A stretch of DNA of 64,000 nucleotides, taken from the NCBI GenBank assembly GCA_041665625.1, contig JBAYIK010000002.1, forward strand, positions 33,126 through 97,125. Direction: 5' to 3'. How positions within the stretch are numbered: position 1 is the stretch's first letter; every line of letters begins with the position of its first letter. The notes beneath the pieces were generated by a model. The model had not been told where the DNA came from. It saw only the letters and a list, made by a program, of their open reading frames with translations, and made no database searches. Of this stretch, positions 1 through 64,000 are shown one piece after another. This DNA comes from Minisyncoccota bacterium (lineage in GTDB: Bacteria > Patescibacteriota > Minisyncoccia > Phycocordibacterales > XYD1-FULL-46-19). The translations under genes were made by a program, and so were the position numbers.

Positions 1-1254
1 TTTGTAGGTGTAATTATATTTCTTAATCAGAGATTCGATAATTTCTTTGTCAGCAAAGGAACCCCAAGGCAAATAAATAATTCCATCTGTTTCTAGAAAA
101 GATTTTGCTTGTTTGAGAAATTGTTCCAAAGTGGACTCTACTTGGACACCTTGTTCACTCCATACCTCATCTAGAATGGGTAGATTTGCAGTTATAACGT
201 CAAATTTACCCTCAATTCCATCAAATATATTCGTCTTGACAATTTTGACCACATTTTCTACTTCATTACTCAATACATTCAAGCTAGCGTTCTCTATAGC
301 TTTTTCCGAGATGTCAGTAGCAATAACTTTCTTAGCCCCAAGTAAGGCTGCGATGACAGAAATAACCCCACTACCAGTTCCAATATCGGCAACCCGAAGT
401 CCACTTAAATCTTTAAGATTATCAATAATCATTGATGACGAATAAGTTATGTTTGGGTCACAAGTGAAAACTCCGTTATTTACGATAATCTTCGCTTTTC
501 CAAACGTTAATTCTTGTTCGTCGTGGGAAAATAACTTATTCCAGCTACCATCAACTTTATCAGTTTTGATTATTAAAAATGGTGGAGATTCTTTTTCGTC
601 TTTCCAGCCACGCCCATCATTTGGGGCTAATGGTTCTAAAATTTCTGGGTTACCAAAACCTGCTTCCTTGAGCATATCTAGGTAATTTTGTTTAGGCCAA
701 TAGTAATCAGGGATGTTGATGGGCGGGTTGCCTTTTAATAAAGTAATAACTCGGCAACCTGGCTTTAATTCTGGGACATAAACCATCTGATGAGTCATAA
801 AATCTTTACCGTTACTTCTGTCCCAATTTGGATTAAGTATTACTAGTTTTCCGCCCGTTTTTAGAAGAGAATGAATACGCTTAAGTACCTTGATAATCTC
901 TTCCTGAGATGAGATTTCACATAGTACAAAATTTAGCACTGCGTCATCGAAATAATCAGCATATTGTGTCTCTATCTCGGGATGTTCGCTTTCTAGCAAA
1001 TAAACAACGCTATTTTGTGTATCTTGCTCAGCAATCTCAAGTTGATGAGCTGACACGTCAACACCAACAACAGAGGCTCCTTGTTGAGCAAGGTAGATAC
1101 TAAACTTTCCATTGCCACAGCCGTAGTCTAGGATTTTTTTACCCTTTATTGGCTCCAATAGTCCTGCCACGGTTTTGTGGCCCAGCTCCCAATCAGTCGT
1201 CGCCTTCTTGCCGTAGGCCTTGTATTCTTTAGATATTTTATCGTAATCTCCCAT
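1..1254 (-). CDS. Two-domain class I SAM-dependent methyltransferase; ATG at 1254, C-terminus runs off the window start
   Basis: Uninterrupted minus-strand reading frame from the ATG at 1252-1254 to position 1. The ORF track omits it because it is edge-truncated. The N-terminal domain has motif I ILDYGCGNG. The second domain has VADIGTGSGVISV and FDVITANLP. The plus-strand ORFs 113-445, 449-685 and 909-1103 are its shadows. Confidence 0.6.
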   Translation of the reverse strand, partial: MGDYDKISKEYKAYGKKATTDWELGHKTVAGLLEPIKGKKILDYGCGNGKFSIYLAQQGASVVGVDVSAHQLEIAEQDTQNSVVYLLESEHPEIETQYADYFDDAVLNFVLCEISSQEEIIKVLKRIHSLLKTGGKLVILNPNWDRSNGKDFMTHQMVYVPELKPGCRVITLLKGNPPINIPDYYWPKQNYLDMLKEAGFGNPEILEPLAPNDGRGWKDEKESPPFLIIKTDKVDGSWNKLFSHDEQELTFGKAKIIVNNGVFTCDPNITYSSSMIIDNLKDLSGLRVADIGTGSGVISVIAALLGAKKVIATDISEKAIENASLNVLSNEVENVVKIVKTNIFDGIEGKFDVITANLPILDEVWSEQGVQVESTLEQFLKQAKSFLETDGIIYLPWGSFADKEIIESLIKKYNYTYK

Positions 1255-1260
1255 ATCTTT

Positions 1261-1692
1261 TTAATCCAACCACTCTAAAGGATATTCTTGAATCTGTAAA
1301 CCTAAATTCGAAAATAGTTGGCGTTCCCAAGTGGCTCCTTTTGAGCTTTGCCAATCTGGCAAGAACAAGGCAATTTTTATATAGCCAGACTCAAATACTT
1401 TTTTGTAAAATATGTTTAAAATTGGCAGACAGTATCCGTCGGTCTTTGGGTACTTTTTTGCTAGTCTTTGCAGTGTATCTTCAAATGGTGTTTGACTAAA
1501 AACTTGTAAGCCATTCTTGCCCGCGGTCTCAATTGCCTTTTCGAGATGAGCTAAGTTTTTCTCTATGCTACCAAGGCCACCGGTAGAAATTGGGCCACAA
1601 ACAAAGGCTATTGGTTTACCAGACTTGCTTATCTCTTCAAGCATCCCAATAGCTATTTCAGCTAAGTCTTCAAATGTTTCGACTTTATCCAT
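1261..1692 (-). CDS. Hypothetical Rossmann-fold protein; nucleoside 2-deoxyribosyltransferase-like / DUF4406-like is a guess
   Basis: 143-aa ORF. Its stop lies 7 nt upstream of the methyltransferase ATG, so the two likely form an operon. The motif IAFVCGPISTGGLG resembles the YIAGPMTG motif of the deoxyribosyltransferase-like fold. Confidence 0.45.
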   Translation of the reverse strand: MDKVETFEDLAEIAIGMLEEISKSGKPIAFVCGPISTGGLGSIEKNLAHLEKAIETAGKNGLQVFSQTPFEDTLQRLAKKYPKTDGYCLPILNIFYKKVFESGYIKIALFLPDWQSSKGATWERQLFSNLGLQIQEYPLEWLD

Positions 1693-1889
1693 TTCGTAAA
1701 TATGACAAAGTATACCAAAAGTTCTGAACCCTATCCAGGTTGCCCTAAATGGGCCTTATAAAATAAGGCTTAAAAAATGCTCGAATGGAGGGACGCATTT
1801 CGAACGTTTGACTGGGCAAGCTTGTACCCTAACCCTCAATTTCATCTAAATACTATGACTAATTTAATAGCCCTGAGTTTTTAAGTTTT

Positions 1890-2438
1890 ATGGCCAAAAG
1901 CAAAATACGAAAAGTAGAAAAGGACCTTGTCGCTTCCAAGGGCAAGAAAACAAGAGGAAAGAAGGTCTCAAATGTCCCCAAAATGACGGGGGACGATGAC
2001 GGTCTCTTTAAGTTTGTTGACTCCTCTGGGGTTCAAAATCCCCTTATACTATTGGACTTCATTAAGTGGAGTGCAGTACCTAAGGAGACCAGAGAATTAA
2101 AAACCCTTGGCGACTTTGAGACATTTTGTGGCCTCTCAAGAAAAACTCTCTTAAGGTGGACCTCACTTCCTGGATTCTGGGATGAGGTGGCCCTTTACAG
2201 AAACCAAGTAATGCGTAGTTTTTCGACTGAAATGGGTTTTATCTTAGTTAAGAGTGCTCGTCAGAAACTTGACCACAAGCCAGTTGAAATTTTCTTTCGA
2301 CTTTTTGAGGGCCTAAAGAGCGAGACTGAAATCCCCCAAAGGAGTCAGTTGACTGAAGAACAAAAAGAAAAATTAAGAGGGGCACTTAAGCTCACGGGCT
2401 TAGCCTCGATTGTCAAAGATAATCTTGATGACGAGTAG
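1890..2438 (+). CDS. Hypothetical basic protein with an HTH-like segment; possibly phage terminase small-subunit-like
   Basis: 182-aa ORF with a lysine-rich N-terminus, the HTH-like stretch TLGDFETFCGLSRKTLLRW and an acidic C-terminus. The function is an inference. Confidence 0.45.
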   Translation: MAKSKIRKVEKDLVASKGKKTRGKKVSNVPKMTGDDDGLFKFVDSSGVQNPLILLDFIKWSAVPKETRELKTLGDFETFCGLSRKTLLRWTSLPGFWDEVALYRNQVMRSFSTEMGFILVKSARQKLDHKPVEIFFRLFEGLKSETEIPQRSQLTEEQKEKLRGALKLTGLASIVKDNLDDE

Positions 2439-2514
2439 CCTAGAATTTTTTTGCACAACCTCTAAATTATTTCTTAATGGTCGGTCAGGCTGTAGTTTGA
2501 AGTTTTCTCATAAA

Positions 2515-2552
2515 AAGAAAAGGCGGGGTTGGGACCCGCCAATAGTCTTTTT
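2515..2552 (+). terminator. Rho-independent terminator after the 1890-2438 gene
   Basis: A-rich tract, then the hairpin GGCGGG-gttggga-CCCGCC at 2522-2540, then tagtcTTTTT. Confidence 0.5.
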
Positions 2553-2859
2553 GCTTTGGCAATGCCTAAGCTCGCAGACCAAGCGATGGCTTGTTTTTGT
2601 CTGGACGTAGCCACACGTCTCAATTGGGTTGCGGGGATATCGGACACCAGCCAATAAGTCCTTAATCACTACCGCCCTGCCACACTGGCCGAGGAGAAAC
2701 GTCGCGATTGGGCAGAGGCTCCTGGGGCCTCTTCTTAACCCTGACGGGGAGACCTTATCCTAGGCTGGATAGAACAAAAACTCCCTTCTATCTTTATTTA
2801 AGCACCTACTAGCCACTATTACAAGTTTTTTAGTGCCTCCTAATTTTGAGCCAAGGCTG

Positions 2860-2887
2860 TTGAAATAGACCCCCTCTCTGCTATAAT
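2860..2887 (+). promoter_or_regulatory. Sigma70-like promoter: TTGAAA, 16-nt spacer, TATAAT
   Basis: -35 TTGAAA at 2860-2865 and -10 TATAAT at 2882-2887. A highly structured RNA region starts about 7 nt downstream. Confidence 0.5.
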
Positions 2888-2893
2888 GGATTT

Positions 2894-3043
2894 GCGTCCC
2901 ACGTTACCAATTGAATAGTTATTAGCGGTAAAGCACTGCTTTTTTGAGTCCGATTGCGGACTGGAAGGGGCAGTTGACCTCCACAATCGGGGGCTTTACC
3001 GCCTCTGGTAATGTGGGACGCAGGTCGGCTGTCCCTTTTTGTG
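2894..3043 (+). ncRNA. Candidate structured cis-regulatory RNA or small RNA. It has nested long-range helices and an alternative terminator hairpin. The class is unknown.
   Basis: A 15-bp outer helix pairs 2894-2908 (gcgtcccacgttacc) with 3007-3021 (ggtaatgtgggacgc, one G-U). A perfect 10-bp inner helix pairs 2925-2934 (gcggtaaagc) with 2993-3002. Inner hairpins are actgc/gcagt and gtccg-attg-cggac. GGGAC at 3015-3019 can instead pair with GTCCC at 3031-3035, followed by TTTTTGTG, giving a mutually exclusive terminator. No tmRNA, RNase P or SRP motifs were found. Confidence 0.35.
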
Positions 3044-3088
3044 TTATCTAAAAATTAAAATTATTAGCGTCATAATTTTTAATTAAGT

Positions 3089-3532
3089 ATGGAAAAAGAG
3101 TATAAGGGTTATAACGGTTCTGTTATTTTAGGAGACAAGAGTCTTGCCATCAAACGAGGGCTCAGAGGAATTTTATTAGGAGGTGGTGCTATTAGGGGTG
3201 ATAAAACTATCCCTTATTCGAGCATTGTCGCTGTACAACTAAAGAAGGCTGGCTTTGTGGCTGGCTATATTCAGTTTACTCTCTCTGGTGGGTCAGAGGC
3301 TAAAGGTGGATTGTTTCAATCAGCTTACGATGAAAACTCAATCAACTTCCACCGCAAGGGCAATGATAAATTTGCGGAATTAAAAAAGTTAATTGAAGAA
3401 AGAATTGGTAGTGATTCAGTGAGTAGTCACAGCTCTCTGGACGAAATCGCTAAACTGGCAGAGCTAAGAGAAAAAGGGGTTATCACAGAGGAGGAATTTC
3501 AACAAAAGAAAAAACAATTATTAGCTTCTTAA
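3089..3532 (+). CDS. SHOCT-domain protein with a DUF4429-like N-terminal part
   Basis: The C-terminal stretch SSLDEIAKLAELREKGVITEEEFQQKKKQLL is a SHOCT motif. Confidence 0.65.
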   Translation: MEKEYKGYNGSVILGDKSLAIKRGLRGILLGGGAIRGDKTIPYSSIVAVQLKKAGFVAGYIQFTLSGGSEAKGGLFQSAYDENSINFHRKGNDKFAELKKLIEERIGSDSVSSHSSLDEIAKLAELREKGVITEEEFQQKKKQLLAS

Positions 3533-3547
3533 CCATAAAAAATAACT

Positions 3548-4015
3548 ATGGAAGAATTAAAAGGGTGGTTCAAGTTTGAGAATAACCTAAAGAGTATGCG
3601 ATGGTATCACTGGGTTTTACTAGTCGTCTTCTTGGCAGTTTTTGGAAACATAATGTCTGCTGTCTTAATTGATAGTCCAGCTCCAGCACAAAGCCCTAGC
3701 TCAAATCAGCCAAAAACGGAAGAAACGGCAAGCTCTGGCTCATCCATAAATTTTGATAAAGTCGAAAGTGCGGTCAACGCTCTTAAAATTACGGGTCTCG
3801 TTAAAAAAGTAGACTCTAGCTTAAATCAGGCCTACGTTGATGGTCTCAATTGGGGGACGCTTAATGTCGAGGAGAAAAAGACAACAGCACAGGCACTGGC
3901 TTACTACGTCGGCCACGAAGAAGGGACCAACCTCTACTGGGTGGATATCTATGACTGGCAATCTGGCAAAAAATTAGCTAAATTTAGTGATAGTTGGGGC
4001 TTCACGACCTACTAA
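3548..4015 (+). CDS. Hypothetical membrane-anchored extracytoplasmic protein
   Basis: N-terminal TM helix WYHWVLLVVFLAVFGNIMSAVLI, followed by a Ser/Pro-rich linker. Confidence 0.55.
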   Translation: MEELKGWFKFENNLKSMRWYHWVLLVVFLAVFGNIMSAVLIDSPAPAQSPSSNQPKTEETASSGSSINFDKVESAVNALKITGLVKKVDSSLNQAYVDGLNWGTLNVEEKKTTAQALAYYVGHEEGTNLYWVDIYDWQSGKKLAKFSDSWGFTTY

Positions 4016-4020
4016 CTAAA

Positions 4021-4572
4021 ATGTTGCCTAAAAATAAAAGATTCTTCTCCCTATTTTTGGCTTTTGGCCTGTTGTCTTGCGGACAGAGCGTTTTAGCTAT
4101 CCAGACCTCTATCATAGCCCCCGTAGAGGTCCATTTTGCCCCGTACGAGCTAATAACTCCTTTCATAGTCAAAGAGATTAAACAGGCCACTTCGACCATA
4201 CACGGCTCACTTTATGGCATTACAAACAAGGCCGTTGCAGACGCCCTAATTGAGCGAGACAGGTCAGGGGTTGAGGTCAAGATTGGCGAGGATAAACTCC
4301 AGTCGGCTGGCAAGTATGACCTACACAGATATTTATCAAGTAATGGAGTAGAAGTCGTTATCAAGAAGACCTCGGCACTGGAGCACAACAAATGGCTGAT
4401 TATCGACAATCAGGTGGTGCTTGAGGGTTCTTTCAATTACTCCAACAACGCTCAAAGTCAGGACAATAGCTTTATCATCTTTCGAAGTCCACAAATTGCC
4501 AGTCTGTTCGAGCAGAATTTTCTCAAAATTATGGCGAGAGATAAATATCCAGTAGACCCAACCATAAAATAA
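4021..4572 (+). CDS. Phospholipase D (HKD) superfamily endonuclease, Nuc-like, probably a secreted lipoprotein
   Basis: HKD motif HNKWLIIDNQVVLEGSFNYSNNAQ. The signal peptide with a lipobox-like LLSCGQ follows the ATG at 4021. The ORF track's alternative start is 3994. Confidence 0.7.
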   Translation: MLPKNKRFFSLFLAFGLLSCGQSVLAIQTSIIAPVEVHFAPYELITPFIVKEIKQATSTIHGSLYGITNKAVADALIERDRSGVEVKIGEDKLQSAGKYDLHRYLSSNGVEVVIKKTSALEHNKWLIIDNQVVLEGSFNYSNNAQSQDNSFIIFRSPQIASLFEQNFLKIMARDKYPVDPTIK

Positions 4573-4587
4573 AGCAACTAAGATAGG

Positions 4588-5145
4588 CTAAGTTTGGGAA
4601 TCATTGATAAATTGTCTAGCATTTTCGGAAACCCTTCCTGCGATAGAAGCTAAATTTGTTATTGCCGTTATAAAATTAAATTTATGAATAGGTTGAGCGA
4701 TATCTAGACAGCGAAGACTGCTTTTAAGATTCTCCCATTCGTGGAAATAATGTCCATAGAACCACCTATCAATTATTTTCTGAGTGGTCTCAACTTCGTC
4801 ATTAATCACGATTCTAATCATTGGATTGCACATCAGATTATTATAAGACTGCTTACACTTAATTATACTATTTCTCATCGCTGTGTTTTGGTTGCTATTT
4901 AACAACAAATCACAAATTTCTAGTATCGTAAGTCCCTCCTTTTTTAAGGTGATTTTTCTTAAATCAAGCAACATAGACCTTAGCTCATCTTCGTCGAATC
5001 CTGTAATGTCCTGGGATAGGGATTTATCAGTTTTATAATCCAACCTAAAAGCTATATTATCGACTCTCTTAAAAAACCGAGAAGACTGAACTCTCGTCAC
5101 GACATCTATATATGCTTCTATTTTTTCTCTATCTTGCTGGGTCAT
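4588..5145 (-). CDS. Hypothetical protein, 185 aa, translationally coupled to the upstream 821-aa gene
   Basis: The ORF overlaps the stop of 5129-7594 by 17 nt. No recognisable motif. Confidence 0.55.
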   Translation of the reverse strand: MTQQDREKIEAYIDVVTRVQSSRFFKRVDNIAFRLDYKTDKSLSQDITGFDEDELRSMLLDLRKITLKKEGLTILEICDLLLNSNQNTAMRNSIIKCKQSYNNLMCNPMIRIVINDEVETTQKIIDRWFYGHYFHEWENLKSSLRCLDIAQPIHKFNFITAITNLASIAGRVSENARQFINDSQT

Positions 5146-7594
5146 CTGGTGTTTCTTCTTCTGTCTCTTCTGACTTAGCCTTTTCCTGTAAACTTTTTAT
5201 GTCTTCCTCAATATCATCGTTTGCGGGACTATCTGCTGGCCACTTGCCCCATACCTTATAAGTGAACCAATCAATATCTGCTACATCTATCAAGGAGTAC
5301 ATCATAGACTGAGCATCATCCCTTATGCTCATATTACCGTTTAGTTTTTCGTAATCAAAGTTATATCTCCACTTACCCAACTCAACATAAAGTTGTTCTT
5401 TGTTCGGGCTAATCCTGTCTGGGTCAACACCAACAGGTAAATTGCTAAAGTATTTGTCATTATACTTTTTCTCAAAATCTAGAATCTTTAATTTTAATTC
5501 AGCATAGACATCCTCCCACTTATACTTAAGAGCTAAAATTCCTAAGTAGCAAGCCCTTTCAAAGATTCGAGGTTCATCATAACCGTAGCCTTCCGTTGTT
5601 TTATCTATCGCTTGGCCAGCCATAGAGGACAAAGAATTTATTGAATCGCTAGCGAGTTTTTTATTTTGAAGATTTGTCATTACTAGCAACCCCGTTTTTG
5701 CGACACTCTCAACTAAGGACCTAAAATTATTTGAACCGCCATCAAATTTTTCAGCGTGATGGGTAAACCAATAAGGAAGATGAAGATTCCAGCCAAGGTG
5801 TTTATATAGCTCCATTTTCTCGCCAGAGAACTCTGTGTTCTGAGCAATTTCTATAATCAAACTATTAACAGTAAAGAGTAGACGTCCAACGCTCTCTGCA
5901 AGATGGCTGTCGCAATTCTTAATCTTTTCTGATAGAGCCCTCAGACTTCCGTAGAGCTCCTCAAAAAATTCAACTATGTCGTTGCGGTAGCTGTCCTTTT
6001 CTCTTTTTTCTGTGAGAGCAAAATAATAATTTACTATTTGAGCAATCACAATGTAGAGCTGGTCATAGGCTTTTGTCATCGTGAGAGACGAGCTAATGTC
6101 ACTAGGTATATATCCGCTTTGTCTAGACACAAAGACATATTGGGCAATGGTCGCTATATGCTCCAGGGCGGGGTTAACCTGATATCTTGTAACCATTTTT
6201 TTGCTAAAAAACGAAGCCCCAATTATTTTAAGCAAATTGATATTACACTGGTCGATTATAATTAATTGTTTCTCCGCCAATCCATAAAAAGCAATCTCTT
6301 GTAGCTTATCCTGAATACCCCGAAGCATAGGGGTAAGTCCCTTATCTGAAGCGATTTCTCCAATGTTACCTAATTTATCGATACTCTGAAAAACGACCTC
6401 AAGATTTTTGCCCCTCTTCCCGATATCGATGAATTGAGAAAGGTTCCCTTCCAGACTCTCCAGTATTGGATTTTCGTTCGTCTGTCCTACATAAGTTATG
6501 TCCTTTGCTTTTAACGCTAAAAATTCATAAATACTGAGAAAAAGGGTTGCATTACCATCCTTTCCCTCCCTTATAAACTTTTCTCCAGCTTTATTTAAGC
6601 GTTCAAAATTGTTAAAGAGAAACCTCTGGCTATCGCTTTCAACGGCGAGAAAGGCAACAGCTGAAGGCATTGCAATAGAAGATGTCCTACGAACCTCAAG
6701 GAATCTCCCCAATATATTTCTTACAGCAATGAAACCCCTTTTTGTTGTTCCAACTTCCTGTTTGTCTGATAATTTTAAAGATATTTCGACGAGATTCTCA
6801 ATTTGTCTATCAAGATTATTAAAATAGGGCTGTAGAAAGGTATTGTAGGTTTTTGCGAGGGCTTCATTTTCTGACAATTTTTTATCTCTAGATACCATAA
6901 CCTTAGCAATTTTTCTTGCGTCGGATTCTACCAGGTTCAGAAACTGAATAGCTTGTTTTTCTAGAAAATAAATTGCGTTTGCGGGGTTTATCTTTTGTCG
7001 AACTGTTTTGTACTGCCAATCAATAAGGGCAAAGATAGCCCCTGCCAAAATAAGAGAAATTAGGGTTATGTACGAACTTACTGGTTCTAAAATTGTCTCA
7101 AGTCCTCCAACGTATAGACCTGCCCCAAAAAATAAGAGGGTTATAATAATAACAAGCAGGTAAACAATTTTTTCTTTCCAATCGTGTATGTACACGTCAA
7201 AATACTGAGAAGAGTACAGGTCAGAGGCACTTTGTATCATAAAAATAGAGATGGTAAACACTATTGCAATTGCACCCCCAGACATTGCCCCCACAGCGAT
7301 AAGATAATTGCTCAGGATATCTTGAGTTATCGAATGCCCTCCAAAACTAACTAAGAAAATGCCTATAATCAGACCAAGAAAGGCGAAACCAAACCTTAGG
7401 AGAACGTCGAATTTCCTTCCGAAGAAATTCTGTAATCTCCTCCACCTGTTCAGGTAAAGCCAGAAAGTAAGACTATAGCTGTACTGAAGGTAGGATAGCC
7501 AGCTTTGTTCCCAGCCACTCATTTCTTTTAGTAAATCTCTCACTTTTTCATTATTGACCAAAAGACTTGTTCTGTAAAGAATTGTCAAGTACAA
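5129..7594 (-). CDS. Hypothetical large membrane protein: N-terminal 4-TM block plus a roughly 600-aa cytoplasmic domain of unknown function
   Basis: 821-aa ORF. TM helices are FAFLGLIIGIFLVSFGG, LIAVGAMSGGAIAIVFTISIFMI, YLLVIIITLLFFGAGLYVGG and ITLISLILAGAIFALI. The true start may be downstream, for example at MSGWEQ. No catalytic motif recognised. Confidence 0.6.
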   Translation of the reverse strand: MYLTILYRTSLLVNNEKVRDLLKEMSGWEQSWLSYLQYSYSLTFWLYLNRWRRLQNFFGRKFDVLLRFGFAFLGLIIGIFLVSFGGHSITQDILSNYLIAVGAMSGGAIAIVFTISIFMIQSASDLYSSQYFDVYIHDWKEKIVYLLVIIITLLFFGAGLYVGGLETILEPVSSYITLISLILAGAIFALIDWQYKTVRQKINPANAIYFLEKQAIQFLNLVESDARKIAKVMVSRDKKLSENEALAKTYNTFLQPYFNNLDRQIENLVEISLKLSDKQEVGTTKRGFIAVRNILGRFLEVRRTSSIAMPSAVAFLAVESDSQRFLFNNFERLNKAGEKFIREGKDGNATLFLSIYEFLALKAKDITYVGQTNENPILESLEGNLSQFIDIGKRGKNLEVVFQSIDKLGNIGEIASDKGLTPMLRGIQDKLQEIAFYGLAEKQLIIIDQCNINLLKIIGASFFSKKMVTRYQVNPALEHIATIAQYVFVSRQSGYIPSDISSSLTMTKAYDQLYIVIAQIVNYYFALTEKREKDSYRNDIVEFFEELYGSLRALSEKIKNCDSHLAESVGRLLFTVNSLIIEIAQNTEFSGEKMELYKHLGWNLHLPYWFTHHAEKFDGGSNNFRSLVESVAKTGLLVMTNLQNKKLASDSINSLSSMAGQAIDKTTEGYGYDEPRIFERACYLGILALKYKWEDVYAELKLKILDFEKKYNDKYFSNLPVGVDPDRISPNKEQLYVELGKWRYNFDYEKLNGNMSIRDDAQSMMYSLIDVADIDWFTYKVWGKWPADSPANDDIEEDIKSLQEKAKSEETEEETPDDPAR

Positions 7595-7725
7595 TAAAAA
7601 TACTACTGAAAATCAGATAGTCTATATCGTGAAGATGGGTTTTTAGTCTTCTGAATAAGCTCAAGGTAGACAGGAATCTTCGCAAAGGCTAAAGGCTTTA
7701 TTTATAAGATGAAAATGAAAATAAT

Positions 7726-8133
7726 ATGGGTTACCAACCTTACGGTTCGAACTTAGACGACATAGCGTACAGGGTAAATTTCGACCCGAATATACTCTGT
7801 ATTTTAGTAAACGGACACGAACTTAGCCGACTTCACTCTAAGACAGACATAGCTGATTTTTTTGAGTATGTTAACTCTCACCCAAATATAGCTATCAAAC
7901 TGAGCGACCTAAAAAAGCTTAGGCTCAAGAAAGGTCTTGACGATATTTTGAGAGATATTGGTTTTAGAGGAATCTTGGCAAAAATGTTTTTTCCTAAGAT
8001 GACCAACAGTGAAATTATTTTTAGAAATCCTATTTACCAAAAGGACCTAGAGGAACTAGGTATCGACTATGTAGATGCGTGGATACTGCTCCATACCCCT
8101 AAAAGAAAGGGGGCTTTCGACGTAACTTCTTAA
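7726..8133 (+). CDS. Hypothetical protein, 135 aa
   Basis: ORF in the accessory block, divergent from the 821-aa gene. Confidence 0.45.
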   Translation: MGYQPYGSNLDDIAYRVNFDPNILCILVNGHELSRLHSKTDIADFFEYVNSHPNIAIKLSDLKKLRLKKGLDDILRDIGFRGILAKMFFPKMTNSEIIFRNPIYQKDLEELGIDYVDAWILLHTPKRKGAFDVTS

Positions 8134-8191
8134 CACGTTTTAGCCCTCCTCTATAATTATCTGTGTTAGCCTGTCTACATAACCGATAATT

Positions 8192-8437
8192 ATGGAAAAT
8201 GAAAATAAAAAATTCCTGACCAGGGACTTCTACATAACCGCCTTCTTAATAGCGAAGGGGTATAAAGTCTCAGATGTTGATATGACAATCCCAGACAAAA
8301 TGTTCTTCTCCTTTGAGGACTTCAAAGGTAGGGAGCGTTTGGTTAGGGATTTTTTATGTGGGCAAGCTTCAGTTGAGCCCCAGAAATTTATTTCAGGGAT
8401 AAAAATACTGAAGTCTTTGATACACGCAAGAGATTAA
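8192..8437 (+). CDS. Hypothetical small protein, 81 aa
   Basis: ORF. It might be a directionality or regulatory factor because it sits next to the recombinase, but this is speculative. Confidence 0.4.
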   Translation: MENENKKFLTRDFYITAFLIAKGYKVSDVDMTIPDKMFFSFEDFKGRERLVRDFLCGQASVEPQKFISGIKILKSLIHARD

Positions 8438-8454
8438 ACAAGTTAGTAATAAAA

Positions 8455-8928
8455 ATGAAAATGAACAAACCACAGAGAACCAACCCTAAGAGCAATGTTG
8501 TAAAACTGGCCTTATGCACGGTGGGGCTCATATGCGAAAGGAGGAAAAACAAGTTGCCGACTCTTGCCTCCCTTCTGATATGCGTCGCACCGAAAAACTT
8601 TCTTTCTGTGGTCCATATCGTCAAACTTTTTATTTCCTCTAAAATCAGAAGGAAAAGTCGGGCTAATGGTAAAAATAAAATTATAATAGGTAGGTTAATT
8701 GTTCATAAACTAGACGGCAATTTTGATACTGAGGATATTGAGCTGTCTTGTTCAGGACCGAAGCAGTCAATAAGCCCAGAGACAATTAGAGAATTCAAGC
8801 AGATTGTGGAGGAAGAATACGGGCTAGTGATAGACAAGACTGACGCCTCTAGAATACTTTGTGGGTTGACCAACTTTTTCGACTTGCTAGCAAAAATAGA
8901 TTATCGAGAAAAAATAAAAGATGGTTGA
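8455..8928 (+). CDS. Hypothetical protein; the real start is probably internal
   Basis: ORF immediately upstream of the recombinase. Confidence 0.35.
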   Translation: MKMNKPQRTNPKSNVVKLALCTVGLICERRKNKLPTLASLLICVAPKNFLSVVHIVKLFISSKIRRKSRANGKNKIIIGRLIVHKLDGNFDTEDIELSCSGPKQSISPETIREFKQIVEEEYGLVIDKTDASRILCGLTNFFDLLAKIDYREKIKDG

Positions 8929-8973
8929 AAATTATAAGTTGAGTTTAATTCGCTAATTGTTAGAATTAAAATA

Positions 8974-10560
8974 ATGAAAGATAATAATATGGAAAAAATT
9001 ACAAAAATGGTTAAGGCAGTAATCTTCCCCAGAGTCTCTTCGAAGGAACAGGAGGAAACAGGTTACTCCCTAGACGCTCAGCAGGAGCTGTTGAAGAATT
9101 ATAGTGACAAGCACTCGTTTGAAGTGGCCAAGGCCTTTAGAGTTTCGGAATCGGCTAGTGGTAAAAAACAAAGGTCGACCTTCAACGAAATGATGGCCTA
9201 TATGGATAAGAACAAAATAAACATACTCGTCTGCGAAAAGGTCGACAGATTAACTCGTAATTTTAAGGACGCAATTTTTATTGATGAATGGCTTGATAAA
9301 AACGAAAATCGACAGATTCATTTAGTCAAAGACGGTATAGTCTTGCACAAGTATTCTAAATCACAAGAAAAGCTTAATTGGGGAATCAGGATACTGTTCG
9401 CCAAAAATTATACTGATAATCTTTCGGAGGAAGTTAAAAAAGGCCAAAAACAGAAGTCAAAGGAAGGGTGGCTACCAACAAAGCCACCGCTGGGTTATAG
9501 AACGATAGGAGAGAAGGGCCACAAGGTGCACGTTGTTGATGAGAAGGTTGCTCCTTATATCAAAAAAATGTTTGACCTTTATGCCACAGGCAACTACTCA
9601 ACAGACTCTTTGGGGGACAAAATGTATAAGCTTGGGCTAAGAAGCCGTGGTGGTTTTCGAGTAGTTAAAAGCAAGATTCACAAACTTCTCTCTGACCCCT
9701 TCTACTATGGAATGTTTGTCTGGAAAGGTGAGGTCTATCAAGGGAAGCACGAACCGTTAATTGATAAAGACCTCTTTGGCCAAGTCAGGGAAAAAATGAC
9801 CAGGGGTAGTGCTCCCTACCACAACAAACATTTTAAGGAATTAAGAGGTAAGATATTTTGTGGAAATTGTGGCAAGACTGTAACCTGGGAAAAACAGAAA
9901 GGCTCTTGGTATGGGGCTTGCAAACAGTGCAAAGCTCAACTAGCCGACAAGAGGCAATATATTAAACAAGAAAATGTTGAGAACTACTTGCTGGACCTTA
10001 TAATCGCTACAGCACCCAAAAACGAAAGGATTCTTGCTGTTCTTAACAAGGCCCTCAAAGAGAGTCATAGCGAAGAAATTATATATCACGAAACACAGGT
10101 CCAGAGTATAAACAATAGCCTTACTCGTATCCAACAGAGGAAAAAGGTTCTCTATGATGACCGCCTAGATGGTAGAATTTCTCCCTCTGAATATGACCAA
10201 AAAATTGAGGAGTTTAGGCAAGAAGAAACTGACTTAATAAATTCGCTAAGCAAATTGAAGTCTGACAACACAGAATACTATAGAGTTGGTATCGCCCTTC
10301 ACGAGCTCGCTCTACGAGCAAGAGAAATATATTTAAGCAAAAAGGCTACAGTGGAAGAGCGTCGCTTGCTCTTGTCTTACTCTTTCTCGAACGTCTCGGT
10401 TCTACGGGGAGATATAAGGGCAGAGTACACAAAAGCGTTCCAGTTTTTGATTGATTGGATGCCGAAGGTAAATGAAACTCTCGAACTCACAAAAGACGTT
10501 GAGAATAAACAACAAAAGAGCACTTTCGTGCCCTCTTGTCCTATCCTGCTCCGCGGGTAG
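8974..10560 (+). CDS. Large serine recombinase (integrase / resolvase family)
   Basis: The N-terminal catalytic domain VIFPRVSSKEQEE...ILVCEKVDRLTRN carries the catalytic Ser. A recombinase domain follows, then the zinc ribbon CGNCGK...CKQCK and a coiled-coil C-terminus. The stop codon 10558-10560 overlaps the 3' end of tRNA exon 2. Confidence 0.85.
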   Translation: MKDNNMEKITKMVKAVIFPRVSSKEQEETGYSLDAQQELLKNYSDKHSFEVAKAFRVSESASGKKQRSTFNEMMAYMDKNKINILVCEKVDRLTRNFKDAIFIDEWLDKNENRQIHLVKDGIVLHKYSKSQEKLNWGIRILFAKNYTDNLSEEVKKGQKQKSKEGWLPTKPPLGYRTIGEKGHKVHVVDEKVAPYIKKMFDLYATGNYSTDSLGDKMYKLGLRSRGGFRVVKSKIHKLLSDPFYYGMFVWKGEVYQGKHEPLIDKDLFGQVREKMTRGSAPYHNKHFKELRGKIFCGNCGKTVTWEKQKGSWYGACKQCKAQLADKRQYIKQENVENYLLDLIIATAPKNERILAVLNKALKESHSEEIIYHETQVQSINNSLTRIQQRKKVLYDDRLDGRISPSEYDQKIEEFRQEETDLINSLSKLKSDNTEYYRVGIALHELALRAREIYLSKKATVEERRLLLSYSFSNVSVLRGDIRAEYTKAFQFLIDWMPKVNETLELTKDVENKQQKSTFVPSCPILLRG

Positions 10561-10586
10561 GACTCGAACCTACGACCAACCCGTTA

Positions 10587-11133
10587 CACTAATCCTGATG
10601 TTTCCAAAAGGCGTGGACTATATCATCACCCGGTCTGGGTGCAAGGCGCTTCCCCCGTACTTACGGAGTACTCTCTTTCGAGATAGTCTCTGAACCTTCC
10701 CTCTGATTTCTCTCGGGGCTTGGCTGCTGATTACCCTCGTCTTGACGTTAGGGCTTCCAGCAATTCACCTTGTTATTCATTCCTAAATTCCTTTAGGAAG
10801 CTGCGTAATACCTTCGTGTACTTCCATGTGACAATTAGCGCAAAGCAAAACGCATTTAGCAATCTCCTTCTCTATCTTCTCCCAAGATCTAGTTAATCCT
10901 CTTACAGATAAACCGAAATCTTTTTTCTTAGGATCAATATGATGAAAACTGAGAGCGCTCTGACTCTTAGAATAACCACATATCGCACACTTGCTACCTT
11001 TTGACGCACGAGCCATTTCTCTTAATTTTTTACGACGAAGAGATACAGCTTGGCGCAAATAGACAGCACGGTCTTTATAAGTTCTTTTGTCTGGCATACT
11101 CATACAAGTATACCATATTTGAACTCATGTGAC
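10587..11133 (-). other. Group I intron in the tRNA anticodon loop, carrying an HNH endonuclease ORF
   Basis: Reading the minus strand after the ORF: P-like gaattgctggaag, Q-like aatcagcagcc, R element GTTCAGAGACTAT (forward 10683-10696) and S element GATATAGTCCACGC (forward 10611-10624). P7 pairs GACTA with TAGTC. The 5' splice follows a U and the 3' splice follows a G. Confidence 0.7.
10783..11103 (-). CDS. HNH homing endonuclease encoded inside the group I intron
   Basis: 106-aa ORF with CAICGYS...HHIDPKK...CANCHMEVH, which is an HNH motif with a zinc-finger-like Cys/His arrangement. It lies between the intron 5' end and the P3-P9 core. Confidence 0.75.
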   Translation of the reverse strand: MSMPDKRTYKDRAVYLRQAVSLRRKKLREMARASKGSKCAICGYSKSQSALSFHHIDPKKKDFGLSVRGLTRSWEKIEKEIAKCVLLCANCHMEVHEGITQLPKGI

Positions 11134-11262
11134 ACAGCGGGCCGCTCTACCAACTGAGCTACCGCGGAATATAATTTTTAAGGAACTCCTCAATTTTAAA
11201 CAAAAAAGACGAAAAAGGCAAGGATTCAAAACCTCTCGATTTTATGGCTTTTTCCTGTATAA

Positions 11263-13026
11263 TTGGCCCATATGAAATGGAACCTAAAACCCTTATTTAA
11301 GAGCGATACTGACCCCAATATCGCCAAGAAGCAGGCCGAGTCAGTGAAAGCTAGTTATGTCTTTATTAACAAATGGCGAATTCGTAAAGATTATTTGAGT
11401 GACCCTAAAGTGCTCGCGGTCGCCCTCAAGGAGTTCGAAGCCTGGGACGCGCAATCTGGCACCAACGACCAAGTCTGCTATTACTTCTCTCTCCGTGGTG
11501 AATTAGAGAAGGGCAACGCCAAGATCAAGGCCAGTTTCAATCAGGCTAAAGATGTCGCGGTTAAGATTGATAATGATATTCAGTTTTTTACTCTTAACTT
11601 AAGTAAAATTGGAGTAACAACTCAAAAAAAATTCCTCAAGGCGCCAGAGCTTACCCCCTATCACCAATTACTTAAAAAACTTTTTGAGACCGGGCGCTAT
11701 ACCAAGTCTGACGCCGAAGAAAAAATTATTAATCAACTCTCTGACACTAGTTACCACCGCTGGGTTGAACTTATCGAATCACTCCTCGCCGAAGAAGAAC
11801 GTGGGGGCAAAAACTTTCCCACCCTTCTCTCCGAATGTGCTAACCAGGATAAAAAGAAGCGAGATCAAGCCAGCCAAGCAGCCAATGAGATCCTCGCCAC
11901 TTGGGCCCCCGTCGCCGAACAAGAATTAAACGCTGTTCTCGAACACAAAAAGACCATGGATCAAATCCGTGGCGCCGAAGAGCCCGAAACACTTCGTCTC
12001 TTAGGTGACGATATTGATAAAAAGACAGTTGAGGCCATGCTTGAAGCGGTTGAGGATAATTTCAAGCTAGCCAAACGTTACCACCAGCTCAAAGCTAAAT
12101 TACTTAAGCAAAAGAAAATTAGCTATTTCGAGCGTGGAGTACCAGTGGGGAAAATTAACAAAAAGTGGGCCTTCCTTGACGCCCAAAATTTAGTTCAAAA
12201 TCAATTAGCAAAGCTTGATCCCGAACTCGGCCAAATTTTTACTAGCTTTATTAAAAACGGCCAGATCGACGTCTTGCCTAAAAAGGGCAAAAGAGGAGGA
12301 GCCTTCTGTATTAGTCATTCTCCCACTCTCCCAACCTATATTCTTCTTAATTACACTGGAGAATGGCGCGACGTTAAAACTCTCGCTCACGAAGTGGGAC
12401 ATGGTATTAACAATGAGCTCATTCGCAAAAACAGCCGCCCCATTTATTTTGGCACTCCCATCTCCACGGCTGAAGTGGCGAGCACCTTCTTCGAAGACAT
12501 TGTGTTAGAATCTTCAAGAGAAAATGTGTCTGAACAAGAAAAATTAACCTTAATGATGGCCAAGCTTGATGACGAGATTGGTACCATCTTCCGCCAAGTG
12601 GCGGCTTACCGCTTCGAACAAACTCTACACAAGACTTATCGTGAACAAGGCTATCTGTCTAAAGAAGTTATCGGCAAAATGTGGCTGGCCGAGATGAAAA
12701 AATATTTAGGCGAAGCCGTGACTTATCCCAAAGGTAGCGAGAATTGGTGGGTACACTGGAGCCACTTCCGCAACTTCTTCTACGTCTATTCTTATGCCTC
12801 GGGCCTCCTGATCGCCAAAGCCCTGCAAGCTAAAGTAAGAGAAAATCCGAAATTTATAAAAGAAGTAAAAATCTTTCTCAGCACCGGCACCGCCAAGAGC
12901 CCCAAAGATATTTTTTCTGAGCTTGGCCTTAACATCGAAGATCCTAAATTCTGGCAAGCCGGCCTTAATCAATTTGCCAAGCTTCTGAGTGAAGCTGAGA
13001 AATTAGCTAAGAAAATCAAACTCTAA
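11263..13026 (+). CDS. pepF: Oligoendopeptidase F (M3B family)
   Basis: 587 aa with the HExxH zinc motif TLAHEVGHGINNE and typical M3 architecture. Confidence 0.8.
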   Translation: MAHMKWNLKPLFKSDTDPNIAKKQAESVKASYVFINKWRIRKDYLSDPKVLAVALKEFEAWDAQSGTNDQVCYYFSLRGELEKGNAKIKASFNQAKDVAVKIDNDIQFFTLNLSKIGVTTQKKFLKAPELTPYHQLLKKLFETGRYTKSDAEEKIINQLSDTSYHRWVELIESLLAEEERGGKNFPTLLSECANQDKKKRDQASQAANEILATWAPVAEQELNAVLEHKKTMDQIRGAEEPETLRLLGDDIDKKTVEAMLEAVEDNFKLAKRYHQLKAKLLKQKKISYFERGVPVGKINKKWAFLDAQNLVQNQLAKLDPELGQIFTSFIKNGQIDVLPKKGKRGGAFCISHSPTLPTYILLNYTGEWRDVKTLAHEVGHGINNELIRKNSRPIYFGTPISTAEVASTFFEDIVLESSRENVSEQEKLTLMMAKLDDEIGTIFRQVAAYRFEQTLHKTYREQGYLSKEVIGKMWLAEMKKYLGEAVTYPKGSENWWVHWSHFRNFFYVYSYASGLLIAKALQAKVRENPKFIKEVKIFLSTGTAKSPKDIFSELGLNIEDPKFWQAGLNQFAKLLSEAEKLAKKIKL

Positions 13027-13044
13027 TTTGTATTAAAAAAACAA

Positions 13045-13079
13045 GAGCCCCGGCCACAGACAAGCTGCGACAGGGGCTC
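13045..13079. terminator. Bidirectional terminator hairpin between convergent pepF and the 13114-13404 gene
   Basis: GAGCCCC ... GGGGCTC stem. An A-tract sits on the plus side and a T-tract on the minus side. Confidence 0.4.
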
Positions 13080-13113
13080 GACGAACTGGACTAGACCGAT
13101 GCCGGAGCACTGG

Positions 13114-13404
13114 CTAGTATAGCTTCTGGGACAAGGCCCTCCCCCCGAAGAGAAGGACGGCCCCGCCAAACAAGAAGCCTATGATATACTTGGGTCCACC
13201 GCAAGTGTCGACGAAGTCGACATGGCTCATGAAGAGAGAGATGACAAAAGTGATCGGAGAGATCACCCCGTGCCACACTCCAACCAAGAAGCCGGGGGAC
13301 GACTCTTCGCCAGCCTGGGGGAGAATACTTGAACCCCAGATTCCCACTGCTCCACCAAACAGGGCAAGCAAGAGGATGGGAGGAAACAAGAAATGCTTCT
13401 TCAT
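13114..13404 (-). CDS. Hypothetical small membrane protein, 96 aa
   Basis: Two predicted TM helices and a Gly-rich sequence. Confidence 0.45.
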   Translation of the reverse strand: MKKHFLFPPILLLALFGGAVGIWGSSILPQAGEESSPGFLVGVWHGVISPITFVISLFMSHVDFVDTCGGPKYIIGFLFGGAVLLFGGRALSQKLY

Positions 13405-13554
13405 GATGTGTCCTTTCTTGAGGGCTTAATACCCATGTTTTCGAAGATCACCCTTCCTCTTTAATTGTAGCACAATAGCCACCTTTTGTCAACCTATCCC
13501 CTATTTGAGGCTTGCTGAAAAGAAGAAATAAAGGTAAATTATAAGGGCTTGTGG

Positions 13555-13625
13555 GGGCCTATAGTCTAGTGGTACGACGCTACATTCGCATTGTAGAGGC
13601 GCGAGTCCGATTCTCGCTAGGTCCA
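13555..13625 (+). tRNA. tRNA-Ala(CGC)
   Basis: Acceptor GGGCCTA pairs with TAGGTCC through a G3-U70 wobble, which is the alanine identity element. Anticodon loop TTCGCAT, T-arm GCGAG-TCCGATT-CTCGC, discriminator A. Confidence 0.75.
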
Positions 13626-13664
13626 CAAAAATAAGGAGCAAGGCGACGCCACTCCCTTATTTTT

Positions 13665-13738
13665 GCACCTTTAGCTCAGTTGGTTAGAGCGTACGATTCA
13701 CATTCGTAAGGTCGCAGGTTCGAACCCTGCAAGGTGCA
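13665..13738 (+). tRNA. tRNA-Val(CAC)
   Basis: GCACCTTTAGCTCAGTTGGTTAGAGC... with anticodon loop TTCACAT, T-arm GGTTCGAACCC, acceptor AAGGTGC and discriminator A. Confidence 0.8.
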
Positions 13739-13743
13739 CCCGA

Positions 13744-14172
13744 TTAAACGTCCCTTTCCATTCTTATCTCATCTGGTTGGAGCAGGCCTTTAGCACGTAG
13801 ATCTTGAAGCTTTTCCTCGGGCAACATTTTAAAACCAATTTTATCGTGAGCTCTGACAGAAGCGGAATTACTCTTCTCGATTGTGGCATAAAGGGTCTTC
13901 AAACTGTGGAGCTCAATCATTCGATCATAAATTTTACCAATCAAACCCTTACCCCGGAAAGCGGGGGCTAAAAGAATCTGAACAAAACCCGTATCGGACA
14001 TATTCTCCGCTGGGATAAAGCCAACTATCCCCGCCTGATCGCCATCAACAAAAACGGTGTGGTAAAATTTCTCAGTCTTCATTGTCGGAGCCTCGATCCG
14101 ACGGTTATCAGGCAAGGACTCAAAAAACTCTTGATTAAAATCTCCCAAACTTATCTCAAAATAATCACTAAA
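13744..14172 (-). CDS. GNAT family N-acetyltransferase
   Basis: Acetyl-CoA binding motif region VQILLAPAFRGKGLIGKIY. The start is taken at the internal Met of MFSDYFE. The ORF track extends to 14244. Confidence 0.65.
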   Translation of the reverse strand, partial: FSDYFEISLGDFNQEFFESLPDNRRIEAPTMKTEKFYHTVFVDGDQAGIVGFIPAENMSDTGFVQILLAPAFRGKGLIGKIYDRMIELHSLKTLYATIEKSNSASVRAHDKIGFKMLPEEKLQDLRAKGLLQPDEIRMERDV

Positions 14173-14217
14173 CATAAAGTCTTTTGTTAAGTTATAAACT
14201 GTGCTAATTTTAACATA

Positions 14218-14754
14218 ATGAAAAACGAAAAAGAAATAGCCCATATTCTTAAAACCGGCGGGGTGGGAGTCATCCCGACTGATACCCTATACGGTCTGGT
14301 AGCCCAAGCCCTCGACAAAAAAGCTGTCACTAGGGTGAGAAGGCTTAAGAGCCGGGGGCCAAGTAAACCCTTTATTATTCTTATTTCTTCAATCCGAGAT
14401 TTAGAAAAATTCAAAATAAAACTAGATCCTGAGAGTAAGAAGATTTTAACCAAAATTTGGCCCGGGCCAGTCAGTGTCGCTTTTAACAAAAAGCTTTCCT
14501 TCCGCCTTCCAAAGAATAAATTCCTAAATGAGTTAATTAAAAAGACGGGACCACTCATTGCCCCCTCAGCTAACCCCGAGGGATCCCCACCGGCTTCGAC
14601 AATCTCTGACGCCAGAAATTATTTCGGCACTAAAATAGATTTTTATTTATCAAATGGCAAAAAATTAGCCGGACAACCCTCGACATTAATTAGTTTAAAA
14701 AAAGGTCAAATAGAAATATTAAGATATGGAAAATATAAATTACGAGGAATTTAG
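14218..14754 (+). CDS. tsaC: L-threonylcarbamoyladenylate synthase (YrdC/Sua5 family)
   Basis: IPTDTLYGL motif and YrdC-like length. Confidence 0.8.
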   Translation: MKNEKEIAHILKTGGVGVIPTDTLYGLVAQALDKKAVTRVRRLKSRGPSKPFIILISSIRDLEKFKIKLDPESKKILTKIWPGPVSVAFNKKLSFRLPKNKFLNELIKKTGPLIAPSANPEGSPPASTISDARNYFGTKIDFYLSNGKKLAGQPSTLISLKKGQIEILRYGKYKLRGI

Positions 14755-15055
14755 TAAAGTAAAATTAAGAATTGTGGAGATCGTCTCAGCCGAGAGGGTT
14801 GAGGGCTCAGACAAACTACTGAAGCTCGAGGTAAATATGGGAGACGAAAAACGACAAATTATTGCGGGCATTGGCAAAGCCTACGAACCAGAAAAATTAG
14901 TTGGAAAAAAGATCGTCATCGTCGCAAATTTAGAACCGAGGAAATTAATGGGGCTAGAAAGTCAGGGCATGCTCTTGGCGGCCTCAACCGAAAATGAGGG
15001 GCCAGTTCTCCTTATCCCAGACGCCGATATCACCTCGGGAGCCGAAATTCGCTAG
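14726..15055 (+). CDS. tRNA-binding domain protein (CsaA / Trbp111-like)
   Basis: 109 aa with an EMAP/MetRS C-terminal-like OB fold: KVKLRIVEIVSAERVEGSDKLLKLEV. Confidence 0.65.
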   Translation: MENINYEEFSKVKLRIVEIVSAERVEGSDKLLKLEVNMGDEKRQIIAGIGKAYEPEKLVGKKIVIVANLEPRKLMGLESQGMLLAASTENEGPVLLIPDADITSGAEIR

Positions 15056-15137
15056 ATATGGCCTCATTTGGAGAGATTTTGACTTAGCTAATCTTTCCTT
15101 TATAATGGGGTAAATTATAAGGTTAATCAAAATTATT

Positions 15138-15989
15138 ATGGAAGAAAGCAAAAGTTCCTGGTTAGTGCCCGTTGCAATTATTGTCTGCATCCTGCTTATC
15201 GGCGGTGCTGTTTATTTTAAAGATAAATCTGGGACCACCAGTGGGAATAACGCCAGTTCAACTGGAGCGGCCAGCCAAGCCTTAGATAAAATTCTTACCT
15301 TAGACGATGGTCGCGGTGGAATCTTCGACGTTAATCAATTCGACTTAAGCAAATTACGACCTGTCGATAATACAGATCATATCTTGGGTAATGCCAACGC
15401 TCCGGTTAAAATTATTGCCTACACCGATCTAGAGTGCCCAGCCTGTAAGTATTATCACACCCAACTCAAAGGTCTTGAGGCCAAATATGTCGCTACTGGC
15501 AAATTGGCTATTGTCTACCGTCCTTTCCCGCTTGATCAAATTCACTCCAAAGTTCGCGCTGAATTCTTAGCCGCCGAATGTGTGAATGAACTTGGTGGCA
15601 ATGACAAGTACTGGCAATTCGTAGATAAAATTTTTGAAATTACCCCATCCAATAATGGACTCGATCCAGTCAAACTCGGCGAGACCGCCAAGGCACTAGG
15701 TATCAACATGAAGAGCTTCGACGCCTGCGTTGCCGCCAACAAATACGCTGACAAGATCCAGAAGGGTGAGGACGAGGCCATGGCCCTCCGTGCCCCTGGT
15801 ACCCCAACCACCTTCATCATTGATCCTCAAGGCGGTATCTCCCCCCGTGGTTTTGCTTACCAAAGCGAGGCCCTTTCTGCCGCTGTTGACCTCCTCTTAA
15901 CCCTCCCTGCCACAACCGCTCCCGCCGCTGTTGCTCCTGTTGCCACCACCACTGGTGCTGTCGCCGGGACAAGTACGGCGACCCAGTAA
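15138..15989 (+). CDS. DsbA-like thiol:disulfide oxidoreductase, membrane-anchored
   Basis: N-terminal TM helix, the thioredoxin active site CPACKYYH, and a Thr/Ala/Pro-rich C-terminal tail. Confidence 0.7.
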   Translation: MEESKSSWLVPVAIIVCILLIGGAVYFKDKSGTTSGNNASSTGAASQALDKILTLDDGRGGIFDVNQFDLSKLRPVDNTDHILGNANAPVKIIAYTDLECPACKYYHTQLKGLEAKYVATGKLAIVYRPFPLDQIHSKVRAEFLAAECVNELGGNDKYWQFVDKIFEITPSNNGLDPVKLGETAKALGINMKSFDACVAANKYADKIQKGEDEAMALRAPGTPTTFIIDPQGGISPRGFAYQSEALSAAVDLLLTLPATTAPAAVAPVATTTGAVAGTSTATQ

Positions 15990-16002
15990 AAAACTCAAAT
16001 TA

Positions 16003-16135
16003 ACTCAGCCAAACAACACAGAAAACCCCTCCAGCGAGGGGTTTTCTTACGTTTCGTCATGGCCATTTTGTCATAGTTCTGCGAACAAAGGATGACAAAA
16101 ACCGGCTGGCCATAACTACACGAGGTTGTTTGACT
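16003..16135. repeat. Palindromic MITE-like repeat, copy A. It is diverged and in inverted orientation relative to copies B, C and D.
   Basis: caaacaacacagaaaacc plus the hairpin AAAACCCCTCCAGCGAGGGGTTTT (16022-16045) plus ggccattttgtcat...atgacaaaaaccggctggcc...cgaggttgtttgac. Each segment aligns to the reverse complement of the 187-bp element at 45437 and 48706. It lies directly after the DsbA-like gene stop. Confidence 0.6.
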
Positions 16136-16245
16136 GAATTAATTCTCGCTTAATTAAACGAGACCTCACTTTAACGAACAACAGAAAAGCCCCACACGTC
16201 GTGCGCGCGAGACCTCTCTCACGCACCCCGTGTGGGGCCGCTAAA

Positions 16246-16683
16246 TCATTGGGACGGGTCATTCAGCTTCGGGCTAAACGTCCCGTCAATGTCGAACTCC
16301 TTACCTTCGACCAGCAGCTCGAGAGGGATCTTCCTAACCACCCGTTCCCCATAGCCATGTGGCCCGGGGATCTGGAGCAAGGCCGTACCGTCTGACCCAT
16401 TGACGACGTGGACAACCTTGTAGTGCCCAGACGAAAGGTCGTCGTATGTCAGGTACAGGTGGTCTTCCTTGTACTGGATGACCTGCCCCCTGTGGATGGA
16501 CTGAAGCTCGGCCAGGACGGCCTTGTCTTCGACACCCCATCTCGCCTGAAAAATGATGACGGAAAGGAGGGTGATGAAGACAAGGATGGAGACATCGGAT
16601 ATCCACCGAAGGCTCTGCCTCATCTTCACGAGTTCCCCCTTTACTACCTCCTCAAAACTCTTTTCTTCGGGCTTCTCTGCCAT
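16246..16683 (-). CDS. Hypothetical single-TM protein; GC-rich, probably a foreign gene
   Basis: 145 aa with a strong SD (AAGGAG) 8 nt before the ATG. Local GC is well above the surroundings. It is bracketed by repeat copies A and B. Confidence 0.55.
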   Translation of the reverse strand: MAEKPEEKSFEEVVKGELVKMRQSLRWISDVSILVFITLLSVIIFQARWGVEDKAVLAELQSIHRGQVIQYKEDHLYLTYDDLSSGHYKVVHVVNGSDGTALLQIPGPHGYGERVVRKIPLELLVEGKEFDIDGTFSPKLNDPSQ

Positions 16684-16811
16684 GATGGAATTCTCCTTCC
16701 GTTTTGGCGTACTTTTCCATTGTCAGACTCACACGAGCCATAACTTTCTGCCCATTATTATGCACCTATTAAAGCTATTTGTCAATATAAACGTAATGTC
16801 AGCTCCGATAA

Positions 16812-16865
16812 GAAAACCCCTCGCTGGAGGGGTTTTCTGTGTTGTTTTATTGGCTAAGCCGAGCG
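16812..16865. repeat. Palindromic MITE-like repeat, copy B: a partial right end containing a terminator hairpin
   Basis: gaaaacccctcgctggaggggttttctgtgttgttttattggctaagccgagcg matches the right end of the 187-bp element. It lies directly after the rpoD stop. Confidence 0.6.
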
Positions 16866-16867
16866 GT

Positions 16868-18187
16868 CTAATAACCTTGAAGTTTCTTCGCCTTCTCATG
16901 CTGTCTTATCTTCTCATGAGCCTTAGCCTCAATCTGACGAATGCGTTCACGAGTGACACCAAACTCTTTACCCACTTCTTCGAGGGTGCGCATTACCCCA
17001 TCTTTGAGACCATGACGCATCTCCAAAATTCGTTGTTCTTTCATCGTGAGGTCGCTCATGATCTCATCAATCTGATCACGAAGGATACGACGGGAGGTGT
17101 CTTGGTCGGGGGAAGCAATCTTGTCGTCGGCGATGAATTCGCCCAAGGTGCTCTTATCATCATCGTCGTCGGTTGGCTTATCTAAACTTGCAGTGCTCTG
17201 ATCAATCTTCTCAATGGTGTGGATTTTCTCAACCTCAACACCCATCTCGGTAGCAATTTCTTGTGGCAACGGGTCACGACCCAAGTCTTGAGCTAAGCGA
17301 CGATAAACCTGTTTATACTTAGCGATAGTCTCCACCATGTGCACCGGAATACGGATAGTACGTGACTGGTCAGCCAAAGCACGAGTGACAGCCTGACGAA
17401 TCCACCAGGTGGCGTAGGTTGAGAACTTATAACCCTTGCGCCAGTCAAATTTTTCTACGGCCTTGAAGAGGCCGATATTCCCCTCCTGAATTAGATCGAG
17501 TAAGGTTAAGTCTTGACTACGGCCAATATATTTCTTGGCAATCGAGACAACAAGACGAAGGTTGGCATTGGCCAGATCTTTCTTGGCATCATCATCCCCA
17601 GCCAAAATTCTTTTAGCTAAATCCTTTTCTTCATTACCGTTAAGGAGTTTGTGACGGCCAATCTCACGCAAGTACATTTGGACAGAGTCAAGAGAGACAT
17701 CACCTCGTTCATGTTTGATCTTCTCATCCACTTTCATATCTGAATCAAGCAAAGATCCTTCTTCAAGAATATCAATCCCCGACTCTTCAAACTTGGTATA
17801 GAGTTCGTCTAAGAAGATAATATCATTCTCAATATTAGGAAATTCTTTTAGAATCTCTGAGTAAGTTACAAAGTGGCGTTGTTTGCCCTTGCCGATCAAG
17901 TTGTCCATCTTCTGCTTCAGCTTAGACTCCATGGTCTGACCCTCTTTCTTCATGGCGACTACTTCTTTTTTATGGATGACAAAACCCTTACCCGCAGGTT
18001 TCTTGGCTGACTTTTTAGCAACAACTTTCTTCTTTACCACCTTAGCCTTCTTAATAACCTTTTTCACAGCCTTGGCTTTCTTGGTCACCTTTTTCTTGGC
18101 GACCTTCGCCTTCTTAACAACTTTTTTCACAACCTTGGCTTTCTTGACGGCTTTTTTCTTCGCAACGACTTTAGTTTTTTTCTTCAT
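16868..18187 (-). CDS. rpoD: RNA polymerase sigma-70 factor RpoD with an N-terminal lysine/alanine-repeat (histone-H1-like) extension
   Basis: Regions 2-4 are conserved: [33 protein letters not shown] and [14 protein letters not shown]. The N-terminal roughly 60 aa is [10 protein letters not shown]-type repeats. Confidence 0.9.
18001..18187 (-). repeat. Tandem roughly 30-bp coding repeats (K/A/V-rich) at the rpoD 5' end
   Basis: Repeated aagaaagccaaggttgtgaaaaaagttgtt-type units encode [10 protein letters not shown]. Confidence 0.55.
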
Positions 18188-18191
18188 ATAT

Positions 18192-19901
18192 TTAAGACTT
18201 TTTAAAATTATTAATGGCTAAAGTTAAATTTTGACATTTTTGTAAATTACTAGCGAGAGCTTCTCGGTCTCCTTTCTTCTCGGCTACTTGAACCGCCTTT
18301 AAGGCTTCACGGAGCTCTTCTTTTAGACCTTCTTCCTGCCAGGCCTGGGCGAGACTCGCTATCTCTTTTATCAAATCACTAGCAGGATCATACACCAATT
18401 CGGCGGCCAAGGCGAGCCGATCATGGCTCCCCGCATATTCCTCTTTTTTCTTTATAAAATTATCATTTTTGAGTAATTCTGCCAACTTAAGGGCAAGTTT
18501 TTCTTCTTCTCCTCTAGCTATTAACAAGAAATAAAGTCCAAAAAGTCTTTCTTCTATTAATCTAGACCGAGTCATTAAGGGGACGGTCCCGTCCTCAGAA
18601 GAACTAGGCTTTTGAGCCTCGTCAGTATTTACCAAAATCTTTTGTAAATCACCCCAAATAGCTTCTTCCCCGATAGACAAAAGGTTAGCCAACTTAACGA
18701 CAAAGTGGGCTTGCTCCATCTTTTTCTCTAGCGCTTTGATATAAGGAAGGACATGGGTATTGATCGCCAAGTTTAATTCTAAACCTTTTTTCCCTTCTTC
18801 TTGCAAGGCGTCAATCATGAAATCGATATAATGTTTTGCTCCTTCTATCGCCTTTAGCCATTCAGCCGGATCAGCCTTAATTACTTCAGCCGGATCTTGG
18901 CCCGAAGGAAGTTTAGCAATTTTTACATCTAACCCTTCGCTTCTCAAGAGGTCAATCGCCCGACGTGAAGCCGAGAGACCAGCCAAATCATAGTCGTAAG
19001 CCAAGACAACATTATCAGTTAGCCTCTTAATAAGTTGAACATGCTCAGAGGTCATCGCCGTGCCAGAAACCGCTACCGTGTTAGTCATCCCGGCTTGATG
19101 CGACATGATTACATCAAATTGCCCTTCAACAAAAACACAAAAATCTTTTTGCCTCATCGCCTGCTTCGCGCGATCATAGCCATAAAGAAGGCGTGACTTG
19201 TCATAAAGTTCGGTCTGAGGACTATTAATATATTTAGCGGTATCTTCCTGATTAGGCCCAAAGATACGCCCAGAGTAACCGACAACCTTCCCCGTTGGAT
19301 TAAATAACGGGAACATAATACGGGAACGGAAACGGTCATAAACTCGGCCCTGACCAGCATGGGCCGTCTGAGCAACAGCCACCCCAGTCTTAATCATCTC
19401 ATCTTCACGGTATCCGCGACCAAGTAAATATTCACTTAAACTTCGCCAACCTTCGGGCGCGAAACCTAAACGCCAAGTTTTAATTGTCTCTTTGGTTAGG
19501 CCTCTCTCGTAGAGATAATTTAGGGCTTCGGGCTTCCCCACAAGTTGCTTGAAATAAAAATTGGTCGCTTCATCAAGTAGAGTAAACAAACGATTATCCG
19601 TCTTGGGAGCCTGAGCGAGGGTCTCAAGTTCCACCCCCGCTCGTTCGGCCAAGGTCTTAAGAGCTTCGAGAAAATCTACGCCCTCAATCTCCTGAACAAA
19701 GCTGATGATATCCCCACCCCGATTACAGCCAAAACAGTGGTAAGAACCACGGGCGGGAGAGATGAAGAAAGACGGGGTTTTCTCATTATGGAAGGGGCAA
19801 CAGCCCCGATAATTAATACCCGCCTTCTCCAACTTCATATAGGAGCTAACGACGTCAACAATCCCGAGCTTCGATTTAATTTGTTCAACCGAAGATGCCA
19901 T
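18192..19901 (-). CDS. dnaG: DNA primase
   Basis: Zinc-binding [12 protein letters not shown]...CFGC and a TOPRIM region EGQFDVI. It sits in the dnaG-rpoD operon. Confidence 0.9.
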
Positions 19902-19929
19902 ATAATTATCTTAGCAAAAGACTCCTATT

Positions 19930-20535
19930 TTAGATATCTCCCTGAGGTTGACTAGTTTTACAATAATCAGTCCTGAGGATTTGCGTATTGGCCTGATCCA
20001 AGACAAAAACTTTATTATTTTTATCCCAAGAATAAGCCTTGAGGTCACAATTCACTGTTTTTGCGTCAAGGGCTCCCCAACTAGCAAAGTAGATAACCAA
20101 CTTATCTGTATCAATGTCAATTATATCGCTATGGGTAACTGATCCGCCAGAAAGAAAATTATTTCGGTTTTGCCCATCAACAGGAAGGCCCATTACCTGC
20201 AAATTACCATCAATAGACATCACTATGGCTACCTCATTTGTCGAGGCGCCGCCAACACCAAGGTCCACCAAAGCACCATTGGTACCCTCAAAATTGAAAA
20301 CTTTTCCGATACCAAGTGGTCGACTACCCTCCTCGCCAATCCCCTCTCCAGGGAAAGTTGCTTTAACCAAATTAGTTATTTCTAGTAATTTATTCTGCCA
20401 ATCAGTCTTGGTCATAGAAATTTGAACGGGGGTTTTATCATCAGCTGGAGCTGGAGTTATATTGGGACGATAAAAGATTAAGCCAACAATAACAATCACG
20501 AGAACGATAACCAAACCAATCAAAAACTTTTTCAT
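19930..20535 (-). CDS. Hypothetical secreted or membrane-anchored protein
   Basis: The N-terminal TM helix MKKFLIGLVIVLVIVIVGLIFY. Located between rpoC and dnaG. Confidence 0.5.
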   Translation of the reverse strand: MKKFLIGLVIVLVIVIVGLIFYRPNITPAPADDKTPVQISMTKTDWQNKLLEITNLVKATFPGEGIGEEGSRPLGIGKVFNFEGTNGALVDLGVGGASTNEVAIVMSIDGNLQVMGLPVDGQNRNNFLSGGSVTHSDIIDIDTDKLVIYFASWGALDAKTVNCDLKAYSWDKNNKVFVLDQANTQILRTDYCKTSQPQGDI

Positions 20536-20565
20536 TGCGTTTTTTAATTAGCGGATAATTTTAAC

Positions 20566-23500
20566 TTAAGCAACCTCCTCTTCTTTGGCTTTGATTTGAT
20601 CTTCGTAAGCTGATTCAGCGAGAGCCTGTTGAGCCTCCTCTTCTTCGTGGCCGTAGCCAGGAATAAGACCAGTACCAGCAGGGATCAGACGGCCAATGAT
20701 AACATTTTCTTTGAGTCCTCGAAGATGGTCAGTGCTGCCCTTAATAGCAGTCTCGATAAGAACTTTAGTTGTGTGCTGGAAGGAGACAGCGGCAAGGAAG
20801 CTTGAGGTAGATAGGGCCACTTCAGAAATACCGAGAAGGACAATGTCTCCAACGGCTTCTTGTTTACCTTGAGCCGCCATAACGATATTTTCTTCAGTTA
20901 ATTCAACGAGCTCAATAATCTCACCAGTGACAAACTTGGTCTCACCAGGATCCTTAACCTTACGACGAGAGAACATTTGCTTAACGATCAACTCCACGTG
21001 CTTCCTGGCGATATTAACACCCTGCAATTCGTAGATAGCATTAATCTCTTTCATAATGTAATTCTCGGTCGCATCTTTGCCAGCCAACTTGAAGAGGACG
21101 GGCAATTCGACAGAGCCATCAGTCAAGATATCACCCTTCTTAATCTTCGAACCCTTCTTCACGAGAACGGTCAAAATGAAAGGAACGCTATATTCGACGG
21201 TGCTATCAGAAGCCTTCTTGCGATGTTCAGGATCAACTAAAACAGAAATGATATATTCCTTCCCAACATTTCTCACCTCCTGGACTTCACCAGAGACGGT
21301 GGCAACAAGGGCGGGATTTTTCGGAGTGCGACGTTCGAAGATTTCTTCAACACGAGGCAAACCACCGACGATGTCCACACCTCCAGTACTAATACCTCCA
21401 GTGTGCTTTGTTCTCATTGTTAGCTGAGTACCTGGTTCTCCAATAGCTTGAGCGGCGACAATACCAACAGCTTGTCCAAGAGCAACGATAACACCACGAC
21501 CCATATCAAGACCGTAACATTTCTGACAGACGCCCTTAACAGCCTGACAAGAAAGCGGTGAGCGAATCCAAGCTTCAACAGCCCCACCCTCTTCAGCAGA
21601 GAAAGCATCAGCCTTGGTCAAGAAGTCACCCTTCTTGAAGAGGACCTTACCATCAGTACCAACAAGGTCACGAGCTAAGTAACGGCCAGCAATTAATTTA
21701 GCAATACCACTATCAAGCGCTGAGATATTGGCTTTAGAAACATATTTACCCTCCTTATCATTACAGTCTTCTTCGGTCACGATAACGTCTTGAGAGACAT
21801 CAACAAGTTTACGGGTCATATAACCAGCTTTAGCAGTGTTCAAGGCGGTGTCCGCTAAGGTCTTACGAGAACCGTGGGTCGTAATGAAGTATTCAAGTGG
21901 TGAGAGACCTTCTTTGTAAGAAGGGATAATTGGGAAGTCGATCAAGCGTCCAGCGGTGTTAATAATCAAACCCTTCATACCGGCCATCTGCACAACCTGA
22001 CTAACCGAACCTCTCGCCCCAGAGTCGATCATGTAAGAGACAGAGCCATCAACAGGCAAAGCGCTTGGAACAATTTTTTCTACTTTGTTTTTAGCATTGT
22101 TCCAAACTTCAATCACCATTCGATAACGCTCATTGGACGAGAGCAAACCATCTTCATAATTAGATTCAATTGTTTGAACATTCTTCTTGGCTTCGACAAT
22201 AATTTCACCTTTACCAGCGGGGACCTGGACGTCATCAATACCCCAAGTCGTACCAGACTTTGTCGCATATTTGAAACCAAGGCTCTTAATTTTATCAAGG
22301 ACAATGGCTGATTCTTCAGCCCCGTAACGAGCGATAACTTCCTCAACCAACTTAGACATGGCCTTACCACCAATTTCTTTATTTAGATAAGGATAATCCT
22401 TAGGCAAATTATTGTTGAAGAGTAAGCGTCCAACCGAGGTTTCGAATAAAGCTCCGCCGAATTCAGCATAGCGAACTTTGTCTGTGGCCAAGACTTTAAT
22501 CTTAGCGCGCAAATCCACTTCACCAAAATCGTGGGCCAAGATAGCATCGTGGGGAGTGGCGTAGAATTTACCTTCGCCCTTCGCACCATCAATAAGCTTG
22601 GTTACCCAATAACAGCCAAGGACAACGTCCAAGCGCATATTAACAACGGGATCTCCCGAACCTGGCTTTAAGATATTTTTATTAGCTGCGATAATTTCGC
22701 GTGCTTCTTTCTGAGCAACAGCAGAGAGCGGAACGTGAACAGCCATCTGGTCTCCATCGAAGTCCGCGTTGAAGGCGGCACAAGTAAGAGGGTGCAATTG
22801 GATAGCGTTACCTTCGATCAAAACTGGTCTGAAGGCTTGGATACCCAAACGGTGCAAAGTTGGTGCACGGTTCAACATGACATATTTATTCTCAATCACG
22901 TCTTCAAGAATGGCCCAAACTTCTGGTACCCCTTCGTCGATAAGACGACCGGCTCCACGAATATTGTAAGCAAGTTCTTGATTTAGAATTTTAGAGATAA
23001 CAAAAGGACGGAAGAGTTCCAAAGCCATTTGTTTAGGTAGACCACACTGATCAAGAGACAATTCTGGTCCAACAACGATAACTGAACGACCTGAATAATC
23101 AACACGCTTACCAAGCAAGTTCTGACGGAAACGGCCTTGCTTACCCTTAAGGTTGTCAGCCAGAGATTTAAGTGGGCGGCGTTGAGCCTGGCTCATGGCA
23201 CCGTCACCAGCCCCCTGACGCATGGTATTATCCAAGAGAGCGTCAACAGCTTCTTGAAGGATACGCTTCTCATTGCGCAAAATAACATCAGGCGCATTAA
23301 GTTCAATTAATTTCTTGAGACGATTATTACGATTGATCACACGACGATAAAGATCATTAACATCCGAAGTAGCATGACGTCCCCCATCTAGGGCAACCAT
23401 CGGGCGAAGGGCGGGCGGAATAACTGGGATAACCTTCAAGAACATCCACTCAGGGCGTACGCCTGAACGCTCAAGGGAGCGAGCAAGATTATAACGCTTC

Positions 23501-24330
23501 TGCAACTTAGGACGTTCCAAGGAGCTAGCCTTCGCTAACTGAAGAGCTAAGGCCTCAGCCAATTTACCCAAATCAAGACCCTTAAAAATTTGGTAGATAG
23601 CAGCGGCTCCTAACCCAGCCTCAAAGACCGGACCATACTTAAGGGACCAACGGTGATAGGTAATCTCATCAATAACTCGCCATGGTTCAATACTCTCAAC
23701 TTGGCGCTTGGTCTCGATAAAGGAATTCTTGAGTTTCTCTTTCTCCGCTTCGTCCTTAATCATCTTCATCTTCTGCTTGTACTCACCGTCAAGATCCTTC
23801 AAGATTCTAACCTTGTCTTCATCGCTAACCTTAGTAATGATGTAGCCGGCAAAATAAATTACCTTTTCCACATCAGCCACAGTTAGACCTAGGAGTAACC
23901 CAATACGAGATGGGACGCCCCGGACAAACCAAATGTGAGCAACTGGACTGGCCAGCTCAATGTGACCCATACGCTCACGACGAACAATCGAGCGGGTTAC
24001 TTCGACACCGCATTTCTCACAAATAATATCCTTATAACGAATACGCTTATACTTACCGCAATAACATTCATAATCCTTTTCTGGTCCAAAAATGCGCTCA
24101 TCAAAGAGACCCCCACGTTCGGAACGGCCAGACCGGTAGTTAATAGTCTCCGGTTTGGTAACCTCACCATAAGACCACTCAACAATACGTTCAGGCGAAG
24201 CCAATTTAATCGTCACCGCGTTGAAGTCAGTTACCTTCTCGAGAGGACGAGTGGGGCGCTTGATTGGAGCGAGATCCTCATCTGGATCGAGAACTAATTC
24301 TGGCTCTAAGTTTTTGTTTAAATCTTTCAT
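20566..24330 (-). CDS. rpoC: DNA-directed RNA polymerase subunit beta'
   Basis: 1254 aa with NADFDGDQMAVHVP and zinc-binding CxxC motifs. Confidence 0.95.
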   Translation of the reverse strand: MKDLNKNLEPELVLDPDEDLAPIKRPTRPLEKVTDFNAVTIKLASPERIVEWSYGEVTKPETINYRSGRSERGGLFDERIFGPEKDYECYCGKYKRIRYKDIICEKCGVEVTRSIVRRERMGHIELASPVAHIWFVRGVPSRIGLLLGLTVADVEKVIYFAGYIITKVSDEDKVRILKDLDGEYKQKMKMIKDEAEKEKLKNSFIETKRQVESIEPWRVIDEITYHRWSLKYGPVFEAGLGAAAIYQIFKGLDLGKLAEALALQLAKASSLERPKLQKRYNLARSLERSGVRPEWMFLKVIPVIPPALRPMVALDGGRHATSDVNDLYRRVINRNNRLKKLIELNAPDVILRNEKRILQEAVDALLDNTMRQGAGDGAMSQAQRRPLKSLADNLKGKQGRFRQNLLGKRVDYSGRSVIVVGPELSLDQCGLPKQMALELFRPFVISKILNQELAYNIRGAGRLIDEGVPEVWAILEDVIENKYVMLNRAPTLHRLGIQAFRPVLIEGNAIQLHPLTCAAFNADFDGDQMAVHVPLSAVAQKEAREIIAANKNILKPGSGDPVVNMRLDVVLGCYWVTKLIDGAKGEGKFYATPHDAILAHDFGEVDLRAKIKVLATDKVRYAEFGGALFETSVGRLLFNNNLPKDYPYLNKEIGGKAMSKLVEEVIARYGAEESAIVLDKIKSLGFKYATKSGTTWGIDDVQVPAGKGEIIVEAKKNVQTIESNYEDGLLSSNERYRMVIEVWNNAKNKVEKIVPSALPVDGSVSYMIDSGARGSVSQVVQMAGMKGLIINTAGRLIDFPIIPSYKEGLSPLEYFITTHGSRKTLADTALNTAKAGYMTRKLVDVSQDVIVTEEDCNDKEGKYVSKANISALDSGIAKLIAGRYLARDLVGTDGKVLFKKGDFLTKADAFSAEEGGAVEAWIRSPLSCQAVKGVCQKCYGLDMGRGVIVALGQAVGIVAAQAIGEPGTQLTMRTKHTGGISTGGVDIVGGLPRVEEIFERRTPKNPALVATVSGEVQEVRNVGKEYIISVLVDPEHRKKASDSTVEYSVPFILTVLVKKGSKIKKGDILTDGSVELPVLFKLAGKDATENYIMKEINAIYELQGVNIARKHVELIVKQMFSRRKVKDPGETKFVTGEIIELVELTEENIVMAAQGKQEAVGDIVLLGISEVALSTSSFLAAVSFQHTTKVLIETAIKGSTDHLRGLKENVIIGRLIPAGTGLIPGYGHEEEEAQQALAESAYEDQIKAKEEEVA

Positions 24331-24350
24331 AATATTTTTAGTGATGACGA

Positions 24351-27300
24351 TTAATCAAGTTTCTTTAATTCAATGTCCATGGCAAGACCCCGGAGTTCGT
24401 TCAACATAACATTAAACGACGCAGGAATATTTGGTTGCTTAACCGGCTCACCCTTAACAATCGAATCGAAAGCTGACGAACGACCAACGATATCGTCAGA
24501 CTTAATAGTTAACATTTCACGCAAGACGTGAGCGGCACCATAACCTTCAAGCGCCCAGACTTCCATTTCTCCAAAACGCTGACCACCTCCTTGTGACCGG
24601 CCACCAAGTGGCTGTTGGGTAATAAGCGAGTATGGTCCAATTGAACGCATGTGAATCTTGTCTTCAACCATGTGGTTAAGTTTGAGCATATACATTTGAC
24701 CAACGGCGATGCGCTGCCCAAACTTCTCACCTGTCTTACCGTCATAGAGTTCTGTCTTACCATCAGCCTCCCAGCCCGCAGTGACGAGTTCAGCCTTAAT
24801 TTCTTCTTCCGTTACACCAGTAAAGACCGGGGTAATGGCTTGGTAATCAAGGGTATGAGCCGCGAGACCTAAGTGCATTTCGAAAATCTGACCTAAGTTC
24901 ATACGAGAAGGCACGCCAAGCGGGGTAAGAATAACATCGACAGGGCGACCATCGGCCATATAAGGCATATCCTCGACAGGCATAATCTTAGAGATAACAC
25001 CTTTGTTACCGTGACGACCAGCAAGCTTGTCACCGGCTTCGACGTTACGTAATTGAGCGACCTGAACTTTAATTTTCTTAATGATGCCAGACTCTAATTT
25101 GTCGCCATGTTCACGAGAAAAAACTTTGATCCCGATAATGCGACCCTTGCGACCATGGGGCATACGAAGAGAGGTATCTTTAACATCACGGGCCTTCTCG
25201 CCGAAGATAGCGCGAAGTAATCTTTCTTCAGGAGTTAATTCAGTCTCACCCTTAGGAGTAATTTTACCAACTAAGATGTCGTTCGGGCCAACCTCAGCAC
25301 CAACGCGAACGATACCGTCCTCGTCTAAGTTCTTAAGTTTGGTCTCTCCCACGTTAGGAATATCATGAGTTGTAAGTTCGGGTCCAAGCTTGGTATCACG
25401 GACATTTGATTCAAACTCTTCAATATAAACAGAAGTAAATTTGCTGTTCTTGACTAAGTTCTCAGATAAAATAATGGCATCTTCATAGTTTTGACCACCG
25501 AAGGGCATGAAGGCAACGAAGACATTCTGGCCAAGTGATAATTCACCACCAACAGTTGAGGAAGAGTCAGAAAGAACTTCCCCTTTCTTAACTTTATCAC
25601 CAACATTAACAACTGGGCGCTGATGGAAAGAGGTATAATCGTTAGTCATCTTGAAGTTGGCGAGGTCATAAGTATCTTCCTTGTCATCATCCTTCTTGAT
25701 CACAATATGACGACCATCAACTTTCTTAACTGTACCGGCTGACTTAGCCATAATTAAGCGGCCAGAATCGTGGGCAGCCTTCTCTTCCATACCAGTTGAG
25801 ACAAGAGGCAATTCAGGGACAACACAAGGCACAGCCTGCTTCTGCATGTTTGAACCCATGAGGGCACGGTTCGCGTCATCGTGCTCCAAGAAAGGAATCA
25901 TTGAGGTCGCAATCGAGTAAGCTTGGTTAGGAGCGACGTCAATAAAATCAACTTCGTCACGACGAACAAGCCCTGGAGCGGCATTGCGACGGGCTTCGAT
26001 AAATTCATCAAGCAAATTCCCCTGCTCGTCATAACTCACGCCAGCATGAGCCACAACGTGCTTTTCTTCTTCAAGAGCATTTAGGTAAACAACTTCATCG
26101 GTAATTTTACCGTTAACCACCTTTCGATAAGGGGCTTCAATAATACCGTAATCATTAACTCGAGCATAAGATGCTAAGTGAACAATCAAACCAATGTTTG
26201 GTCCTTCGGGGGTATGAATTGGACAAACTTTGCCATAGTGAGAGGAGTGAACGTCACGAACCTCAAGGCCCGCACGCTCGCGAGTAAGACCTCCCGGGCC
26301 TAAGGCTGAGAGAGTACGCAAATGCTCAAGTTCGGCCAAGAGATTCTCCTGACTCATGAATTGAGACAACTGGTTGGTTGAGAAAAACTCTTTAAGACGA
26401 GCTTGGAGAGGACGAGGGGAAATAATTTGGACAGGAAGGACGGTGATAGCATCGACGGTCGACATACGATCCTGGATATTACGCTTCATCTGCATCATAC
26501 CAACCTTCATCTTGGCTTGAAGCATTTCGCCGACACAACGCACCCGACGGAAGCCTAAATGGTCGATGTCATCTTCTTTGGACCCCTTAGTAGTATTCAA
26601 GGTAATAATCTGAGTAACAATCTGAACTAAGTCACTAAAAGATAGAGCCCGTCGTTCTTTCTCAGCATCATCAAGAGCTAGGCCAAAACGTTGGTTAAAG
26701 CGAACACGACCAACAGACGAGAGGTCGTATTTCTCACGATCAAATAAGGTACTAACGAATTCTTTGGAATTAGCCGGGGTTGCAAGGTCGCTATCACGTA
26801 AACGCTTATAGATCTCAACGTAAGAATCAGCGACAGTCTTGGCATGATCCTTAGCAAGGGCCTTCTCAATATAAGTAGCGTCAACTTTAGCATCGGCAAA
26901 AAGTTTAATCAGGGCTTCATCAGCAATCGCCTTCCCCTCTTTATCGGCAAAAGCGCGCAAGAGTGAAGTAACGGGGAATTTGCGCTTGCGATCGATACGA
27001 ACATAGATGACATCGTCAATCTCGGTTTCAAGTTCGATCCAGGCTCCGCGGGCTGGGATGATCTTGGCACCAAAGAATTTGCGACCCTTAAGTTCGTTGG
27101 CAGTAAAGAAGACGCCAAAAGATCGCGCCAATTGTGGCACGACAACACGCTCAATACCGTTAACGATAAAGGTCCCGTGAGTGGTCATCAATGGAAAATC
27201 GGCCAAGAAAATTTCTTGCTCCTTCTCCTGGTTCATCGTTTTATTAATAAGCTTCACGCGCACGCGCAAAGGGGCATCGTAGGAAAGATTATTGTCACGA

Positions 27301-27515
27301 GCATAGTACTCGTCATACTTCGGTTCGTCGATCTGAAAACCGACAAACTCTAAAGCAAATTTCTTCTCGGAGTAATCACGGACTGGGGAGTATTCTGAAA
27401 AAAGTTCCTTGAGACCAGACTTGATGAGCCATTCGTATGAGCGCTTCTGAACTTCGACCAAATCGGGCATCGTCGCGAGCGGCTTCTTGTACCGCGCGAA
27501 GTATTTCTTTTTCAT
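24351..27515 (-). CDS. rpoB: DNA-directed RNA polymerase subunit beta
   Basis: 1054 aa with conserved beta-subunit blocks. Confidence 0.95.
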   Translation of the reverse strand: MKKKYFARYKKPLATMPDLVEVQKRSYEWLIKSGLKELFSEYSPVRDYSEKKFALEFVGFQIDEPKYDEYYARDNNLSYDAPLRVRVKLINKTMNQEKEQEIFLADFPLMTTHGTFIVNGIERVVVPQLARSFGVFFTANELKGRKFFGAKIIPARGAWIELETEIDDVIYVRIDRKRKFPVTSLLRAFADKEGKAIADEALIKLFADAKVDATYIEKALAKDHAKTVADSYVEIYKRLRDSDLATPANSKEFVSTLFDREKYDLSSVGRVRFNQRFGLALDDAEKERRALSFSDLVQIVTQIITLNTTKGSKEDDIDHLGFRRVRCVGEMLQAKMKVGMMQMKRNIQDRMSTVDAITVLPVQIISPRPLQARLKEFFSTNQLSQFMSQENLLAELEHLRTLSALGPGGLTRERAGLEVRDVHSSHYGKVCPIHTPEGPNIGLIVHLASYARVNDYGIIEAPYRKVVNGKITDEVVYLNALEEEKHVVAHAGVSYDEQGNLLDEFIEARRNAAPGLVRRDEVDFIDVAPNQAYSIATSMIPFLEHDDANRALMGSNMQKQAVPCVVPELPLVSTGMEEKAAHDSGRLIMAKSAGTVKKVDGRHIVIKKDDDKEDTYDLANFKMTNDYTSFHQRPVVNVGDKVKKGEVLSDSSSTVGGELSLGQNVFVAFMPFGGQNYEDAIILSENLVKNSKFTSVYIEEFESNVRDTKLGPELTTHDIPNVGETKLKNLDEDGIVRVGAEVGPNDILVGKITPKGETELTPEERLLRAIFGEKARDVKDTSLRMPHGRKGRIIGIKVFSREHGDKLESGIIKKIKVQVAQLRNVEAGDKLAGRHGNKGVISKIMPVEDMPYMADGRPVDVILTPLGVPSRMNLGQIFEMHLGLAAHTLDYQAITPVFTGVTEEEIKAELVTAGWEADGKTELYDGKTGEKFGQRIAVGQMYMLKLNHMVEDKIHMRSIGPYSLITQQPLGGRSQGGGQRFGEMEVWALEGYGAAHVLREMLTIKSDDIVGRSSAFDSIVKGEPVKQPNIPASFNVMLNELRGLAMDIELKKLD

Positions 27516-27689
27516 TAACTAATGTTAAAAATTAGCGGAGCTTATAAAAAATATAACGCCAACGCCTCAGGTAATAACCCGAAGCAATCCGCCACTAAAC
27601 CTGCCTGGGCAGGTTGTGTCAGATTTTGGAAAAAAGTATTTATTAGCAAGCTTAAACGCCAGAAACTCAATCTTGCTGTGCTGGCCCTT

Positions 27690-27718
27690 ATAATATCTCA
27701 GTCAGGGTAAAATGTCAA
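27690..27718 (-). promoter_or_regulatory. Near-consensus sigma70 promoter for the rpoBC operon (minus strand)
   Basis: On the minus strand: TTGACA (27718-27713), a 17-nt spacer, then TATTAT (27695-27690). A roughly 165-nt leader carries the hairpin aacctgcccaggcaggtt. Confidence 0.45.
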
Positions 27719-27762
27719 ACCCGTTTCCTGTCAAGGGGCGTAATCTGTGGATAAATGGCCTT

Positions 27763-28392
27763 TTACTCCTGATAAGGCTCCACGAGCTTGGTCACCACCC
27801 CATTATTGACGTCGACAAGGACAAATGCCTTGGGTTCCTTAAAGGGAGCCTCATACGGGATCCAGCTCTTAATCGTAGCTATAGACTGAGCAAGATTAGA
27901 AAAAGTAATCACAACATTATTATAAACGTCATCGGCAAAATTCTTTTTATCTATCATCTTCAAATTATAAAGAATCAGGTTACTAACAGTAATAGGAGCG
28001 GTAGAAGAAATTTCATAAGTTCTCAGCTGGAGATTTTTATTACGTTGATATCCATTAGGAAAAGATCGGCATTCCTCAACAACAGGGCAACCGCCATCTT
28101 CAATTTGCGCTTGAATAGAGGGAGTCCCGTGGAACCATTCAATATAGTCTAATTCTAAATAATTTTTCCCCTCCTTCGAATAAACGTCGGTGATATAAGC
28201 TGGCTGATTTTTGACATTGGCCTCTTTAGAAATTTGTTCGTCTTTAATTACAAGAGCTTCCGTCTCAACGTTCGCCTCAATAGCAGGAACGACCATTACT
28301 TCATTACTCTTAGGTTTACGTCCTTGCACCCAATATAACCCTATCCCTAAAATTAGAATAACAGCGAGAACTAGATAAATATATTTGTTCAT
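27763..28392 (-). CDS. Hypothetical secreted protein
   Basis: The N-terminal TM/signal sequence MNKYIYLVLAVILILGIGLYWV. Confidence 0.5.
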   Translation of the reverse strand: MNKYIYLVLAVILILGIGLYWVQGRKPKSNEVMVVPAIEANVETEALVIKDEQISKEANVKNQPAYITDVYSKEGKNYLELDYIEWFHGTPSIQAQIEDGGCPVVEECRSFPNGYQRNKNLQLRTYEISSTAPITVSNLILYNLKMIDKKNFADDVYNNVVITFSNLAQSIATIKSWIPYEAPFKEPKAFVLVDVNNGVVTKLVEPYQE

Positions 28393-28399
28393 AACTTGA

Positions 28400-29116
28400 T
28401 TATAAACTATTTTTCTTCAGCTTCCACTTATCAATCTCGGCGTGGTGGCCGGAGAGGAGGACCTTAGGGACGCGATATTTCTTTTTGTTGAAAGTAAGAA
28501 CCTCAGGGCGGGTATAAATCTCCGAAATTGAGATGCGTCGCTCCTCGATTGATTCATCTTTACCTAAGACGCCCGGTAAACGACGAGTGATAGCGTCTAC
28601 GACGATCATCGCAGGAACTTCTCCACCGGTCAGTATATACGGACCGACTGATAAGTCATCAGCTTTAAGAATTTTTTTGACCCGAGCGTCGAGGCCCTCA
28701 TAACGTCCGCAGATCAAGACAATATGTTTAGTCATTAATTTGTCAGACCATTCCCCTTTTCTAAAGCCAGCAAGTTTATCGGCGAGAATATTGTCGAAAA
28801 TTTGGCCAGCGGGAGAAAAAATATAAATTTTGGGCTTAGTCTTCGAAGTCTTCGTTTTAGCGAGAGCTTTACTCACGGCCTTAAGCACTGGCTCAGCCAA
28901 CATCACCATACCGGGACCACCTCCGTAAGGACGACCGTCAGTCTTTTTGTAATCTAATCTACCATCCACTTGTTTGCCAATTGTACCAGCGTAGTCACGC
29001 GGATTATAATAAGAAATTTTTATTTTCTTCTCTTTCTGGGCGCGACCAAGAATCGAGGCGTTTAGATACGCCTCGATGGTCTCGGGAAACAAAGTAATAA
29101 TGTGGAAATTTAACAT
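28400..29116 (-). CDS. trmD: tRNA (guanine37-N1)-methyltransferase
   Basis: SPOUT fold with the TrmD-type N-terminus MLNFHIITLFPE. Confidence 0.85.
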   Translation of the reverse strand: MLNFHIITLFPETIEAYLNASILGRAQKEKKIKISYYNPRDYAGTIGKQVDGRLDYKKTDGRPYGGGPGMVMLAEPVLKAVSKALAKTKTSKTKPKIYIFSPAGQIFDNILADKLAGFRKGEWSDKLMTKHIVLICGRYEGLDARVKKILKADDLSVGPYILTGGEVPAMIVVDAITRRLPGVLGKDESIEERRISISEIYTRPEVLTFNKKKYRVPKVLLSGHHAEIDKWKLKKNSL

Positions 29117-30220
29117 TTAGTGAGCAGGCTTGGCCTCGATATTAATGTTGATATTAAGCCAACCAGTATTACCAAAATTATCAACGACACTTAAAGTAAC
29201 AGGGAAATTCCCAGCTTGAGTCGGGATACCACTAATATCAGCTAGATTGGAAGCATTAACACAAGAAGAGTGGCACTCTTGGCCAGATATACAAGGGAGA
29301 GTAATACATGCAGTTGTTCGGATTGATAAGCTCAAACCTTTAGGCAATTGGCCAGAAGAGACAGACCAAACATAATTACGAGAACTTGAATAATTAGCAA
29401 CAGAAAAGGTTTTAGAGAAATTACCTCCAACATAATCATGCCAATTGGCGGGATCAGCGGGGTAAGTGATAAGCAATTTGTAAGCATCTGCTCCGCCACC
29501 AACCACGACGGTCATACTGGTCTCGGCGGTCTTCCTCACGGTACAAGGGGCCGCTACACAAACGGCACCATTATCAACCATAAAGCGGACAGTATAAGTC
29601 CCCGCCTGACTGTAAGCATGAGTAAAAGTTGAAGTTTGCTTAACTATCGGGGAGACAGCACTTCCGGCAATCTGAGGATAAACCCGATTATCGCCCCAAT
29701 CAACAGTGTAATTTAGATTGGTGTCAGACGGAGCGGTAACTTTAAGTTCCCAAGTACCGGTTTGGTTAACTCCCATTGAGGTTGGGCCAGAAACAGAATT
29801 GATAACAATAGTATTAAGGCCATTATCATTTCGTCCACAAAGAATAGATCGTTCAAGAGATCTAAGGGAGCCAGTAACTTGGATATTGTTGTCTCTCTGC
29901 CAATTACGAAGAGCTGAGCGGGTCATCGTCCCAAAGTAACCAGTTGATTTAGAGATATTGAGATAACCACTAGCTCGAAGAGCATTCTGAATTAAAACAA
30001 CCTGGGAACTCAAGCCGTCGTTCAGGCCCTGACCATAAGAGAGGTCTTTATTGAAAGGACAGGTTGGCATTGGTTGGGACTCCGCCAAAAGTTGTTTTTG
30101 TAAAAGAAGAATCTGGGCTCTTAATTGGGCAATAAGGGCGCTATTGTCTGTTGCTCCATAAGAAAGAGCTGGCACAACGATAAGAGCAAGGAGAACGGCA
30201 CTAATTATATATTTTTTCAT
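29117..30220 (-). CDS. Secreted peptidoglycan-binding (PG_binding_1) protein with PKD-like and Cys-rich domains
   Basis: Signal peptide after the internal start MKKYIISAVLLALIVVPALSYG. PG-binding motif LIQNALRASGYL...GYFGTMTRSALRNWQ. It occupies the position where rimM is usually found. Confidence 0.6.
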   Translation of the reverse strand: MKKYIISAVLLALIVVPALSYGATDNSALIAQLRAQILLLQKQLLAESQPMPTCPFNKDLSYGQGLNDGLSSQVVLIQNALRASGYLNISKSTGYFGTMTRSALRNWQRDNNIQVTGSLRSLERSILCGRNDNGLNTIVINSVSGPTSMGVNQTGTWELKVTAPSDTNLNYTVDWGDNRVYPQIAGSAVSPIVKQTSTFTHAYSQAGTYTVRFMVDNGAVCVAAPCTVRKTAETSMTVVVGGGADAYKLLITYPADPANWHDYVGGNFSKTFSVANYSSSRNYVWSVSSGQLPKGLSLSIRTTACITLPCISGQECHSSCVNASNLADISGIPTQAGNFPVTLSVVDNFGNTGWLNININIEAKPAH

Positions 30221-30319
30221 GATTTTTCGATTAATTAATAAAACAAAAAACTGCACTATAATTATAGCACAGTTTCTTGTTTTTTAAAAGCTCTGAAACT
30301 TGCCCGACCTATCGGCGGG

Positions 30320-30670
30320 TTAGAGATCTTTGAGATCATCCATGGCGGCGTCGACCGAGCTGGTGGCGCTAGGAGCGCTACTAACTGGACCATTACCGTT
30401 AGGGACATAAGCAGGACGGGTAGAACCTTCTGGCTCGTTGATCTTAAGGTTAACGCGAGCGTTAAACTTCATCCCAACAACGCGAAGAAGAGTACGGATA
30501 GCCTTGGCGGTGTTGCCTTGGCGACCAATGATCTTACCCATATCAATCGGATCAACTTCGAGAGTCATTAAGACACCCATCTCATCAACCTTGCGGTCGA
30601 TTTTGACAGCCTCGGGTTTATCGACAAGCGCTTTAACAACAAAGTCGAGGAATTCTTGATCTTGATGCAT
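30320..30670 (-). CDS. KH-domain RNA-binding protein (YlqC/UPF0109-like)
   Basis: KH motif IIGRQGNTAKAIRTLL, in the rpsP operon. Confidence 0.75.
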   Translation of the reverse strand: MHQDQEFLDFVVKALVDKPEAVKIDRKVDEMGVLMTLEVDPIDMGKIIGRQGNTAKAIRTLLRVVGMKFNARVNLKINEPEGSTRPAYVPNGNGPVSSAPSATSSVDAAMDDLKDL

Positions 30671-30750
30671 TGCAGTAAATCTTTTGTTTCTGATAATCTT
30701 TCGACCTGATTAACTTCTTATAATTGTAGAAGAACTAAACTTGAATGTCA

Positions 30751-30798
30751 AAAGAAAGACCGCCTTCGTTGAACGAAGGCGGTCTTTCTTTTTGTTTT
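30751..30798. terminator. Hairpin plus T-tract immediately downstream of rpsP
   Basis: AAAGAAAGACCGCCTTCG-ttgaa-CGAAGGCGGTCTTTCTTTTTGTTTT. Confidence 0.4.
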
Positions 30799-30802
30799 AA
30801 AA

Positions 30803-31294
30803 TTATTCGGCAGGAGTTTCTTCTGGAGCAGCTTCAACAGCTGGAGCTTCTTCAACAACAGGTTCAGCGACAGTAGCCTCAGCCTCTTCTTTGGCTTGAG
30901 CAGCAGCAGTAGCCTCATCTTCCTTAGCTTTAGCCTCAGCGGCCTTCTTGGCTTCGGCCTCCTTAATAGCCTTCTCTTCAGCAGCCTTCTTGGTGGCAAT
31001 AACAGCAGTGGCTTTCTTACCTAATTTCTTAGAGGAAACATCGACAGCCTTGGCCCCTTCGAGAGCACCTTTCTTAACCAGAAGATTATGAACAGTCTGA
31101 GAGGCCTGAGCACCAACCGATAGCCAGTATTTGATACGATCAACTTTGAGTTCGGTGCGGTCGTTACGAGCATCGTGAGAACCCACGACTTCAATGGCTT
31201 TGCCACTCTGAGCCGCTTCCTTAGAATCAACAACGACGACCCTAAAAGAGGGGTCGTTCTTGCGTCCTACACGTTGTAATCTGACCATTAACAT
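30803..31294 (-). CDS. rpsP: 30S ribosomal protein S16 with an Ala/Lys/Glu-rich C-terminal extension
   Basis: MLMVRLQRVGRKNDPSFRVVV ... followed by a roughly 70-aa low-complexity tail. Confidence 0.85.
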   Translation of the reverse strand: MLMVRLQRVGRKNDPSFRVVVVDSKEAAQSGKAIEVVGSHDARNDRTELKVDRIKYWLSVGAQASQTVHNLLVKKGALEGAKAVDVSSKKLGKKATAVIATKKAAEEKAIKEAEAKKAAEAKAKEDEATAAAQAKEEAEATVAEPVVEEAPAVEAAPEETPAE

Positions 31295-31357
31295 ACGGGG
31301 AATAGCTTAACAAAAATAACAACTAACGTCAAATTAAAGACCCCTAAGCTTAAGGAT

Positions 31358-32905
31358 ATGGGGTTTATGTGTTATAATAGCCAAATGATTAAAGACAAAA
31401 AGCCCGATCTTCCAAAAAAGGAGAAGATCTTCGTTGACAGTTCCACCTTAGAAATCCCTTTCCCTGAGGCCGTTATTGCCGAAGCCGAGGCCATCGCCGC
31501 CACTGGCCAAACAAGTATCGAGAAAGAGGCCCCAAATCGTCGCGACTTCCGTGATGTACTCACGGTAACCATTGACCCTGTCCGGGCCCGAGATTTTGAC
31601 GACGCAATCTCTATAAAAGAACTCCCCAATAATCAGTGGGAAATCGGTGTCCATATTGCCGATGTCTCTTTCTACGTCCGCCCAGGCACCAAACTCGACG
31701 CTGAGGCTCGCCTTCGTGCCACCTCTATCTATCTTGTTGACCGCGTTATCCCCATGCTCCCCCACGCCCTCTCAGACGACCTCTGTAGTCTCAAACAAGG
31801 CGTAGACCGCCTCACTTTCTCAGCTGTCTTCACTCTAGACAACGAAGCCAATATCTTGAGTCAATGGTTCGGCCGCACAATTATTAATTCTGATCGTCGC
31901 TTCACTTACGAAGAAGTTGAGAGAATTATAGAAAAAAAATCAGGTGAACATGTTGCTGAATTAACCAAATTAAAAGAACTCGCTCATAAACTCGATAAGA
32001 AAAAAATTAAAGCCGGGGCTCTCGCCTTCGAAGAAGATGAATATGCTTATGAAGTTGATGCCGACGGCAAGCCTATCTCCATTATGAAAGCCGAGCGTCT
32101 TGAGAGTCACAAACTTGTCGAAGATTTCATGCTCCTCGCCAACAAACAAGTGGCTGAATATGTTTCTAAATTAGTTAAGAACCGCGACCACGCCTTCCTC
32201 TATCGTATCCACGACAACCCAGACCCTGAGAAATTACTTGAGTTTATGCGCTTTGTAAAACTCTTCGGTCACAAACTCACTCACGAAGGGAAAAAGATTA
32301 GCCCCCTCGCCCTTAATGCTTTTCTTAAAACTCTCGCCGGCCTCCCCGAAGAAGATGTCTTGAACGACGCGGCCGTCCGAACAATGTCCCGCGCCACCTA
32401 CTCCACCAAAAATATTGGGCACTTCGGCCTCGCCTTCCGCGACTACACCCATTTCACTTCACCGATTCGTCGTTATCCTGACTTGGTCGTCCATCGTCTT
32501 CTCGACATTTATATTAAGAAAGAGAAAATGCCTGATAATTATCTATTAGAACTTGATGGACTTTGTACTCACTCCAGCGAACGTGAACAATTCGCCACCA
32601 TTGCCGAACGCGACTCGATGAAGCTCGCTCAGTGTCGCTACCTAGAACATGAAAAAGAAAAAATCTTTGACGGCGTTATTGCCTGGATGGCCGACTTTGG
32701 CCTCTTCGTGGAAGAACTCTCCACCGGCGCCCGCGGACTCGTGCGTTTCAAATCTCTTCCTGGCGATTACTATCTCTTCGATGAGAAAAAGATGACGGTT
32801 ACCGGCAAACGCCACCGCCTCACTTATCACTTAGGTGATACTGTTAAAATAAAAATACTTTCTTCTGATCCAGCAACGAGGATGATAGATTTCGAGATAA
32901 TCTAA
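31358..32905 (+). CDS. rnr: RNase II / RNase R family 3'-5' exoribonuclease (short form)
   Basis: RNB catalytic motif RDFRDVLTVTIDPVRARDFDDAISI and a C-terminal S1-like domain. The start may be the ATG at 31385. Confidence 0.8.
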   Translation: MGFMCYNSQMIKDKKPDLPKKEKIFVDSSTLEIPFPEAVIAEAEAIAATGQTSIEKEAPNRRDFRDVLTVTIDPVRARDFDDAISIKELPNNQWEIGVHIADVSFYVRPGTKLDAEARLRATSIYLVDRVIPMLPHALSDDLCSLKQGVDRLTFSAVFTLDNEANILSQWFGRTIINSDRRFTYEEVERIIEKKSGEHVAELTKLKELAHKLDKKKIKAGALAFEEDEYAYEVDADGKPISIMKAERLESHKLVEDFMLLANKQVAEYVSKLVKNRDHAFLYRIHDNPDPEKLLEFMRFVKLFGHKLTHEGKKISPLALNAFLKTLAGLPEEDVLNDAAVRTMSRATYSTKNIGHFGLAFRDYTHFTSPIRRYPDLVVHRLLDIYIKKEKMPDNYLLELDGLCTHSSEREQFATIAERDSMKLAQCRYLEHEKEKIFDGVIAWMADFGLFVEELSTGARGLVRFKSLPGDYYLFDEKKMTVTGKRHRLTYHLGDTVKIKILSSDPATRMIDFEII

Positions 32906-32917
32906 AATAAAAAGAAA

Positions 32918-32942
32918 GCCGCCCGACGAAGGTCCGGGCGGC
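32918..32942. terminator. Terminator hairpin between convergent rnr and the Sm-like gene
   Basis: GCCGCCCG-acgaaggtc-CGGGCGGC, with a T-tract on the minus side. Confidence 0.45.
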
Positions 32943-32976
32943 ATCTGCGGGTGGAAAGGGTGCGAGAAGGTCGAGG

Positions 32977-33183
32977 CTAGGACGCCTTGTAGCTGTGAGC
33001 GATGACCTCGTTTCTCCCGACCATGAACGTCTCTTTGGAAGTGGTGAGAACGAGCTGTTCGCCATTTTCTTCCAGGGTAAGCCGACCTTCAAATTTGTGG
33101 CCACCATTCAGGTAAACGGTGACCGTCTTGCCATTCATCCTCTCTGCCTGATCCTTGTTCACAAGAGCACTCCTTTTTCTCAA
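32977..33183 (-). CDS. Small Sm-fold, Hfq-like RNA-binding protein
   Basis: 68 aa. VTVYLNGGHKFEGRLTL...LVLT....FMVGRNEVIAHS resembles Hfq Sm1/Sm2. Elevated GC. Confidence 0.4.
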   Translation of the reverse strand: MRKRSALVNKDQAERMNGKTVTVYLNGGHKFEGRLTLEENGEQLVLTTSKETFMVGRNEVIAHSYKAS

Positions 33184-33311
33184 CGTTGATTCTGCGTTTC
33201 GAAAATATCCAGCAATTGGAGATCTTCTCTGGTTTCAGTTAAACACCTTTTACTCCCTTTTACTAGCAAACCCTTTCCTTTGAAGCTCAGTGGCTAAGCG
33301 AGGCCGAGCGC

Positions 33312-35573
33312 CTACTTTGCATATTGTTCCGCTTCATCGAATTTTATCGATATCAGGCGAGAAACAGAATCCGCACCCATGGTGACGCCATACAAGATGC
33401 CGGCGCGGGACATAGTCTCACGATTGTGAGTAATAAGAATAAGCTGAGAATATTTAGAGAGACCTTCAATCATATCCGCATATTTCTTAGAGTTAGCTTC
33501 ATCAAGAGCGGCATCAGTCTCGTCAAGAATAAGAAACGGCGGTGGGTTCACCTGGGACATCGCAAAGAGAAGGGCAATCGAAGTAAGTGCGCGCTCTCCC
33601 CCCGATAACATGGCGAGACCCTTAATTTTTTTGCGCGGCAAGCTCACGTTTATCTCGATTCCAGACTTCCCTTCTTCGTCTTCTTCCATAATTTCAGGGA
33701 TCTCCCCTTCTTCGCCCATCATTTCTAAATCAATATTCTCCTTCTTTTTGAGAGGCTTCAAAAGTTCCAAATTAGCACTCCCACCACCAAAGAGCACGGC
33801 AAAGAATTTCTGGAATTCTTGATTAATCTTAGTAATACCAGAATTGAATTCCACTTCAATCTTCGCCCGCAAATCAGTCATCACAGAAAGTAATGATTCG
33901 CGGCTAAGAGCTAAGTCTTCAAGTTCCTTGGCTAAGAAGGCGTCACGCTCCACCACCTCATCGTGTTCCTTCAAGACCTCACTACTCTCCACACCCATAT
34001 CCTCTAAGCGAATCTTGATACGCTCGATCTTGCGACGACGGTCTTCTTGCAAAGTTCTCTCTTCATTTCTTACCTCTTCCCAAGAGATGTCATTGGCCTG
34101 ATATTCCAAAACTTCGCGACCAATTAAGGTCCCGGCTTCGCCCAACTCTCTTTTGAAATTTTCTTCCTCAATAGCTAAGGTATCACGCTTAGACAGTAAG
34201 GTACGAACTTTAAGTTCCAAATCACTTTTCTTGGCACGCAATTCATAGAAATCGTGTTCGGCATTTTGGGCCGTCTGCCTCAGGCGAACGATATTTTCTT
34301 TAATATCCCCAATCTCGGTTTGGTGATTCCCCTCTTCTTTATCTAATTCTTGAACTCTTGCCTGAAGATTATGATGCTCCATCTTAATCTTCTCCAACTC
34401 CTCAGTCTGATCATTTCCTTGTTCTGAGCTTGTCGAAGGAGATTCATAGCTCGCAATAAAATCATGCAAACTAGAGCGCAAATTTTTGACAGAATTTTTA
34501 ATATCAATAAGGTCTGTCGTTCTCTCTATCTCTTCAAACCGACTATCTAAATCACCGACAAATTGACGTGCTTCGGTAAGAGAAATTTTAGCCTCTGGGC
34601 CAACATGTTTAACTTCTTTTTCTTTAAATTCCAAAAGACCTTCCAGGCGACCCAGGGCACGAGCTAACTCATCTTTTTGCAGGCGCAAGGTCCGAATCTT
34701 CGTTTCTAATTCACGTAATTTATTTTCTTCGGCAATGATCTCTGTTTGATGGCCACCCGTTTGCTGCTTAGCCTCTCTTTCAGATAATTGTCTTGAGACA
34801 TCAGTCAAGAGAGTCTCTGGACCAGTAATTTCATTAACAATATTTTCTTTGGTAAAAGACAAATAAACTTCTTCACGTTTAAGATAGTCGCGGTAGAGAG
34901 TTTGGAGCTCCACTTTCAATTCACGAACTTTCTCTATCTTCTCCACCTGTTTCTTCAAGAATTTGAGATGGGGCACGATCTCCCGACGGATAGATTCAAC
35001 TTGTTTTATATTCTCTTCGGTCTTGCCAAGCTTTTTCTCACTCTCGCCCAACTTCCATTGGTAAATCTTCAGACCTAAAGCTTCTTCAATCATCAAGCGT
35101 CGTTCAATATTATTCGCATTAAGAATTTTATCGGCTTCACCCTGGCTAATGATATGATGCCCCGAAGCGCCAATTGAAATACCAGCGAGAATCTCAATGA
35201 TGTCACGCAAGCGCACGGTCGAGCCATTAATTTTATATTCGTTTGTCCCGTCACGGAAAACTTCACGCGAGATTACCACTTCGTCAAAATCAATACTAGC
35301 AAAATGTCGATTAGTATTATCAAAGGTCACCGCCACCGAGGCACGAGAAAGACGCCCCAAAGATGAAGAACCGTTGAAGATTAAGTCTTCTCCTTTCTTG
35401 CCACGAAGTGATTTGAGAGATTGCTCCCCCAACACCCACCTAAAGGCCTCGGCCACATTAGACTTGCCCGAACCGTTTGGCCCAACAATGGCAACCACTG
35501 GAGCATCAAAAAAAAGCGTCTCCTTACGTCCAAAAGACTTAAAACCCGACAGCTCTAATTTCTTGAGAGTCAT
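33312..35573 (-). CDS. SMC-family ATPase, short Smc/RecN-like coiled-coil protein
   Basis: Walker A GPNGSGKSN, a long coiled coil, the signature LSGGERALTSIALLFA, and Walker B FLILDETDAALD. Confidence 0.7.
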   Translation of the reverse strand: MTLKKLELSGFKSFGRKETLFFDAPVVAIVGPNGSGKSNVAEAFRWVLGEQSLKSLRGKKGEDLIFNGSSSLGRLSRASVAVTFDNTNRHFASIDFDEVVISREVFRDGTNEYKINGSTVRLRDIIEILAGISIGASGHHIISQGEADKILNANNIERRLMIEEALGLKIYQWKLGESEKKLGKTEENIKQVESIRREIVPHLKFLKKQVEKIEKVRELKVELQTLYRDYLKREEVYLSFTKENIVNEITGPETLLTDVSRQLSEREAKQQTGGHQTEIIAEENKLRELETKIRTLRLQKDELARALGRLEGLLEFKEKEVKHVGPEAKISLTEARQFVGDLDSRFEEIERTTDLIDIKNSVKNLRSSLHDFIASYESPSTSSEQGNDQTEELEKIKMEHHNLQARVQELDKEEGNHQTEIGDIKENIVRLRQTAQNAEHDFYELRAKKSDLELKVRTLLSKRDTLAIEEENFKRELGEAGTLIGREVLEYQANDISWEEVRNEERTLQEDRRRKIERIKIRLEDMGVESSEVLKEHDEVVERDAFLAKELEDLALSRESLLSVMTDLRAKIEVEFNSGITKINQEFQKFFAVLFGGGSANLELLKPLKKKENIDLEMMGEEGEIPEIMEEDEEGKSGIEINVSLPRKKIKGLAMLSGGERALTSIALLFAMSQVNPPPFLILDETDAALDEANSKKYADMIEGLSKYSQLILITHNRETMSRAGILYGVTMGADSVSRLISIKFDEAEQYAK

Positions 35574-35673
35574 TATTAAAATTATAAACCAAAAATGGCT
35601 CTTAGGCTAGAAATATGTTATAAGAAAATTAGAAACAACCAGCTCTTTTAGAGCTTCACAAGGGAGACCAATC

Positions 35674-36009
35674 ATGAGTGAACCGAGAACGATCATCGAG
35701 CTTATCGGCTTCGAAGACGGCAAGGCCCGGCAACTGCGCCGGAGGATTTTCGAAGCCTTGGACAAGAAGACCCACCACATACCAGAAGGTGTGGCCGTCG
35801 CAATCATCCCAGGCGAAGTCAAAGCCTGGCCAGCCGAACCTGGCGACAAGATGGCCCCCTACATCATTGTCAGGGGCACAGACCAGGGCAAGACAATGAG
35901 TCTGGCCCAAGAAATCGGAGCTGGGCTCGAAATGCCTGTTGGGTATGGACAGATTTCCTTCTTCCTGCCCCCTGCCCCGCCTCCAAAAGAAGTCGGCGAC
36001 AAGAAATAA
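35674..36009 (+). CDS. Hypothetical protein; GC-rich, probably foreign
   Basis: 111-aa ORF with a PPAPPPKE tail, followed by a terminator hairpin at about 36010-36065. Confidence 0.45.
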   Translation: MSEPRTIIELIGFEDGKARQLRRRIFEALDKKTHHIPEGVAVAIIPGEVKAWPAEPGDKMAPYIIVRGTDQGKTMSLAQEIGAGLEMPVGYGQISFFLPPAPPPKEVGDKK

Positions 36010-36082
36010 GTTCGCCCGCCGCCAGGATAGCCAGCAAAAGGTCGCTGGTTCTATCCCGGCGGCTTTTTGTTTGATTTAAAAA

Positions 36083-36772
36083 TTATTTTACTAACCACCC
36101 CTTCACTTCAAGTCCGGCTTGGGCAGCGGATTGCTCGGCTTCTTGTTTAGAGTGACCTTGACCTTCAGCAATTTTTTCTTCACCTAAGAACAGGCCGACG
36201 GTAAATTTCTTGTCATGGTCAGGGCCAGTCTCCGAGAGCACTTTATAAGTCGGAGTAATACTCTCCGCTTCTTGAGCTTTGTGCTGGAAGTGACTCTTAT
36301 AATCCTCAGTCAAATTTTTCTTAATTACTTCATCAGCTTTAGGAAAAACTGTTTGCGCGATGAAATCACGTGCAACATCATAACCACCATCAAGATAGAT
36401 GGCACCGACAAAGGCTTCGAAGGCATTGGCCAAAATAATCTGTCTGGCCCGTCCCGTATCCTTGGCTTCGCCACGGGATAACATTAAGAGATCATTCATA
36501 CCAAGTTCAGTAGCAATGGCACTACAAGTATTAGCGTTGACCAAGGCCGCACGATAGGCGGTCAACTCCCCTTCCGGGCGCTCCGGGTGATTAGCAAAAA
36601 GCCAATCAGTCACTACTAGTTCAAGCACGGCGTCACCAAGAAATTCCAGGCGCTCATTATGAGGCATAGTTATATCCTTGTGCTCGTTCAAATAAGAACG
36701 ATGAAGAAAAGCTTGTTTGAGGAGATCTTTATTTTTAAATTGATAACCGATTTTGTCTTGAAAGTTTTTCAT
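36083..36772 (-). CDS. rnc: Ribonuclease III
   Basis: Signature ERLEFLGDAVLELVV and a C-terminal dsRBD. Confidence 0.9.
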   Translation of the reverse strand: MKNFQDKIGYQFKNKDLLKQAFLHRSYLNEHKDITMPHNERLEFLGDAVLELVVTDWLFANHPERPEGELTAYRAALVNANTCSAIATELGMNDLLMLSRGEAKDTGRARQIILANAFEAFVGAIYLDGGYDVARDFIAQTVFPKADEVIKKNLTEDYKSHFQHKAQEAESITPTYKVLSETGPDHDKKFTVGLFLGEEKIAEGQGHSKQEAEQSAAQAGLEVKGWLVK

Positions 36773-36776
36773 GAAA

Positions 36777-37679
36777 TTAGGATACCAGAATTTTGATCGC
36801 TTTGGTAATTATCGGAACCATATCGTCATACATATTAAGTTCAGGCACTTCAGCTAGGGGGAACCATTTGGTATTATCGAGACCGCCCTTCTTCTCAAGA
36901 GTCAATTCAGGCTTGCCTTTAACTTCAGCGAGGAAATAAGTGACCTGACGACGAGTCTTGCCTTTCTCCGGGTCAGAAGCAATGTATTCGTTCGTCCCTA
37001 ATTCTTGGAGTATCTTCATATCGACTCCCATCTCTTCTTTAATCTCACGAATAGTCCCAGCCTCAAGTTCCTCGCCCTCTTCAATATGACCCTTAGACAA
37101 AGTCCAGCGGCCGAAGACATCATGGACCATCGCTAAGAATATTTCATCGCCAACCTTAGAAAAAACAACCGCTCCGCCAAGTTTCTCGATCGGCATCTGG
37201 TCATAGGGAATATCCAAAATCTTTTTCTTCTTAGTTGAGACGTCATTCTTGCCTGGCTCGCCAAGTTCCTTGTAGACCGTACCGAGCACCCCATTCACAA
37301 AGCGACCACTCGATTCGCCACCGAAGGTCTTAGCCAACTCAATTGCCTCGTTGATAGCGACCTTAGCCGGAACATCGGCCCGGTCACTAAAAATAAGCTC
37401 GTACAAGCCAAGCCTTAAAATATTACGATCAACCGCCGCAATTTGTTCAATTGGCCAATCTGGAGCAGCTTTCTCAACGATAGCGTCAATCTTGTCTTGA
37501 TGACTGACGACACCATCAACAATCTCTTTAACATATGACAAATCTTCCATTCCCGGAGCAAACTCGGCGACGACACGCTCAATTGTCTCGTCAATCTTCT
37601 TGGCCGGGCTACCGTCACGAAAGTCGAGCTCAAAGAGAACTTGCATTGCTAAACTCCTACACAAATGACGATTTGCCAT
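36777..37679 (-). CDS. nusB: NusB antitermination factor fused to a C-terminal NUDIX hydrolase domain
   Basis: The N-terminal roughly 150 aa is NusB-like (LFELDF...AINEAIELAKTFGGE..GRFVNGVLG). The C-terminal part has the NUDIX box GHIEEGEELEAGTIREIKEEMG. Confidence 0.7.
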   Translation of the reverse strand: MANRHLCRSLAMQVLFELDFRDGSPAKKIDETIERVVAEFAPGMEDLSYVKEIVDGVVSHQDKIDAIVEKAAPDWPIEQIAAVDRNILRLGLYELIFSDRADVPAKVAINEAIELAKTFGGESSGRFVNGVLGTVYKELGEPGKNDVSTKKKKILDIPYDQMPIEKLGGAVVFSKVGDEIFLAMVHDVFGRWTLSKGHIEEGEELEAGTIREIKEEMGVDMKILQELGTNEYIASDPEKGKTRRQVTYFLAEVKGKPELTLEKKGGLDNTKWFPLAEVPELNMYDDMVPIITKAIKILVS

Positions 37680-37716
37680 ATTTTCAAAAAACTATGTTAA
37701 GTTTTAATAAACTAAA

Positions 37717-37941
37717 TTATTTTTTAGCGGCCAACTTCTTTCTCTTCGCCTCCTTCTTCTCAGTCTTAGCTAAGACATTGATCACCTCGCGGCCTTTATA
37801 AGTTCCGCAATTACCGCAGACAACATGACTCTGCTTAGGAGCGCCGCACTTGGCACACAAAGAGAGCCCCGTAACCTTAAGGGCGTGGTGGGATCGGCGA
37901 TTAGCGGTGTGGGCCCGCGTATGACGCATTCTTACTACCAT
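37717..37941 (-). CDS. rpmF: 50S ribosomal protein L32
   Basis: RRSHHAL...[22 protein letters not shown]. The start is probably the internal Met MRHTRA. Confidence 0.7.
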
Positions 37942-38012
37942 ATGCTTTTAACTATAGCCTAAATGGCTAAAATAATCAAGACGAGAGGGAAATAAGGGGC
38001 AAATGAGGCTCC

Positions 38013-38720
38013 TTAGAAGGTACCCCCGAGATAGGTCTCTCTGTGAATAATTAGGACTCCAAACTCAGTAATTTTCTCATAATGCAATTTTGTCCCATAA
38101 CCTTTGTGTTTATGGAGATAATGATTGGGGTATTTTTTCCCCAGTTTTATCATTTCTCTATCTCTTAAGACCTTAGCCACAATAGACGCAAGTGAGATTA
38201 CTAACTCTTTTTCATCACCTTTAATTATAGTTTGTTGATTGACCCAATCGGGTGGAGCTTTTAACCCCCCGTCAAGAAGCACGAGAGACTCGGACTGGAG
38301 CCCCGAGGGTAACCCTTGAGAGGCCTTTAAAGGGTTACCCTCTAAGCTCCCGAGACAACCGGCAATTCCTTCCCTAATAGCAAAATTTATCCCCTTCTTG
38401 TCTATAACTTTATTACTCGAAAAGGCCTGAGTAAAACTTAGCAAACCTTTTTCCTCCAATTCCTCAATCTTCGCAAACCAAAAGTCTCGCTGTTTAGCTG
38501 TTAATTTCTTCGAATCTTTGCCCACTGGATAATCTATTAATTCCTTCTTGAGCTTAGGCCAATCCTTAATTTCCCAAGCCACCGCCCCCACCGAAACAGG
38601 CCCAGCTAAGGCTCCCCGACCGGCTTCATCAATGCCAATCACCACCTTCCCCGCCAGACCTCTAATGAGCCCGAGGTCTGGCGGGCATAATTTAGTTTTT
38701 TTGTCTTTTTTTGTTAACAT
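38013..38720 (-). CDS. rnhB: Ribonuclease HII
   Basis: Motif GIDEAGRGALAGPV. Confidence 0.85.
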   Translation of the reverse strand: MLTKKDKKTKLCPPDLGLIRGLAGKVVIGIDEAGRGALAGPVSVGAVAWEIKDWPKLKKELIDYPVGKDSKKLTAKQRDFWFAKIEELEEKGLLSFTQAFSSNKVIDKKGINFAIREGIAGCLGSLEGNPLKASQGLPSGLQSESLVLLDGGLKAPPDWVNQQTIIKGDEKELVISLASIVAKVLRDREMIKLGKKYPNHYLHKHKGYGTKLHYEKITEFGVLIIHRETYLGGTF

Positions 38721-41700
38721 ACAGAGTAATTATGACCCCTTTCGTCCATCTCCATAATCACACCCATTATAGCCTCTTGGACGGGCTTATTAAAATCTCG
38801 GCTTTGGTCAAAAAGGCTAAGGAATACGAAATGCCAGCCGTCGCGATTACTGACCACGGGAGCATGTATGGGGTTATCGAATTCTATAAAAAATGCACCG
38901 CCGAAGGCATCAAGCCAATTCTTGGTTGCGAAATTTATGTCGCTGCCCGCAGTCGCTTCAATAAAGAACCACACATTGATGCTCGCCGCTATCATCTTAC
39001 CTTACTCGCAAAAGATTTAACCGGCTATCATAATTTAATTAAAATTGTTACCAAGGCCAACCTTGAGGGCTACTATTATAAACCCCGTGCCGATAAAGAA
39101 TTACTGAGGGAACATAGCGAAGGTCTCATTTGTCTCTCGGGATGTATGGGCGGCGAATTATCACGTGCCCTCACCTATGAACCAGAGAAGGCTGAAGAGG
39201 TCATCAAAGAATACCAAGAAATTTTTGGTGCCGAGAACTATTACCTCGAGATTATGCACCACCCTAAAATTGAGGGGCAACAGGAAGTTACTGATAAAAT
39301 TATTGCTCTTGGGAAAAAACTAAGTATTCCCCTCGTCGCAACTCAAGATACGCATTACCTCAATAAAGATGACGCGATTGCCCACCACACTCTGCTCTCC
39401 ATCCAAACCGGGACGGACCTCTCCGATCTCAAGGGAGTAACTAATACCGAAGAAGATTTTTCTTTTATCTCCGGGGATGAGATGGCTAAAAATTTTGCCC
39501 ACGTGCCCGAAGCGATTGAGAATTCTCTCAAGATCGCTGATCGTTGTAATGTTACTTTAGAACTTGGCAAATGGACCTTCCCTAATTACCCGATTCCAGA
39601 AGGTGCCACTTACGACACAGAGCTTAAGAGAATGGCTGAAGAAGGTCTAATTGGATATCTAAAAGAAAATCCCGAACGTGCTGAAGAGGCCCGACAAAGA
39701 CTCGACTACGAGTTCGACGTTATTAGCAAAAAAGGTTACTCTCCATACTTCTTAGTCGTGTCAGACTTAATTCATCATGCCAACGAGACAGGAATCTTCA
39801 CTAACACTCGAGGTTCAGCCGCTGGTTCTTTTATTTCTTTTATTATTGGGATTACCAACGTTGATCCCCTCTATTACGAACTCCCCTTCGAACGATTCTT
39901 GAATGCCGATCGACCTTCACCTCCCGATATCGATATGGACTATGCGGACAAGAGACGTGACGAGATTATTAGCTATGCCAGACAAAAATACGGCGAAGAT
40001 CATGTCGCCCAGATTGGAACCTTCGGTTCAATGATGGCTCGTGGAGCAGTGCGTGATGTGGCTCGCGCCCTAGGCTATCCTTATGCCGTCGGAGATACTA
40101 TCTCCAAGCTCGTCCCTATGGGCTCACAGGGCTTCCCTATGACACTCACTCGTGCCCTCGAGATGGTGCCCGAACTTGAAGAAATGTATAAGAAGGATGC
40201 CGATACCAAACGCATCATTGATCTCGCCAAAAAAATTGAGGGTTGTGCCCGTCACATCTCCGTCCACGCCGCTGGCGTCGTTATCTCGCCAACTCCTATC
40301 ACCGACTTCACTCCAATTCAATTCGACCCCAAGGGAGGTAAGACCATTACTCAATATGAAATGCACGCCGTTGAAGATGCCGGACTCCTTAAGTATGACT
40401 TCTTAGGCATCCGCAATCTTTCTATCCTTGAGGATGCCGTGAAAATTGTTCGCAAAATTTACGGCATCACCATTGATATCAATAAAATTCCGCTCGATGA
40501 CAAAAAAACTTTTGACATGCTCGCGCGCGGCGAAACCATTGGCCTCTTCCAACTAAACGGTGGTGGAATGACCCGTTGGCTCAAAGAACTCAAACCTTCA
40601 ACGATCTTCGATATCAACGCTATGGTGGCACTCTATCGTCCCGGACCGATGGAAATGATTCCTGAGTATATTAAGCGCAAGCATAACCCCATGATGATCA
40701 AATATCTTGATCCGCGTATGGAACCAATCTTGAAACACTCATTCGGTGTTATCACTTACCAAGACGACGTCATGTTAATCTCGATCAAACTGGCCGGTTA
40801 TTCTTGGGTAGAAGCTGATAAATTACGCAAAGCGATGGGTAAAAAAATTCCCAAGGACATGGAGGCTCAGAAAGAAAAATTGATGACTGGTCTTAAGGCT
40901 AACGGGATGGGCGAGAAAAAGATTGCCGAACTTTGGTCACTGATTGAGCCCTTCGCCGCCTACGGATTCAACAAGGCCCATGCCGCCAGTTATGGACGTG
41001 TCGCTTATCAGACCGCCTACATGAAGGCCAATTACCCGTCAGAGTACATGACCGCCGTTCTCTCTGCTGAAGCCGGCGATACTGACAAAATTGCTGAGGT
41101 CATCCAAGAATGTCGCCGTATGGATCTCCCCGTCTTACCACCAGACGTCAACGAAAGTTTCGAGAACTTTACAGTTGTTAAAGGTCTGGGGGCTGCCGGC
41201 CTCACCCCGGCCGCCGAAATCCTCTCTAAGAAAAATACTGACAATAAAGATAAAATTCGCTTTGGTCTATACACCATTAAGAACCTTGGGGCCGAAATTG
41301 CCAACTTCATTGTGGAAGAAAGAAAAAAGAATGGCCTCTTTGTCGACTTTGCCGATTTTCTCACTCGCGTGCGCCATAAAAATATGAATAAGAAATCACT
41401 CGAGGCCCTCGCCAAGACAGGGGGCTTCGATAGTCTCGGTATGGAACGCGGACAGATTCTCGGTAATGTTGACGAGGCCCTCGCCTACAACCGTCAGGAA
41501 CTAAAGAATAATGCCAACCAAACTTCCCTATTTGGGCTGATGCCTGAGGTAATCAAACCACCAATGTTAAGACTAAAAGATGTCGAGCCCGTCGACCCTA
41601 AAACCAAGCTCGCTTGGGAAAAAGAGTTATTGGGCTTGTATGTTTCAGGTCACCCATTAGAGCCCTTCCGCGAGCGTTTTGCCAAAGCTGAGAACACTAT

Positions 41701-41971
41701 TAAATATCATCGGGAACAAAAAGAAGGCTTCCCCGCTATTACTGGCGGCGTGATTGATATCGTGCGCGAAATTATCACCAAAAATAACAAAAAGATGGCC
41801 TTCATTAAGATGTTCGACTTCACTGACCAAATTGAAGCAGTGGCCTTCTCTGACATCTATGAGAAATACAGGAACCTTCTCCTCCCCGACAAAATTGTCG
41901 CCGTCAAAGGCAAAATCTCTCACCGAAATGGCGAGCCATCTATCATCTTAGAAGCCGTGAAGGAGCTTTAG
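38711..41971 (+). CDS. dnaE: DNA polymerase III alpha subunit
   Basis: 1086 aa with the PHP domain HLHNHTHYSLLDG, palm, fingers and OB domains. Confidence 0.95.
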   Translation: MLTYRVIMTPFVHLHNHTHYSLLDGLIKISALVKKAKEYEMPAVAITDHGSMYGVIEFYKKCTAEGIKPILGCEIYVAARSRFNKEPHIDARRYHLTLLAKDLTGYHNLIKIVTKANLEGYYYKPRADKELLREHSEGLICLSGCMGGELSRALTYEPEKAEEVIKEYQEIFGAENYYLEIMHHPKIEGQQEVTDKIIALGKKLSIPLVATQDTHYLNKDDAIAHHTLLSIQTGTDLSDLKGVTNTEEDFSFISGDEMAKNFAHVPEAIENSLKIADRCNVTLELGKWTFPNYPIPEGATYDTELKRMAEEGLIGYLKENPERAEEARQRLDYEFDVISKKGYSPYFLVVSDLIHHANETGIFTNTRGSAAGSFISFIIGITNVDPLYYELPFERFLNADRPSPPDIDMDYADKRRDEIISYARQKYGEDHVAQIGTFGSMMARGAVRDVARALGYPYAVGDTISKLVPMGSQGFPMTLTRALEMVPELEEMYKKDADTKRIIDLAKKIEGCARHISVHAAGVVISPTPITDFTPIQFDPKGGKTITQYEMHAVEDAGLLKYDFLGIRNLSILEDAVKIVRKIYGITIDINKIPLDDKKTFDMLARGETIGLFQLNGGGMTRWLKELKPSTIFDINAMVALYRPGPMEMIPEYIKRKHNPMMIKYLDPRMEPILKHSFGVITYQDDVMLISIKLAGYSWVEADKLRKAMGKKIPKDMEAQKEKLMTGLKANGMGEKKIAELWSLIEPFAAYGFNKAHAASYGRVAYQTAYMKANYPSEYMTAVLSAEAGDTDKIAEVIQECRRMDLPVLPPDVNESFENFTVVKGLGAAGLTPAAEILSKKNTDNKDKIRFGLYTIKNLGAEIANFIVEERKKNGLFVDFADFLTRVRHKNMNKKSLEALAKTGGFDSLGMERGQILGNVDEALAYNRQELKNNANQTSLFGLMPEVIKPPMLRLKDVEPVDPKTKLAWEKELLGLYVSGHPLEPFRERFAKAENTIKYHREQKEGFPAITGGVIDIVREIITKNNKKMAFIKMFDFTDQIEAVAFSDIYEKYRNLLLPDKIVAVKGKISHRNGEPSIILEAVKEL

Positions 41972-43063
41972 TTATTTTGTTAAAAATTTAAAACTGGCAC
42001 TTATTTCGCCATCAAGACATTTGCTATAAGATTCAGACGGAGTAAAAGAACAGGCTTGGCCCAAGTTCCAGGCCGCCACTAAATTACCAGCGGGAAAATA
42101 CAAAATGCGATAAACATAGTTCACTGGGCATTTAGTCTCATCTAAATCTAGTCCATCACCTTCAATTTTAACAGAAAAAACACCATTTTGAATTGCTGGG
42201 GTTTTACTTCCCAACTTACAAGAAGGCCCATAATTATCTTTTATAAACTTCTCTAAATCAACGTCGGCATAAACTTTTTTTGTCTTTATCTCCCAGCCTT
42301 GAGAATAAATAGACGACGCCTTTTGTAATTCAGTGAGAGAGTTCTGTTCTTTGCCACAAGCGGAATATTTATGAATGCCCCCCAATATTTTCTCCCCACT
42401 TAAGCGATAAAAATATTCGTTAGTAATATAGACGTTTTCTCCATCCTCGAAAATTTTAGTTGGAATCGAACTTCCCACTGGCCGATAAGAATTATCTTCA
42501 CCCGCGATATAACGGCAAGGAGCACCATTTCCAAAATAAGCGGTTCCGGGATATTTAATTGAAAATCCCAATTTCTCATTGTTGTAGGTCGGCCAATTAG
42601 CGGGATTGTCTTGATTTATCCACATACCTTGGGTTGTGGTGCCAGGGTGGCACTTAGCTTCATCCCGCCCCTTACAGGTCGCAACATTCGAAGTAGCCGT
42701 AGAGGTGGCGACTGAGGCTGAGGTCTCCGCCTTCTGTAAGCGTAGTAATACTAAAAGCTGTTTTTGGAGAGTAAGTATCTGTCTAAGGATATTGGCTCTA
42801 AACGAAGACCAATTCGAAGCTAAGGGATTTTTTACACAAGTGTCGACATCGGCTTCAGCCAGACACCCAGGACAAATAGGAAGAGTCGATTTGAAAACAA
42901 GATCGGCGCAACAAACTCGGTTATCTTGACCGCCGGTCGGTAAGGGCATCAGTGACTTCTCTTCCCCCTCCTTGAGGCAATTATTGGTGGCAGCATTAGT
43001 AACAATTGGCAAAACAAAAAAGAGCGCTAATAAAACGGAGACTAAAAATAAGTAATTTTTCAT
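41972..43063 (-). CDS. Hypothetical secreted Cys-rich protein
   Basis: Signal/TM sequence MKNYLFLVSVLLALFFVLPIVTNA at the internal ATG 43063. The ORF track extends to 43255. Confidence 0.5.
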   Translation of the reverse strand: MKNYLFLVSVLLALFFVLPIVTNAATNNCLKEGEEKSLMPLPTGGQDNRVCCADLVFKSTLPICPGCLAEADVDTCVKNPLASNWSSFRANILRQILTLQKQLLVLLRLQKAETSASVATSTATSNVATCKGRDEAKCHPGTTTQGMWINQDNPANWPTYNNEKLGFSIKYPGTAYFGNGAPCRYIAGEDNSYRPVGSSIPTKIFEDGENVYITNEYFYRLSGEKILGGIHKYSACGKEQNSLTELQKASSIYSQGWEIKTKKVYADVDLEKFIKDNYGPSCKLGSKTPAIQNGVFSVKIEGDGLDLDETKCPVNYVYRILYFPAGNLVAAWNLGQACSFTPSESYSKCLDGEISASFKFLTK

Positions 43064-43304
43064 ACCCAAATAATAACGCAATTTGACAATCAACACCAGA
43101 CAGCCTACTATTAAAGTAACGTTAGAGATTGCGGGAGTTACCAATTCCCGACTCGCCAGGCGAGTTTCTTGAAGAACTAATCTAACTAAAAATGAGAACA
43201 AATTCGGGTGGAACCGCGTGATTTTAAAATAATAATCTCGCCCCGATAAAAACACTTTGTGTTTTTATCGGGGCGTTTCGTTTTATAAATTAATTTCAAA
43301 AAAT

Positions 43305-43685
43305 ATGGATTTAAAAAAATACCAAAAAATGTGCGGGGATACCGCTGCTCATTACAAAAGCAAGGATCTAGAAATTGCGACTTGGGGCCTAGGTGTCTCA
43401 GGCGAAGCTGGCGATGTCGCCAGTTGCATCAAAAAATATTACGCCCACAAAAATAAAGATGTTAAGGACGGAATAAAAGAAAATATTGGCGACATGCTCT
43501 GGTATACCGCTATGGTCTGCAATTTCTTTGGTTGGCAATTATCTGACATTCTTGAAGAAAACCAGAAAAAATTAGCTCTGCGTTATCCCAAAGGTTTTAC
43601 TTACAAAAGAGCTCAGAGAAAAATGATCAAGTGGAGCGGAGAAAAAGAAGTTAAAAAAACTATTATCAAAAATAAAAAGAAATAA
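43305..43685 (+). CDS. MazG-like nucleotide pyrophosphohydrolase
   Basis: EIGDMLWY-type helix. The start is at MDLKKYQ. Confidence 0.55.
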   Translation: MDLKKYQKMCGDTAAHYKSKDLEIATWGLGVSGEAGDVASCIKKYYAHKNKDVKDGIKENIGDMLWYTAMVCNFFGWQLSDILEENQKKLALRYPKGFTYKRAQRKMIKWSGEKEVKKTIIKNKKK

Positions 43686-43687
43686 TT

Positions 43688-45433
43688 ATGGAAAATGATA
43701 TAAACAAAATTCGGCACTCGCTCGCCCACTTATTAGCGATCGCCGTGAAGGCTAAATATCCTGAAGCTAAGTTAGGGATTGGCCCAACAATTGAAAATGG
43801 CTTCTACTACGACTTTGACTTCGGAGCAAGTGTCCCGCCAGAGAACGAGCTCTTAGATCTCGAGAAAGATATGCGCGCGCTTGTCTCTAAGAATATCGAC
43901 TTCGTTCGCTCCGAGATTAGCTCCGACGAAGCAAAAAATATCTTTACTGACGAGCCTTATAAGCTTGAATTAATTGCTGATCTAGAGAAGACTGGCGAAC
44001 AAATTTCTACCTACACATCAGACAGCTTGACCGACCTCTGTGCCGGTCCCCATGTAGCAAGTACGGGAGAGATCGCCCGTGACGCCTTCAAGCTCACTCG
44101 CATTGCTGGCGCCTACTGGCGCGGGGATGAGAAAAACAAAATGCTCACCCGTATCTACGGTGTTGCCTTTGCTAACAAAAAAGATTTGGATGATTACTTA
44201 GAGATGATAGTCGAGGCCGAAAAAAGAGATCATCGCAAACTCGGCAAAGAATTAGAAATTTTTACCTTCGACGATGATGTTGGTGCCGGTCTCCCCTTGT
44301 GGCTTCCTAATGGCACTATTATTATCGATGAACTTGAAAAATTAGCTAAAGAAACTGAGGCTGATGGTGGATATCTTCGCGTTCGCACACCTCATTTAGC
44401 CAAAGAATCCATGTATCTCAAGAGTGGTCATTTGCCTTACTATCAAGACAGCATGTTCCCTCCGATGGAATATGAGGGTATGAAATATTACCTTAAGGCA
44501 ATGAACTGCCCCCACCATCACAAAATTTTTGGTCACAAAACTAGGAGTTACAAAGAATTGCCTGTTCGCCTAGCGGAATATGGGACTTGTTATCGTCACG
44601 AAAAATCCGGCGAGCTCTTCGGCTTAATGCGCGTACGCATGATGCAAATGAACGATGCTCATATCTACTGCTCCAAAGAACAATTTGCTCAAGAATTCAA
44701 AGCGGTGAATGAGATGTACCTCAAGTATTTCAAAATTTTTGGTGTGGACAAATATGTAATGCGTCTCTCAACTCATGATCCTAAAAAATTAGGAGAAAAA
44801 TATGTTAACGAACCAGAGCTCTGGCTTGAGACAGAAAAAATGGTTCGAGACACTCTAATCGAAGCCAAGATTCCTTATGTTGAGGTTCCCAACGAAGCAG
44901 CTTTCTATGGACCAAAGATTGACGTCCAAGTTTGGAGTGCTATTGGCCGAGAATTTACCCTCGCAACAAACCAAGTAGACTTTGCTGTGCCTAAGCGCTT
45001 CGGTCTAACTTATGCTGATGCCGAAGGGAAACAAGAAACTCCGCTCTGTATCCATCGTGCGCCCCTTGGCACTCACGAACGCTTTGTTGGGTTCTTAATC
45101 GAACACTATGCCGGTAACTTCCCTACCTGGCTCGCGCCAACACAAGTGAAAATTATCCCTGTGCTAGAAAATCATAATGATTATGCGCAGAGCGTTTACA
45201 AAGAATTAAGAGCTCTCGATATCCGTGCCAGTATTGATGATAGCGATGAAGGTATGGGCAAAAAAATTCGCGAAGGCAAGGTCAACAAAATCCCCTACAT
45301 GATTGTCATCGGCGACAAAGAAATTGAAGAAAAAATGATTACCGTTGAGAAGCGTGGGGGCGACAAGGGAGAATTGATGCCTCTCGCTGATTTTGCGAAA
45401 AATATTGTTGAGGAAATAAAAGAAAGAAAATAA
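43688..45433 (+). CDS. thrS: Threonine--tRNA ligase (short form lacking the N-terminal TGS domains)
   Basis: Editing-domain HxxxH motif IRHSLAHLLA, class II motifs, and a C-terminal anticodon-binding domain. Confidence 0.9.
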   Translation: MENDINKIRHSLAHLLAIAVKAKYPEAKLGIGPTIENGFYYDFDFGASVPPENELLDLEKDMRALVSKNIDFVRSEISSDEAKNIFTDEPYKLELIADLEKTGEQISTYTSDSLTDLCAGPHVASTGEIARDAFKLTRIAGAYWRGDEKNKMLTRIYGVAFANKKDLDDYLEMIVEAEKRDHRKLGKELEIFTFDDDVGAGLPLWLPNGTIIIDELEKLAKETEADGGYLRVRTPHLAKESMYLKSGHLPYYQDSMFPPMEYEGMKYYLKAMNCPHHHKIFGHKTRSYKELPVRLAEYGTCYRHEKSGELFGLMRVRMMQMNDAHIYCSKEQFAQEFKAVNEMYLKYFKIFGVDKYVMRLSTHDPKKLGEKYVNEPELWLETEKMVRDTLIEAKIPYVEVPNEAAFYGPKIDVQVWSAIGREFTLATNQVDFAVPKRFGLTYADAEGKQETPLCIHRAPLGTHERFVGFLIEHYAGNFPTWLAPTQVKIIPVLENHNDYAQSVYKELRALDIRASIDDSDEGMGKKIREGKVNKIPYMIVIGDKEIEEKMITVEKRGGDKGELMPLADFAKNIVEEIKERK

Positions 45434-45436
45434 TCA

Positions 45437-45622
45437 AGCTCGGCGTCGTTCGGTAAAACAACCTCGCGGAGCTACGGCCAGCTGGTTTTTGCCATTTGGT
45501 CGCAGACCGGCAATATCAAGGTCCGACCTTGATATTGCGATGGCAAAATGGCCGTCGCGGAGAGTAAAAAAACCATTCGCAGGAATGGTTTTCTGTGTTG
45601 TTTTACTGAAGCGACGCCGAGC
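45437..45622. repeat. 186-bp palindromic MITE-like element with terminal inverted repeats, copy C
   Basis: TIR agctcggcgtcgttcggtaaaacaac ... gttgttttactgaagcgacgccgagc, an internal near-palindrome ggccagctggtttttgccat...atggcaaaatggcc, and the hairpin aaaaccattcgcaggaatggtttt. About 95% identical to copy D. It starts 3 nt after the thrS stop. Confidence 0.8.
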
Positions 45623-45766
45623 ACCCCTAGGCGTTATCGAACACCCAGTGTTAGATAATAAGAAATATATGTTGCCCACCCAGACCAATCTTCTAAAAAG
45701 TCCTCGGATCTCCTCGTGTATCTCGGCCAGACATTTTTATAAGCTTGTCTGGGCGGGGGCCATCCC

Positions 45767-45800
45767 AAAAGTGGCAAACACCAGGTGTTTGCCACTTTTT
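45767..45800. terminator. Terminator downstream of the 860-aa surface protein gene
   Basis: AAAAGTGGCAAACACC-agg-TGTTTGCCACTTTTTG. Confidence 0.6.
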
Positions 45801-45802
45801 GT

Positions 45803-48385
45803 TTACATTTTCTCAACCACCTTCCTCGTCACCGCCCCAAAGTACCCCTTGGCTGGCTTAATCTTGTTGGCCGTCTGGAACTTGATGAGAGCTTGTTGGG
45901 TAAGTTTGCCAAAGAGAGTTGTCTCATTGCCTAGAGAACCAAGGCCCTTGGTATCAACAGGATAGCCGTGGGTGTTTAAGAATTGTTGGAGTAGTTTGAC
46001 TTCAGAGTGTTTGGTGCCGAGTTTGAGATCACGGGTGAAGTTTGCTGCGCCCCGTGGGAGCAGAGCGACTTTACGGGCGAGGGTGGAAGTAGCAGAATCT
46101 GGCGTGAGATATTTAGCTTTAAGTTCATTAGCCAGTTTAATATTCCCCATGGCGTTGAGATTAGAGATTTGACTTTGGACGGAGTTGCCAGAGGAATGAG
46201 AGGCGGGGGCTTCAGGAGTAACGACAATATCAGGGACTTTAACTAGTTCAAAAGTATGAGTGGAGTAACCTCCTACGTAAGTGAAAGAGATTTTGCCATC
46301 GTCATCGGACATACATACGCCGTTGGTGCATTGGGAGTTGTCGGTGATGGCGGTGGTGGAGGCTGAGCCATCAAGCTTGAAAGTGTAGTTAACATTAGGG
46401 ACTAAGTCTCCAATGGTGTAGGTGGTGGAGGTGGCAACAGATGATGAGGCTGTCCAACTTTTATTTTGATCACCTGACTTGTCCCAAGTATTAATTACAA
46501 CATCAAGATAATCGGAATAGTTATTGGGGTCATAATCGCCAACTGGAGCAACAGCAAAGTCAGCTGTGACAGAGCTTGAGGTTGCTGAAGTGTAACGATA
46601 TTTGCCACTTTTATAAATCTTGATGTTGCCAGTGTGTTGAACAGGAGTACTGGTGGCGGAGTATTGAGGAGAATAATAAAGGTAGGCGGCAGTTGAAGCC
46701 ATCAAATTTTTACCCGTAGAGTTGGGGTGAACATTTTCTGCTATATCATAATAACCATCGGGCGAAGGAGACTGCCAAAGAGGATTTAGCATCATTTGAT
46801 CTAAATATGAACCACAAACATACCCCCTGATAACACAGTTAGCTTCAACCAGCTCATTTATCTCATGAATTTTTTCATCAGTATATAATTGGTTATTATT
46901 GAATGAGCCGTTACCAATCCAAATCGGAGTCGCACCCCAATCATTGATCTTATCCAAGATAGAAGTAATATAGTTAGCGTATTCCTGAGAAGTAGGGTAA
47001 GTGGAATCATAATCAGGGAATCTATTCACAAAGTCATTCACTCCAATTTCTAGAAAAATTGTATTTGGAGGGGAAACCGAGGACATTAATCCATCAATAG
47101 TGCTAAAAATTCTTACCATTGTTCCACCTGACCAAGCCGCTATAGTAGGATCGGAAGCGGAAATCCCAGTCAAAGTTGTAAAATGACCAGCTGGAGATGA
47201 AGCAGAGGCAGAAATAGAATCCCCCGCAAAAGCAACTTTATTTTGTAAGACAGGATGGGCATTATCGCTAGAACATTTATAGGCTCCGACGTCATTACCA
47301 AACCAAGATTCTCCGTTTATGTCAGTTGCAGGAAGAGCTGAAATTTCGCCATGTCCACAAGCAAGAGATGACGCGCTAAGTCTAAAGTCAAATGTGGAAG
47401 TACTGACAATCAAAGGATCCAAGAAATGATTAGAACCGTCTATACTAAAAACATGGCTAGACGATAATCCCGCGTGAGACTGAAAAAGCGGAAAAGTTGT
47501 ATCATAAGGCGAAGCATGGGGATTATAATAAACATTATTTTTAATAACCCATTTATCTGGATTATTAATTGCATAAAGATAGCCATCAACAGAACTTGAA
47601 AATTGGATAAATCCATAGGCGGGGCCCATATCGGTATAGAAAATATTATTTTTTATACTCACAGAAGAGCTAGCCGCCGAATTAAGAATGGGCTGACTAA
47701 ATGAGGGATAATTCAACGCAACAATTGTCGAATTATGAAGAACTAAATTAGTCTTGACTATCATTCCTACCGCAAATTTAAAACCGTAAATAACACTACT
47801 TTCAATTGTTATATTTGCCTCCGGCTCATTAATATTACCGATCGCATACTGCGAGCCTGAAATATTATGAAGAACAGATCGCCTTATTGTAAGATTTGCT
47901 ACACCATCCCCACTACTTATCGAAATTGCTTTTTCCGCAGTAGTATTCGAATCTATCTCGCAATCTTCAAAAGTTAAAGAGCTTGGAGCATAAAGCCAAA
48001 AATAACCCTTGCCAACAGAATTAGAATTAGTGAATTTTATATGCTTAAAGGTTATATCATTAGAAACATTAGTTTGAAAATTCAAAAAAGTATAATTATT
48101 AGTATTAGTTGGCATATCCATAATAACCGTCGCCCCTTCAGGATATGCCTCAACGGTTACTGTCCCCGTACCAACCGCATTATTAATAACGGGGTTAATT
48201 CTAGTGTTGGATCCATAATAAGTGTTATATGTTCCAGCCTCAACTTTAATAGAATCTCCTTTTGCCACTCGAGAACCAGTCAGAGCATAATTTAATGTTT
48301 TCCAAGCTCCTGCACCCGTGGTTGTGCCATGGCTCGTATCATCAGTACCAGTCGTCGAGATATACCAAGTCGCCGCACTCGCCAA
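45803..48385 (-). CDS. Large secreted cell-wall-targeting enzyme: pectate-lyase-like beta-helix, SGNH/GDSL hydrolase domain and C-terminal PG_binding_1 domain. It is predicted to be phase-variable. The two ATG starts lie at 48455 and 48462 in the other two frames.
   Basis: The in-frame start is only a TTG at 48385, which gives no signal peptide. SGNH blocks FAGDSIS, EIGVNDF and DIAENVHPNSTG are present. The C-terminal PG-binding repeat is LLQQFLNTHGYPVDTKG. Both ATGs upstream of the (CT)7 tract encode the start of a signal peptide. Confidence 0.75.
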   Translation of the reverse strand: MASAATWYISTTGTDDTSHGTTTGAGAWKTLNYALTGSRVAKGDSIKVEAGTYNTYYGSNTRINPVINNAVGTGTVTVEAYPEGATVIMDMPTNTNNYTFLNFQTNVSNDITFKHIKFTNSNSVGKGYFWLYAPSSLTFEDCEIDSNTTAEKAISISSGDGVANLTIRRSVLHNISGSQYAIGNINEPEANITIESSVIYGFKFAVGMIVKTNLVLHNSTIVALNYPSFSQPILNSAASSSVSIKNNIFYTDMGPAYGFIQFSSSVDGYLYAINNPDKWVIKNNVYYNPHASPYDTTFPLFQSHAGLSSSHVFSIDGSNHFLDPLIVSTSTFDFRLSASSLACGHGEISALPATDINGESWFGNDVGAYKCSSDNAHPVLQNKVAFAGDSISASASSPAGHFTTLTGISASDPTIAAWSGGTMVRIFSTIDGLMSSVSPPNTIFLEIGVNDFVNRFPDYDSTYPTSQEYANYITSILDKINDWGATPIWIGNGSFNNNQLYTDEKIHEINELVEANCVIRGYVCGSYLDQMMLNPLWQSPSPDGYYDIAENVHPNSTGKNLMASTAAYLYYSPQYSATSTPVQHTGNIKIYKSGKYRYTSATSSSVTADFAVAPVGDYDPNNYSDYLDVVINTWDKSGDQNKSWTASSSVATSTTYTIGDLVPNVNYTFKLDGSASTTAITDNSQCTNGVCMSDDDGKISFTYVGGYSTHTFELVKVPDIVVTPEAPASHSSGNSVQSQISNLNAMGNIKLANELKAKYLTPDSATSTLARKVALLPRGAANFTRDLKLGTKHSEVKLLQQFLNTHGYPVDTKGLGSLGNETTLFGKLTQQALIKFQTANKIKPAKGYFGAVTRKVVEKM

Positions 48386-48421
48386 GGACGGAAAACTAAA
48401 AAGAATACCCAGGGCGATTAC

Positions 48422-48436
48422 GAGAGAGAGAGAGAG
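48422..48436 (-). repeat. (CT)7C dinucleotide tract, a candidate slipped-strand phase-variation switch
   Basis: The forward strand reads gagagagagagagag. Adding one CT unit puts ATG 48455 in frame, giving MKNPLFTLSLSLVIALGILFSFPSLASA|ATW. Removing one CT unit puts ATG 48462 in frame, giving MKYEKSTFYSLSLVIALGILFSFPSLASA|ATW. Confidence 0.7.
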
Positions 48437-48475
48437 TAAAAAGTGGATTTTTCATATTTCATATAATTACCTTAG

Positions 48476-48553
48476 ATTATAGCAACTTAGGGCAATTAAG
48501 AGAAGTGGGGAAAGCTAAATTAACCAAAAATGTTAAACATCGGATGTTTAACA
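48476..48553 (-). promoter_or_regulatory. Extended -10 promoter (TGcTATAAT) plus an upstream perfect 11-bp inverted repeat, a candidate regulator site for the surface-protein gene
   Basis: Minus strand ...gttgcTATAAT with the -10 at 48481-48476. The palindrome TGTTAAACATC-g-GATGTTTAACA at 48531-48553 lies about 50 nt upstream. Confidence 0.45.
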
Positions 48554-48572
48554 TTTTTGGTGTGTTGTAATT

Positions 48573-48617
48573 AAAAACCCGCCACTTGGAGGTTTAACCT
48601 CCAAGTGGCGGGTTTTT
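48573..48617. terminator. Very strong bidirectional terminator insulating gyrB from the surface-protein locus
   Basis: Perfect 20-bp stem AAAAACCCGCCACTTGGAGGTT-taa-CCTCCAAGTGGCGGGTTTTT. Confidence 0.65.
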
Positions 48618-48705
48618 GCAGCTAAGCGAGGCTTAGTAATTATGAAAAGCTCCCCCTTCGCTCTTGCAGAGCTACGGAGGGACAGGCTCGTGAAGCTAGT
48701 ATCTA

Positions 48706-48892
48706 AGCTCGGCGTCGTTCGGTAAAACAACCTCGCGGAGCTACGGCCAGCATGGTTTTTGCCATTTGGTCGTAGACAGGCAATATCAAGGACTCCCCTT
48801 GATATTGCGATGGCAAAATGGCCGTCGCGGAGAGTAAGAAAACCATTCGCAGGAATGGTTTTCTGTGTTGTTTTACTGAAGCGACGCCGAGC
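48706..48892. repeat. 187-bp palindromic MITE-like element, copy D
   Basis: Near-identical to copy C with the same orientation. It ends 2 nt from the gyrB stop codon. Confidence 0.8.
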
Positions 48893-48894
48893 GC

Positions 48895-50967
48895 TTATGC
48901 GTCAACATTTGCGAGTTTAGCATGCGTCTGGATAAAGATTTTGCGAGGTTCAACTTCAGAGCCCATCAAGACATCAAAGGTTTTGTCGGCTTCTTCGGCA
49001 TCGCGAATAGTAATTTGCTTCATCACACGGCTAGCTGGGTTCATGGTTGTCTCCCACAATTCCTCTGGGTTCATTTCTCCAAGACCCTTGTAGCGCTGAA
49101 TTGAGATCTTGCTTGTTCTTGATTTAATATTCCCCTCTTCTTCTGAGATTTCAGCATCCACATCTGTTTCATTGTCTGGCTCATCTTCAGTCTCAACCAC
49201 GGCCACTTCTTCTTCGCCACCACTCATTTCTTTAATCAAACGATTTTTCTCTTCATCACTATAAGCATAATTCATATCCTTGCCCTTCTTAATCTTATAG
49301 AGAGGAGGTTGAGCAATATAAATATGTCCGGCATCGATAAGCGGGCGGTAATAACGGAAGAAGAGAGTCAACAAAAGTGTAGAGATGTGCGCGCCGTCCA
49401 CGTCGGCATCGGTCGCGATAATAATTTTATGATAACGTAGGCGCGAGAGATCCATCATATCGCCAATACCCACACCCATAGCAATGATTAGAGATTTAAC
49501 TTCTTTAGATGCAAGCATTTTATCAAGGCGGGCCTTCTCAACATTCAAAATTTTGCCACGCAAAGGAAGAATGGCTTGGGTGCGACGATCACGTCCTTGC
49601 TTACTCGATCCACCGGCCGAGTCTCCCTCTACAATGAAGATTTCGGATTCCTCGGGGCTACGGCTCTGACAATCAGCGAGCTTACCAGGCAAAGTCATGC
49701 CCTCAAGCGCCCCCTTACGAATCACGCTATCCTTGGCCGCCTTAGCCGCCTTCCTCGCTTTAAGAGCTAAGATAGACTTACTAATGATGGCCTTGGCATC
49801 GTCTGGATTCTCTTCGAGATAAATATTCAAAGCCTCGCCGAAGACCGTCTCGACGGCTCCACGAGCCTCTACGCTACCGAGTTTGGCCTTGGTCTGACCT
49901 TCGAATTGGGGGTTGCGCAATTTGACCGAGACGACAGCGGTCATTCCCTCACGGACGTCATCCCCAGTTAAGCTCCCCTCACTTTCTTTAAGAATATTAT
50001 TCTTCTTACCGTAATCATTTAGGATACGAGTTAAAGCAGTACGGAAACCTGTTAGGTGCATACCGCCTTCGGGAGTGATGGTGTTGTTAGTAAAACTTAT
50101 TTCTTTGAAATCAATATCGTCAACGTATTGCAAAGCAACCTCAACCATAATGTCGTTGGCCTCCTTCTCAACATAAAAGATCTCACGATGAAGCGGTTTG
50201 TCGTGACGATTATAATAACGAACAAGGGATAGTAAACCGCCCTCGAAATAGAAAGATTTGTTAGGGGCCTCAAGACCAAGCTCGGACAAGAAAAAGACTT
50301 TGTCGGTGTCTATTTTCTCTTTGACCTCACGAGCATCAATAACTCTAATTCTTAAACCTTTAACCAAGTAGGCCTGACCACGGAGATGGTTGACCATGCG
50401 GTCCCAATCATAGACGGTCTCAGAAAAAATTGTCGGGTCAGGTTGGAAGCTGATTATAGTGCCATGGAGCTTAGAAGAAGAGACTTTCTTAACATTATAT
50501 TTTTTCTTCCCAATGGCAAACTCTTGCATATACTTACCACCGTCACGATGAACCTCTGCCTTAAGCCAAGTGGAGAGAGCGTTTACCACCGAAGCACCCA
50601 CACCATGCAAACCACCAGAAATTTTATAAGAATCGCCCTCGAATTTACCACCAGCATGGAGGACAGTAAGAACAGTCTCAAGCGTAGAGACCTTGGTCTT
50701 CTTGTGCACTTCAACAGGGATACCGGTACCATTATCAACGACACGGATAGCGTTGCCAGGAAGTATGGCCACCTCAATCTCATTACAAAAACCGTTCATC
50801 GCTTCGTCGCGAGAGTTATCAAAAATCTCAACCATCAAGTGATGGAGACCATCAGGACCCGTTGAGCCAATATACATACCAGGACGCTTGCGCACTGGCT
50901 CTAGACCCTCAAGGACGACGATGTCGTCGGCCCCATAGTGACGTGTTTTTGTGTTGTCTTTAGCCAT
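48895..50967 (-). CDS. gyrB: DNA gyrase subunit B
   Basis: YGADDIVVLEGLEPVRKRPGMYIGSTG, ATPase and TOPRIM motifs. The ATG at 50967 is preferred over the TTG at 50982. Confidence 0.9.
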   Translation of the reverse strand: MAKDNTKTRHYGADDIVVLEGLEPVRKRPGMYIGSTGPDGLHHLMVEIFDNSRDEAMNGFCNEIEVAILPGNAIRVVDNGTGIPVEVHKKTKVSTLETVLTVLHAGGKFEGDSYKISGGLHGVGASVVNALSTWLKAEVHRDGGKYMQEFAIGKKKYNVKKVSSSKLHGTIISFQPDPTIFSETVYDWDRMVNHLRGQAYLVKGLRIRVIDAREVKEKIDTDKVFFLSELGLEAPNKSFYFEGGLLSLVRYYNRHDKPLHREIFYVEKEANDIMVEVALQYVDDIDFKEISFTNNTITPEGGMHLTGFRTALTRILNDYGKKNNILKESEGSLTGDDVREGMTAVVSVKLRNPQFEGQTKAKLGSVEARGAVETVFGEALNIYLEENPDDAKAIISKSILALKARKAAKAAKDSVIRKGALEGMTLPGKLADCQSRSPEESEIFIVEGDSAGGSSKQGRDRRTQAILPLRGKILNVEKARLDKMLASKEVKSLIIAMGVGIGDMMDLSRLRYHKIIIATDADVDGAHISTLLLTLFFRYYRPLIDAGHIYIAQPPLYKIKKGKDMNYAYSDEEKNRLIKEMSGGEEEVAVVETEDEPDNETDVDAEISEEEGNIKSRTSKISIQRYKGLGEMNPEELWETTMNPASRVMKQITIRDAEEADKTFDVLMGSEVEPRKIFIQTHAKLANVDA

Positions 50968-51032
50968 AAAAATAAACGCCAAAAGGCTTAATTTACTCCC
51001 CCATTATAGCATATTTGCCGGCCTTCAAACAA

Positions 51033-52979
51033 CTATTTTCTGACCTCGTAATCCTTGGTTTCGAGAGCATTAATAGCCTTATTTAGCTCAGTATTCGCTT
51101 CATCATCAGAGAGGGTTCGATCATAGGATTGGAAGACGAGGCGGAAGGCGAGAGACTTCCTTCCCTCTTTAGAGAATTCATCAAAAAGAATGGGGCCGAG
51201 AACGCAGAGCTCGCTTACTGATTTTTTAATCAAATCGGCGACCTCTTCGGAGCTGGTCGCTTCGGGAACCCAAACTGCGACATCGCGAATAATGCGAGGA
51301 TAATTGGAAATAGGTTGATAATTAAAAGCGGGAGATAAATAATCGGACAAATTTGCTGGCTCAATCTCTTTTATTTTTTCCAGAAGTTCATCGAGACTAA
51401 ATTCAACGACAGCCGTTGTCTCGGTTGCCTTGAGCTGTGCGAGATCCAATCTCAAGGCTCCCCGAGATTGGATCTCGCACAGCTCTGAAACTTTTTCCAT
51501 TTCTTTTTTTATATCTACCCCTTTAATTTTCTTCCTATACCCAATCCCAATCGCAATATTCGTCTGCTCGGCAAAACCCGTCTTGAAAACTTTTCCAATT
51601 TCAAAAATCTTCACTGGTTCAGTATCAAAGAGAACATAATTCAAATTAAAAGCGATTCTCTCACTAAGCCAATCCGAGAGATTGGTGCGCAAGAAGCCCT
51701 TATCGCTCGCCAGAGGATTGGCCAATTCTACTTCACCCTTGTCAGTTAAAGCGTAACCCATCACTTCAGTGAAGCCTTCTTTAGCAAGAGTTTCTCGCAG
51801 TTTATTTTTAAGAGCAAAACGTTTCTCCGACAAGGAGCCAAAGGACTTTCCTTGAATGGCTCCCAAAGGAGAGTCCTTGGGCGAAGCAAGCAGCTCAGGC
51901 TTTATTTTCTCATACCCATAAATCCGTCCCACCTCCTCAACGATATTCGCTTCTTCTTCAAGATCCACTCGCCAATGAGGGATAATTAGACTTAATTCCG
52001 TTCCCGTAACGGACACCCCAATCCCCAACCTCTCCAAAATACTTTTTATCTCTGAAGCACTCACTTCAACTCCCAAACGGCTATTGATATACTCAGCGGT
52101 AATTTTTATCTCTTTTTTCTCTTGAGGTGACAGATAAACATCCACCACACCACAATATTCCCCACCAGCGATATCTTGAAGCAAGTCAACAAGTCGAATC
52201 ATGGCAAGTAGTGCCGTCTCTGGTGATAAATTATTCTCGAAGGCTTTAGAGGCGTCAGTGCGCACACCAACCTTAGCACTAGTTCTCCGGATTAAAACAG
52301 GGTCAAAATTAGCCGATTCGAGAATCAAGTTCTTAGTATTCGCGTCTACCTCCGCTCTATTGCCCCCCTTAATACCAGCCAAGGCTAAGGGACCTTGACC
52401 ATCGGCAATGACCAAAATACTCTCATCTAAAACCAAATTCTTATTATCAAGAGTGGTCATTGTCTCCCCTTCCTTTGCTCGTCTCACGACAATATCCCCC
52501 TCCAATTTATCGGCATCAAAGGCGTGCATCGGTTGGCCGATGTCGAACATCACATAATTGGTCGCATCAACAATATTATTGATTGAGCGTTGGCCAAGAG
52601 ACTCGAGCGCTTGGGCTAGCCACTTAGGGGACGGACCAACCTTAACACCTCTCACACGCACACCAACATAACGACGACAAGCCTTTCCATCTTCAATCTT
52701 AATATTAAGATCTTGAATTTTGCCCAAAGCCATATCACTCGAAGTCTTAGGAAGAGAAAAAGGTAAATCAAAAATTGCCGAACATTCTCTAGCGACACCC
52801 TCGTGACAGAGACAATCATGAGCGCGATCGGGCAAAACTTTTATTTCTAACAAAGTATCGTCACCTTTCTTTTCTATTCCCTCCACTTCAAAAGCATGGA
52901 AAATAATCCCCTCCTCAACCTTCTCTGGTGGGGGTAAATCGGGAACATATTTTTTCAACCAATTTAATGAGAAAAGCAT
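51033..52979 (-). CDS. pheT: Phenylalanine--tRNA ligase beta subunit (compact form)
   Basis: MLFSLNWLKKYVPD start and B3/4, B5 and catalytic-like domains. Confidence 0.9.
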   Translation of the reverse strand: MLFSLNWLKKYVPDLPPPEKVEEGIIFHAFEVEGIEKKGDDTLLEIKVLPDRAHDCLCHEGVARECSAIFDLPFSLPKTSSDMALGKIQDLNIKIEDGKACRRYVGVRVRGVKVGPSPKWLAQALESLGQRSINNIVDATNYVMFDIGQPMHAFDADKLEGDIVVRRAKEGETMTTLDNKNLVLDESILVIADGQGPLALAGIKGGNRAEVDANTKNLILESANFDPVLIRRTSAKVGVRTDASKAFENNLSPETALLAMIRLVDLLQDIAGGEYCGVVDVYLSPQEKKEIKITAEYINSRLGVEVSASEIKSILERLGIGVSVTGTELSLIIPHWRVDLEEEANIVEEVGRIYGYEKIKPELLASPKDSPLGAIQGKSFGSLSEKRFALKNKLRETLAKEGFTEVMGYALTDKGEVELANPLASDKGFLRTNLSDWLSERIAFNLNYVLFDTEPVKIFEIGKVFKTGFAEQTNIAIGIGYRKKIKGVDIKKEMEKVSELCEIQSRGALRLDLAQLKATETTAVVEFSLDELLEKIKEIEPANLSDYLSPAFNYQPISNYPRIIRDVAVWVPEATSSEEVADLIKKSVSELCVLGPILFDEFSKEGRKSLAFRLVFQSYDRTLSDDEANTELNKAINALETKDYEVRK

Positions 52980-52994
52980 GGCTTAGTTTTTAAG

Positions 52995-53843
52995 TTAAAA
53001 TTGCTTCAAAAAACGCAAATCACCGTTAGTAAAAAAGCGAATATCGTCAATCGCCCACTTGGTCATCGCGAGACGCTCAACGCCGATACCAAAGGCAAAA
53101 CCAGACCAAATTTTCTCATCCAAGCCAACAGCACGAAAGACGTTGGGATGGACCATTCCCGCTCCACCCATCTCCATCCAGCCAGTGCCCGAGCACAGAG
53201 CGCATTGGTTACCCTTCACTGGTTTGCCATGGCCATCATTGCAACGAATGCAAACTAGGTCGAACTCGAAACCTGGTTCAACAAAGGGAAAAAATGATGG
53301 GCGCAAACGAATCGACAAATCAGCGCCATAAAGACTCTCAAAGAATTGTTCGAGGTAACCCTTAAGGTGCGCAACGGTCACGCCCTTATCAACTAGCAAG
53401 CCTTCAATCTGATGGAATTGTGACTCGTGACGAGCGTCAGTGGCCTCTTGACGATAGACTTTGCCAGGAACGACAATGCGGAGCGGGGGTTGGCCGCCAC
53501 TCTTCAACATCTCTTCCATGAAGCGAATCTGGACAGCGCTAGTTTGGGTGCGTAACAAGGTTTTAGGTTTTAGGTTTTGGCTTTTAGGCTCAGCTCCAAG
53601 ATTATCCCTCCCAGCTAAAAGCTCCTCGCTCAAAGCCCCTTTTGGATCTTTGATCCAAAAGGTATCCTGCATGTCACGAGAAGGGTGATCGGCGGGGACA
53701 TTGAGCGCGTCAAAATTATGGAATTCGTCCTCAATCTCCGGCCCCTCAGCCACCTCAAAACCCATGCCGTGGAAGGCGGTGACGACCTGATTGATCACCT
53801 GGGTGAGGGGGTGAATATGCCCTTTTTCTTCAGTATTTTTCAC
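52995..53843 (-). CDS. pheS: Phenylalanine--tRNA ligase alpha subunit (catalytic core only)
   Basis: Class II motifs FPFVEPGFEFDLVC and GWMEMGGAGMVHPNVF. Confidence 0.9.
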   Translation of the reverse strand: MKNTEEKGHIHPLTQVINQVVTAFHGMGFEVAEGPEIEDEFHNFDALNVPADHPSRDMQDTFWIKDPKGALSEELLAGRDNLGAEPKSQNLKPKTLLRTQTSAVQIRFMEEMLKSGGQPPLRIVVPGKVYRQEATDARHESQFHQIEGLLVDKGVTVAHLKGYLEQFFESLYGADLSIRLRPSFFPFVEPGFEFDLVCIRCNDGHGKPVKGNQCALCSGTGWMEMGGAGMVHPNVFRAVGLDEKIWSGFAFGIGVERLAMTKWAIDDIRFFTNGDLRFLKQF

Positions 53844-53962
53844 CTCCTGATTATAGCAAAAACCACCAATCCCGCCACCTCCCCCATCCCTCGCCAGACC
53901 TCAAGTGCCGCGCCCCTCGAAGCTTTAGCGAAGTGGGGAGCCCGAGGTGTTGCGAGGTGAAG

Positions 53963-54697
53963 CTACTTAATAAATTTGACTGTCGAAATAATTTTTTCCA
54001 CTTTAATGTAATCATTGGCATCGTAAGCATCTACACTTAACCCTTGGTAACCGTCTTTGGGTACTCCATACAAAACAAATCCATACACTTTTTCTCCATA
54101 GAAAAATACATATCTTACGTCTCCATCAGGCAAAGTGCCTTCATGCTTAAGAACAGTCAAGCCGTTAATTTCTTTTTCTTCATTTTTAAAACAAACACCA
54201 AAACTACATCCATCTGGATAAAAGAATTTTAAATAATCTTCCTTTGATACTTTGTTTCCTTTTGAATCAACAATTTTCTCTCCAGCGACAAAACCAAGAA
54301 ATTGTTCTTCCCCTTGTTTTACCTTGTCGCTACTGTCCACATACTTTTTTGTAAACATAAGAAGATTATCATCTGAAGTAGACACAAACCAATTATTGGG
54401 GTATTTAAACTCAAATCCGTACTGATCATTTTTATACGTCTTCCAATCTTCTGCTCCAGTAACAACCTTGACAACAGGACACTCCCCTCCTTCGCATGAA
54501 GCTACGGCAGGGCAAGGCGCAAATTCGCAATTAGGGCCTTGGCGCCCGACCGAAGATCCATCGGGGCAAACTTTTGCTTCTTCGGTGCAGGCCTTCTGTA
54601 TTGGGACATTAACAACAGGCTTATTCATTTGATAATAGGTAAACCCCGCGCCAGCAACGATAATAACTAGGACAAGAGCAATTAAATATTTTTTCAT
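53963..54697 (-). CDS. Hypothetical secreted Cys-rich protein
   Basis: N-terminal TM/signal sequence MKKYLIALVLVIIVAGAGFTYY. Confidence 0.5.
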   Translation of the reverse strand: MKKYLIALVLVIIVAGAGFTYYQMNKPVVNVPIQKACTEEAKVCPDGSSVGRQGPNCEFAPCPAVASCEGGECPVVKVVTGAEDWKTYKNDQYGFEFKYPNNWFVSTSDDNLLMFTKKYVDSSDKVKQGEEQFLGFVAGEKIVDSKGNKVSKEDYLKFFYPDGCSFGVCFKNEEKEINGLTVLKHEGTLPDGDVRYVFFYGEKVYGFVLYGVPKDGYQGLSVDAYDANDYIKVEKIISTVKFIK

Positions 54698-54739
54698 AAA
54701 AATTTATTGATTAATAAACCTATCTATATACTAACACAG

Positions 54740-55153
54740 CTAGACCAAATATTCCTTAAGGGTTTTCCGCCATTTTCGCCCCTTGCCCTTGTTTAGATTA
54801 CGGAAATATGGGGTTAAAGAATGGCAATTGGGACACAATAAAATCAAATTAGTCTCAACATTATTGTCGGAATTCCCATCAATATGATCGACTTCTAGCG
54901 GCACTCGACCGGTAATTGGATGTTTTTTGTTCCAGCCACATTTGGCACACTTTTCTTTATATTTATCTAGGAGGTATCTTTTTAGGTGCCCTGAAATATT
55001 TTTTGTTATTGTTCCTTTAACTCCGCCTTCATTACCACTTTTCCATTTTTTTATATAAGAATGATATTGGTAATCATGCTGACACTGATTAGAACAAAAC
55101 TTTATTTTATGCCTTTCAATTAGTTCTTTGGCACAATTTTCACATTTTCTCAT
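54740..55153 (-). CDS. Free-standing HNH endonuclease
   Basis: CENCAK...CSNQCQ plus EVDHIDGNSDNNVETNLILLCPNCH. It lies immediately next to tRNA-Thr. Confidence 0.7.
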   Translation of the reverse strand: MRKCENCAKELIERHKIKFCSNQCQHDYQYHSYIKKWKSGNEGGVKGTITKNISGHLKRYLLDKYKEKCAKCGWNKKHPITGRVPLEVDHIDGNSDNNVETNLILLCPNCHSLTPYFRNLNKGKGRKWRKTLKEYLV

Positions 55154-55213
55154 GTTTTAAGTATACCAAAAGTAACCCTGCTACGGGTATACAAAAAAGA
55201 GGATAATTCTTTG

Positions 55214-55286
55214 AGCCGGTGAGAGGATTCGGACCCCTGGCATCCACTTTACAAAAGTGGCGCTCTACCAACTGAGCTACACCGGC
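55214..55286 (-). tRNA. tRNA-Thr(UGU)
   Basis: The minus strand reads GCCGGTGTAGCTCAGTTGGTAGAGCGCCACTTTTGTAAAGTGG...GGTCCGAATCC...CACCGGC with discriminator U. Confidence 0.85.
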
Positions 55287-55305
55287 ATTTTATTTTCAAA
55301 CAATC

Positions 55306-55728
55306 CTACTTCTCCCCTTCTTCATTCAATGCCTCACTCTGCAACTCGGCCATGGCATTCTCTTTATGATCCTTAATTTCTCTTAAGAAGAAAGAGACTT
55401 TATCGGTCTTGTGGATATCGTCCAACTCGGGCATATTGGCAGCAATCATATTGAAACGTCTCTCAACCTTCACAATCACGAAGCGCGCAGTCGAGATACA
55501 ATTCTTAATGAAGTGCACCGAGAAGAGATAACCCTTAAGCAATATCTCTCTAAAGAAATGAACAATCTTGAAGGCCATATAATCTATTACCAACCCCGTC
55601 ACCGCATAATGCTCGAGACTGCGATAATCAATATTTAATCCACGATTATAGCGAACCTGCCGAGCGAGGATGAAGACCAATCCGGCAAGCGAGATTAAAG
55701 AGAGCACCGCTAAAATGTAATAGACCAT
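55306..55728 (-). CDS. Hypothetical membrane protein
   Basis: N-terminal TM helix and an acidic C-terminus. Confidence 0.45.
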   Translation of the reverse strand: MVYYILAVLSLISLAGLVFILARQVRYNRGLNIDYRSLEHYAVTGLVIDYMAFKIVHFFREILLKGYLFSVHFIKNCISTARFVIVKVERRFNMIAANMPELDDIHKTDKVSFFLREIKDHKENAMAELQSEALNEEGEK

Positions 55729-55746
55729 ATTTTTTAAATCCTCGAA

Positions 55747-56208
55747 CTAGGAATTGGTGGCAAAACGAGAAAAACGAACAACCTCAATGCGCTCACCAAA
55801 TTTCTGCACATAATTCTTAATCAAGGCATCGATAGTAAGACTTGGGTCCTTGATATAAGGCTGAGCTAAGAGTTCATCAATATCAGCGGGATTCATAGCA
55901 GTGATATGCATCGCAATCTCATCGGCCAAGGCCTTGAATTCAGGGTTCTTAGAGACGAAGTCGGTCTCGGAGTGAAGTTGAACCATGGCTCCCATCAAAC
56001 CGTTGCTGTGGAGATAAGCGCTAATAGTCCCAGCCTTAAGTTCGCGAGAAGACTTCTTCTCAGCGATAGCAGCCCCGGCCTCCTTCAATAAGCCAACAGC
56101 CTTGTCCATATCACCACCAGCATCTTCTAAAGCTTGCTTGCATTGAGCGATAGAGATCCCTGTTCGCTCACGTAATTCTTTAATTTGATCCGTAGTGATA
56201 TTTGACAT
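55747..56208 (-). CDS. tsf: Elongation factor Ts (short form)
   Basis: UBA-like N-terminus ITTDQIKELRERTGISIAQCKQALEDAGGDMDKAV. The start is the ATG at 56208. Confidence 0.8.
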   Translation of the reverse strand: MSNITTDQIKELRERTGISIAQCKQALEDAGGDMDKAVGLLKEAGAAIAEKKSSRELKAGTISAYLHSNGLMGAMVQLHSETDFVSKNPEFKALADEIAMHITAMNPADIDELLAQPYIKDPSLTIDALIKNYVQKFGERIEVVRFSRFATNS

Positions 56209-56274
56209 TTTTTTAGTTAAATACTTATCGCCCAAGGGCGAATTATTAAATTGTTAATTTTAAAAATTTAAAAT

Positions 56275-57042
56275 TTAGGCAACAACCTTAGCAGTTTCAG
56301 TAGCCTGAGCGGTAGCCTCAGCGGCCTTCTTATCGCTCTCACGAAGACCCTCCTTATGGGCCTCAGCAATCTCACGAGCAAAGAAATCAATCACTTTAAG
56401 CTGGGCATCGTTAGCAACGATTGGATGAGAGATACCGCGGATATCACAATCAGAGTTGGCAAGAGCAATAACGGGAATACTAAGCTTAATCGCCTCAGCG
56501 ACAGCAATGCTCTCCTTCTTAGAATCAACAACGAAGATAGCGCCAGGGAGTTTGGTCAAAGTGATAAGGCTAGCGAAGTAGCGCTCGAGGTCAGAAACTT
56601 CTTTGGCAATAACACCACGCTCCTTCTTAGTATATTTGGAGAGCTCACCCTTAGCCTCCTGATCCTTAAGGTCGATCAAGCGGTCGATACGGCTACGAAT
56701 TTGCTTGAAGTTGGTCATAGTACCACCAATCCAGCGCTCATTGACGTAAGGCAAATCATATTCAACAGCAATGTTCTGGATAACGGTCGCAGCCTCTTTC
56801 TTGGTACCAACAAGAATAATATTCTTCTTGGCCATGCCAATAGACTTGGCGAACTCACAAGCAGTGGCTAGAGAGTCAGCTGTTTTCTCTAAATCGATGA
56901 TAACGGTCTTATTTTTGAGCCCAAACAAAAAAGGCTTGGTGGAGGCGTGTCGACTCTCGCGGGCGTAGCCAAAATGGGCACCCAAATCGAACATTTTCTT
57001 GACCAATTCGTCCTTGGAAATTTCTTTTATATTTACTGACAT
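56275..57042 (-). CDS. rpsB: 30S ribosomal protein S2
   Basis: MKKMFDLGAHFGY... and a conserved S2 fold. It sits in the rpsB-tsf operon. Confidence 0.9.
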   Translation of the reverse strand: MSVNIKEISKDELVKKMFDLGAHFGYARESRHASTKPFLFGLKNKTVIIDLEKTADSLATACEFAKSIGMAKKNIILVGTKKEAATVIQNIAVEYDLPYVNERWIGGTMTNFKQIRSRIDRLIDLKDQEAKGELSKYTKKERGVIAKEVSDLERYFASLITLTKLPGAIFVVDSKKESIAVAEAIKLSIPVIALANSDCDIRGISHPIVANDAQLKVIDFFAREIAEAHKEGLRESDKKAAEATAQATETAKVVA

Positions 57043-57069
57043 ACAGAAAAGAGTTTAACAGAAAAGCCT

Positions 57070-58041
57070 TTAATTGGCAACAGTCTCGGGCTCCCCAGCC
57101 AAACCAGCCTTTAAATCCGCAATCATTGGCCCCATCTCCCCGGCGAGGATGCGCTCCATACCGTGCCAGTTCTTCTTGATACGGTGGTCGGTGATGCGGT
57201 CTTGAAGATAATTGTAGGTGCGGATTTTCTCCGAGCGGTCGGCGGTGCCAATTTGGCTCTTACGCTCAGCCGAGTACTTAGCCTCTTCCTTCTGGCGCTC
57301 CATATCCTCAATCTTAGCGGAAAGCAGGGCCAAAGCTTTCTCTTTGTTACGAAGCTGGGTGCGCTCACTCTGACTACGAACCATAAGGCCGGTTGGCTTG
57401 TGGACCATACGTACGGCGGTCTCTACCTTGTTCACATTCTGTCCACCGGCTCCACCAGAACGAGTAAATTCTATTTCTAGATCAGCTGGATTAATCTTTA
57501 CAGTACTAAATTCACGAACGGGAAGAACCGCTACTGAGATAGTAGAGGTATGCACACGACCCTGCTTCTCGGTCGCTGGCACTCGTTGCACGCGATGTAC
57601 ACCCATCTCATTCTTGAAGGCATCATAAGCCCCCTCACCAGAAACTTCAAAGGTTGCATCTTTATAACCACCCAGCTCTGAAGGGGCTGAATCAACAAGA
57701 GAGAAACTCCACCCTTGCGAAGCAGCATATTTGGAGTACATCTCCGAGAGCTCGTAGGCAAAAAGGGCCGACTCAGTACCACCGGCACCGGCCCGCATTT
57801 CTATCATCACGGTGCGGGGATCATCATTCTCCCCTTCTTTAGGAGCCAAAATTTCCTCCATCTTCGCAAAAAGATCAGCCTGCTCTTTCTCAAGATTTTT
57901 TACTTCTTCTTCGACAAGCTCTTTGACCGAATCATCGCCCACGGCTAAAGCCTTAGCCTCTTCAATCTGACGCGTAAAATTATCATACAAACCAGCCAAA
58001 TAAGCGGTTTTATTATTAGCTCTAAAATCAGAGATTTCCAT
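57070..58041 (-). CDS. prfA: Peptide chain release factor 1
   Basis: GGQ motif [11 protein letters not shown] and the PAT tripeptide (RF1 type). Confidence 0.85.
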
Positions 58042-58050
58042 TATTGCTAT

Positions 58051-58275
58051 CTACCTGGACTTCTTTTTAGAAGTAGTAGCTTTAGCGGCACGGCCCTTGA
58101 ATTTCTCAACGCGGCCAGCGATGTCTAAGGTTTTCTCGGTACCAGTAAAGAAGGGGTGACAAGCACTGCAGATTTCTACATTCATCTTCTCAACTGTTGA
58201 ACCAATAGTAAAGGTGTTACCGCAAGCGCAGGTAACTTTGGTTTCATAATATTTAGGATGGGTGTCTTTCTTCAT
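58051..58275 (-). CDS. rpmE: 50S ribosomal protein L31
   Basis: [10 protein letters not shown]...CACGNTF...[10 protein letters not shown]. Confidence 0.85.
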
Positions 58276-58300
58276 ACCAAGGAACTATAACAGTATTTTA

Positions 58301-59617
58301 TTAGTTTTGCAAGATGGCAATTTGCTTGTCATACTTGGCCGCAATAGCCATAACCTCGTTGCCATAAAAGGCGTTCTTGGCAAGGCTCCAATTGCCTCCA
58401 GCATAGTATTTAAGGGCGGCCTTGCGCTCGGTGGCATAAGTCTTGCCATCGGCCCCCAAATCTCGCAAATAGAGGCCTGAGGCGGCAAAAGCGTCACGAG
58501 CATTCCACGGGTTTGGGGGGTTATTGCCGGTCACAGCCTTCACCGCACTCGCCATCCCCTGCCAAGTTGAAGGAATGAATTGGGCCGGCCCCATTGCCCC
58601 ACCATAACCACCACGATAAGGACAAGAGACAGGCTGGCCAACGGGATCAATACCCAAGGCCTTACAGATTCTTTCAAATGGTCCTATATCACGGTCAGGC
58701 TTCATCACCGCCTTGTAACTCTTAGAATCAGGATCTTGAGGTCTATTACAGGTCCCAATATTCTGACCAAGATTAGATTCTTGAGTAATAATCGCTAAGA
58801 GGAATGACGGTCGAATCCCCACCTTCGCGGCCACATAATTAGCATGTTCTAAAGCCTGACCAAAGGTAATATTGGCCGAACCACGAAGAGTAAAGAGGGC
58901 ATTCTTGATGGCGGCTTTTTCCTTCTCTTTAGCGGCAATAACCGATTTATAGGAATTTTCCTTCGCCTTACTGGCACTCAAGAGAACATTTTTCTCTTTG
59001 TTAAGCCTCTCAATGTTAGCTTTCTCAGCCTCAATAACTTTCTTGGCATTAAGTTCGGCATCACGGCGATCCTCTAGTGCCGTTTTCTTATTCTCAGTAT
59101 CGGTCTTCGTTGAGCGCACCACCCCTAGCACTGTATGGGTGGATTCTTCAATAAAGCGGAAGCGATCGAGGTCTATAAAGAAATTGTTAACAGACTCTTT
59201 AGCCAGAGCGACTTCAGGGAAAGTGTTGTCGTCTAACTCTCTAGTTTTTCTTAAGAGCTCAGCCAACGAACGCTTCTCGGTATCAAGCTTCCCATCCAAA
59301 ACAACAATCGTCTTGACCTTCTGTTTGATATCCCCGCCAAGACGCTCAATCTCAATTTGCTTCGCCTTAATATTAAGCTGTGCAGTATTAATCTTGTAGG
59401 TCAAAATATCAATATCACGCTTGATACTGGCGGTTTCCTTTTGCTTAGATACAAGCAAGGTCTTTTGTCCAGCAATTTCGGCTTCAACCGAAGCCAACTG
59501 GGCCTGAAGCCGAGTTTCTTTCTCCGCTGTGGTCTCCGCTCTTAATTGTTGAGGGTTAAGTAAAAGTAAAGATAAAATAAACACCCCAAACCAGAAAGAT
59601 ACTGGTTGTCTCTTCAT
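58301..59617 (-). CDS. Secreted coiled-coil protein with a C-terminal lytic transglycosylase (SLT / lysozyme-like) domain
   Basis: Signal peptide, a roughly 230-aa coiled coil, then LAIITQESNLGQN (catalytic Glu) and GAMGPAQFIPSTW (SLT-type). Confidence 0.6.
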   Translation of the reverse strand: MKRQPVSFWFGVFILSLLLLNPQQLRAETTAEKETRLQAQLASVEAEIAGQKTLLVSKQKETASIKRDIDILTYKINTAQLNIKAKQIEIERLGGDIKQKVKTIVVLDGKLDTEKRSLAELLRKTRELDDNTFPEVALAKESVNNFFIDLDRFRFIEESTHTVLGVVRSTKTDTENKKTALEDRRDAELNAKKVIEAEKANIERLNKEKNVLLSASKAKENSYKSVIAAKEKEKAAIKNALFTLRGSANITFGQALEHANYVAAKVGIRPSFLLAIITQESNLGQNIGTCNRPQDPDSKSYKAVMKPDRDIGPFERICKALGIDPVGQPVSCPYRGGYGGAMGPAQFIPSTWQGMASAVKAVTGNNPPNPWNARDAFAASGLYLRDLGADGKTYATERKAALKYYAGGNWSLAKNAFYGNEVMAIAAKYDKQIAILQN

Positions 59618-59692
59618 GAGATTATTATAGCAAAAAACCGCTCAAAGAAAAAACCCGGCCAGCTTAGCTGGTCGGGTTTTTTAAATTTCAGA

Positions 59693-60331
59693 TTACTCAG
59701 CAGGAGCTTCTTCCTCAGTCTTACCCTTCTTCTCAACTTCGATAGCCGAGAGATCAACAGGAGCGGCCTCTTCAACAACTTCTTCGCCGGCTTCAGTGAT
59801 AGAGGCGACAACTTCGTCACCTTCGACAGTCGCAGTGACACCAGCTGGGAGCTTAAGATCACTTACCAAAATCTGGCTATCCATAGCAACCAAAACAGAG
59901 ACGTCAACCTTAATATCGTGAGGCAAATTCTTAGGTAAGGCACTAATTGGGAGTTCATGGAGAACCTTAATCAAACTACCCCCAAGCTCTTTAACGGCCG
60001 GAGGCACGCCTTCGAAGACCAATGGTACATCAACCTCGATCTCTTTGTCCTGACTAACAATATAGAAATCGGCGTGAACAGGTTCATCAGTAACCGGATT
60101 AAACTGGACCTCATGAACAAGAGTATCAGTCTTCTTGCCATCCAAATCGAGGGTAACAATTGAGGATTCGCCAGCTCCTTTGAAGACTTTTTTGAATTCA
60201 ATAGTGTTGACCAAGATATTCTTAGTGTCATCTTTTCCACCATAAATAACGGCTGGCATTTCGCCTCCGTCACGAAGGCCAGAAACCTTCTTCCCAGAAA
60301 TATCGCGTGTTTTAGCGCTTAATTTAAACAT
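59693..60331 (-). CDS. rplY: 50S ribosomal protein L25 / general stress protein Ctc
   Basis: MFKLSAKTRDISGKKVSGLRDGGEMPAVIYG. Confidence 0.85.
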   Translation of the reverse strand: MFKLSAKTRDISGKKVSGLRDGGEMPAVIYGGKDDTKNILVNTIEFKKVFKGAGESSIVTLDLDGKKTDTLVHEVQFNPVTDEPVHADFYIVSQDKEIEVDVPLVFEGVPPAVKELGGSLIKVLHELPISALPKNLPHDIKVDVSVLVAMDSQILVSDLKLPAGVTATVEGDEVVASITEAGEEVVEEAAPVDLSAIEVEKKGKTEEEAPAE

Positions 60332-60388
60332 AACTTGCTTAGTATAAAGGAAATCGGCAAAATTGCAACCCCGTTTAGTGGGCCTTGC

Positions 60389-61273
60389 CTAAACCCTTCC
60401 GAAGAGCTTGAGGCGGTTCGCGGTAACGTCTTTCATCGCCTTAACGGCGGATTTGAGGATTTTGTAGGGGGCCACCTCCTCGGGGTCAGATTGAAGGGCT
60501 TCGCGGAGGGCATTGCGATAGGCCAAGCGAAGTTCGGTATTGATATGGATAATGGAGATACCGGCTTGGATTGCTTCAACAAAGTCGGGATCGGTAATCC
60601 CCGATCCACCGTGCAAAACAAGGGGAACACCAGTGGCTTCCCTGATCTCTGCGATACGCCTGGTAAAGAGTTTGGGATTAGGCATATTCTTAAGCATCCC
60701 GTGGAGATTACCAACAGCTGGGGAGAAGAGGTCAATCCCTGTTTCTTCTACCAGTCTCTTGGCATCTTCTACTTTAGTAATAGCCTCTTCAGAGAGAGCG
60801 GCCCCTTCTGGGATAGCGTCAAGCATTTTGGATGATTTGCCGATATAGCCGAGCTCCCCCTCCACCACGATGTTGGGATTCACCGAACGGGCATATTCCA
60901 CGCATTTCTTGGTCTCGGCAATATTCTCCTCAAGAGGTAACTCAGCCCGATCGAAGACAATCATGTCATAACCGGCATCAATCGCCTCTTTGGCCCGCTC
61001 TAGTGAGTAAGTATGATCAGCCGAGAGCCAAATAGGATAATTGAATTCTTCTTGGATACTCGTGACCAAGGCTCGGGCTTGGCGCACGCCAACAAAATCC
61101 CGCTCGCCCTCAGACACACCAATAATTACCGGCATTGGTTCACCACTTTTTGTCGTCAAATCTTTGGCCGCCCGAAAGATAGCCCAAAGTGCCTCCGTGT
61201 TGGAGATATTGAAGTGACCAATCGCAACCTTAGTCTTATCCGCTTCTAAAATTGTCTCTTTTAAAGTTTTCAT
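60389..61273 (-). CDS. fba: Class II fructose-bisphosphate aldolase
   Basis: GHFN, HGGSG and divalent-metal ligands. The start is the ATG at 61273 (MKTLKE). The ORF track extends upstream to 61417. Confidence 0.8.
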   Translation of the reverse strand: MKTLKETILEADKTKVAIGHFNISNTEALWAIFRAAKDLTTKSGEPMPVIIGVSEGERDFVGVRQARALVTSIQEEFNYPIWLSADHTYSLERAKEAIDAGYDMIVFDRAELPLEENIAETKKCVEYARSVNPNIVVEGELGYIGKSSKMLDAIPEGAALSEEAITKVEDAKRLVEETGIDLFSPAVGNLHGMLKNMPNPKLFTRRIAEIREATGVPLVLHGGSGITDPDFVEAIQAGISIIHINTELRLAYRNALREALQSDPEEVAPYKILKSAVKAMKDVTANRLKLFGRV

Positions 61274-61289
61274 ATTATAATCATAACAT

Positions 61290-62273
61290 ATGACAAAATT
61301 TGATTTAATCTCCGTGGGGGATAACGCTACCGACGCCTTTATTAAGCTCTCTGAGGCCGAACTTAATTGCGATATCAACCGCCCTGAATGCAAAATCTGT
61401 ATGCGCTTCGCTGCCAAGATCCCCTACGAATCCGTCACTGAGGTCCCGGCTGGTGGCAATAGCTCCAATGTTGTCTTAGGTGGAGCTAAGCTTGGCCTAA
61501 AAACCGCCTATCTCTCAAATATTGGCGACGATGCCAACGGTCAGAAGACTTTGGCCAAATTAACCGAAACAGGAGTCGACACGACTTGGGTTAAACAAAA
61601 TGCGGGTGTCCCAACAAACTATAATTATGTCCTCTGGTATGCCGATGACCGCACGATACTGGTTAAACACGAAAATTATTCGAACGACTGGCCCGAGGAT
61701 TTATCAACACCAACCTGGCTGTACCTTTCATCAGTTAGTGACCATGATTTTTCTCTTCATGAAAAGATCGCAGCCTGGCTAGTCGCTCACCCAGAAGTAA
61801 AGCTGGCTTTTAGCCCTGGCACTTGGCAATTAAAAAAAGGGAAAGAGAAGTTAAAAGATATTTACGCCCGCACAGAGATTTTCTTTGGTAATAAACAAGA
61901 GGCCGAAAAGGTTGTTAACTTACCTGGATACGAGGCAAAAGAGTTAGCAATAGAGATAAAAAAAATTGGCCCCAAAATCGTTGTCATCACCGACGGAACA
62001 GAGGGAGCTTATTGTCTAGACCAAGAAGATAAGTGGTGGAAAATGCCCGCCCTCACCACAAAGGCCTTCGAACGCACTGGTGCCGGTGATGGCTTCGCCT
62101 CCGCTTTCCTCTCCGCTATTTTTTATGAACAACCAGTCGAGACAGCTCTCGCTTGGGGCGCCGTTAATGCCTCCTCTGTCGTCGCTCAGGTCGGCCCTCA
62201 TGCCGGACAGCTCACTCGCGACCAAATTGAAGCAAAAATAAAAAGCGATAATCTCATCGCTAAACAAATTTAA
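61290..62273 (+). CDS. PfkB-family carbohydrate/nucleoside kinase
   Basis: C-terminal signature TGAGDGFASAFLSA and an N-terminal GG-type motif. Confidence 0.75.
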   Translation: MTKFDLISVGDNATDAFIKLSEAELNCDINRPECKICMRFAAKIPYESVTEVPAGGNSSNVVLGGAKLGLKTAYLSNIGDDANGQKTLAKLTETGVDTTWVKQNAGVPTNYNYVLWYADDRTILVKHENYSNDWPEDLSTPTWLYLSSVSDHDFSLHEKIAAWLVAHPEVKLAFSPGTWQLKKGKEKLKDIYARTEIFFGNKQEAEKVVNLPGYEAKELAIEIKKIGPKIVVITDGTEGAYCLDQEDKWWKMPALTTKAFERTGAGDGFASAFLSAIFYEQPVETALAWGAVNASSVVAQVGPHAGQLTRDQIEAKIKSDNLIAKQI

Positions 62274-62278
62274 GAATT

Positions 62279-62500
62279 CTAAGATTCAGAAACAAATTTG
62301 AAACGCGGTACTTTTTGCCCCTCAATCTCGACGCCACCTATAAACATCTCTACCGGTCTAGCCCAAAGTTTAGACAACTCATTGTCGTAGAGCGCTTCAT
62401 ATATAACCAAATCCTCTAAAGTCTCACTATGTTTGGCCACGCCAAGCACACGATATTTGTGGCCTTTGTAATGTTCGTAAATACCGATTTTAATTTCCAT
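62279..62500 (-). CDS. DUF1653-like small protein
   Basis: YEHYKGHKYRVLGVAKHSETLEDLVIYEALY pattern. Confidence 0.55.
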   Translation of the reverse strand: MEIKIGIYEHYKGHKYRVLGVAKHSETLEDLVIYEALYDNELSKLWARPVEMFIGGVEIEGQKVPRFKFVSES

Positions 62501-63473
62501 TTTTTCTAGTTATTACTTTTTTAACTGCTTCAACGATATCATCCACGCCAAGGCCATAGTGCTCCATCAATTCAGCCGGCGAACCAGACTGGCCAAAGCG
62601 GTCGGCCACACCAACAAATTCGATTGGCACGGGATAAGCTTGGGCGAGAAATTCGGACACCGCGCTCCCCATACCGCCAGCGATTTGGTGTTCTTCGCAA
62701 GTCACTACTGCCCCCGCCGCCCTTGAAGCTTCAAGAATAGTAACTTGATCTAGTGGCTTAATAGTATGATTATTAATGACCGAAACTTTAATCCCCTCAC
62801 GCTCTAATTTGCGCGCCGCGAGTAATGCACGATGAACCATCAAGCCACAGGCGATAATTATCGCTTCAGGGTTCTCTGGCTCCACCAAGACACTCGCTTT
62901 ACCAATTTCAAATTCTGAATCTTCGGTTGTCACAATTGGACTCTTGTCACGAGCGAGCCGAATATAAGCCGGGCCAACAAATTTAGCAATTGCGAGGGTC
63001 GCCTTCTCGGCTTCAATCGCATCACAAGGGGCGACGACAATCATATTCGGAAGAACGCGAGTAAGGGCAATGTCCTCGAGCATCTGGTGCGAACCACCAT
63101 CGGGACCGACATTTAACCCAGCATGGGCACCCACAATCTTCACATTCGCATTGTTATAACAAATCGTCGTACGGATATGTTCCCAATTACGCCCCGGTGA
63201 GAAAATCGCATAAGAAGAGATAAAAGGAATTTTACCCATCGCCGCCATCCCCGAAGCCACCCCGGCCATATTTTGCTCAGCTACGCCCATCTCCACAAAT
63301 CTCTCGGGAAATTCTTTAGCAAAATCCTCAACCTTCGTTGACTCCTTCAAGTCCGCACACAGCACCACCACATTCTTATCCTTCTCCCCCGCCTTCACCA
63401 ACCCACGTCCGAACCCCGCGCGCAGCGCCTCCTGCTCGACGTCATTATCGTAAATTTTTGGATTGAGATTCAT
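62490..63473 (-). CDS. Transketolase, C-terminal subunit
   Basis: Pyrimidine-binding and C-terminal domains of a split transketolase: FVEMGVAEQNMAGVASG. Confidence 0.85.
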   Translation of the reverse strand: MNLNPKIYDNDVEQEALRAGFGRGLVKAGEKDKNVVVLCADLKESTKVEDFAKEFPERFVEMGVAEQNMAGVASGMAAMGKIPFISSYAIFSPGRNWEHIRTTICYNNANVKIVGAHAGLNVGPDGGSHQMLEDIALTRVLPNMIVVAPCDAIEAEKATLAIAKFVGPAYIRLARDKSPIVTTEDSEFEIGKASVLVEPENPEAIIIACGLMVHRALLAARKLEREGIKVSVINNHTIKPLDQVTILEASRAAGAVVTCEEHQIAGGMGSAVSEFLAQAYPVPIEFVGVADRFGQSGSPAELMEHYGLGVDDIVEAVKKVITRKNGN

Positions 63474-63536
63474 TCGTTCAAATTATAACAAAAGTAAAAA
63501 CTAATAGTAAGAGTAAGAAGCCACTAGACGCCCAAG

Positions 63537-63737
63537 TTAATATAAATAGAACAAGGATAAAAATAATGCCAAGAAAAACGTTATCAGAATTATTTTAATA
63601 AAACTTCTTCGTCTGTTTTTAATTTTTAAAAGCGGAAATCCAATATAAACAAAGATCAAGTAAAAAGAAGGTATAAATATAGCCATGAACACAATGGTCC
63701 ATAAGGCTATTGAGATAATAGCGGATAGATTAATCAT
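63537..63737 (-). CDS. Hypothetical small membrane protein whose ATG overlaps the upstream TGA
   Basis: 66 aa, mostly two TM helices. It could be spurious in this AT-rich spacer. Confidence 0.3.
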   Translation of the reverse strand: MINLSAIISIALWTIVFMAIFIPSFYLIFVYIGFPLLKIKNRRRSFIKIILITFFLALFLSLFYLY

Positions 63738-64000
63738 TTTTTATCCTACCCCCTAAAGTTCTTAATTCTTTGAGCGCTTTTTCTCCTTCTTCGCGATTGG
63801 GAGCTTTGCCATGCCATTCATAATGGCCTTCGAATTCAAGCACGCCTTTGCCCGGAGTGGTATGAGCAATGATGACAGTTGGGCGATTAAAGACGGATTT
63901 GGCTTGGCCGACGGCATCATAAATTTCTTGGAAGCTGTGCCCATCAATCTCGAGAACATGCCAATTGAAAGCACGCCATTTATCGGCCAGAGGTTCTAAG
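63734..64000 (-). CDS. Transketolase, N-terminal subunit (C-terminal end only; 5' part beyond the window)
   Basis: Edge-truncated frame translating to LEPLADKWRAFNWHVLEIDGHSFQEIYDAVGQAK...TTPGKGVLEFEGHYEWHGKAP, then a TGA at 63734-63736. Confidence 0.8.

What the first reader, a model, noticed from the sequence alone, without database searches (positions are those of the whole stretch)
2860..3043. Promoter-to-terminator structured RNA with mutually exclusive helices, a riboswitch-like leader or small RNA of unknown class
A good sigma70 promoter (TTGAAA, 16-nt spacer, TATAAT) is followed by an RNA that folds into nested long-range helices: a 15-bp outer helix, a 10-bp perfect inner helix and internal hairpins. 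The 3' strand of the outer helix (GGGAC) can instead pair with a downstream GTCCC followed by a U-tract. That yields the antiterminator/terminator logic of a riboswitch controlling the downstream SHOCT-protein gene at 3089. I found no match to tmRNA, RNase P, SRP, T-box or common riboswitch consensus motifs by eye. The 320 nt upstream of it (2553-2859) are also GC-rich, non-coding and unexplained.
Basis: seen in the sequence. Interest (0 to 1): 0.55.

Follow-up and report, generated by a model that had tools for sequence, protein, structure and literature searches.

The report
New pseudoknotted small RNA gene family

Summary
The RNA is real. Window 2894-3040 (+) lies between a near-consensus promoter (2860-2887) and a U-tract (3036-3040). 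It folds far better than shuffled sequence (z -7.3) and matches no Rfam 15 family, even at E<=10.

I found 46 distinct homologues in metagenomes, one in a viral contig and one divergent copy in a genome. All 44 loci with enough upstream DNA have a -10 box at the same distance.

Covariation supports P1 (18 bp), P2 (10 bp), a small P3 hairpin and P4 (7 bp, CCGAUUG/CAAUCGG). It also supports a 9-bp long-range helix between the conserved apical loop (GGGGCAGUU, 2967-2975) and the 3' tail (GGCUGUCCC, 3027-3035). The U-tract follows this helix directly.

The two MFE inner hairpins are not conserved.

Downstream genes vary and are sometimes convergent, so this is not a SHOCT riboswitch. The family sits in integrative, phage-like elements of Paceibacterota. 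It usually lies after a small-terminase-like or replication gene and 0.4-2.5 kb upstream of a large serine recombinase.

LOOT RNA (RF03000) sits beside serine recombinase and SHOCT genes in other loci but is structurally unrelated.

Function is unknown. My best reading is a stand-alone structured RNA of the element; a factor-gated attenuator is the main rival.

The parts
2860..2887 (+). Sigma-70-type promoter of the RNA: -35 TTGAAA at 2860-2865, a 16-nt spacer, and TG-extended -10 TATAAT at 2882-2887.
   Evidence: scores it 11 of 12; all 44 distinct family members with at least 50 nt of upstream DNA have a -10-like hexamer at the same distance from P1, and 30 of 44 score at least 9 of 12 with a -35 box at 16-18 nt.
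2894..3040 (+). The inferred transcript, about 147 nt. The start is inferred from the -10 position and the end from the U-tract; neither end has been mapped.
   Evidence: Covariance models match here: R1 171 bits and R2 113 bits.
2892..2909 (+). P1 5' strand. It pairs with 3006-3023 to form 18 bp, including G-U pairs that exist only on the + strand.
   Evidence: on a MAFFT alignment made without any structure: 93.9% of cells paired and 12 of 18 pairs with changes on both sides; 95.9% paired and 13 of 18.
3006..3023 (+). P1 3' strand. UGUGGG and GCAGG are nearly invariant across the family.
2910..2924 (+). J1/2, an A/U-rich asymmetric internal loop. It is 15 nt here and 4-11 nt in relatives, and lies opposite 2-5 nt (3003-3005 in the window). 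I infer it is the hinge that lets the RNA fold back on itself.
   Evidence: One search gives the loop lengths. The sequence is not conserved. No complementary site exists elsewhere in the window.
2925..2934 (+). P2 5' strand, GCGGUAAAGC. It pairs with 2993-3002.
   Evidence: 96.6% paired and 10 of 10 pairs have changes on both sides. That alignment was fitted to a model that contained P2.
2993..3002 (+). P2 3' strand, GCUUUACCGC.
2938..2949 (+). P3, a small variable hairpin (GCUU-UUUU-GAGU). Three members lack it (L039, L063, L111).
   Evidence: 87-90% paired, and 3 of 4 pairs have changes on both sides.
2950..2956 (+). P4 5' strand, CCGAUUG. It pairs with 2984-2990 (CAAUCGG) and closes the apical loop. 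It replaces the two MFE hairpins.
   Evidence: 99.7% paired and 4 of 7 pairs have changes on both sides. Variants include CAAUUG/CAAUUG, CAGUUG/CAACUG, CAAAUG/CAUUUG, CACUUG/CAAGUG, CCAUCG/CGAUGG and UUUAG/CUAAA. P4 was not part of model R1, so this support is independent of that model.
2984..2990 (+). P4 3' strand, CAAUCGG.
2957..2983 (+). Conserved 27-nt apical loop, CGGACUGGAA-GGGGCAGUU-GACCUCCA. The family consensus is CGGGCUGAAA-GGGGCAGCU-nnCCUCCA.
   Evidence: One search shows the invariant columns GCGG, G.AAG.GGC and CCUCCAC. This conservation is partly forced, because the members were recruited with a pattern on these bases. The divergent member L022 has a different loop sequence.
2967..2975 (+). 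5' strand of the long-range helix (PK), GGGGCAGUU, which lies inside the apical loop.
   Evidence: a 9-of-9 complementary helix in every member whose tail is held; 96.5% paired and 4 of 9 pairs have changes on both sides; duplex energy -13.4 kcal/mol.
3027..3035 (+). 3' strand of the long-range helix, GGCUGUCCC, starting 3 nt after P1.
   Evidence: Covarying variants are GGGGCGACU/GGUCGUCCC, GCGGCAGCU/GGCUGUCGC, GCGGCAACC/GGUUGUCGC, GCGGCGAGU/GCUCGUCGC, GAGGCUAAU/GUUAGUCUC, GGGGCUAGU/GCUAGUCCC and GGGGCAGCU/GGCUGCCUC.
3036..3040 (+). U-tract directly after the long-range helix. I infer it is the site of intrinsic termination.
   Evidence: T5-6 at this position in nearly all members, including those where the next gene is convergent.
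3089..3532 (+). Downstream gene encoding a DUF4429 + SHOCT protein. This is context only and is not a conserved partner of the RNA.
   Evidence: It lies downstream of the RNA in only 3 of 46 distinct members.
1890..2438 (+). Upstream gene encoding a small-terminase-like protein (context).
   Evidence: It is 37% identical to L008 3507-4229. That protein hits terminase small subunit (phrog_24579, 3e-7) and is followed by a terminase large subunit and a portal gene.
8974..10560 (+). Large serine recombinase of the element, on the same strand as the RNA (context).
   Evidence: One search finds Resolvase, Recombinase and Zn_ribbon_recom domains. In 14 of 20 distinct members with at least 2.5 kb of downstream DNA, a homologue lies 0.4-2.5 kb downstream on the same strand.
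2553..2859 (.). GC-rich stretch in which I found no convincing gene. It remains unexplained and I do not count it as part of the RNA.
   Evidence: Relatives have coding sequence right up to the RNA's promoter.

Best explanation
Window 2894-3040 is a stand-alone gene for a compact, highly structured non-coding RNA. It belongs to a previously uncatalogued family carried by integrative, phage- or satellite-like elements of Paceibacterota (CPR) bacteria.

Shown by the data:
- A conserved promoter fires a few bases before P1.
- The RNA forms P1 (18 bp), an asymmetric hinge loop, P2 (10 bp), a small P3 hairpin and P4 (7 bp).
- The 9 bases GGGGCAGUU in the conserved apical loop pair with GGCUGUCCC, which starts 3 nt after P1 and is followed directly by U5.

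Inferred:
- The linker to the tail is only 3-5 nt in most members, and P1 (15-18 bp) is about as long as P2+P4 (15-17 bp). The RNA must therefore fold back on itself so that the apical loop meets the base of P1.
- The long-range helix plus the U-tract serves as the intrinsic terminator and locks both ends of the RNA into helices, which would give a stable RNA.
- The RNA then acts in trans for the element. Most likely it is bound by a protein or another macromolecule through the conserved loop bases CGGGCUGAAA and CCUCCA and the conserved base of P1.
- It is not a metabolite riboswitch for the SHOCT gene.
For: Structure and strand:
- The fold is far more stable than shuffles (z -7.3), and the + strand folds better than the - strand.
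- Many conserved pairs are G-U on the + strand. Examples are the PK pair G-U in 39 of 44 sequences and the P1 U-G pairs. This points to selection on the RNA, not on duplex DNA.

Family:
- No Rfam family matches the window or 15 other members.
- There are 46 distinct homologues from one metagenome pattern scan and protein-anchored look-ups. One more lies in an IMG/VR phage contig and one divergent copy in a GTDB genome.

Covariation:
- On a structure-blind MAFFT alignment, P1 is 93.9% paired (12 of 18 pairs compensatory), P4 is 99.7% (4 of 7) and PK is 96.5% (4 of 9). No shuffle of 500 reaches the observed values, and slid controls reach only 37-47% paired.
- P2 has 10 of 10 compensatory pairs.
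- The PK is 9 of 9 complementary in every member whose tail is held.

Independent transcription unit:
- A -10 box sits at a fixed distance in 44 of 44 loci, and the U-tract is near-universal.
- The neighbouring genes vary, the next ORF is on the opposite strand in 13 of 46 loci, and a promoter-like TTGACT site follows the terminator in at least 10 loci.

Mobile-element context:
- A replication initiator (HTH_36) or primase and a small-terminase-like gene lie upstream. A large serine recombinase lies downstream in 14 of 20 loci.
- The recombinase and MltG genes next to member L072 are named as Paceibacterota proteins, as are the window's own proteins.
- One member lies in a phage contig with tail-fibre, endolysin and diversity-generating retroelement (DGR) genes.

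Geometry:
Against: - No transcript data exist. The 5' and 3' ends, and termination itself, are inferred.
- No partner or target has been identified, so 'acts in trans' rests on gene context only.
- In 28 of 46 loci a co-oriented ORF was called within about 30-600 nt downstream. In the three SHOCT loci I saw no separate promoter, so read-through and cis control cannot be excluded.
- In the window's own sequence, a non-conserved helix (ACUGCUUUUUU with GGAAGGGGCAGU) competes with the PK and gives the lower computed energy.
- The loop conservation is inflated because members were recruited with a pattern on those bases. L022 shows the loop sequence can differ.
- The coexistence of P1-P4 with the PK is a geometric argument, not a measurement.
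Confidence: 0.55

Rival explanations
1. The RNA is a cis-acting, factor-gated attenuator. The terminator's 5' strand is displayed in the conserved apical loop. When a protein, RNA polymerase or a ligand binds that loop, or holds the RNA extended, the long-range helix cannot form. Transcription then reads through into the downstream genes: SHOCT here, and MltG, an unknown secreted protein and the recombinase elsewhere. The layout recalls the lambda pR'-tR' leader placed ahead of the lysis genes.
For: - The layout is promoter, structured RNA, terminator, then a co-oriented ORF called within about 30-600 nt downstream in 28 of 46 loci.
- I saw no promoter between the terminator and the SHOCT start in the window, L039 or L045.
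- The apical loop is conserved beyond what pairing needs.
- An MltG-type transglycosylase and an integrase lie downstream.
Against: - The downstream genes are heterogeneous.
- The next ORF called is on the opposite strand in 13 of 46 loci. In seven loci of one context plus the phage contig L154 it is a convergent reverse-transcriptase gene whose stop abuts the terminator.
- A conserved TTGACT -35 box with an NANNNT -10 follows the terminator in the commonest context.
- No conserved competing helix for either PK strand was found. The window-specific one and the GGGG/CCUC pairing are not supported by covariation (reading).
Confidence: 0.27
2. This is the first reader's model: a riboswitch-like leader of the SHOCT gene. 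The 3' strand of the outer helix (GGGAC, 3015-3019) pairs either with the 5' strand (antiterminator) or with GTCCC (3031-3035) ahead of the U-tract (terminator).
For: - The 5-bp helix can form in the window's own sequence. The duplex energy is -7.1 kcal/mol, and the isolated 3' part folds at -10.4 kcal/mol.
- GGG/CCC is invariant across the family.
Against: - One search finds 0 compensatory changes. The 4th pair is broken in 20 of 44 sequences and the 5th in 9 of 44, and the covariation score is no better than shuffles (500 of 500).
- When P1 changes to GGGUCGC, GGGCAGC or GGGCUGC, the tail stays GUCCC.
- When the tail changes (GUCGC, GUCUC, GCCUC), the apical loop changes with it, not P1.
- SHOCT follows the RNA in only 3 of 46 members.
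- Most orthologous SHOCT genes in 28 genomes have no such leader.
Confidence: 0.04
3. The feature is a DNA-level element, such as an att site, a pac site, an origin or a miniature inverted-repeat transposable element (MITE). It would be an inverted repeat that merely looks like an RNA.
For: - It lies in an integrative element directly downstream of small-terminase-like genes, where pac sites often lie.
- The - strand also folds well (z -6.2).
Against: - G-U pairs are conserved on the + strand only, and the covariation keeps RNA pairing rules.
- The long-range apical-loop/tail helix and the fixed promoter and U-tract make no sense for duplex DNA.
- There is a single copy in the 64-kb window, so it is not a dispersed repeat.
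- It has no similarity to known plasmid or phage DNA.
Confidence: 0.04
4. The RNA is a divergent member of the LOOT RNA family (RF03000), which sits beside serine recombinase and SHOCT genes in other loci.
For: - LOOT lies upstream of the orthologous SHOCT gene or its operon and next to a related serine recombinase in 9-10 loci.
- LOOT is of similar size and has its own promoter and terminator.
Against: - The LOOT model does not match the window even at E<=10, nor 15 other members.
- The architectures differ. LOOT is four successive hairpins with CCUAAA/GCAUGG and GNRA loops. This RNA is a closed multi-helix rod with a pseudoknot.
- Both RNAs occur 2.3 kb apart in L022.
Confidence: 0.02

Closest known systems
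LOOT RNA (Rfam RF03000, an orphan sRNA motif from metagenomes)
   Same: - It occurs beside DUF4429/SHOCT genes, whose close homologues are named mostly from CPR MAGs, and next to large serine recombinase genes.
- It is about 120-140 nt long.
- It has its own promoter and a terminator.
- Its function is unknown.
   Different: - There is no sequence or covariance-model similarity.
- LOOT is a string of four hairpins with GNRA loops and a short local terminator. This RNA is closed by an 18-bp P1 and ends in a loop-to-tail pseudoknot.
- The two can co-occur in one locus (L022).
Transcriptional riboswitches and attenuators (aptamer plus intrinsic terminator)
   Same: - The order is promoter, conserved structured RNA with a pseudoknot, U-tract, and often a co-oriented gene.
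- One strand of the terminator helix lies inside the conserved fold.
   Different: - There is no conserved regulon and no conserved antiterminator helix.
- The next ORF is on the opposite strand in 13 of 46 loci.
- A separate promoter-like site often follows the terminator.
- No ligand is known.
Canonical intrinsic (Rho-independent) terminators
   Same: A G+C-rich helix is followed immediately by 5-6 U.
   Different: - The two strands are about 51 nt apart.
- The 5' strand lies in the apical loop of a 35-bp multi-helix domain, so the helix is a long-range pseudoknot and not a compact hairpin.
- The simple terminator scan did not call it.
Recombinase- and transposase-associated structured RNAs (IS110 bridge RNA; IscB/TnpB omega-RNAs such as HEARO and RAGATH-18). 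This comparison rests on my own knowledge.
   Same: It is a structured RNA of about 150 nt encoded in a mobile element, on the same strand as a recombinase gene and shortly upstream of it.
   Different: - The recombinase here is a large serine recombinase, not a DEDD or RuvC-type enzyme.
- No variable guide segment is evident.
- The only variable loop (J1/2) is 4-15 nt, A/U-rich, and has no complementary site in the window.
Short promoter-proximal phage transcripts (lambda pR'-tR' '6S' leader, HK022 put RNA, P4 CI RNA). This comparison rests on my own knowledge.
   Same: It is a small RNA with a strong promoter and terminator, lying between the regulatory or replication genes and the lysis or integration genes of a temperate element.
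   Different: - Those RNAs lack this architecture.
- No Q-like or N-like partner has been identified.
- None of these resemblances was tested experimentally.

Membership tests
LOOT RNA (RF03000) | The sequence matches the Rfam covariance model at or above its gathering score of 46.4 bits. | tested here: not met
   There is no LOOT match in window 2400-3120 at E<=10, in the whole window at gathering score, or in 15 other members at E<=5. True LOOT hits in other loci score 63-91 bits.
LOOT RNA (RF03000) | Four successive hairpins: a first hairpin with the CCUAAA/GCAUGG internal loop, a long hairpin, and two GNRA-capped hairpins. | tested here: not met
   The consensus shown can be compared with the covariation-supported structure here. 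None of these elements is present.
LOOT RNA (RF03000) | Genomic setting next to a serine recombinase and DUF4429/SHOCT genes in metagenome-derived (MAG) contigs, several of them CPR. | tested here: met
   This is a shared setting only and does not establish membership.
Transcriptional riboswitch | A conserved, covarying aptamer-like fold. | tested here: met
Transcriptional riboswitch | Consistent location in the 5' leader of a functionally coherent set of genes. | tested here: not met
   The next genes belong to many unrelated clusters, the next ORF is on the opposite strand in 13 of 46 loci, and SHOCT follows in only 3 of 46.
Transcriptional riboswitch | Mutually exclusive terminator and antiterminator helices that are conserved across members. 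| tested here: not met
The real terminator helix (the PK) has no conserved competitor (reading).
Transcriptional riboswitch | Specific ligand binding that changes termination. | not testable with these tools
   This needs in-line probing or transcription assays.
Intrinsic terminator | A G+C-rich helix immediately followed by a U-tract. | tested here: met
   A 9-bp helix (duplex -13.4 kcal/mol in the window) is followed by T5-6, but the helix is long-range.
Intrinsic terminator | RNA polymerase actually releases the transcript at the U-tract. | not testable with these tools
   This needs 3'-end mapping or in vitro transcription.
Guide or bridge RNAs of recombinases (IS110 type) | Variable loops complementary to element ends or target DNA, with a cognate DEDD recombinase encoded adjacent. 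| tested here: not met
   The J1/2 loop has no second match in the window at up to 3 mismatches. No informative repeats were found in window 1-14000. The adjacent recombinase is of the serine type. This was tested only in the window.
Housekeeping RNAs (SRP, 6S, RNase P, tmRNA, T-box) | A match to the Rfam models. | tested here: not met
   A superficial similarity of GGAAGGGGCAG to the SRP domain IV motif is ruled out, because these bases covary as a helix with the 3' tail.

The most novel reading that the evidence does not exclude
The apical-loop-to-3'-tail helix may be a new kind of gated intrinsic terminator. Alternatively, the RNA may be a dedicated RNA cofactor of CPR phage satellites or prophages. 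That choice would switch expression of the lysis and integration module. In the second reading, the folded RNA works with the small-terminase or serine-recombinase machinery in packaging hijack or in control of integration and excision. Either would be an RNA function not described for serine-recombinase elements.
Probability: 0.15. Interest if true: 0.8.

Novelty: new variant of a known kind. Interest (0 to 1): 0.62.

Why it matters
- CPR/Patescibacteria are a large, mostly uncultured part of bacterial diversity. Their mobile elements and non-coding RNAs are poorly known.
- This finding defines a new RNA family with strong covariation, more than 45 distinct members and a clear gene structure. 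Its unusual architecture ties the apical loop of a 35-bp multi-helix domain to the 3' end, making the helix that precedes the terminator U-tract.
- The family recurs after small-terminase-like or replication genes and ahead of large serine recombinases. LOOT RNA lies beside related recombinase and SHOCT genes in other loci. This suggests that structured RNAs are regular, functionally important parts of CPR integrative elements.
- Earlier orphan RNA motifs linked to recombinases and transposases (HEARO, RAGATH-18, IS110 5' UTRs) later proved to be functional RNA partners of those enzymes. An RNA linked to serine-recombinase elements is therefore worth testing.
- For annotation, the work supplies a model that can label this RNA in CPR genomes.

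Tried and rejected
- Rfam scans of the window, of 2400-3120 at E<=10, and of 15 other members found nothing consistent.
- BLAST of 2440-3090 against phage and plasmid collections gave no match.
- Repeat or MITE: there is a single copy in the window.
- Conserved leader of SHOCT genes: 28 genome loci with the orthologous gene lack the RNA by blastn, nhmmer and covariance model. Most have an ORF directly upstream, and several have LOOT instead.
- The look-ups that returned the window's own proteins gave only identical copies. The upstream 182-aa protein has no relatives in the large protein database.
- A local GGGG/CCUC hairpin inside the apical loop, and a pairing of the pyrimidine-rich P3 side with GAAAGGGGC, are both broken without compensation in L045, L061, L079 and L039 (reading).
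- SRP-like reading of GGAAGGGGCAG: rejected because the bases covary with the tail.
- Guide or bridge RNA idea: there is no complementarity of the variable loop in the window.
- Pseudogene remnant in 2440-2900: tblastn with all neighbourhood proteins found nothing significant.
- Homology between the window's terminase-like protein and the cluster-2 terminase-like protein: hhalign probability 0.2%. The cluster-2 profile has no relative among solved structures.
- The apparent 300-600-nt 'gaps' between the RNA and the recombinase in some loci appear, on reading the sequences (not scored), to encode small proteins missed by my ORF filter.
- The literature searches found no description of this family. 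The LOOT description is not in the held text of the 2017 paper, whose supplements are not held.
Full report
**What is in the window.** A promoter, TTGAAA-16-TATAAT, lies at 2860-2887 and matches 11 of 12 consensus positions. It is followed by an RNA that folds at -75.1 kcal/mol, z -7.26, with 0 of 200 shuffles folding as well. The opposite strand folds less well, at -61.1 kcal/mol. Rfam 15 has no match at gathering score anywhere near the feature, and none at E<=10 in 2400-3120 on either strand. The region is single-copy in the window. It has no similarity to known phage or plasmid DNA.

The window is chromosomal DNA of a Candidatus Paceibacterota (CPR) genome. The proteins flanking the RNA carry that name in NCBI, and rpoB, rpoC, rpoD and dnaG lie further along.

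**Finding relatives.** Four other assemblies that carry the window's flanking proteins are identical over the region and therefore uninformative. The downstream DUF4429/SHOCT protein is highly conserved in CPR, at 63-76% identity. Even so, 28 genome loci with this gene lack the RNA. Nine or ten of those loci instead carry the Rfam family LOOT (RF03000) upstream of the SHOCT gene or its operon.

Two contigs with the closest SHOCT homologues (L039, L045) do carry a recognisable homologue of the window RNA, with compensatory changes. I took a 20-base pattern from the three sequences and scanned the metagenome collection. It returned 106 stretches, of which 80 were fetched. A covariance model built from the window sequence alone then found full-length matches in 52 loci besides the window. 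With L039 this makes 46 distinct sequences.

A second model (R2) added a divergent copy in a Magasanikiibacteriota genome (L022). A second pattern found one member in an IMG/VR phage contig (L154). None of 15 further members hits any Rfam family.

**The structure that evolution keeps.** On a MAFFT alignment made without any structural information (A7, 44 sequences), the results were:

| Helix | Window positions | Cells paired | Pairs changed on both sides |
|---|---|---|---|
| P1 | 2892-2909 / 3006-3023 | 93.9% | 12 of 18 |
| P4 | 2950-2956 / 2984-2990 | 99.7% | 4 of 7 |
| Long-range helix (PK) | 2967-2975 / 3027-3035 | 96.5% | 4 of 9 |

No shuffle of 500 reaches the observed values. Sliding the partners by 1-3 columns drops pairing to 37-47%.

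On the model-based alignment, P2 (2925-2934 / 2993-3002) has 10 of 10 pairs with compensatory changes. The small P3 hairpin (2938-2949) is supported more weakly.

A direct check shows the long-range helix is 9 of 9 complementary in every member whose tail is held. Its many covarying versions include GGGGCGACU/GGUCGUCCC, GCGGCAACC/GGUUGUCGC, GCGGCGAGU/GCUCGUCGC, GAGGCUAAU/GUUAGUCUC and GGGGCUAGU/GCUAGUCCC.

Numerous conserved G-U pairs exist only on the + strand, so selection acts on the RNA. The two inner hairpins of the window's minimum-free-energy fold are not conserved. In the window they compete with P4 and with the long-range helix.

The proposed terminator helix, GGGAC (3015-3019) with GTCCC (3031-3035), can form in this one sequence. 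Across 44 sequences it has no compensatory change. It is broken in 20 sequences at the 4th pair and in 9 at the 5th. It scores no better than shuffles, with 500 of 500 reaching the observed value. When P1 varies the tail stays the same, and when the tail varies the apical loop varies with it. The U-tract is real and nearly universal. Its helix partner, however, is the apical loop and not the outer helix.

**Gene structure.** All 44 distinct members with enough upstream DNA have a -10-like hexamer at the same distance from P1. Thirty of them have a promoter scoring at least 9 of 12. The helix plus T5-6 follows P1 after 3-5 nt in most members. The unit is therefore a promoter-to-terminator RNA of about 147 nt, at 2894-3040 in the window. 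The ends are inferred, not mapped.

The linker to the tail is short, and P1 (15-18 bp) matches P2+P4 (15-17 bp) in length. For the long-range helix to coexist with the rod, the RNA must bend back at the asymmetric J1/2 loop. This is an inference from geometry.

**Context.** Neighbourhood clustering across the members, with Pfam and PHROGs searches, shows several recurring arrangements:
- The commonest is DUF5659, a small ORF, a replication initiator (HTH_36, DnaD-like), a small-terminase-like protein (phrog_6299), then the RNA, then MltG/YceG, a predicted secreted protein of unknown family, and a large serine recombinase.
- In a second arrangement a Toprim primase and two small proteins precede the RNA.
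- In a third the RNA is followed by one small ORF and the recombinase.
- In seven loci of a fourth context, and in the phage contig L154, the RNA is convergent with a DGR-type reverse transcriptase. L154 also has Avd, endolysin and tail-fibre genes.
- Only the window, L039 and L045 have the SHOCT gene downstream.

Among 20 distinct members with at least 2.5 kb of downstream DNA, 14 have a serine recombinase 0.4-2.5 kb downstream on the same strand. The window has one 6 kb downstream (8974-10560), and L039 has a tyrosine integrase.

The window's upstream gene (1890-2438) is 37% identical to a phage protein that hits terminase small subunit and sits directly before terminase large subunit and portal genes. 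The recombinase and MltG genes next to member L072 are named as Paceibacterota proteins.

In at least 10 of 28 co-oriented cases a TTGACT-type promoter-like site follows the RNA's terminator. In 13 of 46 loci the next ORF called is on the other strand, several of them short.

**Interpretation.** The comparative data establish a new, conserved, structured RNA family with its own promoter and terminator, carried by integrative phage- or satellite-like elements of CPR bacteria. They exclude the specific riboswitch logic proposed and the assignment to the SHOCT gene.

I judge a stand-alone RNA acting in trans for the element to be most likely (0.55). The reasons are the variable and sometimes opposite-strand neighbours, the promoter-like site after the terminator, and both RNA ends being locked in helices.

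The main rival (0.27) is a cis-acting attenuator. Here a factor that binds the conserved apical loop would withhold the terminator's 5' strand and allow read-through into the SHOCT gene or the lysis and integration genes. The three SHOCT loci, where I saw no separate promoter, fit this reading best.

DNA-level readings, a LOOT relationship and the original switch are each unlikely. The function and the partner are unknown, and nothing here was tested experimentally.

**Comparison with known families.** LOOT RNA is the closest in setting. It lies next to a related serine recombinase and upstream of SHOCT, and it has its own promoter and terminator. It fails every structural membership test, and it co-occurs with the new RNA in L022. 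The resemblance to riboswitches is limited to the layout. Resemblances to recombinase-associated guide RNAs and to short phage leader transcripts are analogies drawn from my own knowledge. The one test I could run, complementarity of the variable loop within the window, was negative. Literature searches found no description of this family.

**Remaining puzzles.** The GC-rich stretch 2553-2859 is specific to the window's lineage. It has no significant fold, no Rfam match and no protein remnant. Two independent assemblies break inside it. It stays unexplained.

Noticed in passing
window 10548-11250 (- strand), next to 8974-10560: A tRNA gene appears to be interrupted by a group I intron (Rfam hit 10594-10819). 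The intron seems to carry an HNH-type ORF, with the motif LCANCHMEVHEG read on the - strand. The tRNA 3' half (T-arm GTAGGTTCGAGTCCTAC plus acceptor) ends near 10549 and overlaps the stop of the serine recombinase gene. This is probably the att junction of the integrated element. ARAGORN did not call the tRNA.
   Followed up: partly
window 2553-2859 and 2522-2540: This stretch is GC-rich (0.51-0.53 against about 0.39) with no convincing gene, no significant fold, no Rfam match and no protein remnant. A bidirectional terminator-like hairpin lies at its left edge (2522-2540). JGI contigs from one sample stop at 2690 and restart at 2696, and a Logan contig starts at 2761.
   Followed up: partly
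L011, L012, L018, L022, L023, L025, L028, L029, L033, L046 (LOOT coordinates): LOOT RNA (RF03000) is consistently adjacent to a large serine recombinase (42-49% identical to the one linked to the new RNA). It lies upstream of the DUF4429/SHOCT gene and has its own promoter and a short terminator. I could not check whether this association was already described, because the original supplement is not held.
   Followed up: partly
L022 623-743 (- strand): This is a divergent member of the new family (R2, 33.5 bits). Its apical loop differs (UCCCCAAAAAGGGGCGG) and its tail is CCGUCCC followed by U5. It lies 2.3 kb from a LOOT RNA in the same Magasanikiibacteriota contig. The family is therefore broader than the pattern-recruited set.
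   Followed up: partly
L054, L069, L070, L105, L111, L116, L122 and L154 12439-14006: In one lineage the RNA is convergent with a DGR-type reverse transcriptase (IGNLTSQ motif; phrog_1423, 4e-117) whose stop codon abuts the RNA's terminator. An Avd gene lies beside it. L154 is an IMG/VR phage contig with tail-fibre and endolysin genes.
   Followed up: partly
L017 3885-3975: Upstream of the closest genomic SHOCT orthologue lies a long hairpin followed by a GCAA-capped hairpin. It looks like the 3' two-thirds of LOOT but falls below the Rfam threshold.
   Followed up: no
window 3994-4572, 4588-7594: The element also carries a PLD-like nuclease-domain protein (PLDc_2, 6e-17). It also carries two - strand ORFs (185 and 821 aa) with no Pfam or PHROGs match, which may be cargo or defence genes.
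   Followed up: no
L002/L006 6485-6730 compared with window about 8150-8450: A near-identical contig from another sample has an extra DUF5659 gene between the 135-aa and 157-aa ORFs upstream of the recombinase. The same domain recurs upstream of the RNA in many family loci.
   Followed up: no

Follow-up and report, generated by a model that had tools for sequence, protein, structure and literature searches.

Within the window, by which we mean the whole 64,000-nt stretch of DNA analyzed here, two overlapping genes lie on the reverse strand. The larger, upstream one is an open reading frame at positions 5129..7594 that encodes 821 aa when counted from a TTG at 7594; a GTG at 7543 is more likely to be the start (5129..7543, 804 aa), and we prefer it because it agrees with the NCBI gene model (P0001) and with the N termini of homologs. 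The smaller gene (4588..5145, reverse strand) begins with ATG and encodes a predicted cytoplasmic protein of 185 aa that has no transmembrane (TM) segment. The first-pass annotation of this DNA had reported a 17-nt overlap between the two frames, and the sequence confirms it: positions 5129..5145 (reverse strand) belong to both genes, closing the large one and opening the small one, an arrangement consistent with translational coupling. Both are real genes rather than chance reading frames, since both have homolog clusters, 116 for the large gene (full length, at 40 to 65% identity) and 22 for the small gene. A promoter-like site (TTTACA-17-AATAAT; 7550..7578, reverse strand; 10/12 consensus matches) lies just upstream from GTG 7543, but it is a weak candidate: the consensus scan found no more such sites than expected from shuffled sequence. 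Searches around the two genes for operator-like inverted repeats and for terminators likewise gave nothing above chance.

The large protein consists of an N-terminal four-TM module followed by a cytoplasmic alpha-solenoid of about 600 aa, and it belongs to an uncharacterized family. In the AF2 model (pLDDT 84, pTM 0.74), the TM helices span residues 45 to 67, 74 to 109, 122 to 146, and 153 to 185; hydropathy agrees with four helices, and invariant columns mark out the same module (aa 45 to 185 of the 804-aa protein; 6989..7411, reverse strand). The positive-inside rule gives an N-in/C-in topology, and the big domain is therefore cytoplasmic, as had been proposed, along with the four helices, from the sequence alone. 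Conservation across the family is highest in the TM module, which carries the motifs GAMxGGxIAIVFTISIF, DLYSSQY, and LIDWQYKxVRxKxNP, and this argues that it is a functional module and not a mere anchor. The remaining region (about aa 187 to 770; 5234..6985, reverse strand) is, in the predicted structure, a HEAT/ARM-like solenoid of alpha-helical repeats with conserved loop motifs (ESDSQ, ENPI, GYDEPR, and DIDxF). It has no enzyme fold, and the earlier statement that the cytoplasmic domain carries no recognizable catalytic motif stands; no pore-forming signature was recognized either. An alpha-solenoid of this kind is also compatible with scaffolding or regulatory roles outside defense.

Database searches agree that both proteins are uncharacterized. 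Neither has a direct match in Pfam, NCBIfam, or PHROG. Against PADLOC-DB v2.0.0, the large protein gave just a spurious match to MTase_II (E 0.0018, 15.5 bits), and there was no match for the small protein, for the large homolog at locus L066, or for the small homolog at locus L067. PDB sequence profiles matched the large family only with designed repeat proteins (E ≥ 0.1) and the small family with nothing.

By sequence comparison, the TM module is remotely related to DUF2254 (PF10011). Among 37 distant members of the large family, 9 match this profile, all of them full-length matches of the large-family profile; the best E value is 8.5e-13, and the matches cover profile positions 6 to 168 of 368. 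The distant member P0220 scores 29.8 bits (profile positions 9 to 167), above the gathering cutoff of 28.8. The window protein itself has no match to PF10011 at E ≤ 0.1, and a 48% identical family member, P0078, reaches just E 0.0067 and 15.7 bits, below the 28.8-bit cutoff; the homology is transitive, running through those family members that pass the cutoff. Only the first 165 or so of the 368 profile positions are held in common. All matches end at about position 168, the C-terminal half of the profile (about 170 to 368) is absent from the large family, and the 600-aa alpha-solenoid stands in place of the DUF2254 C-terminal domain. The literature that we found on DUF2254 concerns its knot topology only and gives no function.

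The small family is marked by the motifs GFDEEDLRSMLLDLRK, KW(L/F)YGxYFHE, and HKxNF. The predicted fold of the small protein has no match among viral structures (BFVD) at E ≤ 0.001, and a check for HEPN membership did not find the conserved Rx4-6H motif where the last core helix of the 185-aa protein begins. Divergence is faster in the small protein than in its partner: between L071 and L025, two loci with both genes, identity is 89% for the large proteins and 57.5% for the small ones.

On the forward strand, a large serine recombinase gene (8974..10560; Resolvase 4.7e-21, Recombinase 4.9e-14, Zn_ribbon_recom) forms part of the context and is not an operon member. The locus had been described as a recombinase-bounded island; we see one recombinase only in the window, and the island may continue leftward past the first position of the window. 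GC content is 0.35 to 0.43 across 1 to 10.2 kb, versus 0.44 to 0.49 beyond, and no att-like direct repeats above chance were found around the module. An HKD/PLD nuclease gene (PLDc_2; 3994-4572, forward strand) and a DUF4429+SHOCT gene (3089-3532, forward strand), both identified by domain search, are present as the first-pass annotation stated, but their proposed link to the two genes did not hold. The PLD gene is convergent and its product has a signal-peptide-like N terminus of secreted type, and the PLD, SHOCT, and 155-aa genes of the window have no homolog among the neighbor clusters of the 41 large-gene loci described below; we therefore rejected the PLD nuclease and the SHOCT protein as module members. 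The window copy of the large gene does not adjoin a restriction-modification (RM) system.

The large family has about 535 representatives in a library clustered at 50% identity, in CPR, in DPANN, and in a few additional lineages. It is found at only 18 loci in GTDB taken at one genome per species (185,579 species), and those loci are spread over several classes of CPR as well as Atribacterota, Elusimicrobiota, and Burkholderiaceae; MAGs of Nanoarchaeota and Marinimicrobia contain distant members. This distribution is patchy and resembles that produced by horizontal gene transfer. By tblastn, neither P0001 nor P0220 has a match among the PLSDB plasmids, and P0001 has none among the INPHARED phages. 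The viral contigs of IMG/VR contain one large-family locus and no small-family locus.

Recombinases and RM genes form the bulk of the large gene's neighbors across 41 nonredundant loci (by raw counts alone). A tyrosine integrase is nearby in 8 loci and a serine recombinase in 7 (7/41 loci with a homolog of the window recombinase, counted within five genes of the large gene); type I RM genes accompany it in 5, a PLD-SNF2 protein with an MmeI-like methyltransferase in 3, and type III RM and SMC/AAA_23 genes in 1 each. A Pfam tally of the 147 neighbors within three genes gave a similar picture (ResIII 7, Phage_integrase 7, N6_Mtase 5, Eco57I 5, Methylase_S 4, HSDR_N 4, and Resolvase 4). PLDc_2 occurs in 3 of these 147 neighbors, with PLD-SNF2 helicase fusions in L001 and L052 and a double-PLD protein in L063. 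The spacing is sometimes that of an operon: the hsdR stop and the large-gene start are separated by 2 nt in L028 and overlap by 4 nt in L033, and in L032 a Vsr gene overlaps the large-gene start by 4 nt. Such RM coupling is found in a minority of loci (about 10/41). Some loci look chromosomal and nondefensive; L002/L017 has pilin-like genes, a CCA-adding enzyme, and a peptidase near the large gene. Secreted-type nucleases (SNase, PLD) recur near the large gene, and some loci carry TrwB-like coupling proteins.

The genes downstream from the large gene are more varied than a coupled two-gene module would imply. A partner follows at ≤20 nt in 12 of the 41 loci and is drawn from at least six unrelated families, including a weak HEPN_Cthe2314 match as well as several small TM proteins. 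In 2 further loci, a DUF2726 gene lies about 180 nt downstream, and most large-family genes have no cognate gene downstream at all. The small gene is that partner in only 3 of the 41 loci, with a fourth pair found by starting from the small-family side. Seen from that side, there are nine contexts, four with the large gene (the window, L025, L066, and L071) and the others with DUF4238 (1.3e-30), DUF2779 (7.2e-38), a NucS_C-like gene, and an unknown 316-aa gene, plus one solitary copy. The small gene lies downstream from its partner in every case seen, is tightly appended to the upstream gene in 7 of the 9 contexts, and is near recombinases in most loci. With the pair present in 3/41 large-gene loci and 4/9 small-gene contexts, the two do not make up a conserved two-gene operon. 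The first-pass annotation, which had treated them as a coupled module, had named nonconservation as neighbors in advance as evidence against its proposal, and that is largely what the loci reveal. The large and small genes are not a fixed two-gene system; the small gene is an optional, promiscuous accessory partner.

A single integrase family, 75 to 80% identical across loci, carries DUF4238 with the small gene, the large gene with the small gene, or the large gene alone in the same cargo slot. Compared with the integrase next to DUF4238 and the small gene in L067, the integrase adjoining the large gene in L001 shares 80% identity and that adjoining the large-small pair in L025 shares 75%; a DUF488 gene is common to these loci alongside the integrase. 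DUF4238 is an anti-phage system of one gene, which alone protects E. coli against T7 (Rousset et al. 2022, PMC9122126). In the shared slot, it stands where the large gene does elsewhere, and a gene of the 185-aa family comes directly after it, overlapping it by 4 nt. It is, however, soluble, about 300 to 360 aa long, and without sequence relationship to the large protein; the link between them consists of position and a shared partner only.

Our favored reading, to which we would give a probability of roughly one-half, is that the large gene is a stand-alone mobile conflict gene, most likely directed against phages or other mobile elements, with the small gene as an optional accessory. A defense role is plausible because of the RM and recombinase neighborhood, the coupling of the small family to DUF4238, and the shared integrase slot. 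Of the defense-type system proposed earlier, this role stays plausible, and the fixed pair is not supported; no PADLOC model matches. We infer a division of the large protein into sensor and effector. The solenoid would offer a binding or sensing surface for a component of a phage or foreign element, or for a partner protein; its engagement might switch the membrane module, for example by oligomerization or pore opening, and the switched module could then arrest the infected cell. The 185-aa protein, whose role is a guess on our part, may be an optional, fast-evolving cassette acting as adaptor, regulator, or neutralizer, and its gene would be coupled in translation to any effector-type gene that comes before it, be that for this membrane protein, for DUF4238 or DUF2779, or for a nuclease resembling NucS.

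Several known systems (Kiwa KwaA/KwaB, RexAB, and the TM effectors of CBASS, Pycsar, and retrons) combine a small multi-TM module with a cytoplasmic sensing or partner component and are found in defense islands. The large gene shares this general architecture, but its one product of 800 aa contains both the membrane module and the proposed sensor, there is no nucleotide-signaling or DUF4868-type partner, and the PADLOC models give no homology. Abortive-infection genes embedded in RM loci are known too, among them PrrC (EcoprrI type I RM locus) and the "restriction-linked ORFs." Like these, the large gene is coupled to hsdR or directly follows type I, type III, or MmeI-like RM genes in some loci, but its product has no anticodon-nuclease or ATPase domain. 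CRISPR is rare in CPR and DPANN organisms, and phage resistance in them is poorly understood; a membrane-protein family of about 535 clusters that travels with RM systems and integrases, and that has both its cargo slot and a partner protein in common with the validated defense gene DUF4238, is a candidate for a new immune component. Because genes of the small family are attached to several unrelated effector-type genes, they could serve as a marker that reveals further defense genes. Should the defense assignment prove wrong, an orphan family will still have gained a structural class, a DUF2254-like four-TM module joined to a HEAT solenoid.

A more elaborate proposal, which we hold to be rather unlikely, would make the large protein the membrane-anchored HEAT-solenoid hub of a new class of modular immune systems in ultrasmall prokaryotes (CPR and DPANN). 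Its downstream cassettes (the 185-aa family, HEPN-like proteins, small TM proteins, and the more distant DUF2726) would be interchangeable, it would be wired directly in some genomes to RM operons and possibly guard these against phage anti-restriction, and the 185-aa protein would serve it, DUF4238, and defense genes of the nuclease type alike as a hyperpromiscuous adaptor.

It is unlikely, too, that the large protein is membrane cargo unconnected with defense, serving in entry or surface exclusion, envelope signaling, transport regulation, or DNA-uptake scaffolding in nucleic-acid scavengers. DUF2254, to which its TM module is homologous, is widespread and has no defense link, and solenoids are generic scaffolds; the secreted-type nucleases, the TrwB-like proteins, and the one locus beside pilin-like genes would also suit such a function. 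The very patchy distribution, the predominance of RM genes and recombinases among the neighbors, the operon coupling to hsdR, and the cargo slot in common with DUF4238 all speak against it.

We regard as improbable a toxin-antitoxin or addiction module that stabilizes the island, in which the upstream gene would encode a membrane-damaging toxin and the downstream one a small, promiscuous neutralizer. The analogy is with Panacea (DUF4065), a hyperpromiscuous antitoxin domain that pairs with many toxin families. Like Panacea, the 185-aa family consists of small proteins adjoining many unrelated partner genes; it sits tightly 3' of potentially toxic ones (nuclease-like DUF2779 and NucS_C, DUF4238, and the membrane protein), evolves fast, and keeps company with recombinases. 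It differs in having no detected sequence or fold similarity to that domain, and a neutralizing role is only putative. Neither protein has a recognizable antitoxin DNA-binding domain, the many large genes with no cognate gene downstream are hard to square with an unneutralized toxin, and DUF4238 works as a single gene (PMC9122126).

It is improbable, in our view, that the two form an obligate defense system in which the membrane protein is effector or sensor, the 185-aa protein its dedicated partner, and both are required. Such a system would account for the overlap in the window and for its recurrence in L066 (4 nt), L071 (8 nt), and L025 (26 nt) across 48 to 60% divergence of the large protein, and no other gene is found upstream from the small family as often as the large one (4/9 contexts). 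It is contradicted by the rarity of the small gene among the 41 unbiased large-gene loci, by its absence from the closest relatives of the window protein (L001, 65% identical), and by small genes that are solitary or coupled to unrelated genes. Short gene overlaps are common in compact CPR genomes, and either gene is much more often encountered without its counterpart, but that the two are independent cargo genes overlapping through dense packing is very improbable, given four independent pairs that keep the same order and overlap by 4 to 26 nt despite that divergence, and a small gene so regularly appended to the gene before it.

The window holds two minus-strand open reading frames that share 17 nt, as their coordinates and sequence confirm for the first-pass annotation: a large one (5129 to 7594; 821 aa from a TTG start) and a small one (4588 to 5145; 185 aa from an ATG start). 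The 804-aa NCBI model (P0001) is sequence identical and annotated as hypothetical protein WCV68_01795 of a Candidatus Paceibacterota metagenome-assembled genome (MAG), which is the source of the window; because the homolog alignment of the large protein begins where this model does, GTG 7543 is most likely the true start. We put at about 0.5 the probability that the large gene travels as mobile cargo with a role in conflict, probably against phages, and works alone or with variable add-ons; the 185-aa protein would be one of these and is common to other effector-type genes.

A defense role, as originally proposed, is plausible from the genomic company. We gathered 71 loci, thinned the large-gene loci to 41 nonredundant ones, and clustered the neighbors of the large gene out to five positions. 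Raw counts over the large-gene loci gave a tyrosine integrase of ~300 aa, convergent just downstream (8 loci, then DUF488 in 6), a serine recombinase of ~520 to 550 aa (7 loci, window included), type I restriction-modification (RM) systems (5 loci), a PLD-SNF2 helicase with an MmeI-like methyltransferase (3 loci), SNase (3 loci), and type III Mod/Res and an SMC_N/AAA_23 protein (1 locus each). Among 147 neighbors within three genes, the top Pfam counts were ResIII and Phage_integrase (7 each) and N6_Mtase and Eco57I (5 each), followed by SWI2_SNF2, Methylase_S, HSDR_N, and Resolvase (4 each). In L028, 2 nt separate hsdR from the start of the large gene, which overlaps hsdR in L033 and a Vsr gene in L032 by 4 nt each. 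The large/small pair of L071 is abutted by a divergent HTH_17-hsdM-hsdS-hsdR operon. At least one large-gene locus looks plainly chromosomal.

A backbone of ~300-aa tyrosine integrase followed by DUF488 was seen in L001, L016, L024, L025, L030, L032, and L067 (50 to 80% identity between loci), and its slot holds the large gene, the large and small genes, or DUF4238 with the small gene. The L067 integrase, beside DUF4238 and the small gene, is 80% identical to that beside the large gene in L001 and 75% identical to that beside both genes in L025, and the adjoining DUF488 gene is likewise shared. A single family of integrative elements therefore carries one or another of these gene sets in one cargo slot, and the backbone behaves like a defense hotspot of a CPR integrative-element family. 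Experiments have validated DUF4238 as an anti-phage system made up of one gene (PMC9122126). Against a defense role, neither protein matched a known defense model (PADLOC). A non-defense membrane function, or element exclusion, we consider unlikely in view of the patchy distribution, the RM and recombinase company, and the slot shared with DUF4238.

Four hydrophobic segments lie within residues 1 to 195 of the large protein by hydropathy, and basic residues precede TM1 and follow TM4, so both termini are predicted to be cytoplasmic; the four N-terminal transmembrane (TM) helices and big cytoplasmic region described at first reading are borne out. No usable match for either protein was found in Pfam, NCBIfam, PADLOC, or PHROGs. 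The large family is well defined and even in length (about 770 to 850 aa), with 116 clusters at 40 to 65% identity in a 90%-clustered collection and 535 representatives (364 with E <= 1e-10) in a profile search of 1.84 billion 50%-cluster representatives; all members are named "hypothetical." Conservation peaks in the membrane module (GAMxGGxIAIVFTISIF, DLYSSQY, LIDWQYKxVRxKxNP) and extends to a few motifs in cytoplasmic loops (ESDSQ, ENPI, GYDEPR, DIDxF). The window protein itself has no Pfam match; DUF2254 (PF10011) is matched by 9 of 37 distant members (best E 8.5e-13), always by their first ~190 residues against profile positions 6 to 168 of 368. The TM module is therefore of the DUF2254 type, and the remainder is not. 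No function is reported in the literature for DUF2254, and no signature of catalysis or of a pore was found. From the architecture and by analogy with membrane-effector defenses, we favor, at well below even confidence, a mechanism in which the cytoplasmic solenoid would bind either a trigger or a partner protein, and the response, membrane permeabilization or arrest, would be carried out by the conserved four-helix module.

The small protein has no hydrophobic TM segment by hydropathy. A single-sequence search returned 3 relatives only, and a profile built from them reached 22 clusters of 179 to 187 aa with the invariant motifs GFDE..RS.L.DLRK, W.YG.Y.HE, and H...F. A HEPN domain, prompted by RWFYGH in the window copy, was rejected because its R and H vary in the family. 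The preceding gene is the large gene four times, DUF4238 in L067 (E 1.3e-30; 4-nt overlap), DUF2779 in L069 (E 7.2e-38; 3-nt gap), a NucS_C-like protein plus a weak TnsA-like pair in L070, and an unknown 316-aa gene in L004; in L068 the small gene is solitary and adjoins a serine recombinase. This range of partners would suit a toxin-antitoxin module with a promiscuous neutralizer, a reading we consider quite improbable.

An obligate two-gene system, the reading of the first-pass annotation, is likewise improbable. The pairs do overlap (26 nt in L025, 4 nt in L066, and 8 nt in L071, a fourth pair reached from the small-gene side), and yet the small-family HMM places the small gene directly 3' of the large gene in only 3 of 41 loci (window, L025, and L066). 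It is missing beside the nearest homologs of the window's large protein (L001, 65% identical, has none). A same-strand downstream gene lies <=20 nt from the large gene in 12 of 41 loci and belongs to at least six unrelated families, including a 165- to 182-aa four-TM family (L009, L033, L037), three-TM proteins (L017, L028), short soluble proteins, and HEPN-like proteins (L039, a weak HEPN_Cthe2314 match, E 8.7e-5, below the cutoff; L027, an RNNILIH motif by eye only). DUF2726 lies ~180 nt 3' in L024 and L052; the remaining loci have convergent downstream genes or none. Both genes are thus modular, since each takes several different partners and the pair occurs in few loci; the pairing is real, recurrent, and optional, and two unrelated cargo genes are a very improbable explanation. 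RNxxxH-type motifs (RNNILIH, RNILLH) occur in downstream partners in L027 (10422 to 10988), L039 (6887 to 7651), and L016 (12766 to 13494), which may make these partners HEPN RNase cassettes coupled with the large protein. A speculative and rather unlikely extension is an immune "hub" of ultrasmall prokaryotes, a modular chassis coupling to RM operons and swappable cassettes. Comparison of L071 with L025 gives 89% identity for the large proteins and 57.5% for the small partners, so the small protein changes faster; this striking gap could reflect diversifying selection on it.

Domain matches agree with the neighbors first described, all on the plus strand: a NucT-like PLDc_2 protein (3994 to 4572; 192 aa), a DUF4429+SHOCT gene (3089 to 3532), and a large serine recombinase (8974 to 10560); DUF5659 (8192 to 8437) is also on this strand. 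The PLD and SHOCT genes were rejected as module parts because neither is a conserved neighbor across loci. The PLD gene is convergent, and its product has a signal-peptide-like N terminus typical of secreted NucT-type nucleases (hydrophobic segment at aa 17 to 36, then a lipobox-like LLSC); it resembles a nuclease that is secreted or a lipoprotein, not an intracellular defense nuclease, and may help a CPR organism to scavenge nucleic acids. GC is lower over 1 to 10.2 kb, and the right edge of this island is probably at about 10.6 to 11.2 kb. A small HNH endonuclease gene (10783 to 11103, minus strand; E 5e-6) separates the recombinase from an M3 oligopeptidase (11263 to 13026, plus strand), after which come tRNA-Ala(CGC) and tRNA-Val(CAC) (13555 to 13741, plus strand). 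The description of the island as recombinase bounded is unproven because only one recombinase is visible in the window and no att repeats were found there.

The large family is rare and patchy, with only 18 loci found across the genomes of 185,579 species (in several classes of CPR, in Atribacterota and Elusimicrobiota, and in one Burkholderiaceae MAG), distant members in Nanoarchaeota and Marinimicrobia MAGs, one occurrence in IMG/VR, and none in PLSDB plasmids or INPHARED phages. The libraries and literature searched describe neither family; membrane proteins of defense islands that have an accessory partner are familiar as a general kind, and the two families are a good lead for experiments. 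A small HTH_17 (excisionase/MerR-like) gene recurs right next to the large gene, either upstream or divergent (L001, 5760 to 5939; L066, 5331 to 5516; L071, 5353 to 5529; L063, 2521 to 2700), and may encode a regulator of the large gene or an excisionase of the element. In L065, a radical-SAM/HxsD (His-Xaa-Ser) cluster (3350 to 7526) lies directly upstream of the large-family gene and a TrwB/T4SS coupling protein (17149 to 18508) downstream, the latter suggesting a conjugative element. In L068, a diversity-generating retroelement (RVT_1 reverse transcriptase and bAvd; 13657 to 15304) lies ~5 kb from the solitary small-family gene and adjoins the serine recombinase and a TrwB-like coupling protein. 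Truncated or split large-family frames of 162 to 621 aa (L019, L020, L021, L057, L058) may be pseudogenes or frameshifted; at some of these loci tblastn matches cover most of the protein, and one of these copies lies in a complete Elusimicrobiota chromosome (CP096137.1).

What the first reader, a model, noticed from the sequence alone, without database searches (positions are those of the whole stretch)
10549..11168. Group I intron with an HNH homing endonuclease inside a tRNA anticodon loop (probably tRNA-Asn GUU)
Two tRNA halves lie 547 nt apart on the minus strand. Their acceptor stems are perfectly complementary (TCCGCGG with CCGCGGA), and the D-arm, T-arm and anticodon-stem halves are canonical. 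The intervening sequence has group I core elements: P-like gaauugcuggaag, Q-like aaucagcagcc, R GUUCAGAGACUAU and S GAUAUAGUCCACGC. P7 pairs GACUA with UAGUC. The exon junction lies after a U, and an omega-G precedes exon 2. A 106-aa HNH endonuclease ORF sits in the 5' peripheral region. The splice register makes the mature anticodon GUU (Asn), which is supported by the G73 discriminator. UGU (Thr) is the alternative. Bacterial tRNA group I introns are best known in tRNA-Leu, tRNA-fMet, tRNA-Ile and tRNA-Arg. An Asn or Thr host with an HNH ORF in a CPR genome would be unusual.
Basis: partly seen in the sequence, partly recalled or inferred. Interest (0 to 1): 0.8.

Follow-up and report, generated by a model that had tools for sequence, protein, structure and literature searches.

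The report
HNH-carrying group I intron in tRNA-Asn
This is a real self-splicing-type (group I) intron carrying a small HNH homing-endonuclease gene, inserted in the anticodon loop of the tRNA-Asn gene of a Patescibacteria (CPR) bacterium; this exact arrangement was described and shown to splice in a 2026 paper, so it is a correct but no longer novel finding.

Summary
Rfam Intron_gpI hits 10594-10819 (-) at 78.7 bits. Two tRNA halves flank a 547-nt intron (10587-11133). The 106-aa ORF (10783-11103) is an HNH endonuclease.

The Asn (GUU, position 35/36) register is right and Thr (UGU, 33/34) is wrong:
- The G before the 3' exon is present in 68/68 homologous loci in the Asn register, against 42/68 in the Thr register.
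- The internal guide GCAG pairs C32-U35, with the U35·G wobble in 61/61 sequences.
- A covarying P9.0 helix ends just before that G.
- Uninterrupted tRNA-Asn genes are 73/73 identical to the Asn-register product. One of them (L086) lies beside the same neighbouring gene.

RpoB places the host in Paceibacteria, near Candidatus Vogelbacteria.

The class is published (Nakagawa et al., mSystems 2026, PMC13011429): subgroup IA introns at 35/36 of Patescibacteria tRNA-Asn, some with HNH genes, spliced in vitro. So this is a new member of a known kind.

Extras found here:
- The ORF lies in the P1 loop and overlaps the guide sequence and P2.
- It has a conserved leaderless-type promoter.
- Free-standing copies exist next to ORF-less introns.
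- At least 587 species genomes encode the endonuclease family.
- An ~8.8-kb serine-recombinase element abuts the tRNA 3' end.

The parts
11134..11168 (-). tRNA-Asn 5' exon, positions 1-35, ending ...C32 U33 G34 U35
   Evidence: The BLAST match to uninterrupted tRNA-Asn genes ends exactly at 11134.
10587..11133 (-). Group I intron, 547 nt, subgroup IA-like, inserted between anticodon positions 35 and 36. The terminal G (omega-G) is at 10587.
   Evidence: Rfam RF00028 at 78.7 bits covers 10594-10819. Boundaries come from intron-less alleles. The terminal G is present in 68/68 homologous loci.
10549..10586 (-). tRNA-Asn 3' exon (U36 A37 A38 ... A72 at 10550, G73 at 10549)
   Evidence: U1-A72 and G73 occur in 68/68 loci.
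10783..11103 (-). HNH homing-endonuclease ORF. It is 106 aa from the ATG at 11103; the likely true start is the ATG at 11097, giving 104 aa (MPDKRTY...). It lies in the P1 loop (L1). Its 3' end encodes the internal guide sequence and half of P2. The stop codon TAG is at 10785-10783.
11107..11115 (-). Extended -10-like element TGGTATACT (TG at 11115-11114, TATACT at 11112-11107), 9 nt upstream of the ATG at 11097. Inferred to be an internal promoter giving a leaderless endonuclease mRNA.
   Evidence: One search lists the hexamer with its TG. In 49/67 homologous introns a -10-like hexamer lies 5-10 nt before an in-frame start, 41 of them with TG, against 2.2 expected in shuffles. Function is inferred, not shown.
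10800..10805 (-). Internal guide sequence (C)GCAG(C), the 3' strand of P1. Pairs: G10804·U35 wobble, C10803-G34, A10802-U33, G10801-C32. C10805 pairs with intron G+1. C10800 can pair with G31.
   Evidence: RNAalifold on 61 sequences: the four exon pairs are kept in 61/61 and the G+1 pair covaries. GCAGC is found 313-345 nt into the intron in 68/68 loci.
10782..10797 (-). P2 hairpin CCUAAA-GGAA-UUUAGG
   Evidence: All six pairs are kept, with compensatory changes, across 61 sequences.
10642..10772 (-). Core from P3 5' strand to P3 3' strand. P3: 10772-10766 / 10648-10642. P4: 10762-10757 / 10730-10725. P5: 10753-10751 / 10736-10734. P6/P6a: 10724-10713 / 10704-10694. P7 5' strand: 10688-10683. 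P7.1: 10683-10672. P7.2: 10668-10653.
   Evidence: P3, P4, P5, P6a, P7.1 and P7.2 show compensatory changes. P7 is invariant in 61/61.
10588..10641 (-). P8 (10641-10637 / 10631-10627), J8/7, P7 3' strand (10621-10616), P9.0 (10614-10613 / 10589-10588) and P9 (10611-10605 / 10600-10595)
   Evidence: P9.0 covaries (A-U 56 and G-C 5; C-G 37 and U-A 23) and ends immediately before the terminal G.
11193..11221 (-). Promoter-like site TTGCCT-17-TAAAAT upstream of the tRNA gene
   Evidence: Consensus scan only. It is weak evidence: 2 sites were found against 1.6 expected.
10511..10540 (-). Terminator-like hairpin just after the tRNA 3' end. It lies inside the neighbouring integrated element.
   Evidence: Consensus scan only.

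Best explanation
The locus is a tRNA-Asn(GUU) gene of a Paceibacteria-type (CPR/Patescibacteria) bacterium. A 547-nt subgroup-IA-like group I intron interrupts it between anticodon nucleotides 35 and 36.

How it most likely works:
1. The precursor tRNA is transcribed.
2. The guide sequence GCAG (10804-10801) pairs with C32-U35 of the anticodon loop and forms P1, with the U35·G wobble marking the 5' splice site.
3. An external guanosine attacks after U35.
4. The terminal G (10587), placed by the 2-bp P9.0 helix, enters the P7 guanosine site, and the exons are joined.
5. The product is a 73-nt tRNA with loop CUGUUAA.

The roughly 325-nt P1 loop carries a 104/106-aa HNH endonuclease gene. Its last codons (..ITQLP..) are themselves the guide sequence and the 5' half of P2.

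Inferred steps: the endonuclease is made from its own extended -10 promoter inside the intron, as a leaderless mRNA. It cuts intron-less tRNA-Asn alleles near the 35/36 site, so the intron is copied in by repair (homing).

What is shown and what is not: the RNA anatomy, the splice register, the homology and the presence/absence polymorphism are shown here. Splicing is shown only for a published homologue. Endonuclease activity, its target and the promoter are inferred.
For: Ribozyme
- Rfam Intron_gpI: 78.7 bits, full length.
- P2, P3, P4, P5, P6a, P7.1, P7.2, P8, P9.0 and P9 keep pairing, with compensatory changes, in 61 homologous introns. P7 is invariant.
- The core is 79% identical to the GCA_016700035.1 tRNA-Asn intron, which Nakagawa et al. 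showed to self-splice precisely at 35/36. It is 80% identical to a published Paceibacteria intron.

Splice register
- The terminal G is present in 68/68 loci in the Asn register and in 42/68 in the Thr register.
- U35·G occurs in 61/61, while U33 pairs with A.
- The Asn-register product is 73/73 identical to uninterrupted tRNA-Asn genes L086 and L090. BLAST matches break exactly at 10586|11134.
- All 68 loci have U1-A72 and G73. The window's own tRNA-Thr(UGU) at 55214-55286 has G1-C72 and U73.
- The anticodon stem covaries across the intron: 61/61 standard pairs at four positions.

Endonuclease
- Pfam HNH scores above its cut-off; PHROG HNH families reach E 5e-29.
- All Cys4 and H-N-H positions are invariant across 26 relatives.
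- It is 53-62% identical to the ORFs inside the published HNH-bearing tRNA-Asn introns.

Mobility
- L086 has an identical tRNA-Asn without an intron, next to the same M3 peptidase gene.

Promoter
-.

Host
- RpoB is 86% identical to Candidatus Vogelbacteria and Paceibacterota proteins.
Against: - There are no RNA data or biochemistry for this locus.
- P9 in the window has two mismatched positions.
- P10 is weak: UAA with UUA across a 1-nt bulge, and it is not conserved.
- P1 cannot covary, because the tRNA-Asn loop is invariant. Its support is conservation, not compensatory change.
- Only 64 kb of a 135-kb contig was visible, so a second, intron-less tRNA-Asn elsewhere in the genome is not excluded.
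- The promoter and leaderless-mRNA reading rests on a motif and its spacing alone.
Confidence: 0.93

Rival explanations
1. The host gene is tRNA-Thr(UGU), with the intron at 33/34: 5' exon ...CU, 3' exon UGUAA....
For: This register also has U at -1 and G at the intron end in the window, and it gives a clean cloverleaf. ARAGORN with intron mode calls it Thr(tgt).
Against: - The G needed at the intron end in this register is missing in 26/68 homologous loci. That position lies inside the covarying P9.0 helix.
- U33 pairs with A, not G, in P1.
- Uninterrupted genes carry CTGTTAAC, not CTTGTAAC, and match 73/73.
- U1-A72 and G73 fit bacterial tRNA-Asn (from my knowledge of E. coli tRNA-Asn). The window's real tRNA-Thr(UGU) has G1-C72 and U73.
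- Nakagawa et al. showed by sequencing the spliced product that this miscall is an artefact.
Confidence: 0.02
2. The intron is a decayed relic that no longer splices, so the split gene is a tRNA pseudogene and another tRNA-Asn gene serves the cell.
For: P9 has two mismatches in the window. Only 64 kb of the genome could be inspected. No expression data exist.
Against: - The match to Rfam covers the full model at 78.7 bits.
- The window sequence carries every nucleotide conserved in at least 90% of the core across 61 relatives, including P7, J8/7, the guide sequence and the terminal G.
- Both exon halves are 100% identical to working-type uninterrupted genes.
- No other tRNA-Asn is in the window.
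Confidence: 0.04
3. The intron splices, but the HNH ORF no longer acts as a homing endonuclease. It would be retained only because its 3' end is the guide sequence and P2, or it would serve another role such as helping splicing.
For: - The ORF overlaps essential RNA elements, which could preserve part of it without selection on the protein.
- The protein is very small and has no recognisable separate DNA-binding domain.
- No close solved homologue exists.
Against: - The whole 100-aa protein is conserved, not only its 3' end: 41 invariant columns among 26 relatives of 67-92% identity, including all metal-binding and catalytic residues.
- The open frame is kept in almost all of the 68 loci.
- A promoter-like element with fixed spacing to the start codon is conserved.
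- The intron is present or absent among lineages with identical tRNA-Asn.
- The same protein also occurs free-standing, where no RNA overlap could preserve it.
Confidence: 0.12

Closest known systems
Patescibacteria tRNA-Asn(GUU) group I introns at position 35/36, subgroup IA, with or without HNH homing-endonuclease genes (Nakagawa et al., mSystems 2026, PMC13011429; Table S3 examples GCA_016699425.1, GCA_001029735.1, GCA_000503835.1)
   Same: - Same host tRNA, insertion site (CUGU|...G|UAA) and guide sequence GCAGC.
- Same P2-to-P9 core, 78-80% identical.
- Same placement of the HNH ORF between the 5' splice site and the guide sequence; proteins are 53-62% identical.
- Same phylum.
   Different: It is a different organism: an uncultured Vogelbacteria-like MAG contig, ENA ERZ27249449. 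This particular intron has not been tested experimentally. The intron spliced in the paper lacks the ORF.
Synechocystis PCC 6803 tRNA-fMet group I intron encoding I-SspI (Bonocora and Shub 2001; from my own knowledge, and cited as a class in PMC13011429)
   Same: It is a bacterial tRNA anticodon-loop group I intron that carries a homing-endonuclease gene.
   Different: The host tRNA (fMet), the insertion site (33/34) and the endonuclease family (PD-(D/E)XK, PF11645, not HNH) all differ.
Classical bacterial tRNA group I introns: cyanobacterial/plastid tRNA-Leu(UAA) at 34/35, Azoarcus tRNA-Ile and Agrobacterium tRNA-Arg
   Same: [quoted passage not shown]
   Different: Bacterial tRNA introns are mostly subgroup IC: 81% overall, and none of the Patescibacteria ones. 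They sit at other positions, they usually lack an ORF, and (from my own knowledge) subgroup IC introns lack P7.1/P7.2.
Phage HNH intron endonucleases (I-HmuI type) and phage free-standing HNH genes (PHROG 2255, 3106)
   Same: They share the HNH fold and motif. PHROG matches reach E 5e-29, and IMG/VR relatives are 42-62% identical.
   Different: The phage relatives are larger proteins: the matching profiles are 211-252 positions long. Among the 79 viral loci examined, only 3 had an interrupted-tRNA call spanning the HNH gene, and none was tRNA-Asn.

Membership tests
Group I intron (Rfam RF00028) | Conserved catalytic core (P3-P8 with the P/Q/R/S elements), scored by a covariance model above the curated threshold | tested here: met
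   78.7 bits against a gathering score of 50, E 2.6e-18, model positions 1-253.
Group I intron (Rfam RF00028) | 5' splice site after a U that forms a G·U wobble with the internal guide sequence in P1 | tested here: met
   U35·G10804. P1 (C32-G, U33-A, G34-C, U35·G) is kept in 61/61 relatives.
Group I intron (Rfam RF00028) | [quoted passage not shown] | tested here: met
   G at 10587. It is present in 68/68 homologous loci and is preceded by the covarying P9.0 helix.
Group I intron (Rfam RF00028) | Intact P7 guanosine-binding helix | tested here: met
   GACUA/UAGUC is invariant in 61/61. This is conservation only; no covariation is possible.
Group I intron (Rfam RF00028) | Self-splicing with a guanosine cofactor | not testable with these tools
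   A homologue with 79% core identity (GCA_016700035.1) splices in vitro at 35/36.
Subgroup IA | Extra hairpins P7.1 and P7.2 between the P7 5' strand and the P3 3' strand (Michel and Westhof classification, from my own knowledge) | tested here: met
   Two hairpins at 10683-10672 and 10668-10653, both with compensatory changes. Nakagawa et al. assign 25 of 28 introns at 35/36 to subgroup IA. Subgroup covariance models were not available here.
tRNA-Asn(GUU) | The spliced product folds as a cloverleaf with anticodon GUU | tested here: met
   ARAGORN run on the Asn-register product.
tRNA-Asn(GUU) | Sequence identity to uninterrupted tRNA-Asn genes, and Asn-type U1-A72 and G73 | tested here: met
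   73/73 identity to L086 and L090; 18 contigs carry the exact 35-nt junction. U1-A72 and G73 occur in 68/68 loci.
tRNA-Asn(GUU) | Charged with asparagine (or Asp followed by amidation) in the cell | not testable with these tools
   None.
HNH endonuclease (PF01844) acting as a homing endonuclease | HNH motif with its metal-binding residues | tested here: met
   PF01844 at 27 bits against a cut-off of 21.4. C39, C42, C88, C91, H54, H55, N90 and H96 are invariant in 26 relatives.
HNH endonuclease (PF01844) acting as a homing endonuclease | Encoded within a mobile intron, and intron-less alleles of the target exist | tested here: met
   The ORF lies in the P1 loop. An intron-less allele sits at the syntenic locus L086.
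HNH endonuclease (PF01844) acting as a homing endonuclease | Cleaves the intron-less allele near the insertion site and promotes homing | not testable with these tools
   None.

The most novel reading that the evidence does not exclude
The same small HNH endonuclease family exists in two configurations around Patescibacteria tRNA-Asn. In the first it lies inside the intron's P1 loop, with its last codons doubling as the guide sequence and P2. In the second it is free-standing, immediately upstream of or divergent from a tRNA-Asn whose intron lacks an ORF (10 of 80 loci). Both forms carry a conserved extended -10 element at leaderless spacing. This would be a natural series showing how a free-standing endonuclease and an intron associate or separate (the 'collaborative homing' idea of Bonocora and Shub 2009, recalled from my own knowledge). 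It would also mean the endonuclease is expressed independently of the tRNA precursor. The 2026 paper does not use the terms 'free-standing' or 'leaderless', and it mentions 'promoter' only for the T7 construct.
Probability: 0.45. Interest if true: 0.4.

Novelty: new member of a known kind. Interest (0 to 1): 0.25.

Why it matters
Practical point: standard tRNA finders either miss this gene or call it tRNA-Thr. A genome like this one then looks as if it lacks tRNA-Asn, which distorts completeness estimates for CPR genomes.

Biological point: the locus adds one more example to a recently described, phylum-typical class. The comparative data gathered here suggest the HNH-bearing form is much more widespread than the four cases seen in complete genomes. 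At least 587 GTDB species genomes encode the endonuclease family, although the tRNA-Asn intron context was checked in only the best 80 loci and found in 67. The data also suggest that the endonuclease has its own leaderless-type promoter and that it also occurs free-standing. Each of these points can be tested. They bear on how homing endonucleases and introns come together.

Tried and rejected
- Default ARAGORN did not find the gene. Intron mode found it but called it Thr(tgt). I rejected that call on comparative grounds.
- ARAGORN calls of His, Ser and Thr(cgt) for homologous loci are artefacts of the same register problem. All 68 loci share CTGT|...G|TAA.
- I looked for a long duplicated tRNA 3' end (an att repeat) in the window and found none at up to 3 mismatches over 30 nt. 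Only a 5-bp identity exists at the two junctions of the neighbouring element.
- A search of the paper's supplement for 'HNH' or 'PF01844' found nothing, because the stored spreadsheet is truncated. I used Table S3 instead.
- The PDB sequence search gave only a marginal hit (E 0.0055) to the HNH domain of a group II intron maturase, 6ME0. It was not informative.
- Viral contigs hold many relatives at 42-62% identity, but none is in a tRNA-Asn intron. A phage origin for this locus is therefore not supported.
- P10 pairing was examined and is weak and not conserved. I do not use it as evidence.
- The 2020 tFind preprint text held here does not name Asn or HNH. For the point that tFind had already catalogued the Asn.4Ug class I rely on Nakagawa's statement.
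Full report
**1. Observation**

On the minus strand, a canonical tRNA 5' half starts at 11168: TCCGCGG-TA-GCTC-AGTTGGTA-GAGC-G-GCCCG-CUGU. A 3' half ends at G73 = 10549: UAA-CGGGU-UGGUC-GUAGG-UUCGAGU-CCUAC-CCGCGGA-G.

Rfam's Intron_gpI model matches 10594-10819 (-) over its full length at 78.7 bits (gathering score 50, E 2.6e-18).

ORF 10783-11103 (-), 106 aa, passes Pfam HNH (27 bits against 21.4) and matches phage HNH families down to E 5e-29.

**2. Which tRNA, and where exactly are the splice sites?**

TGT/GT is repeated at both junctions, so two registers give a perfect cloverleaf: CU|...G|UGUAA (Thr UGU, 33/34) and CUGU|...G|UAA (Asn GUU, 35/36). ARAGORN in intron mode picks Thr. Six independent lines decide for Asn.

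- (a) Terminal G. I fetched 80 genome loci encoding relatives of the HNH protein. In 67 of them, plus the window, an interrupted tRNA spans the ORF. The base before UAA is G in 68/68. The base that would have to be the terminal G in the Thr register is G in only 42/68.
- (b) P1. The sequence GCAGC lies 313-345 nt into the intron in 68/68 loci. An RNAalifold fold of 61 ORF-deleted sequences pairs it with the loop: C32-G, U33-A, G34-C and U35·G, each in 61/61. Intron G+1 pairs with the preceding C, with some covariation. The wobble U that defines a group I 5' splice site is therefore U35, not U33.
- (c) P9.0. A 2-bp helix (10614-10613 with 10589-10588) covaries (A-U 56 and G-C 5; C-G 37 and U-A 23) and ends directly before G10587. 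This also explains why the position 2 nt upstream of the terminal G varies.
- (d) Intron-less alleles. A scan of metagenome contigs for the 35-nt Asn-register junction found 18 contigs. L086 and L090 carry uninterrupted tRNA-Asn genes that are 73/73 identical to the predicted product. BLAST alignments of all 18 break exactly at window 10586|11134. The intron is therefore 10587-11133, 547 nt.
- (e) Identity elements. All 68 loci have U1-A72 and G73, as in E. coli tRNA-Asn (my own knowledge). The window's own tRNA-Thr(UGU) at 55214-55286 has G1-C72 and U73.
- (f) Exon co-evolution. The anticodon stem halves on either side of the intron covary, with 61/61 standard pairs at four positions and three to four pair types each. 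The split gene is therefore evolving as a working tRNA.

**3. Ribozyme anatomy**

After the guide sequence come:
- P2: CCUAAA-GGAA-UUUAGG, 10797-10782.
- P3: 10772-10766 / 10648-10642.
- P4, P5 and P6/P6a.
- P7: 10688-10683 / 10621-10616.
- P7.1 and P7.2, two hairpins between P7 and P3'.
- P8, P9.0 and P9.

Every helix except the invariant P1 and P7 shows compensatory changes across 61 relatives. From my own knowledge, P7.1/P7.2 mark subgroup IA. This agrees with the published assignment of this intron class.

The window's core carries every position conserved in at least 90% of the family. Weak points are two mismatches in P9 and a poor, unconserved P10.

**4. The endonuclease gene**

The ORF occupies the P1 loop, between the 5' splice site and the guide sequence. 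Its last codons...GGT ATT ACG CAG CTT CCT AAA GGA ATT TAG, are the guide sequence and the 5' strand and loop of P2. The stop codon lies in the P2 3' strand. This explains the conserved C-terminal ITQLP motif.

The family is large. Almost all are labelled as Patescibacteria lineages. The Cys4 zinc ligands and the H-N-H residues are invariant in an alignment of 26 sequences. No close solved structure exists.

A TG-extended -10-like hexamer (TGGTATACT, 11115-11107) lies 9 nt before the second ATG (11097). That ATG matches the MP..RTY N-terminus of the homologues. In 49/67 homologous introns a -10-like hexamer lies 5-10 nt before an in-frame start, 41 of them with TG, against 2.2 expected after shuffling. 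I infer an internal promoter giving a leaderless mRNA. This is inferred, not shown.

**5. Host and mobility**

The window is part of ENA contig ERZ27249449:k141_1276007, 135 kb. RpoB is 86% identical to Candidatus Vogelbacteria and Paceibacterota proteins, so the CPR attribution holds.

L086 carries the identical tRNA-Asn without an intron, next to the same M3 oligopeptidase gene at about 71% nucleotide identity. This is an empty site in a related lineage. L034, whose tRNA is 97% identical, has the intron and the ORF. This presence/absence pattern fits gain or loss by homing.

**6. Comparison with what is known**

Nakagawa et al. (mSystems 2026, PMC13011429; bioRxiv July 2025) reported the following:
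- 15 tRNA-Asn(GUU) genes with group I introns at 35/36 among 95 complete Patescibacteria genomes.
- Frequent miscalls as Thr(UGU) 33/34 by ARAGORN and tFind.
- Precise in vitro self-splicing at 35/36 for GCA_016700035.1, blocked at exon ligation by mutating the terminal G.
- Subgroup IA assignment.
- Four tRNA-Asn introns with HNH (PF01844) genes.

Their Table S3 sequences show the same architecture. The window's core is 78-80% identical to theirs, and its protein is 53-62% identical to their intron ORFs. The locus passes every sequence-level membership test for that class. Only the biochemical tests cannot be run here.

**7. Verdict**

It is a new member of a known kind, and interest is low (0.25).

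Modest additions from this work:
- The ORF overlaps the guide sequence and P2.
- A leaderless-type promoter is conserved.
- The endonuclease family is very widespread.
- Free-standing copies of the same endonuclease lie beside tRNA-Asn genes whose introns lack an ORF.
- A serine-recombinase element is integrated at the 3' end of the same tRNA.

Noticed in passing
window 1778-10551 (serine recombinase ORF 8974-10560, + strand): An ~8.8-kb block looks like an integrated element at the 3' end of the tRNA-Asn. The 74 nt that directly abut the tRNA 3' end in the intron-less syntenic locus L086 are found at window 1709-1782 instead. Both junctions share TGCTC (1778-1782 and 10547-10551). A large serine recombinase (Resolvase + Recombinase + Zn ribbon; PHROG integrase, E 4e-74) sits at the tRNA-proximal end, and its ORF reads 12 nt into the tRNA. 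Cargo includes a PLD-like protein (3994-4572) and an 821-aa protein with no family hit (5129-7594)..
   Followed up: partly
L086 1773-1852 and 3457-3538: In the intron-less relative, the same 72-nt flank plus 12 nt of the tRNA-Asn 3' end occurs twice, 1.7 kb apart. The sequence after the distal copy resembles the left end of the window's element. The tRNA-Asn 3' end therefore seems to be a recurrent integration site in this lineage.
   Followed up: partly
L020, L028, L032, L054, L059, L068 (same strand, upstream); L006, L047, L063, L076 (opposite strand): In 10 of 80 loci the homologous HNH gene is free-standing, right next to a tRNA-Asn. In 9 of them the intron is short and has no ORF; L028 is cut off just after the tRNA start. 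The free-standing proteins lack the ITQLP C-terminus. In L020 the ORF-less intron's P1 loop (GGCATAAC) equals the last nucleotides before the guide sequence in the ORF-bearing introns. This suggests movement of the ORF into or out of the intron.
   Followed up: partly
window 28985-29081 (+): ARAGORN calls a 97-nt 'tRNA-Lys(ttt)' with mismatched stems and a very long variable arm. It lies inside ORF 28400-29116 (-) and Rfam tRNA does not find it. It is probably a false positive.
   Followed up: partly
L016, L056, L059-L061, L068, L069, L077, L079, L080: Several contigs carrying this Patescibacteria-type tRNA-Asn intron and HNH gene are labelled Burkholderiales, Omnitrophica, Methylomirabilota, Blastocatellia, Gammaproteobacteria, Pseudomonadales or Heliobacteriaceae. 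This could be mis-binning, automatic mislabelling or real horizontal spread.
   Followed up: no
L159 and L160 (IMG/VR contigs), near position 2639: Two viral contigs have group I R/S-like motifs (AGAGACTA ... GATATAGTC) a few hundred nt upstream of an HNH relative. These may be phage group I introns associated with the same endonuclease superfamily.
   Followed up: no
window 11130-11135 (-): The -35-like hexamer (GTGTCA) paired with the internal -10 element spans the exon-intron junction. If the promoter is real, part of it is supplied by the anticodon loop and the 5' splice site.
   Followed up: no
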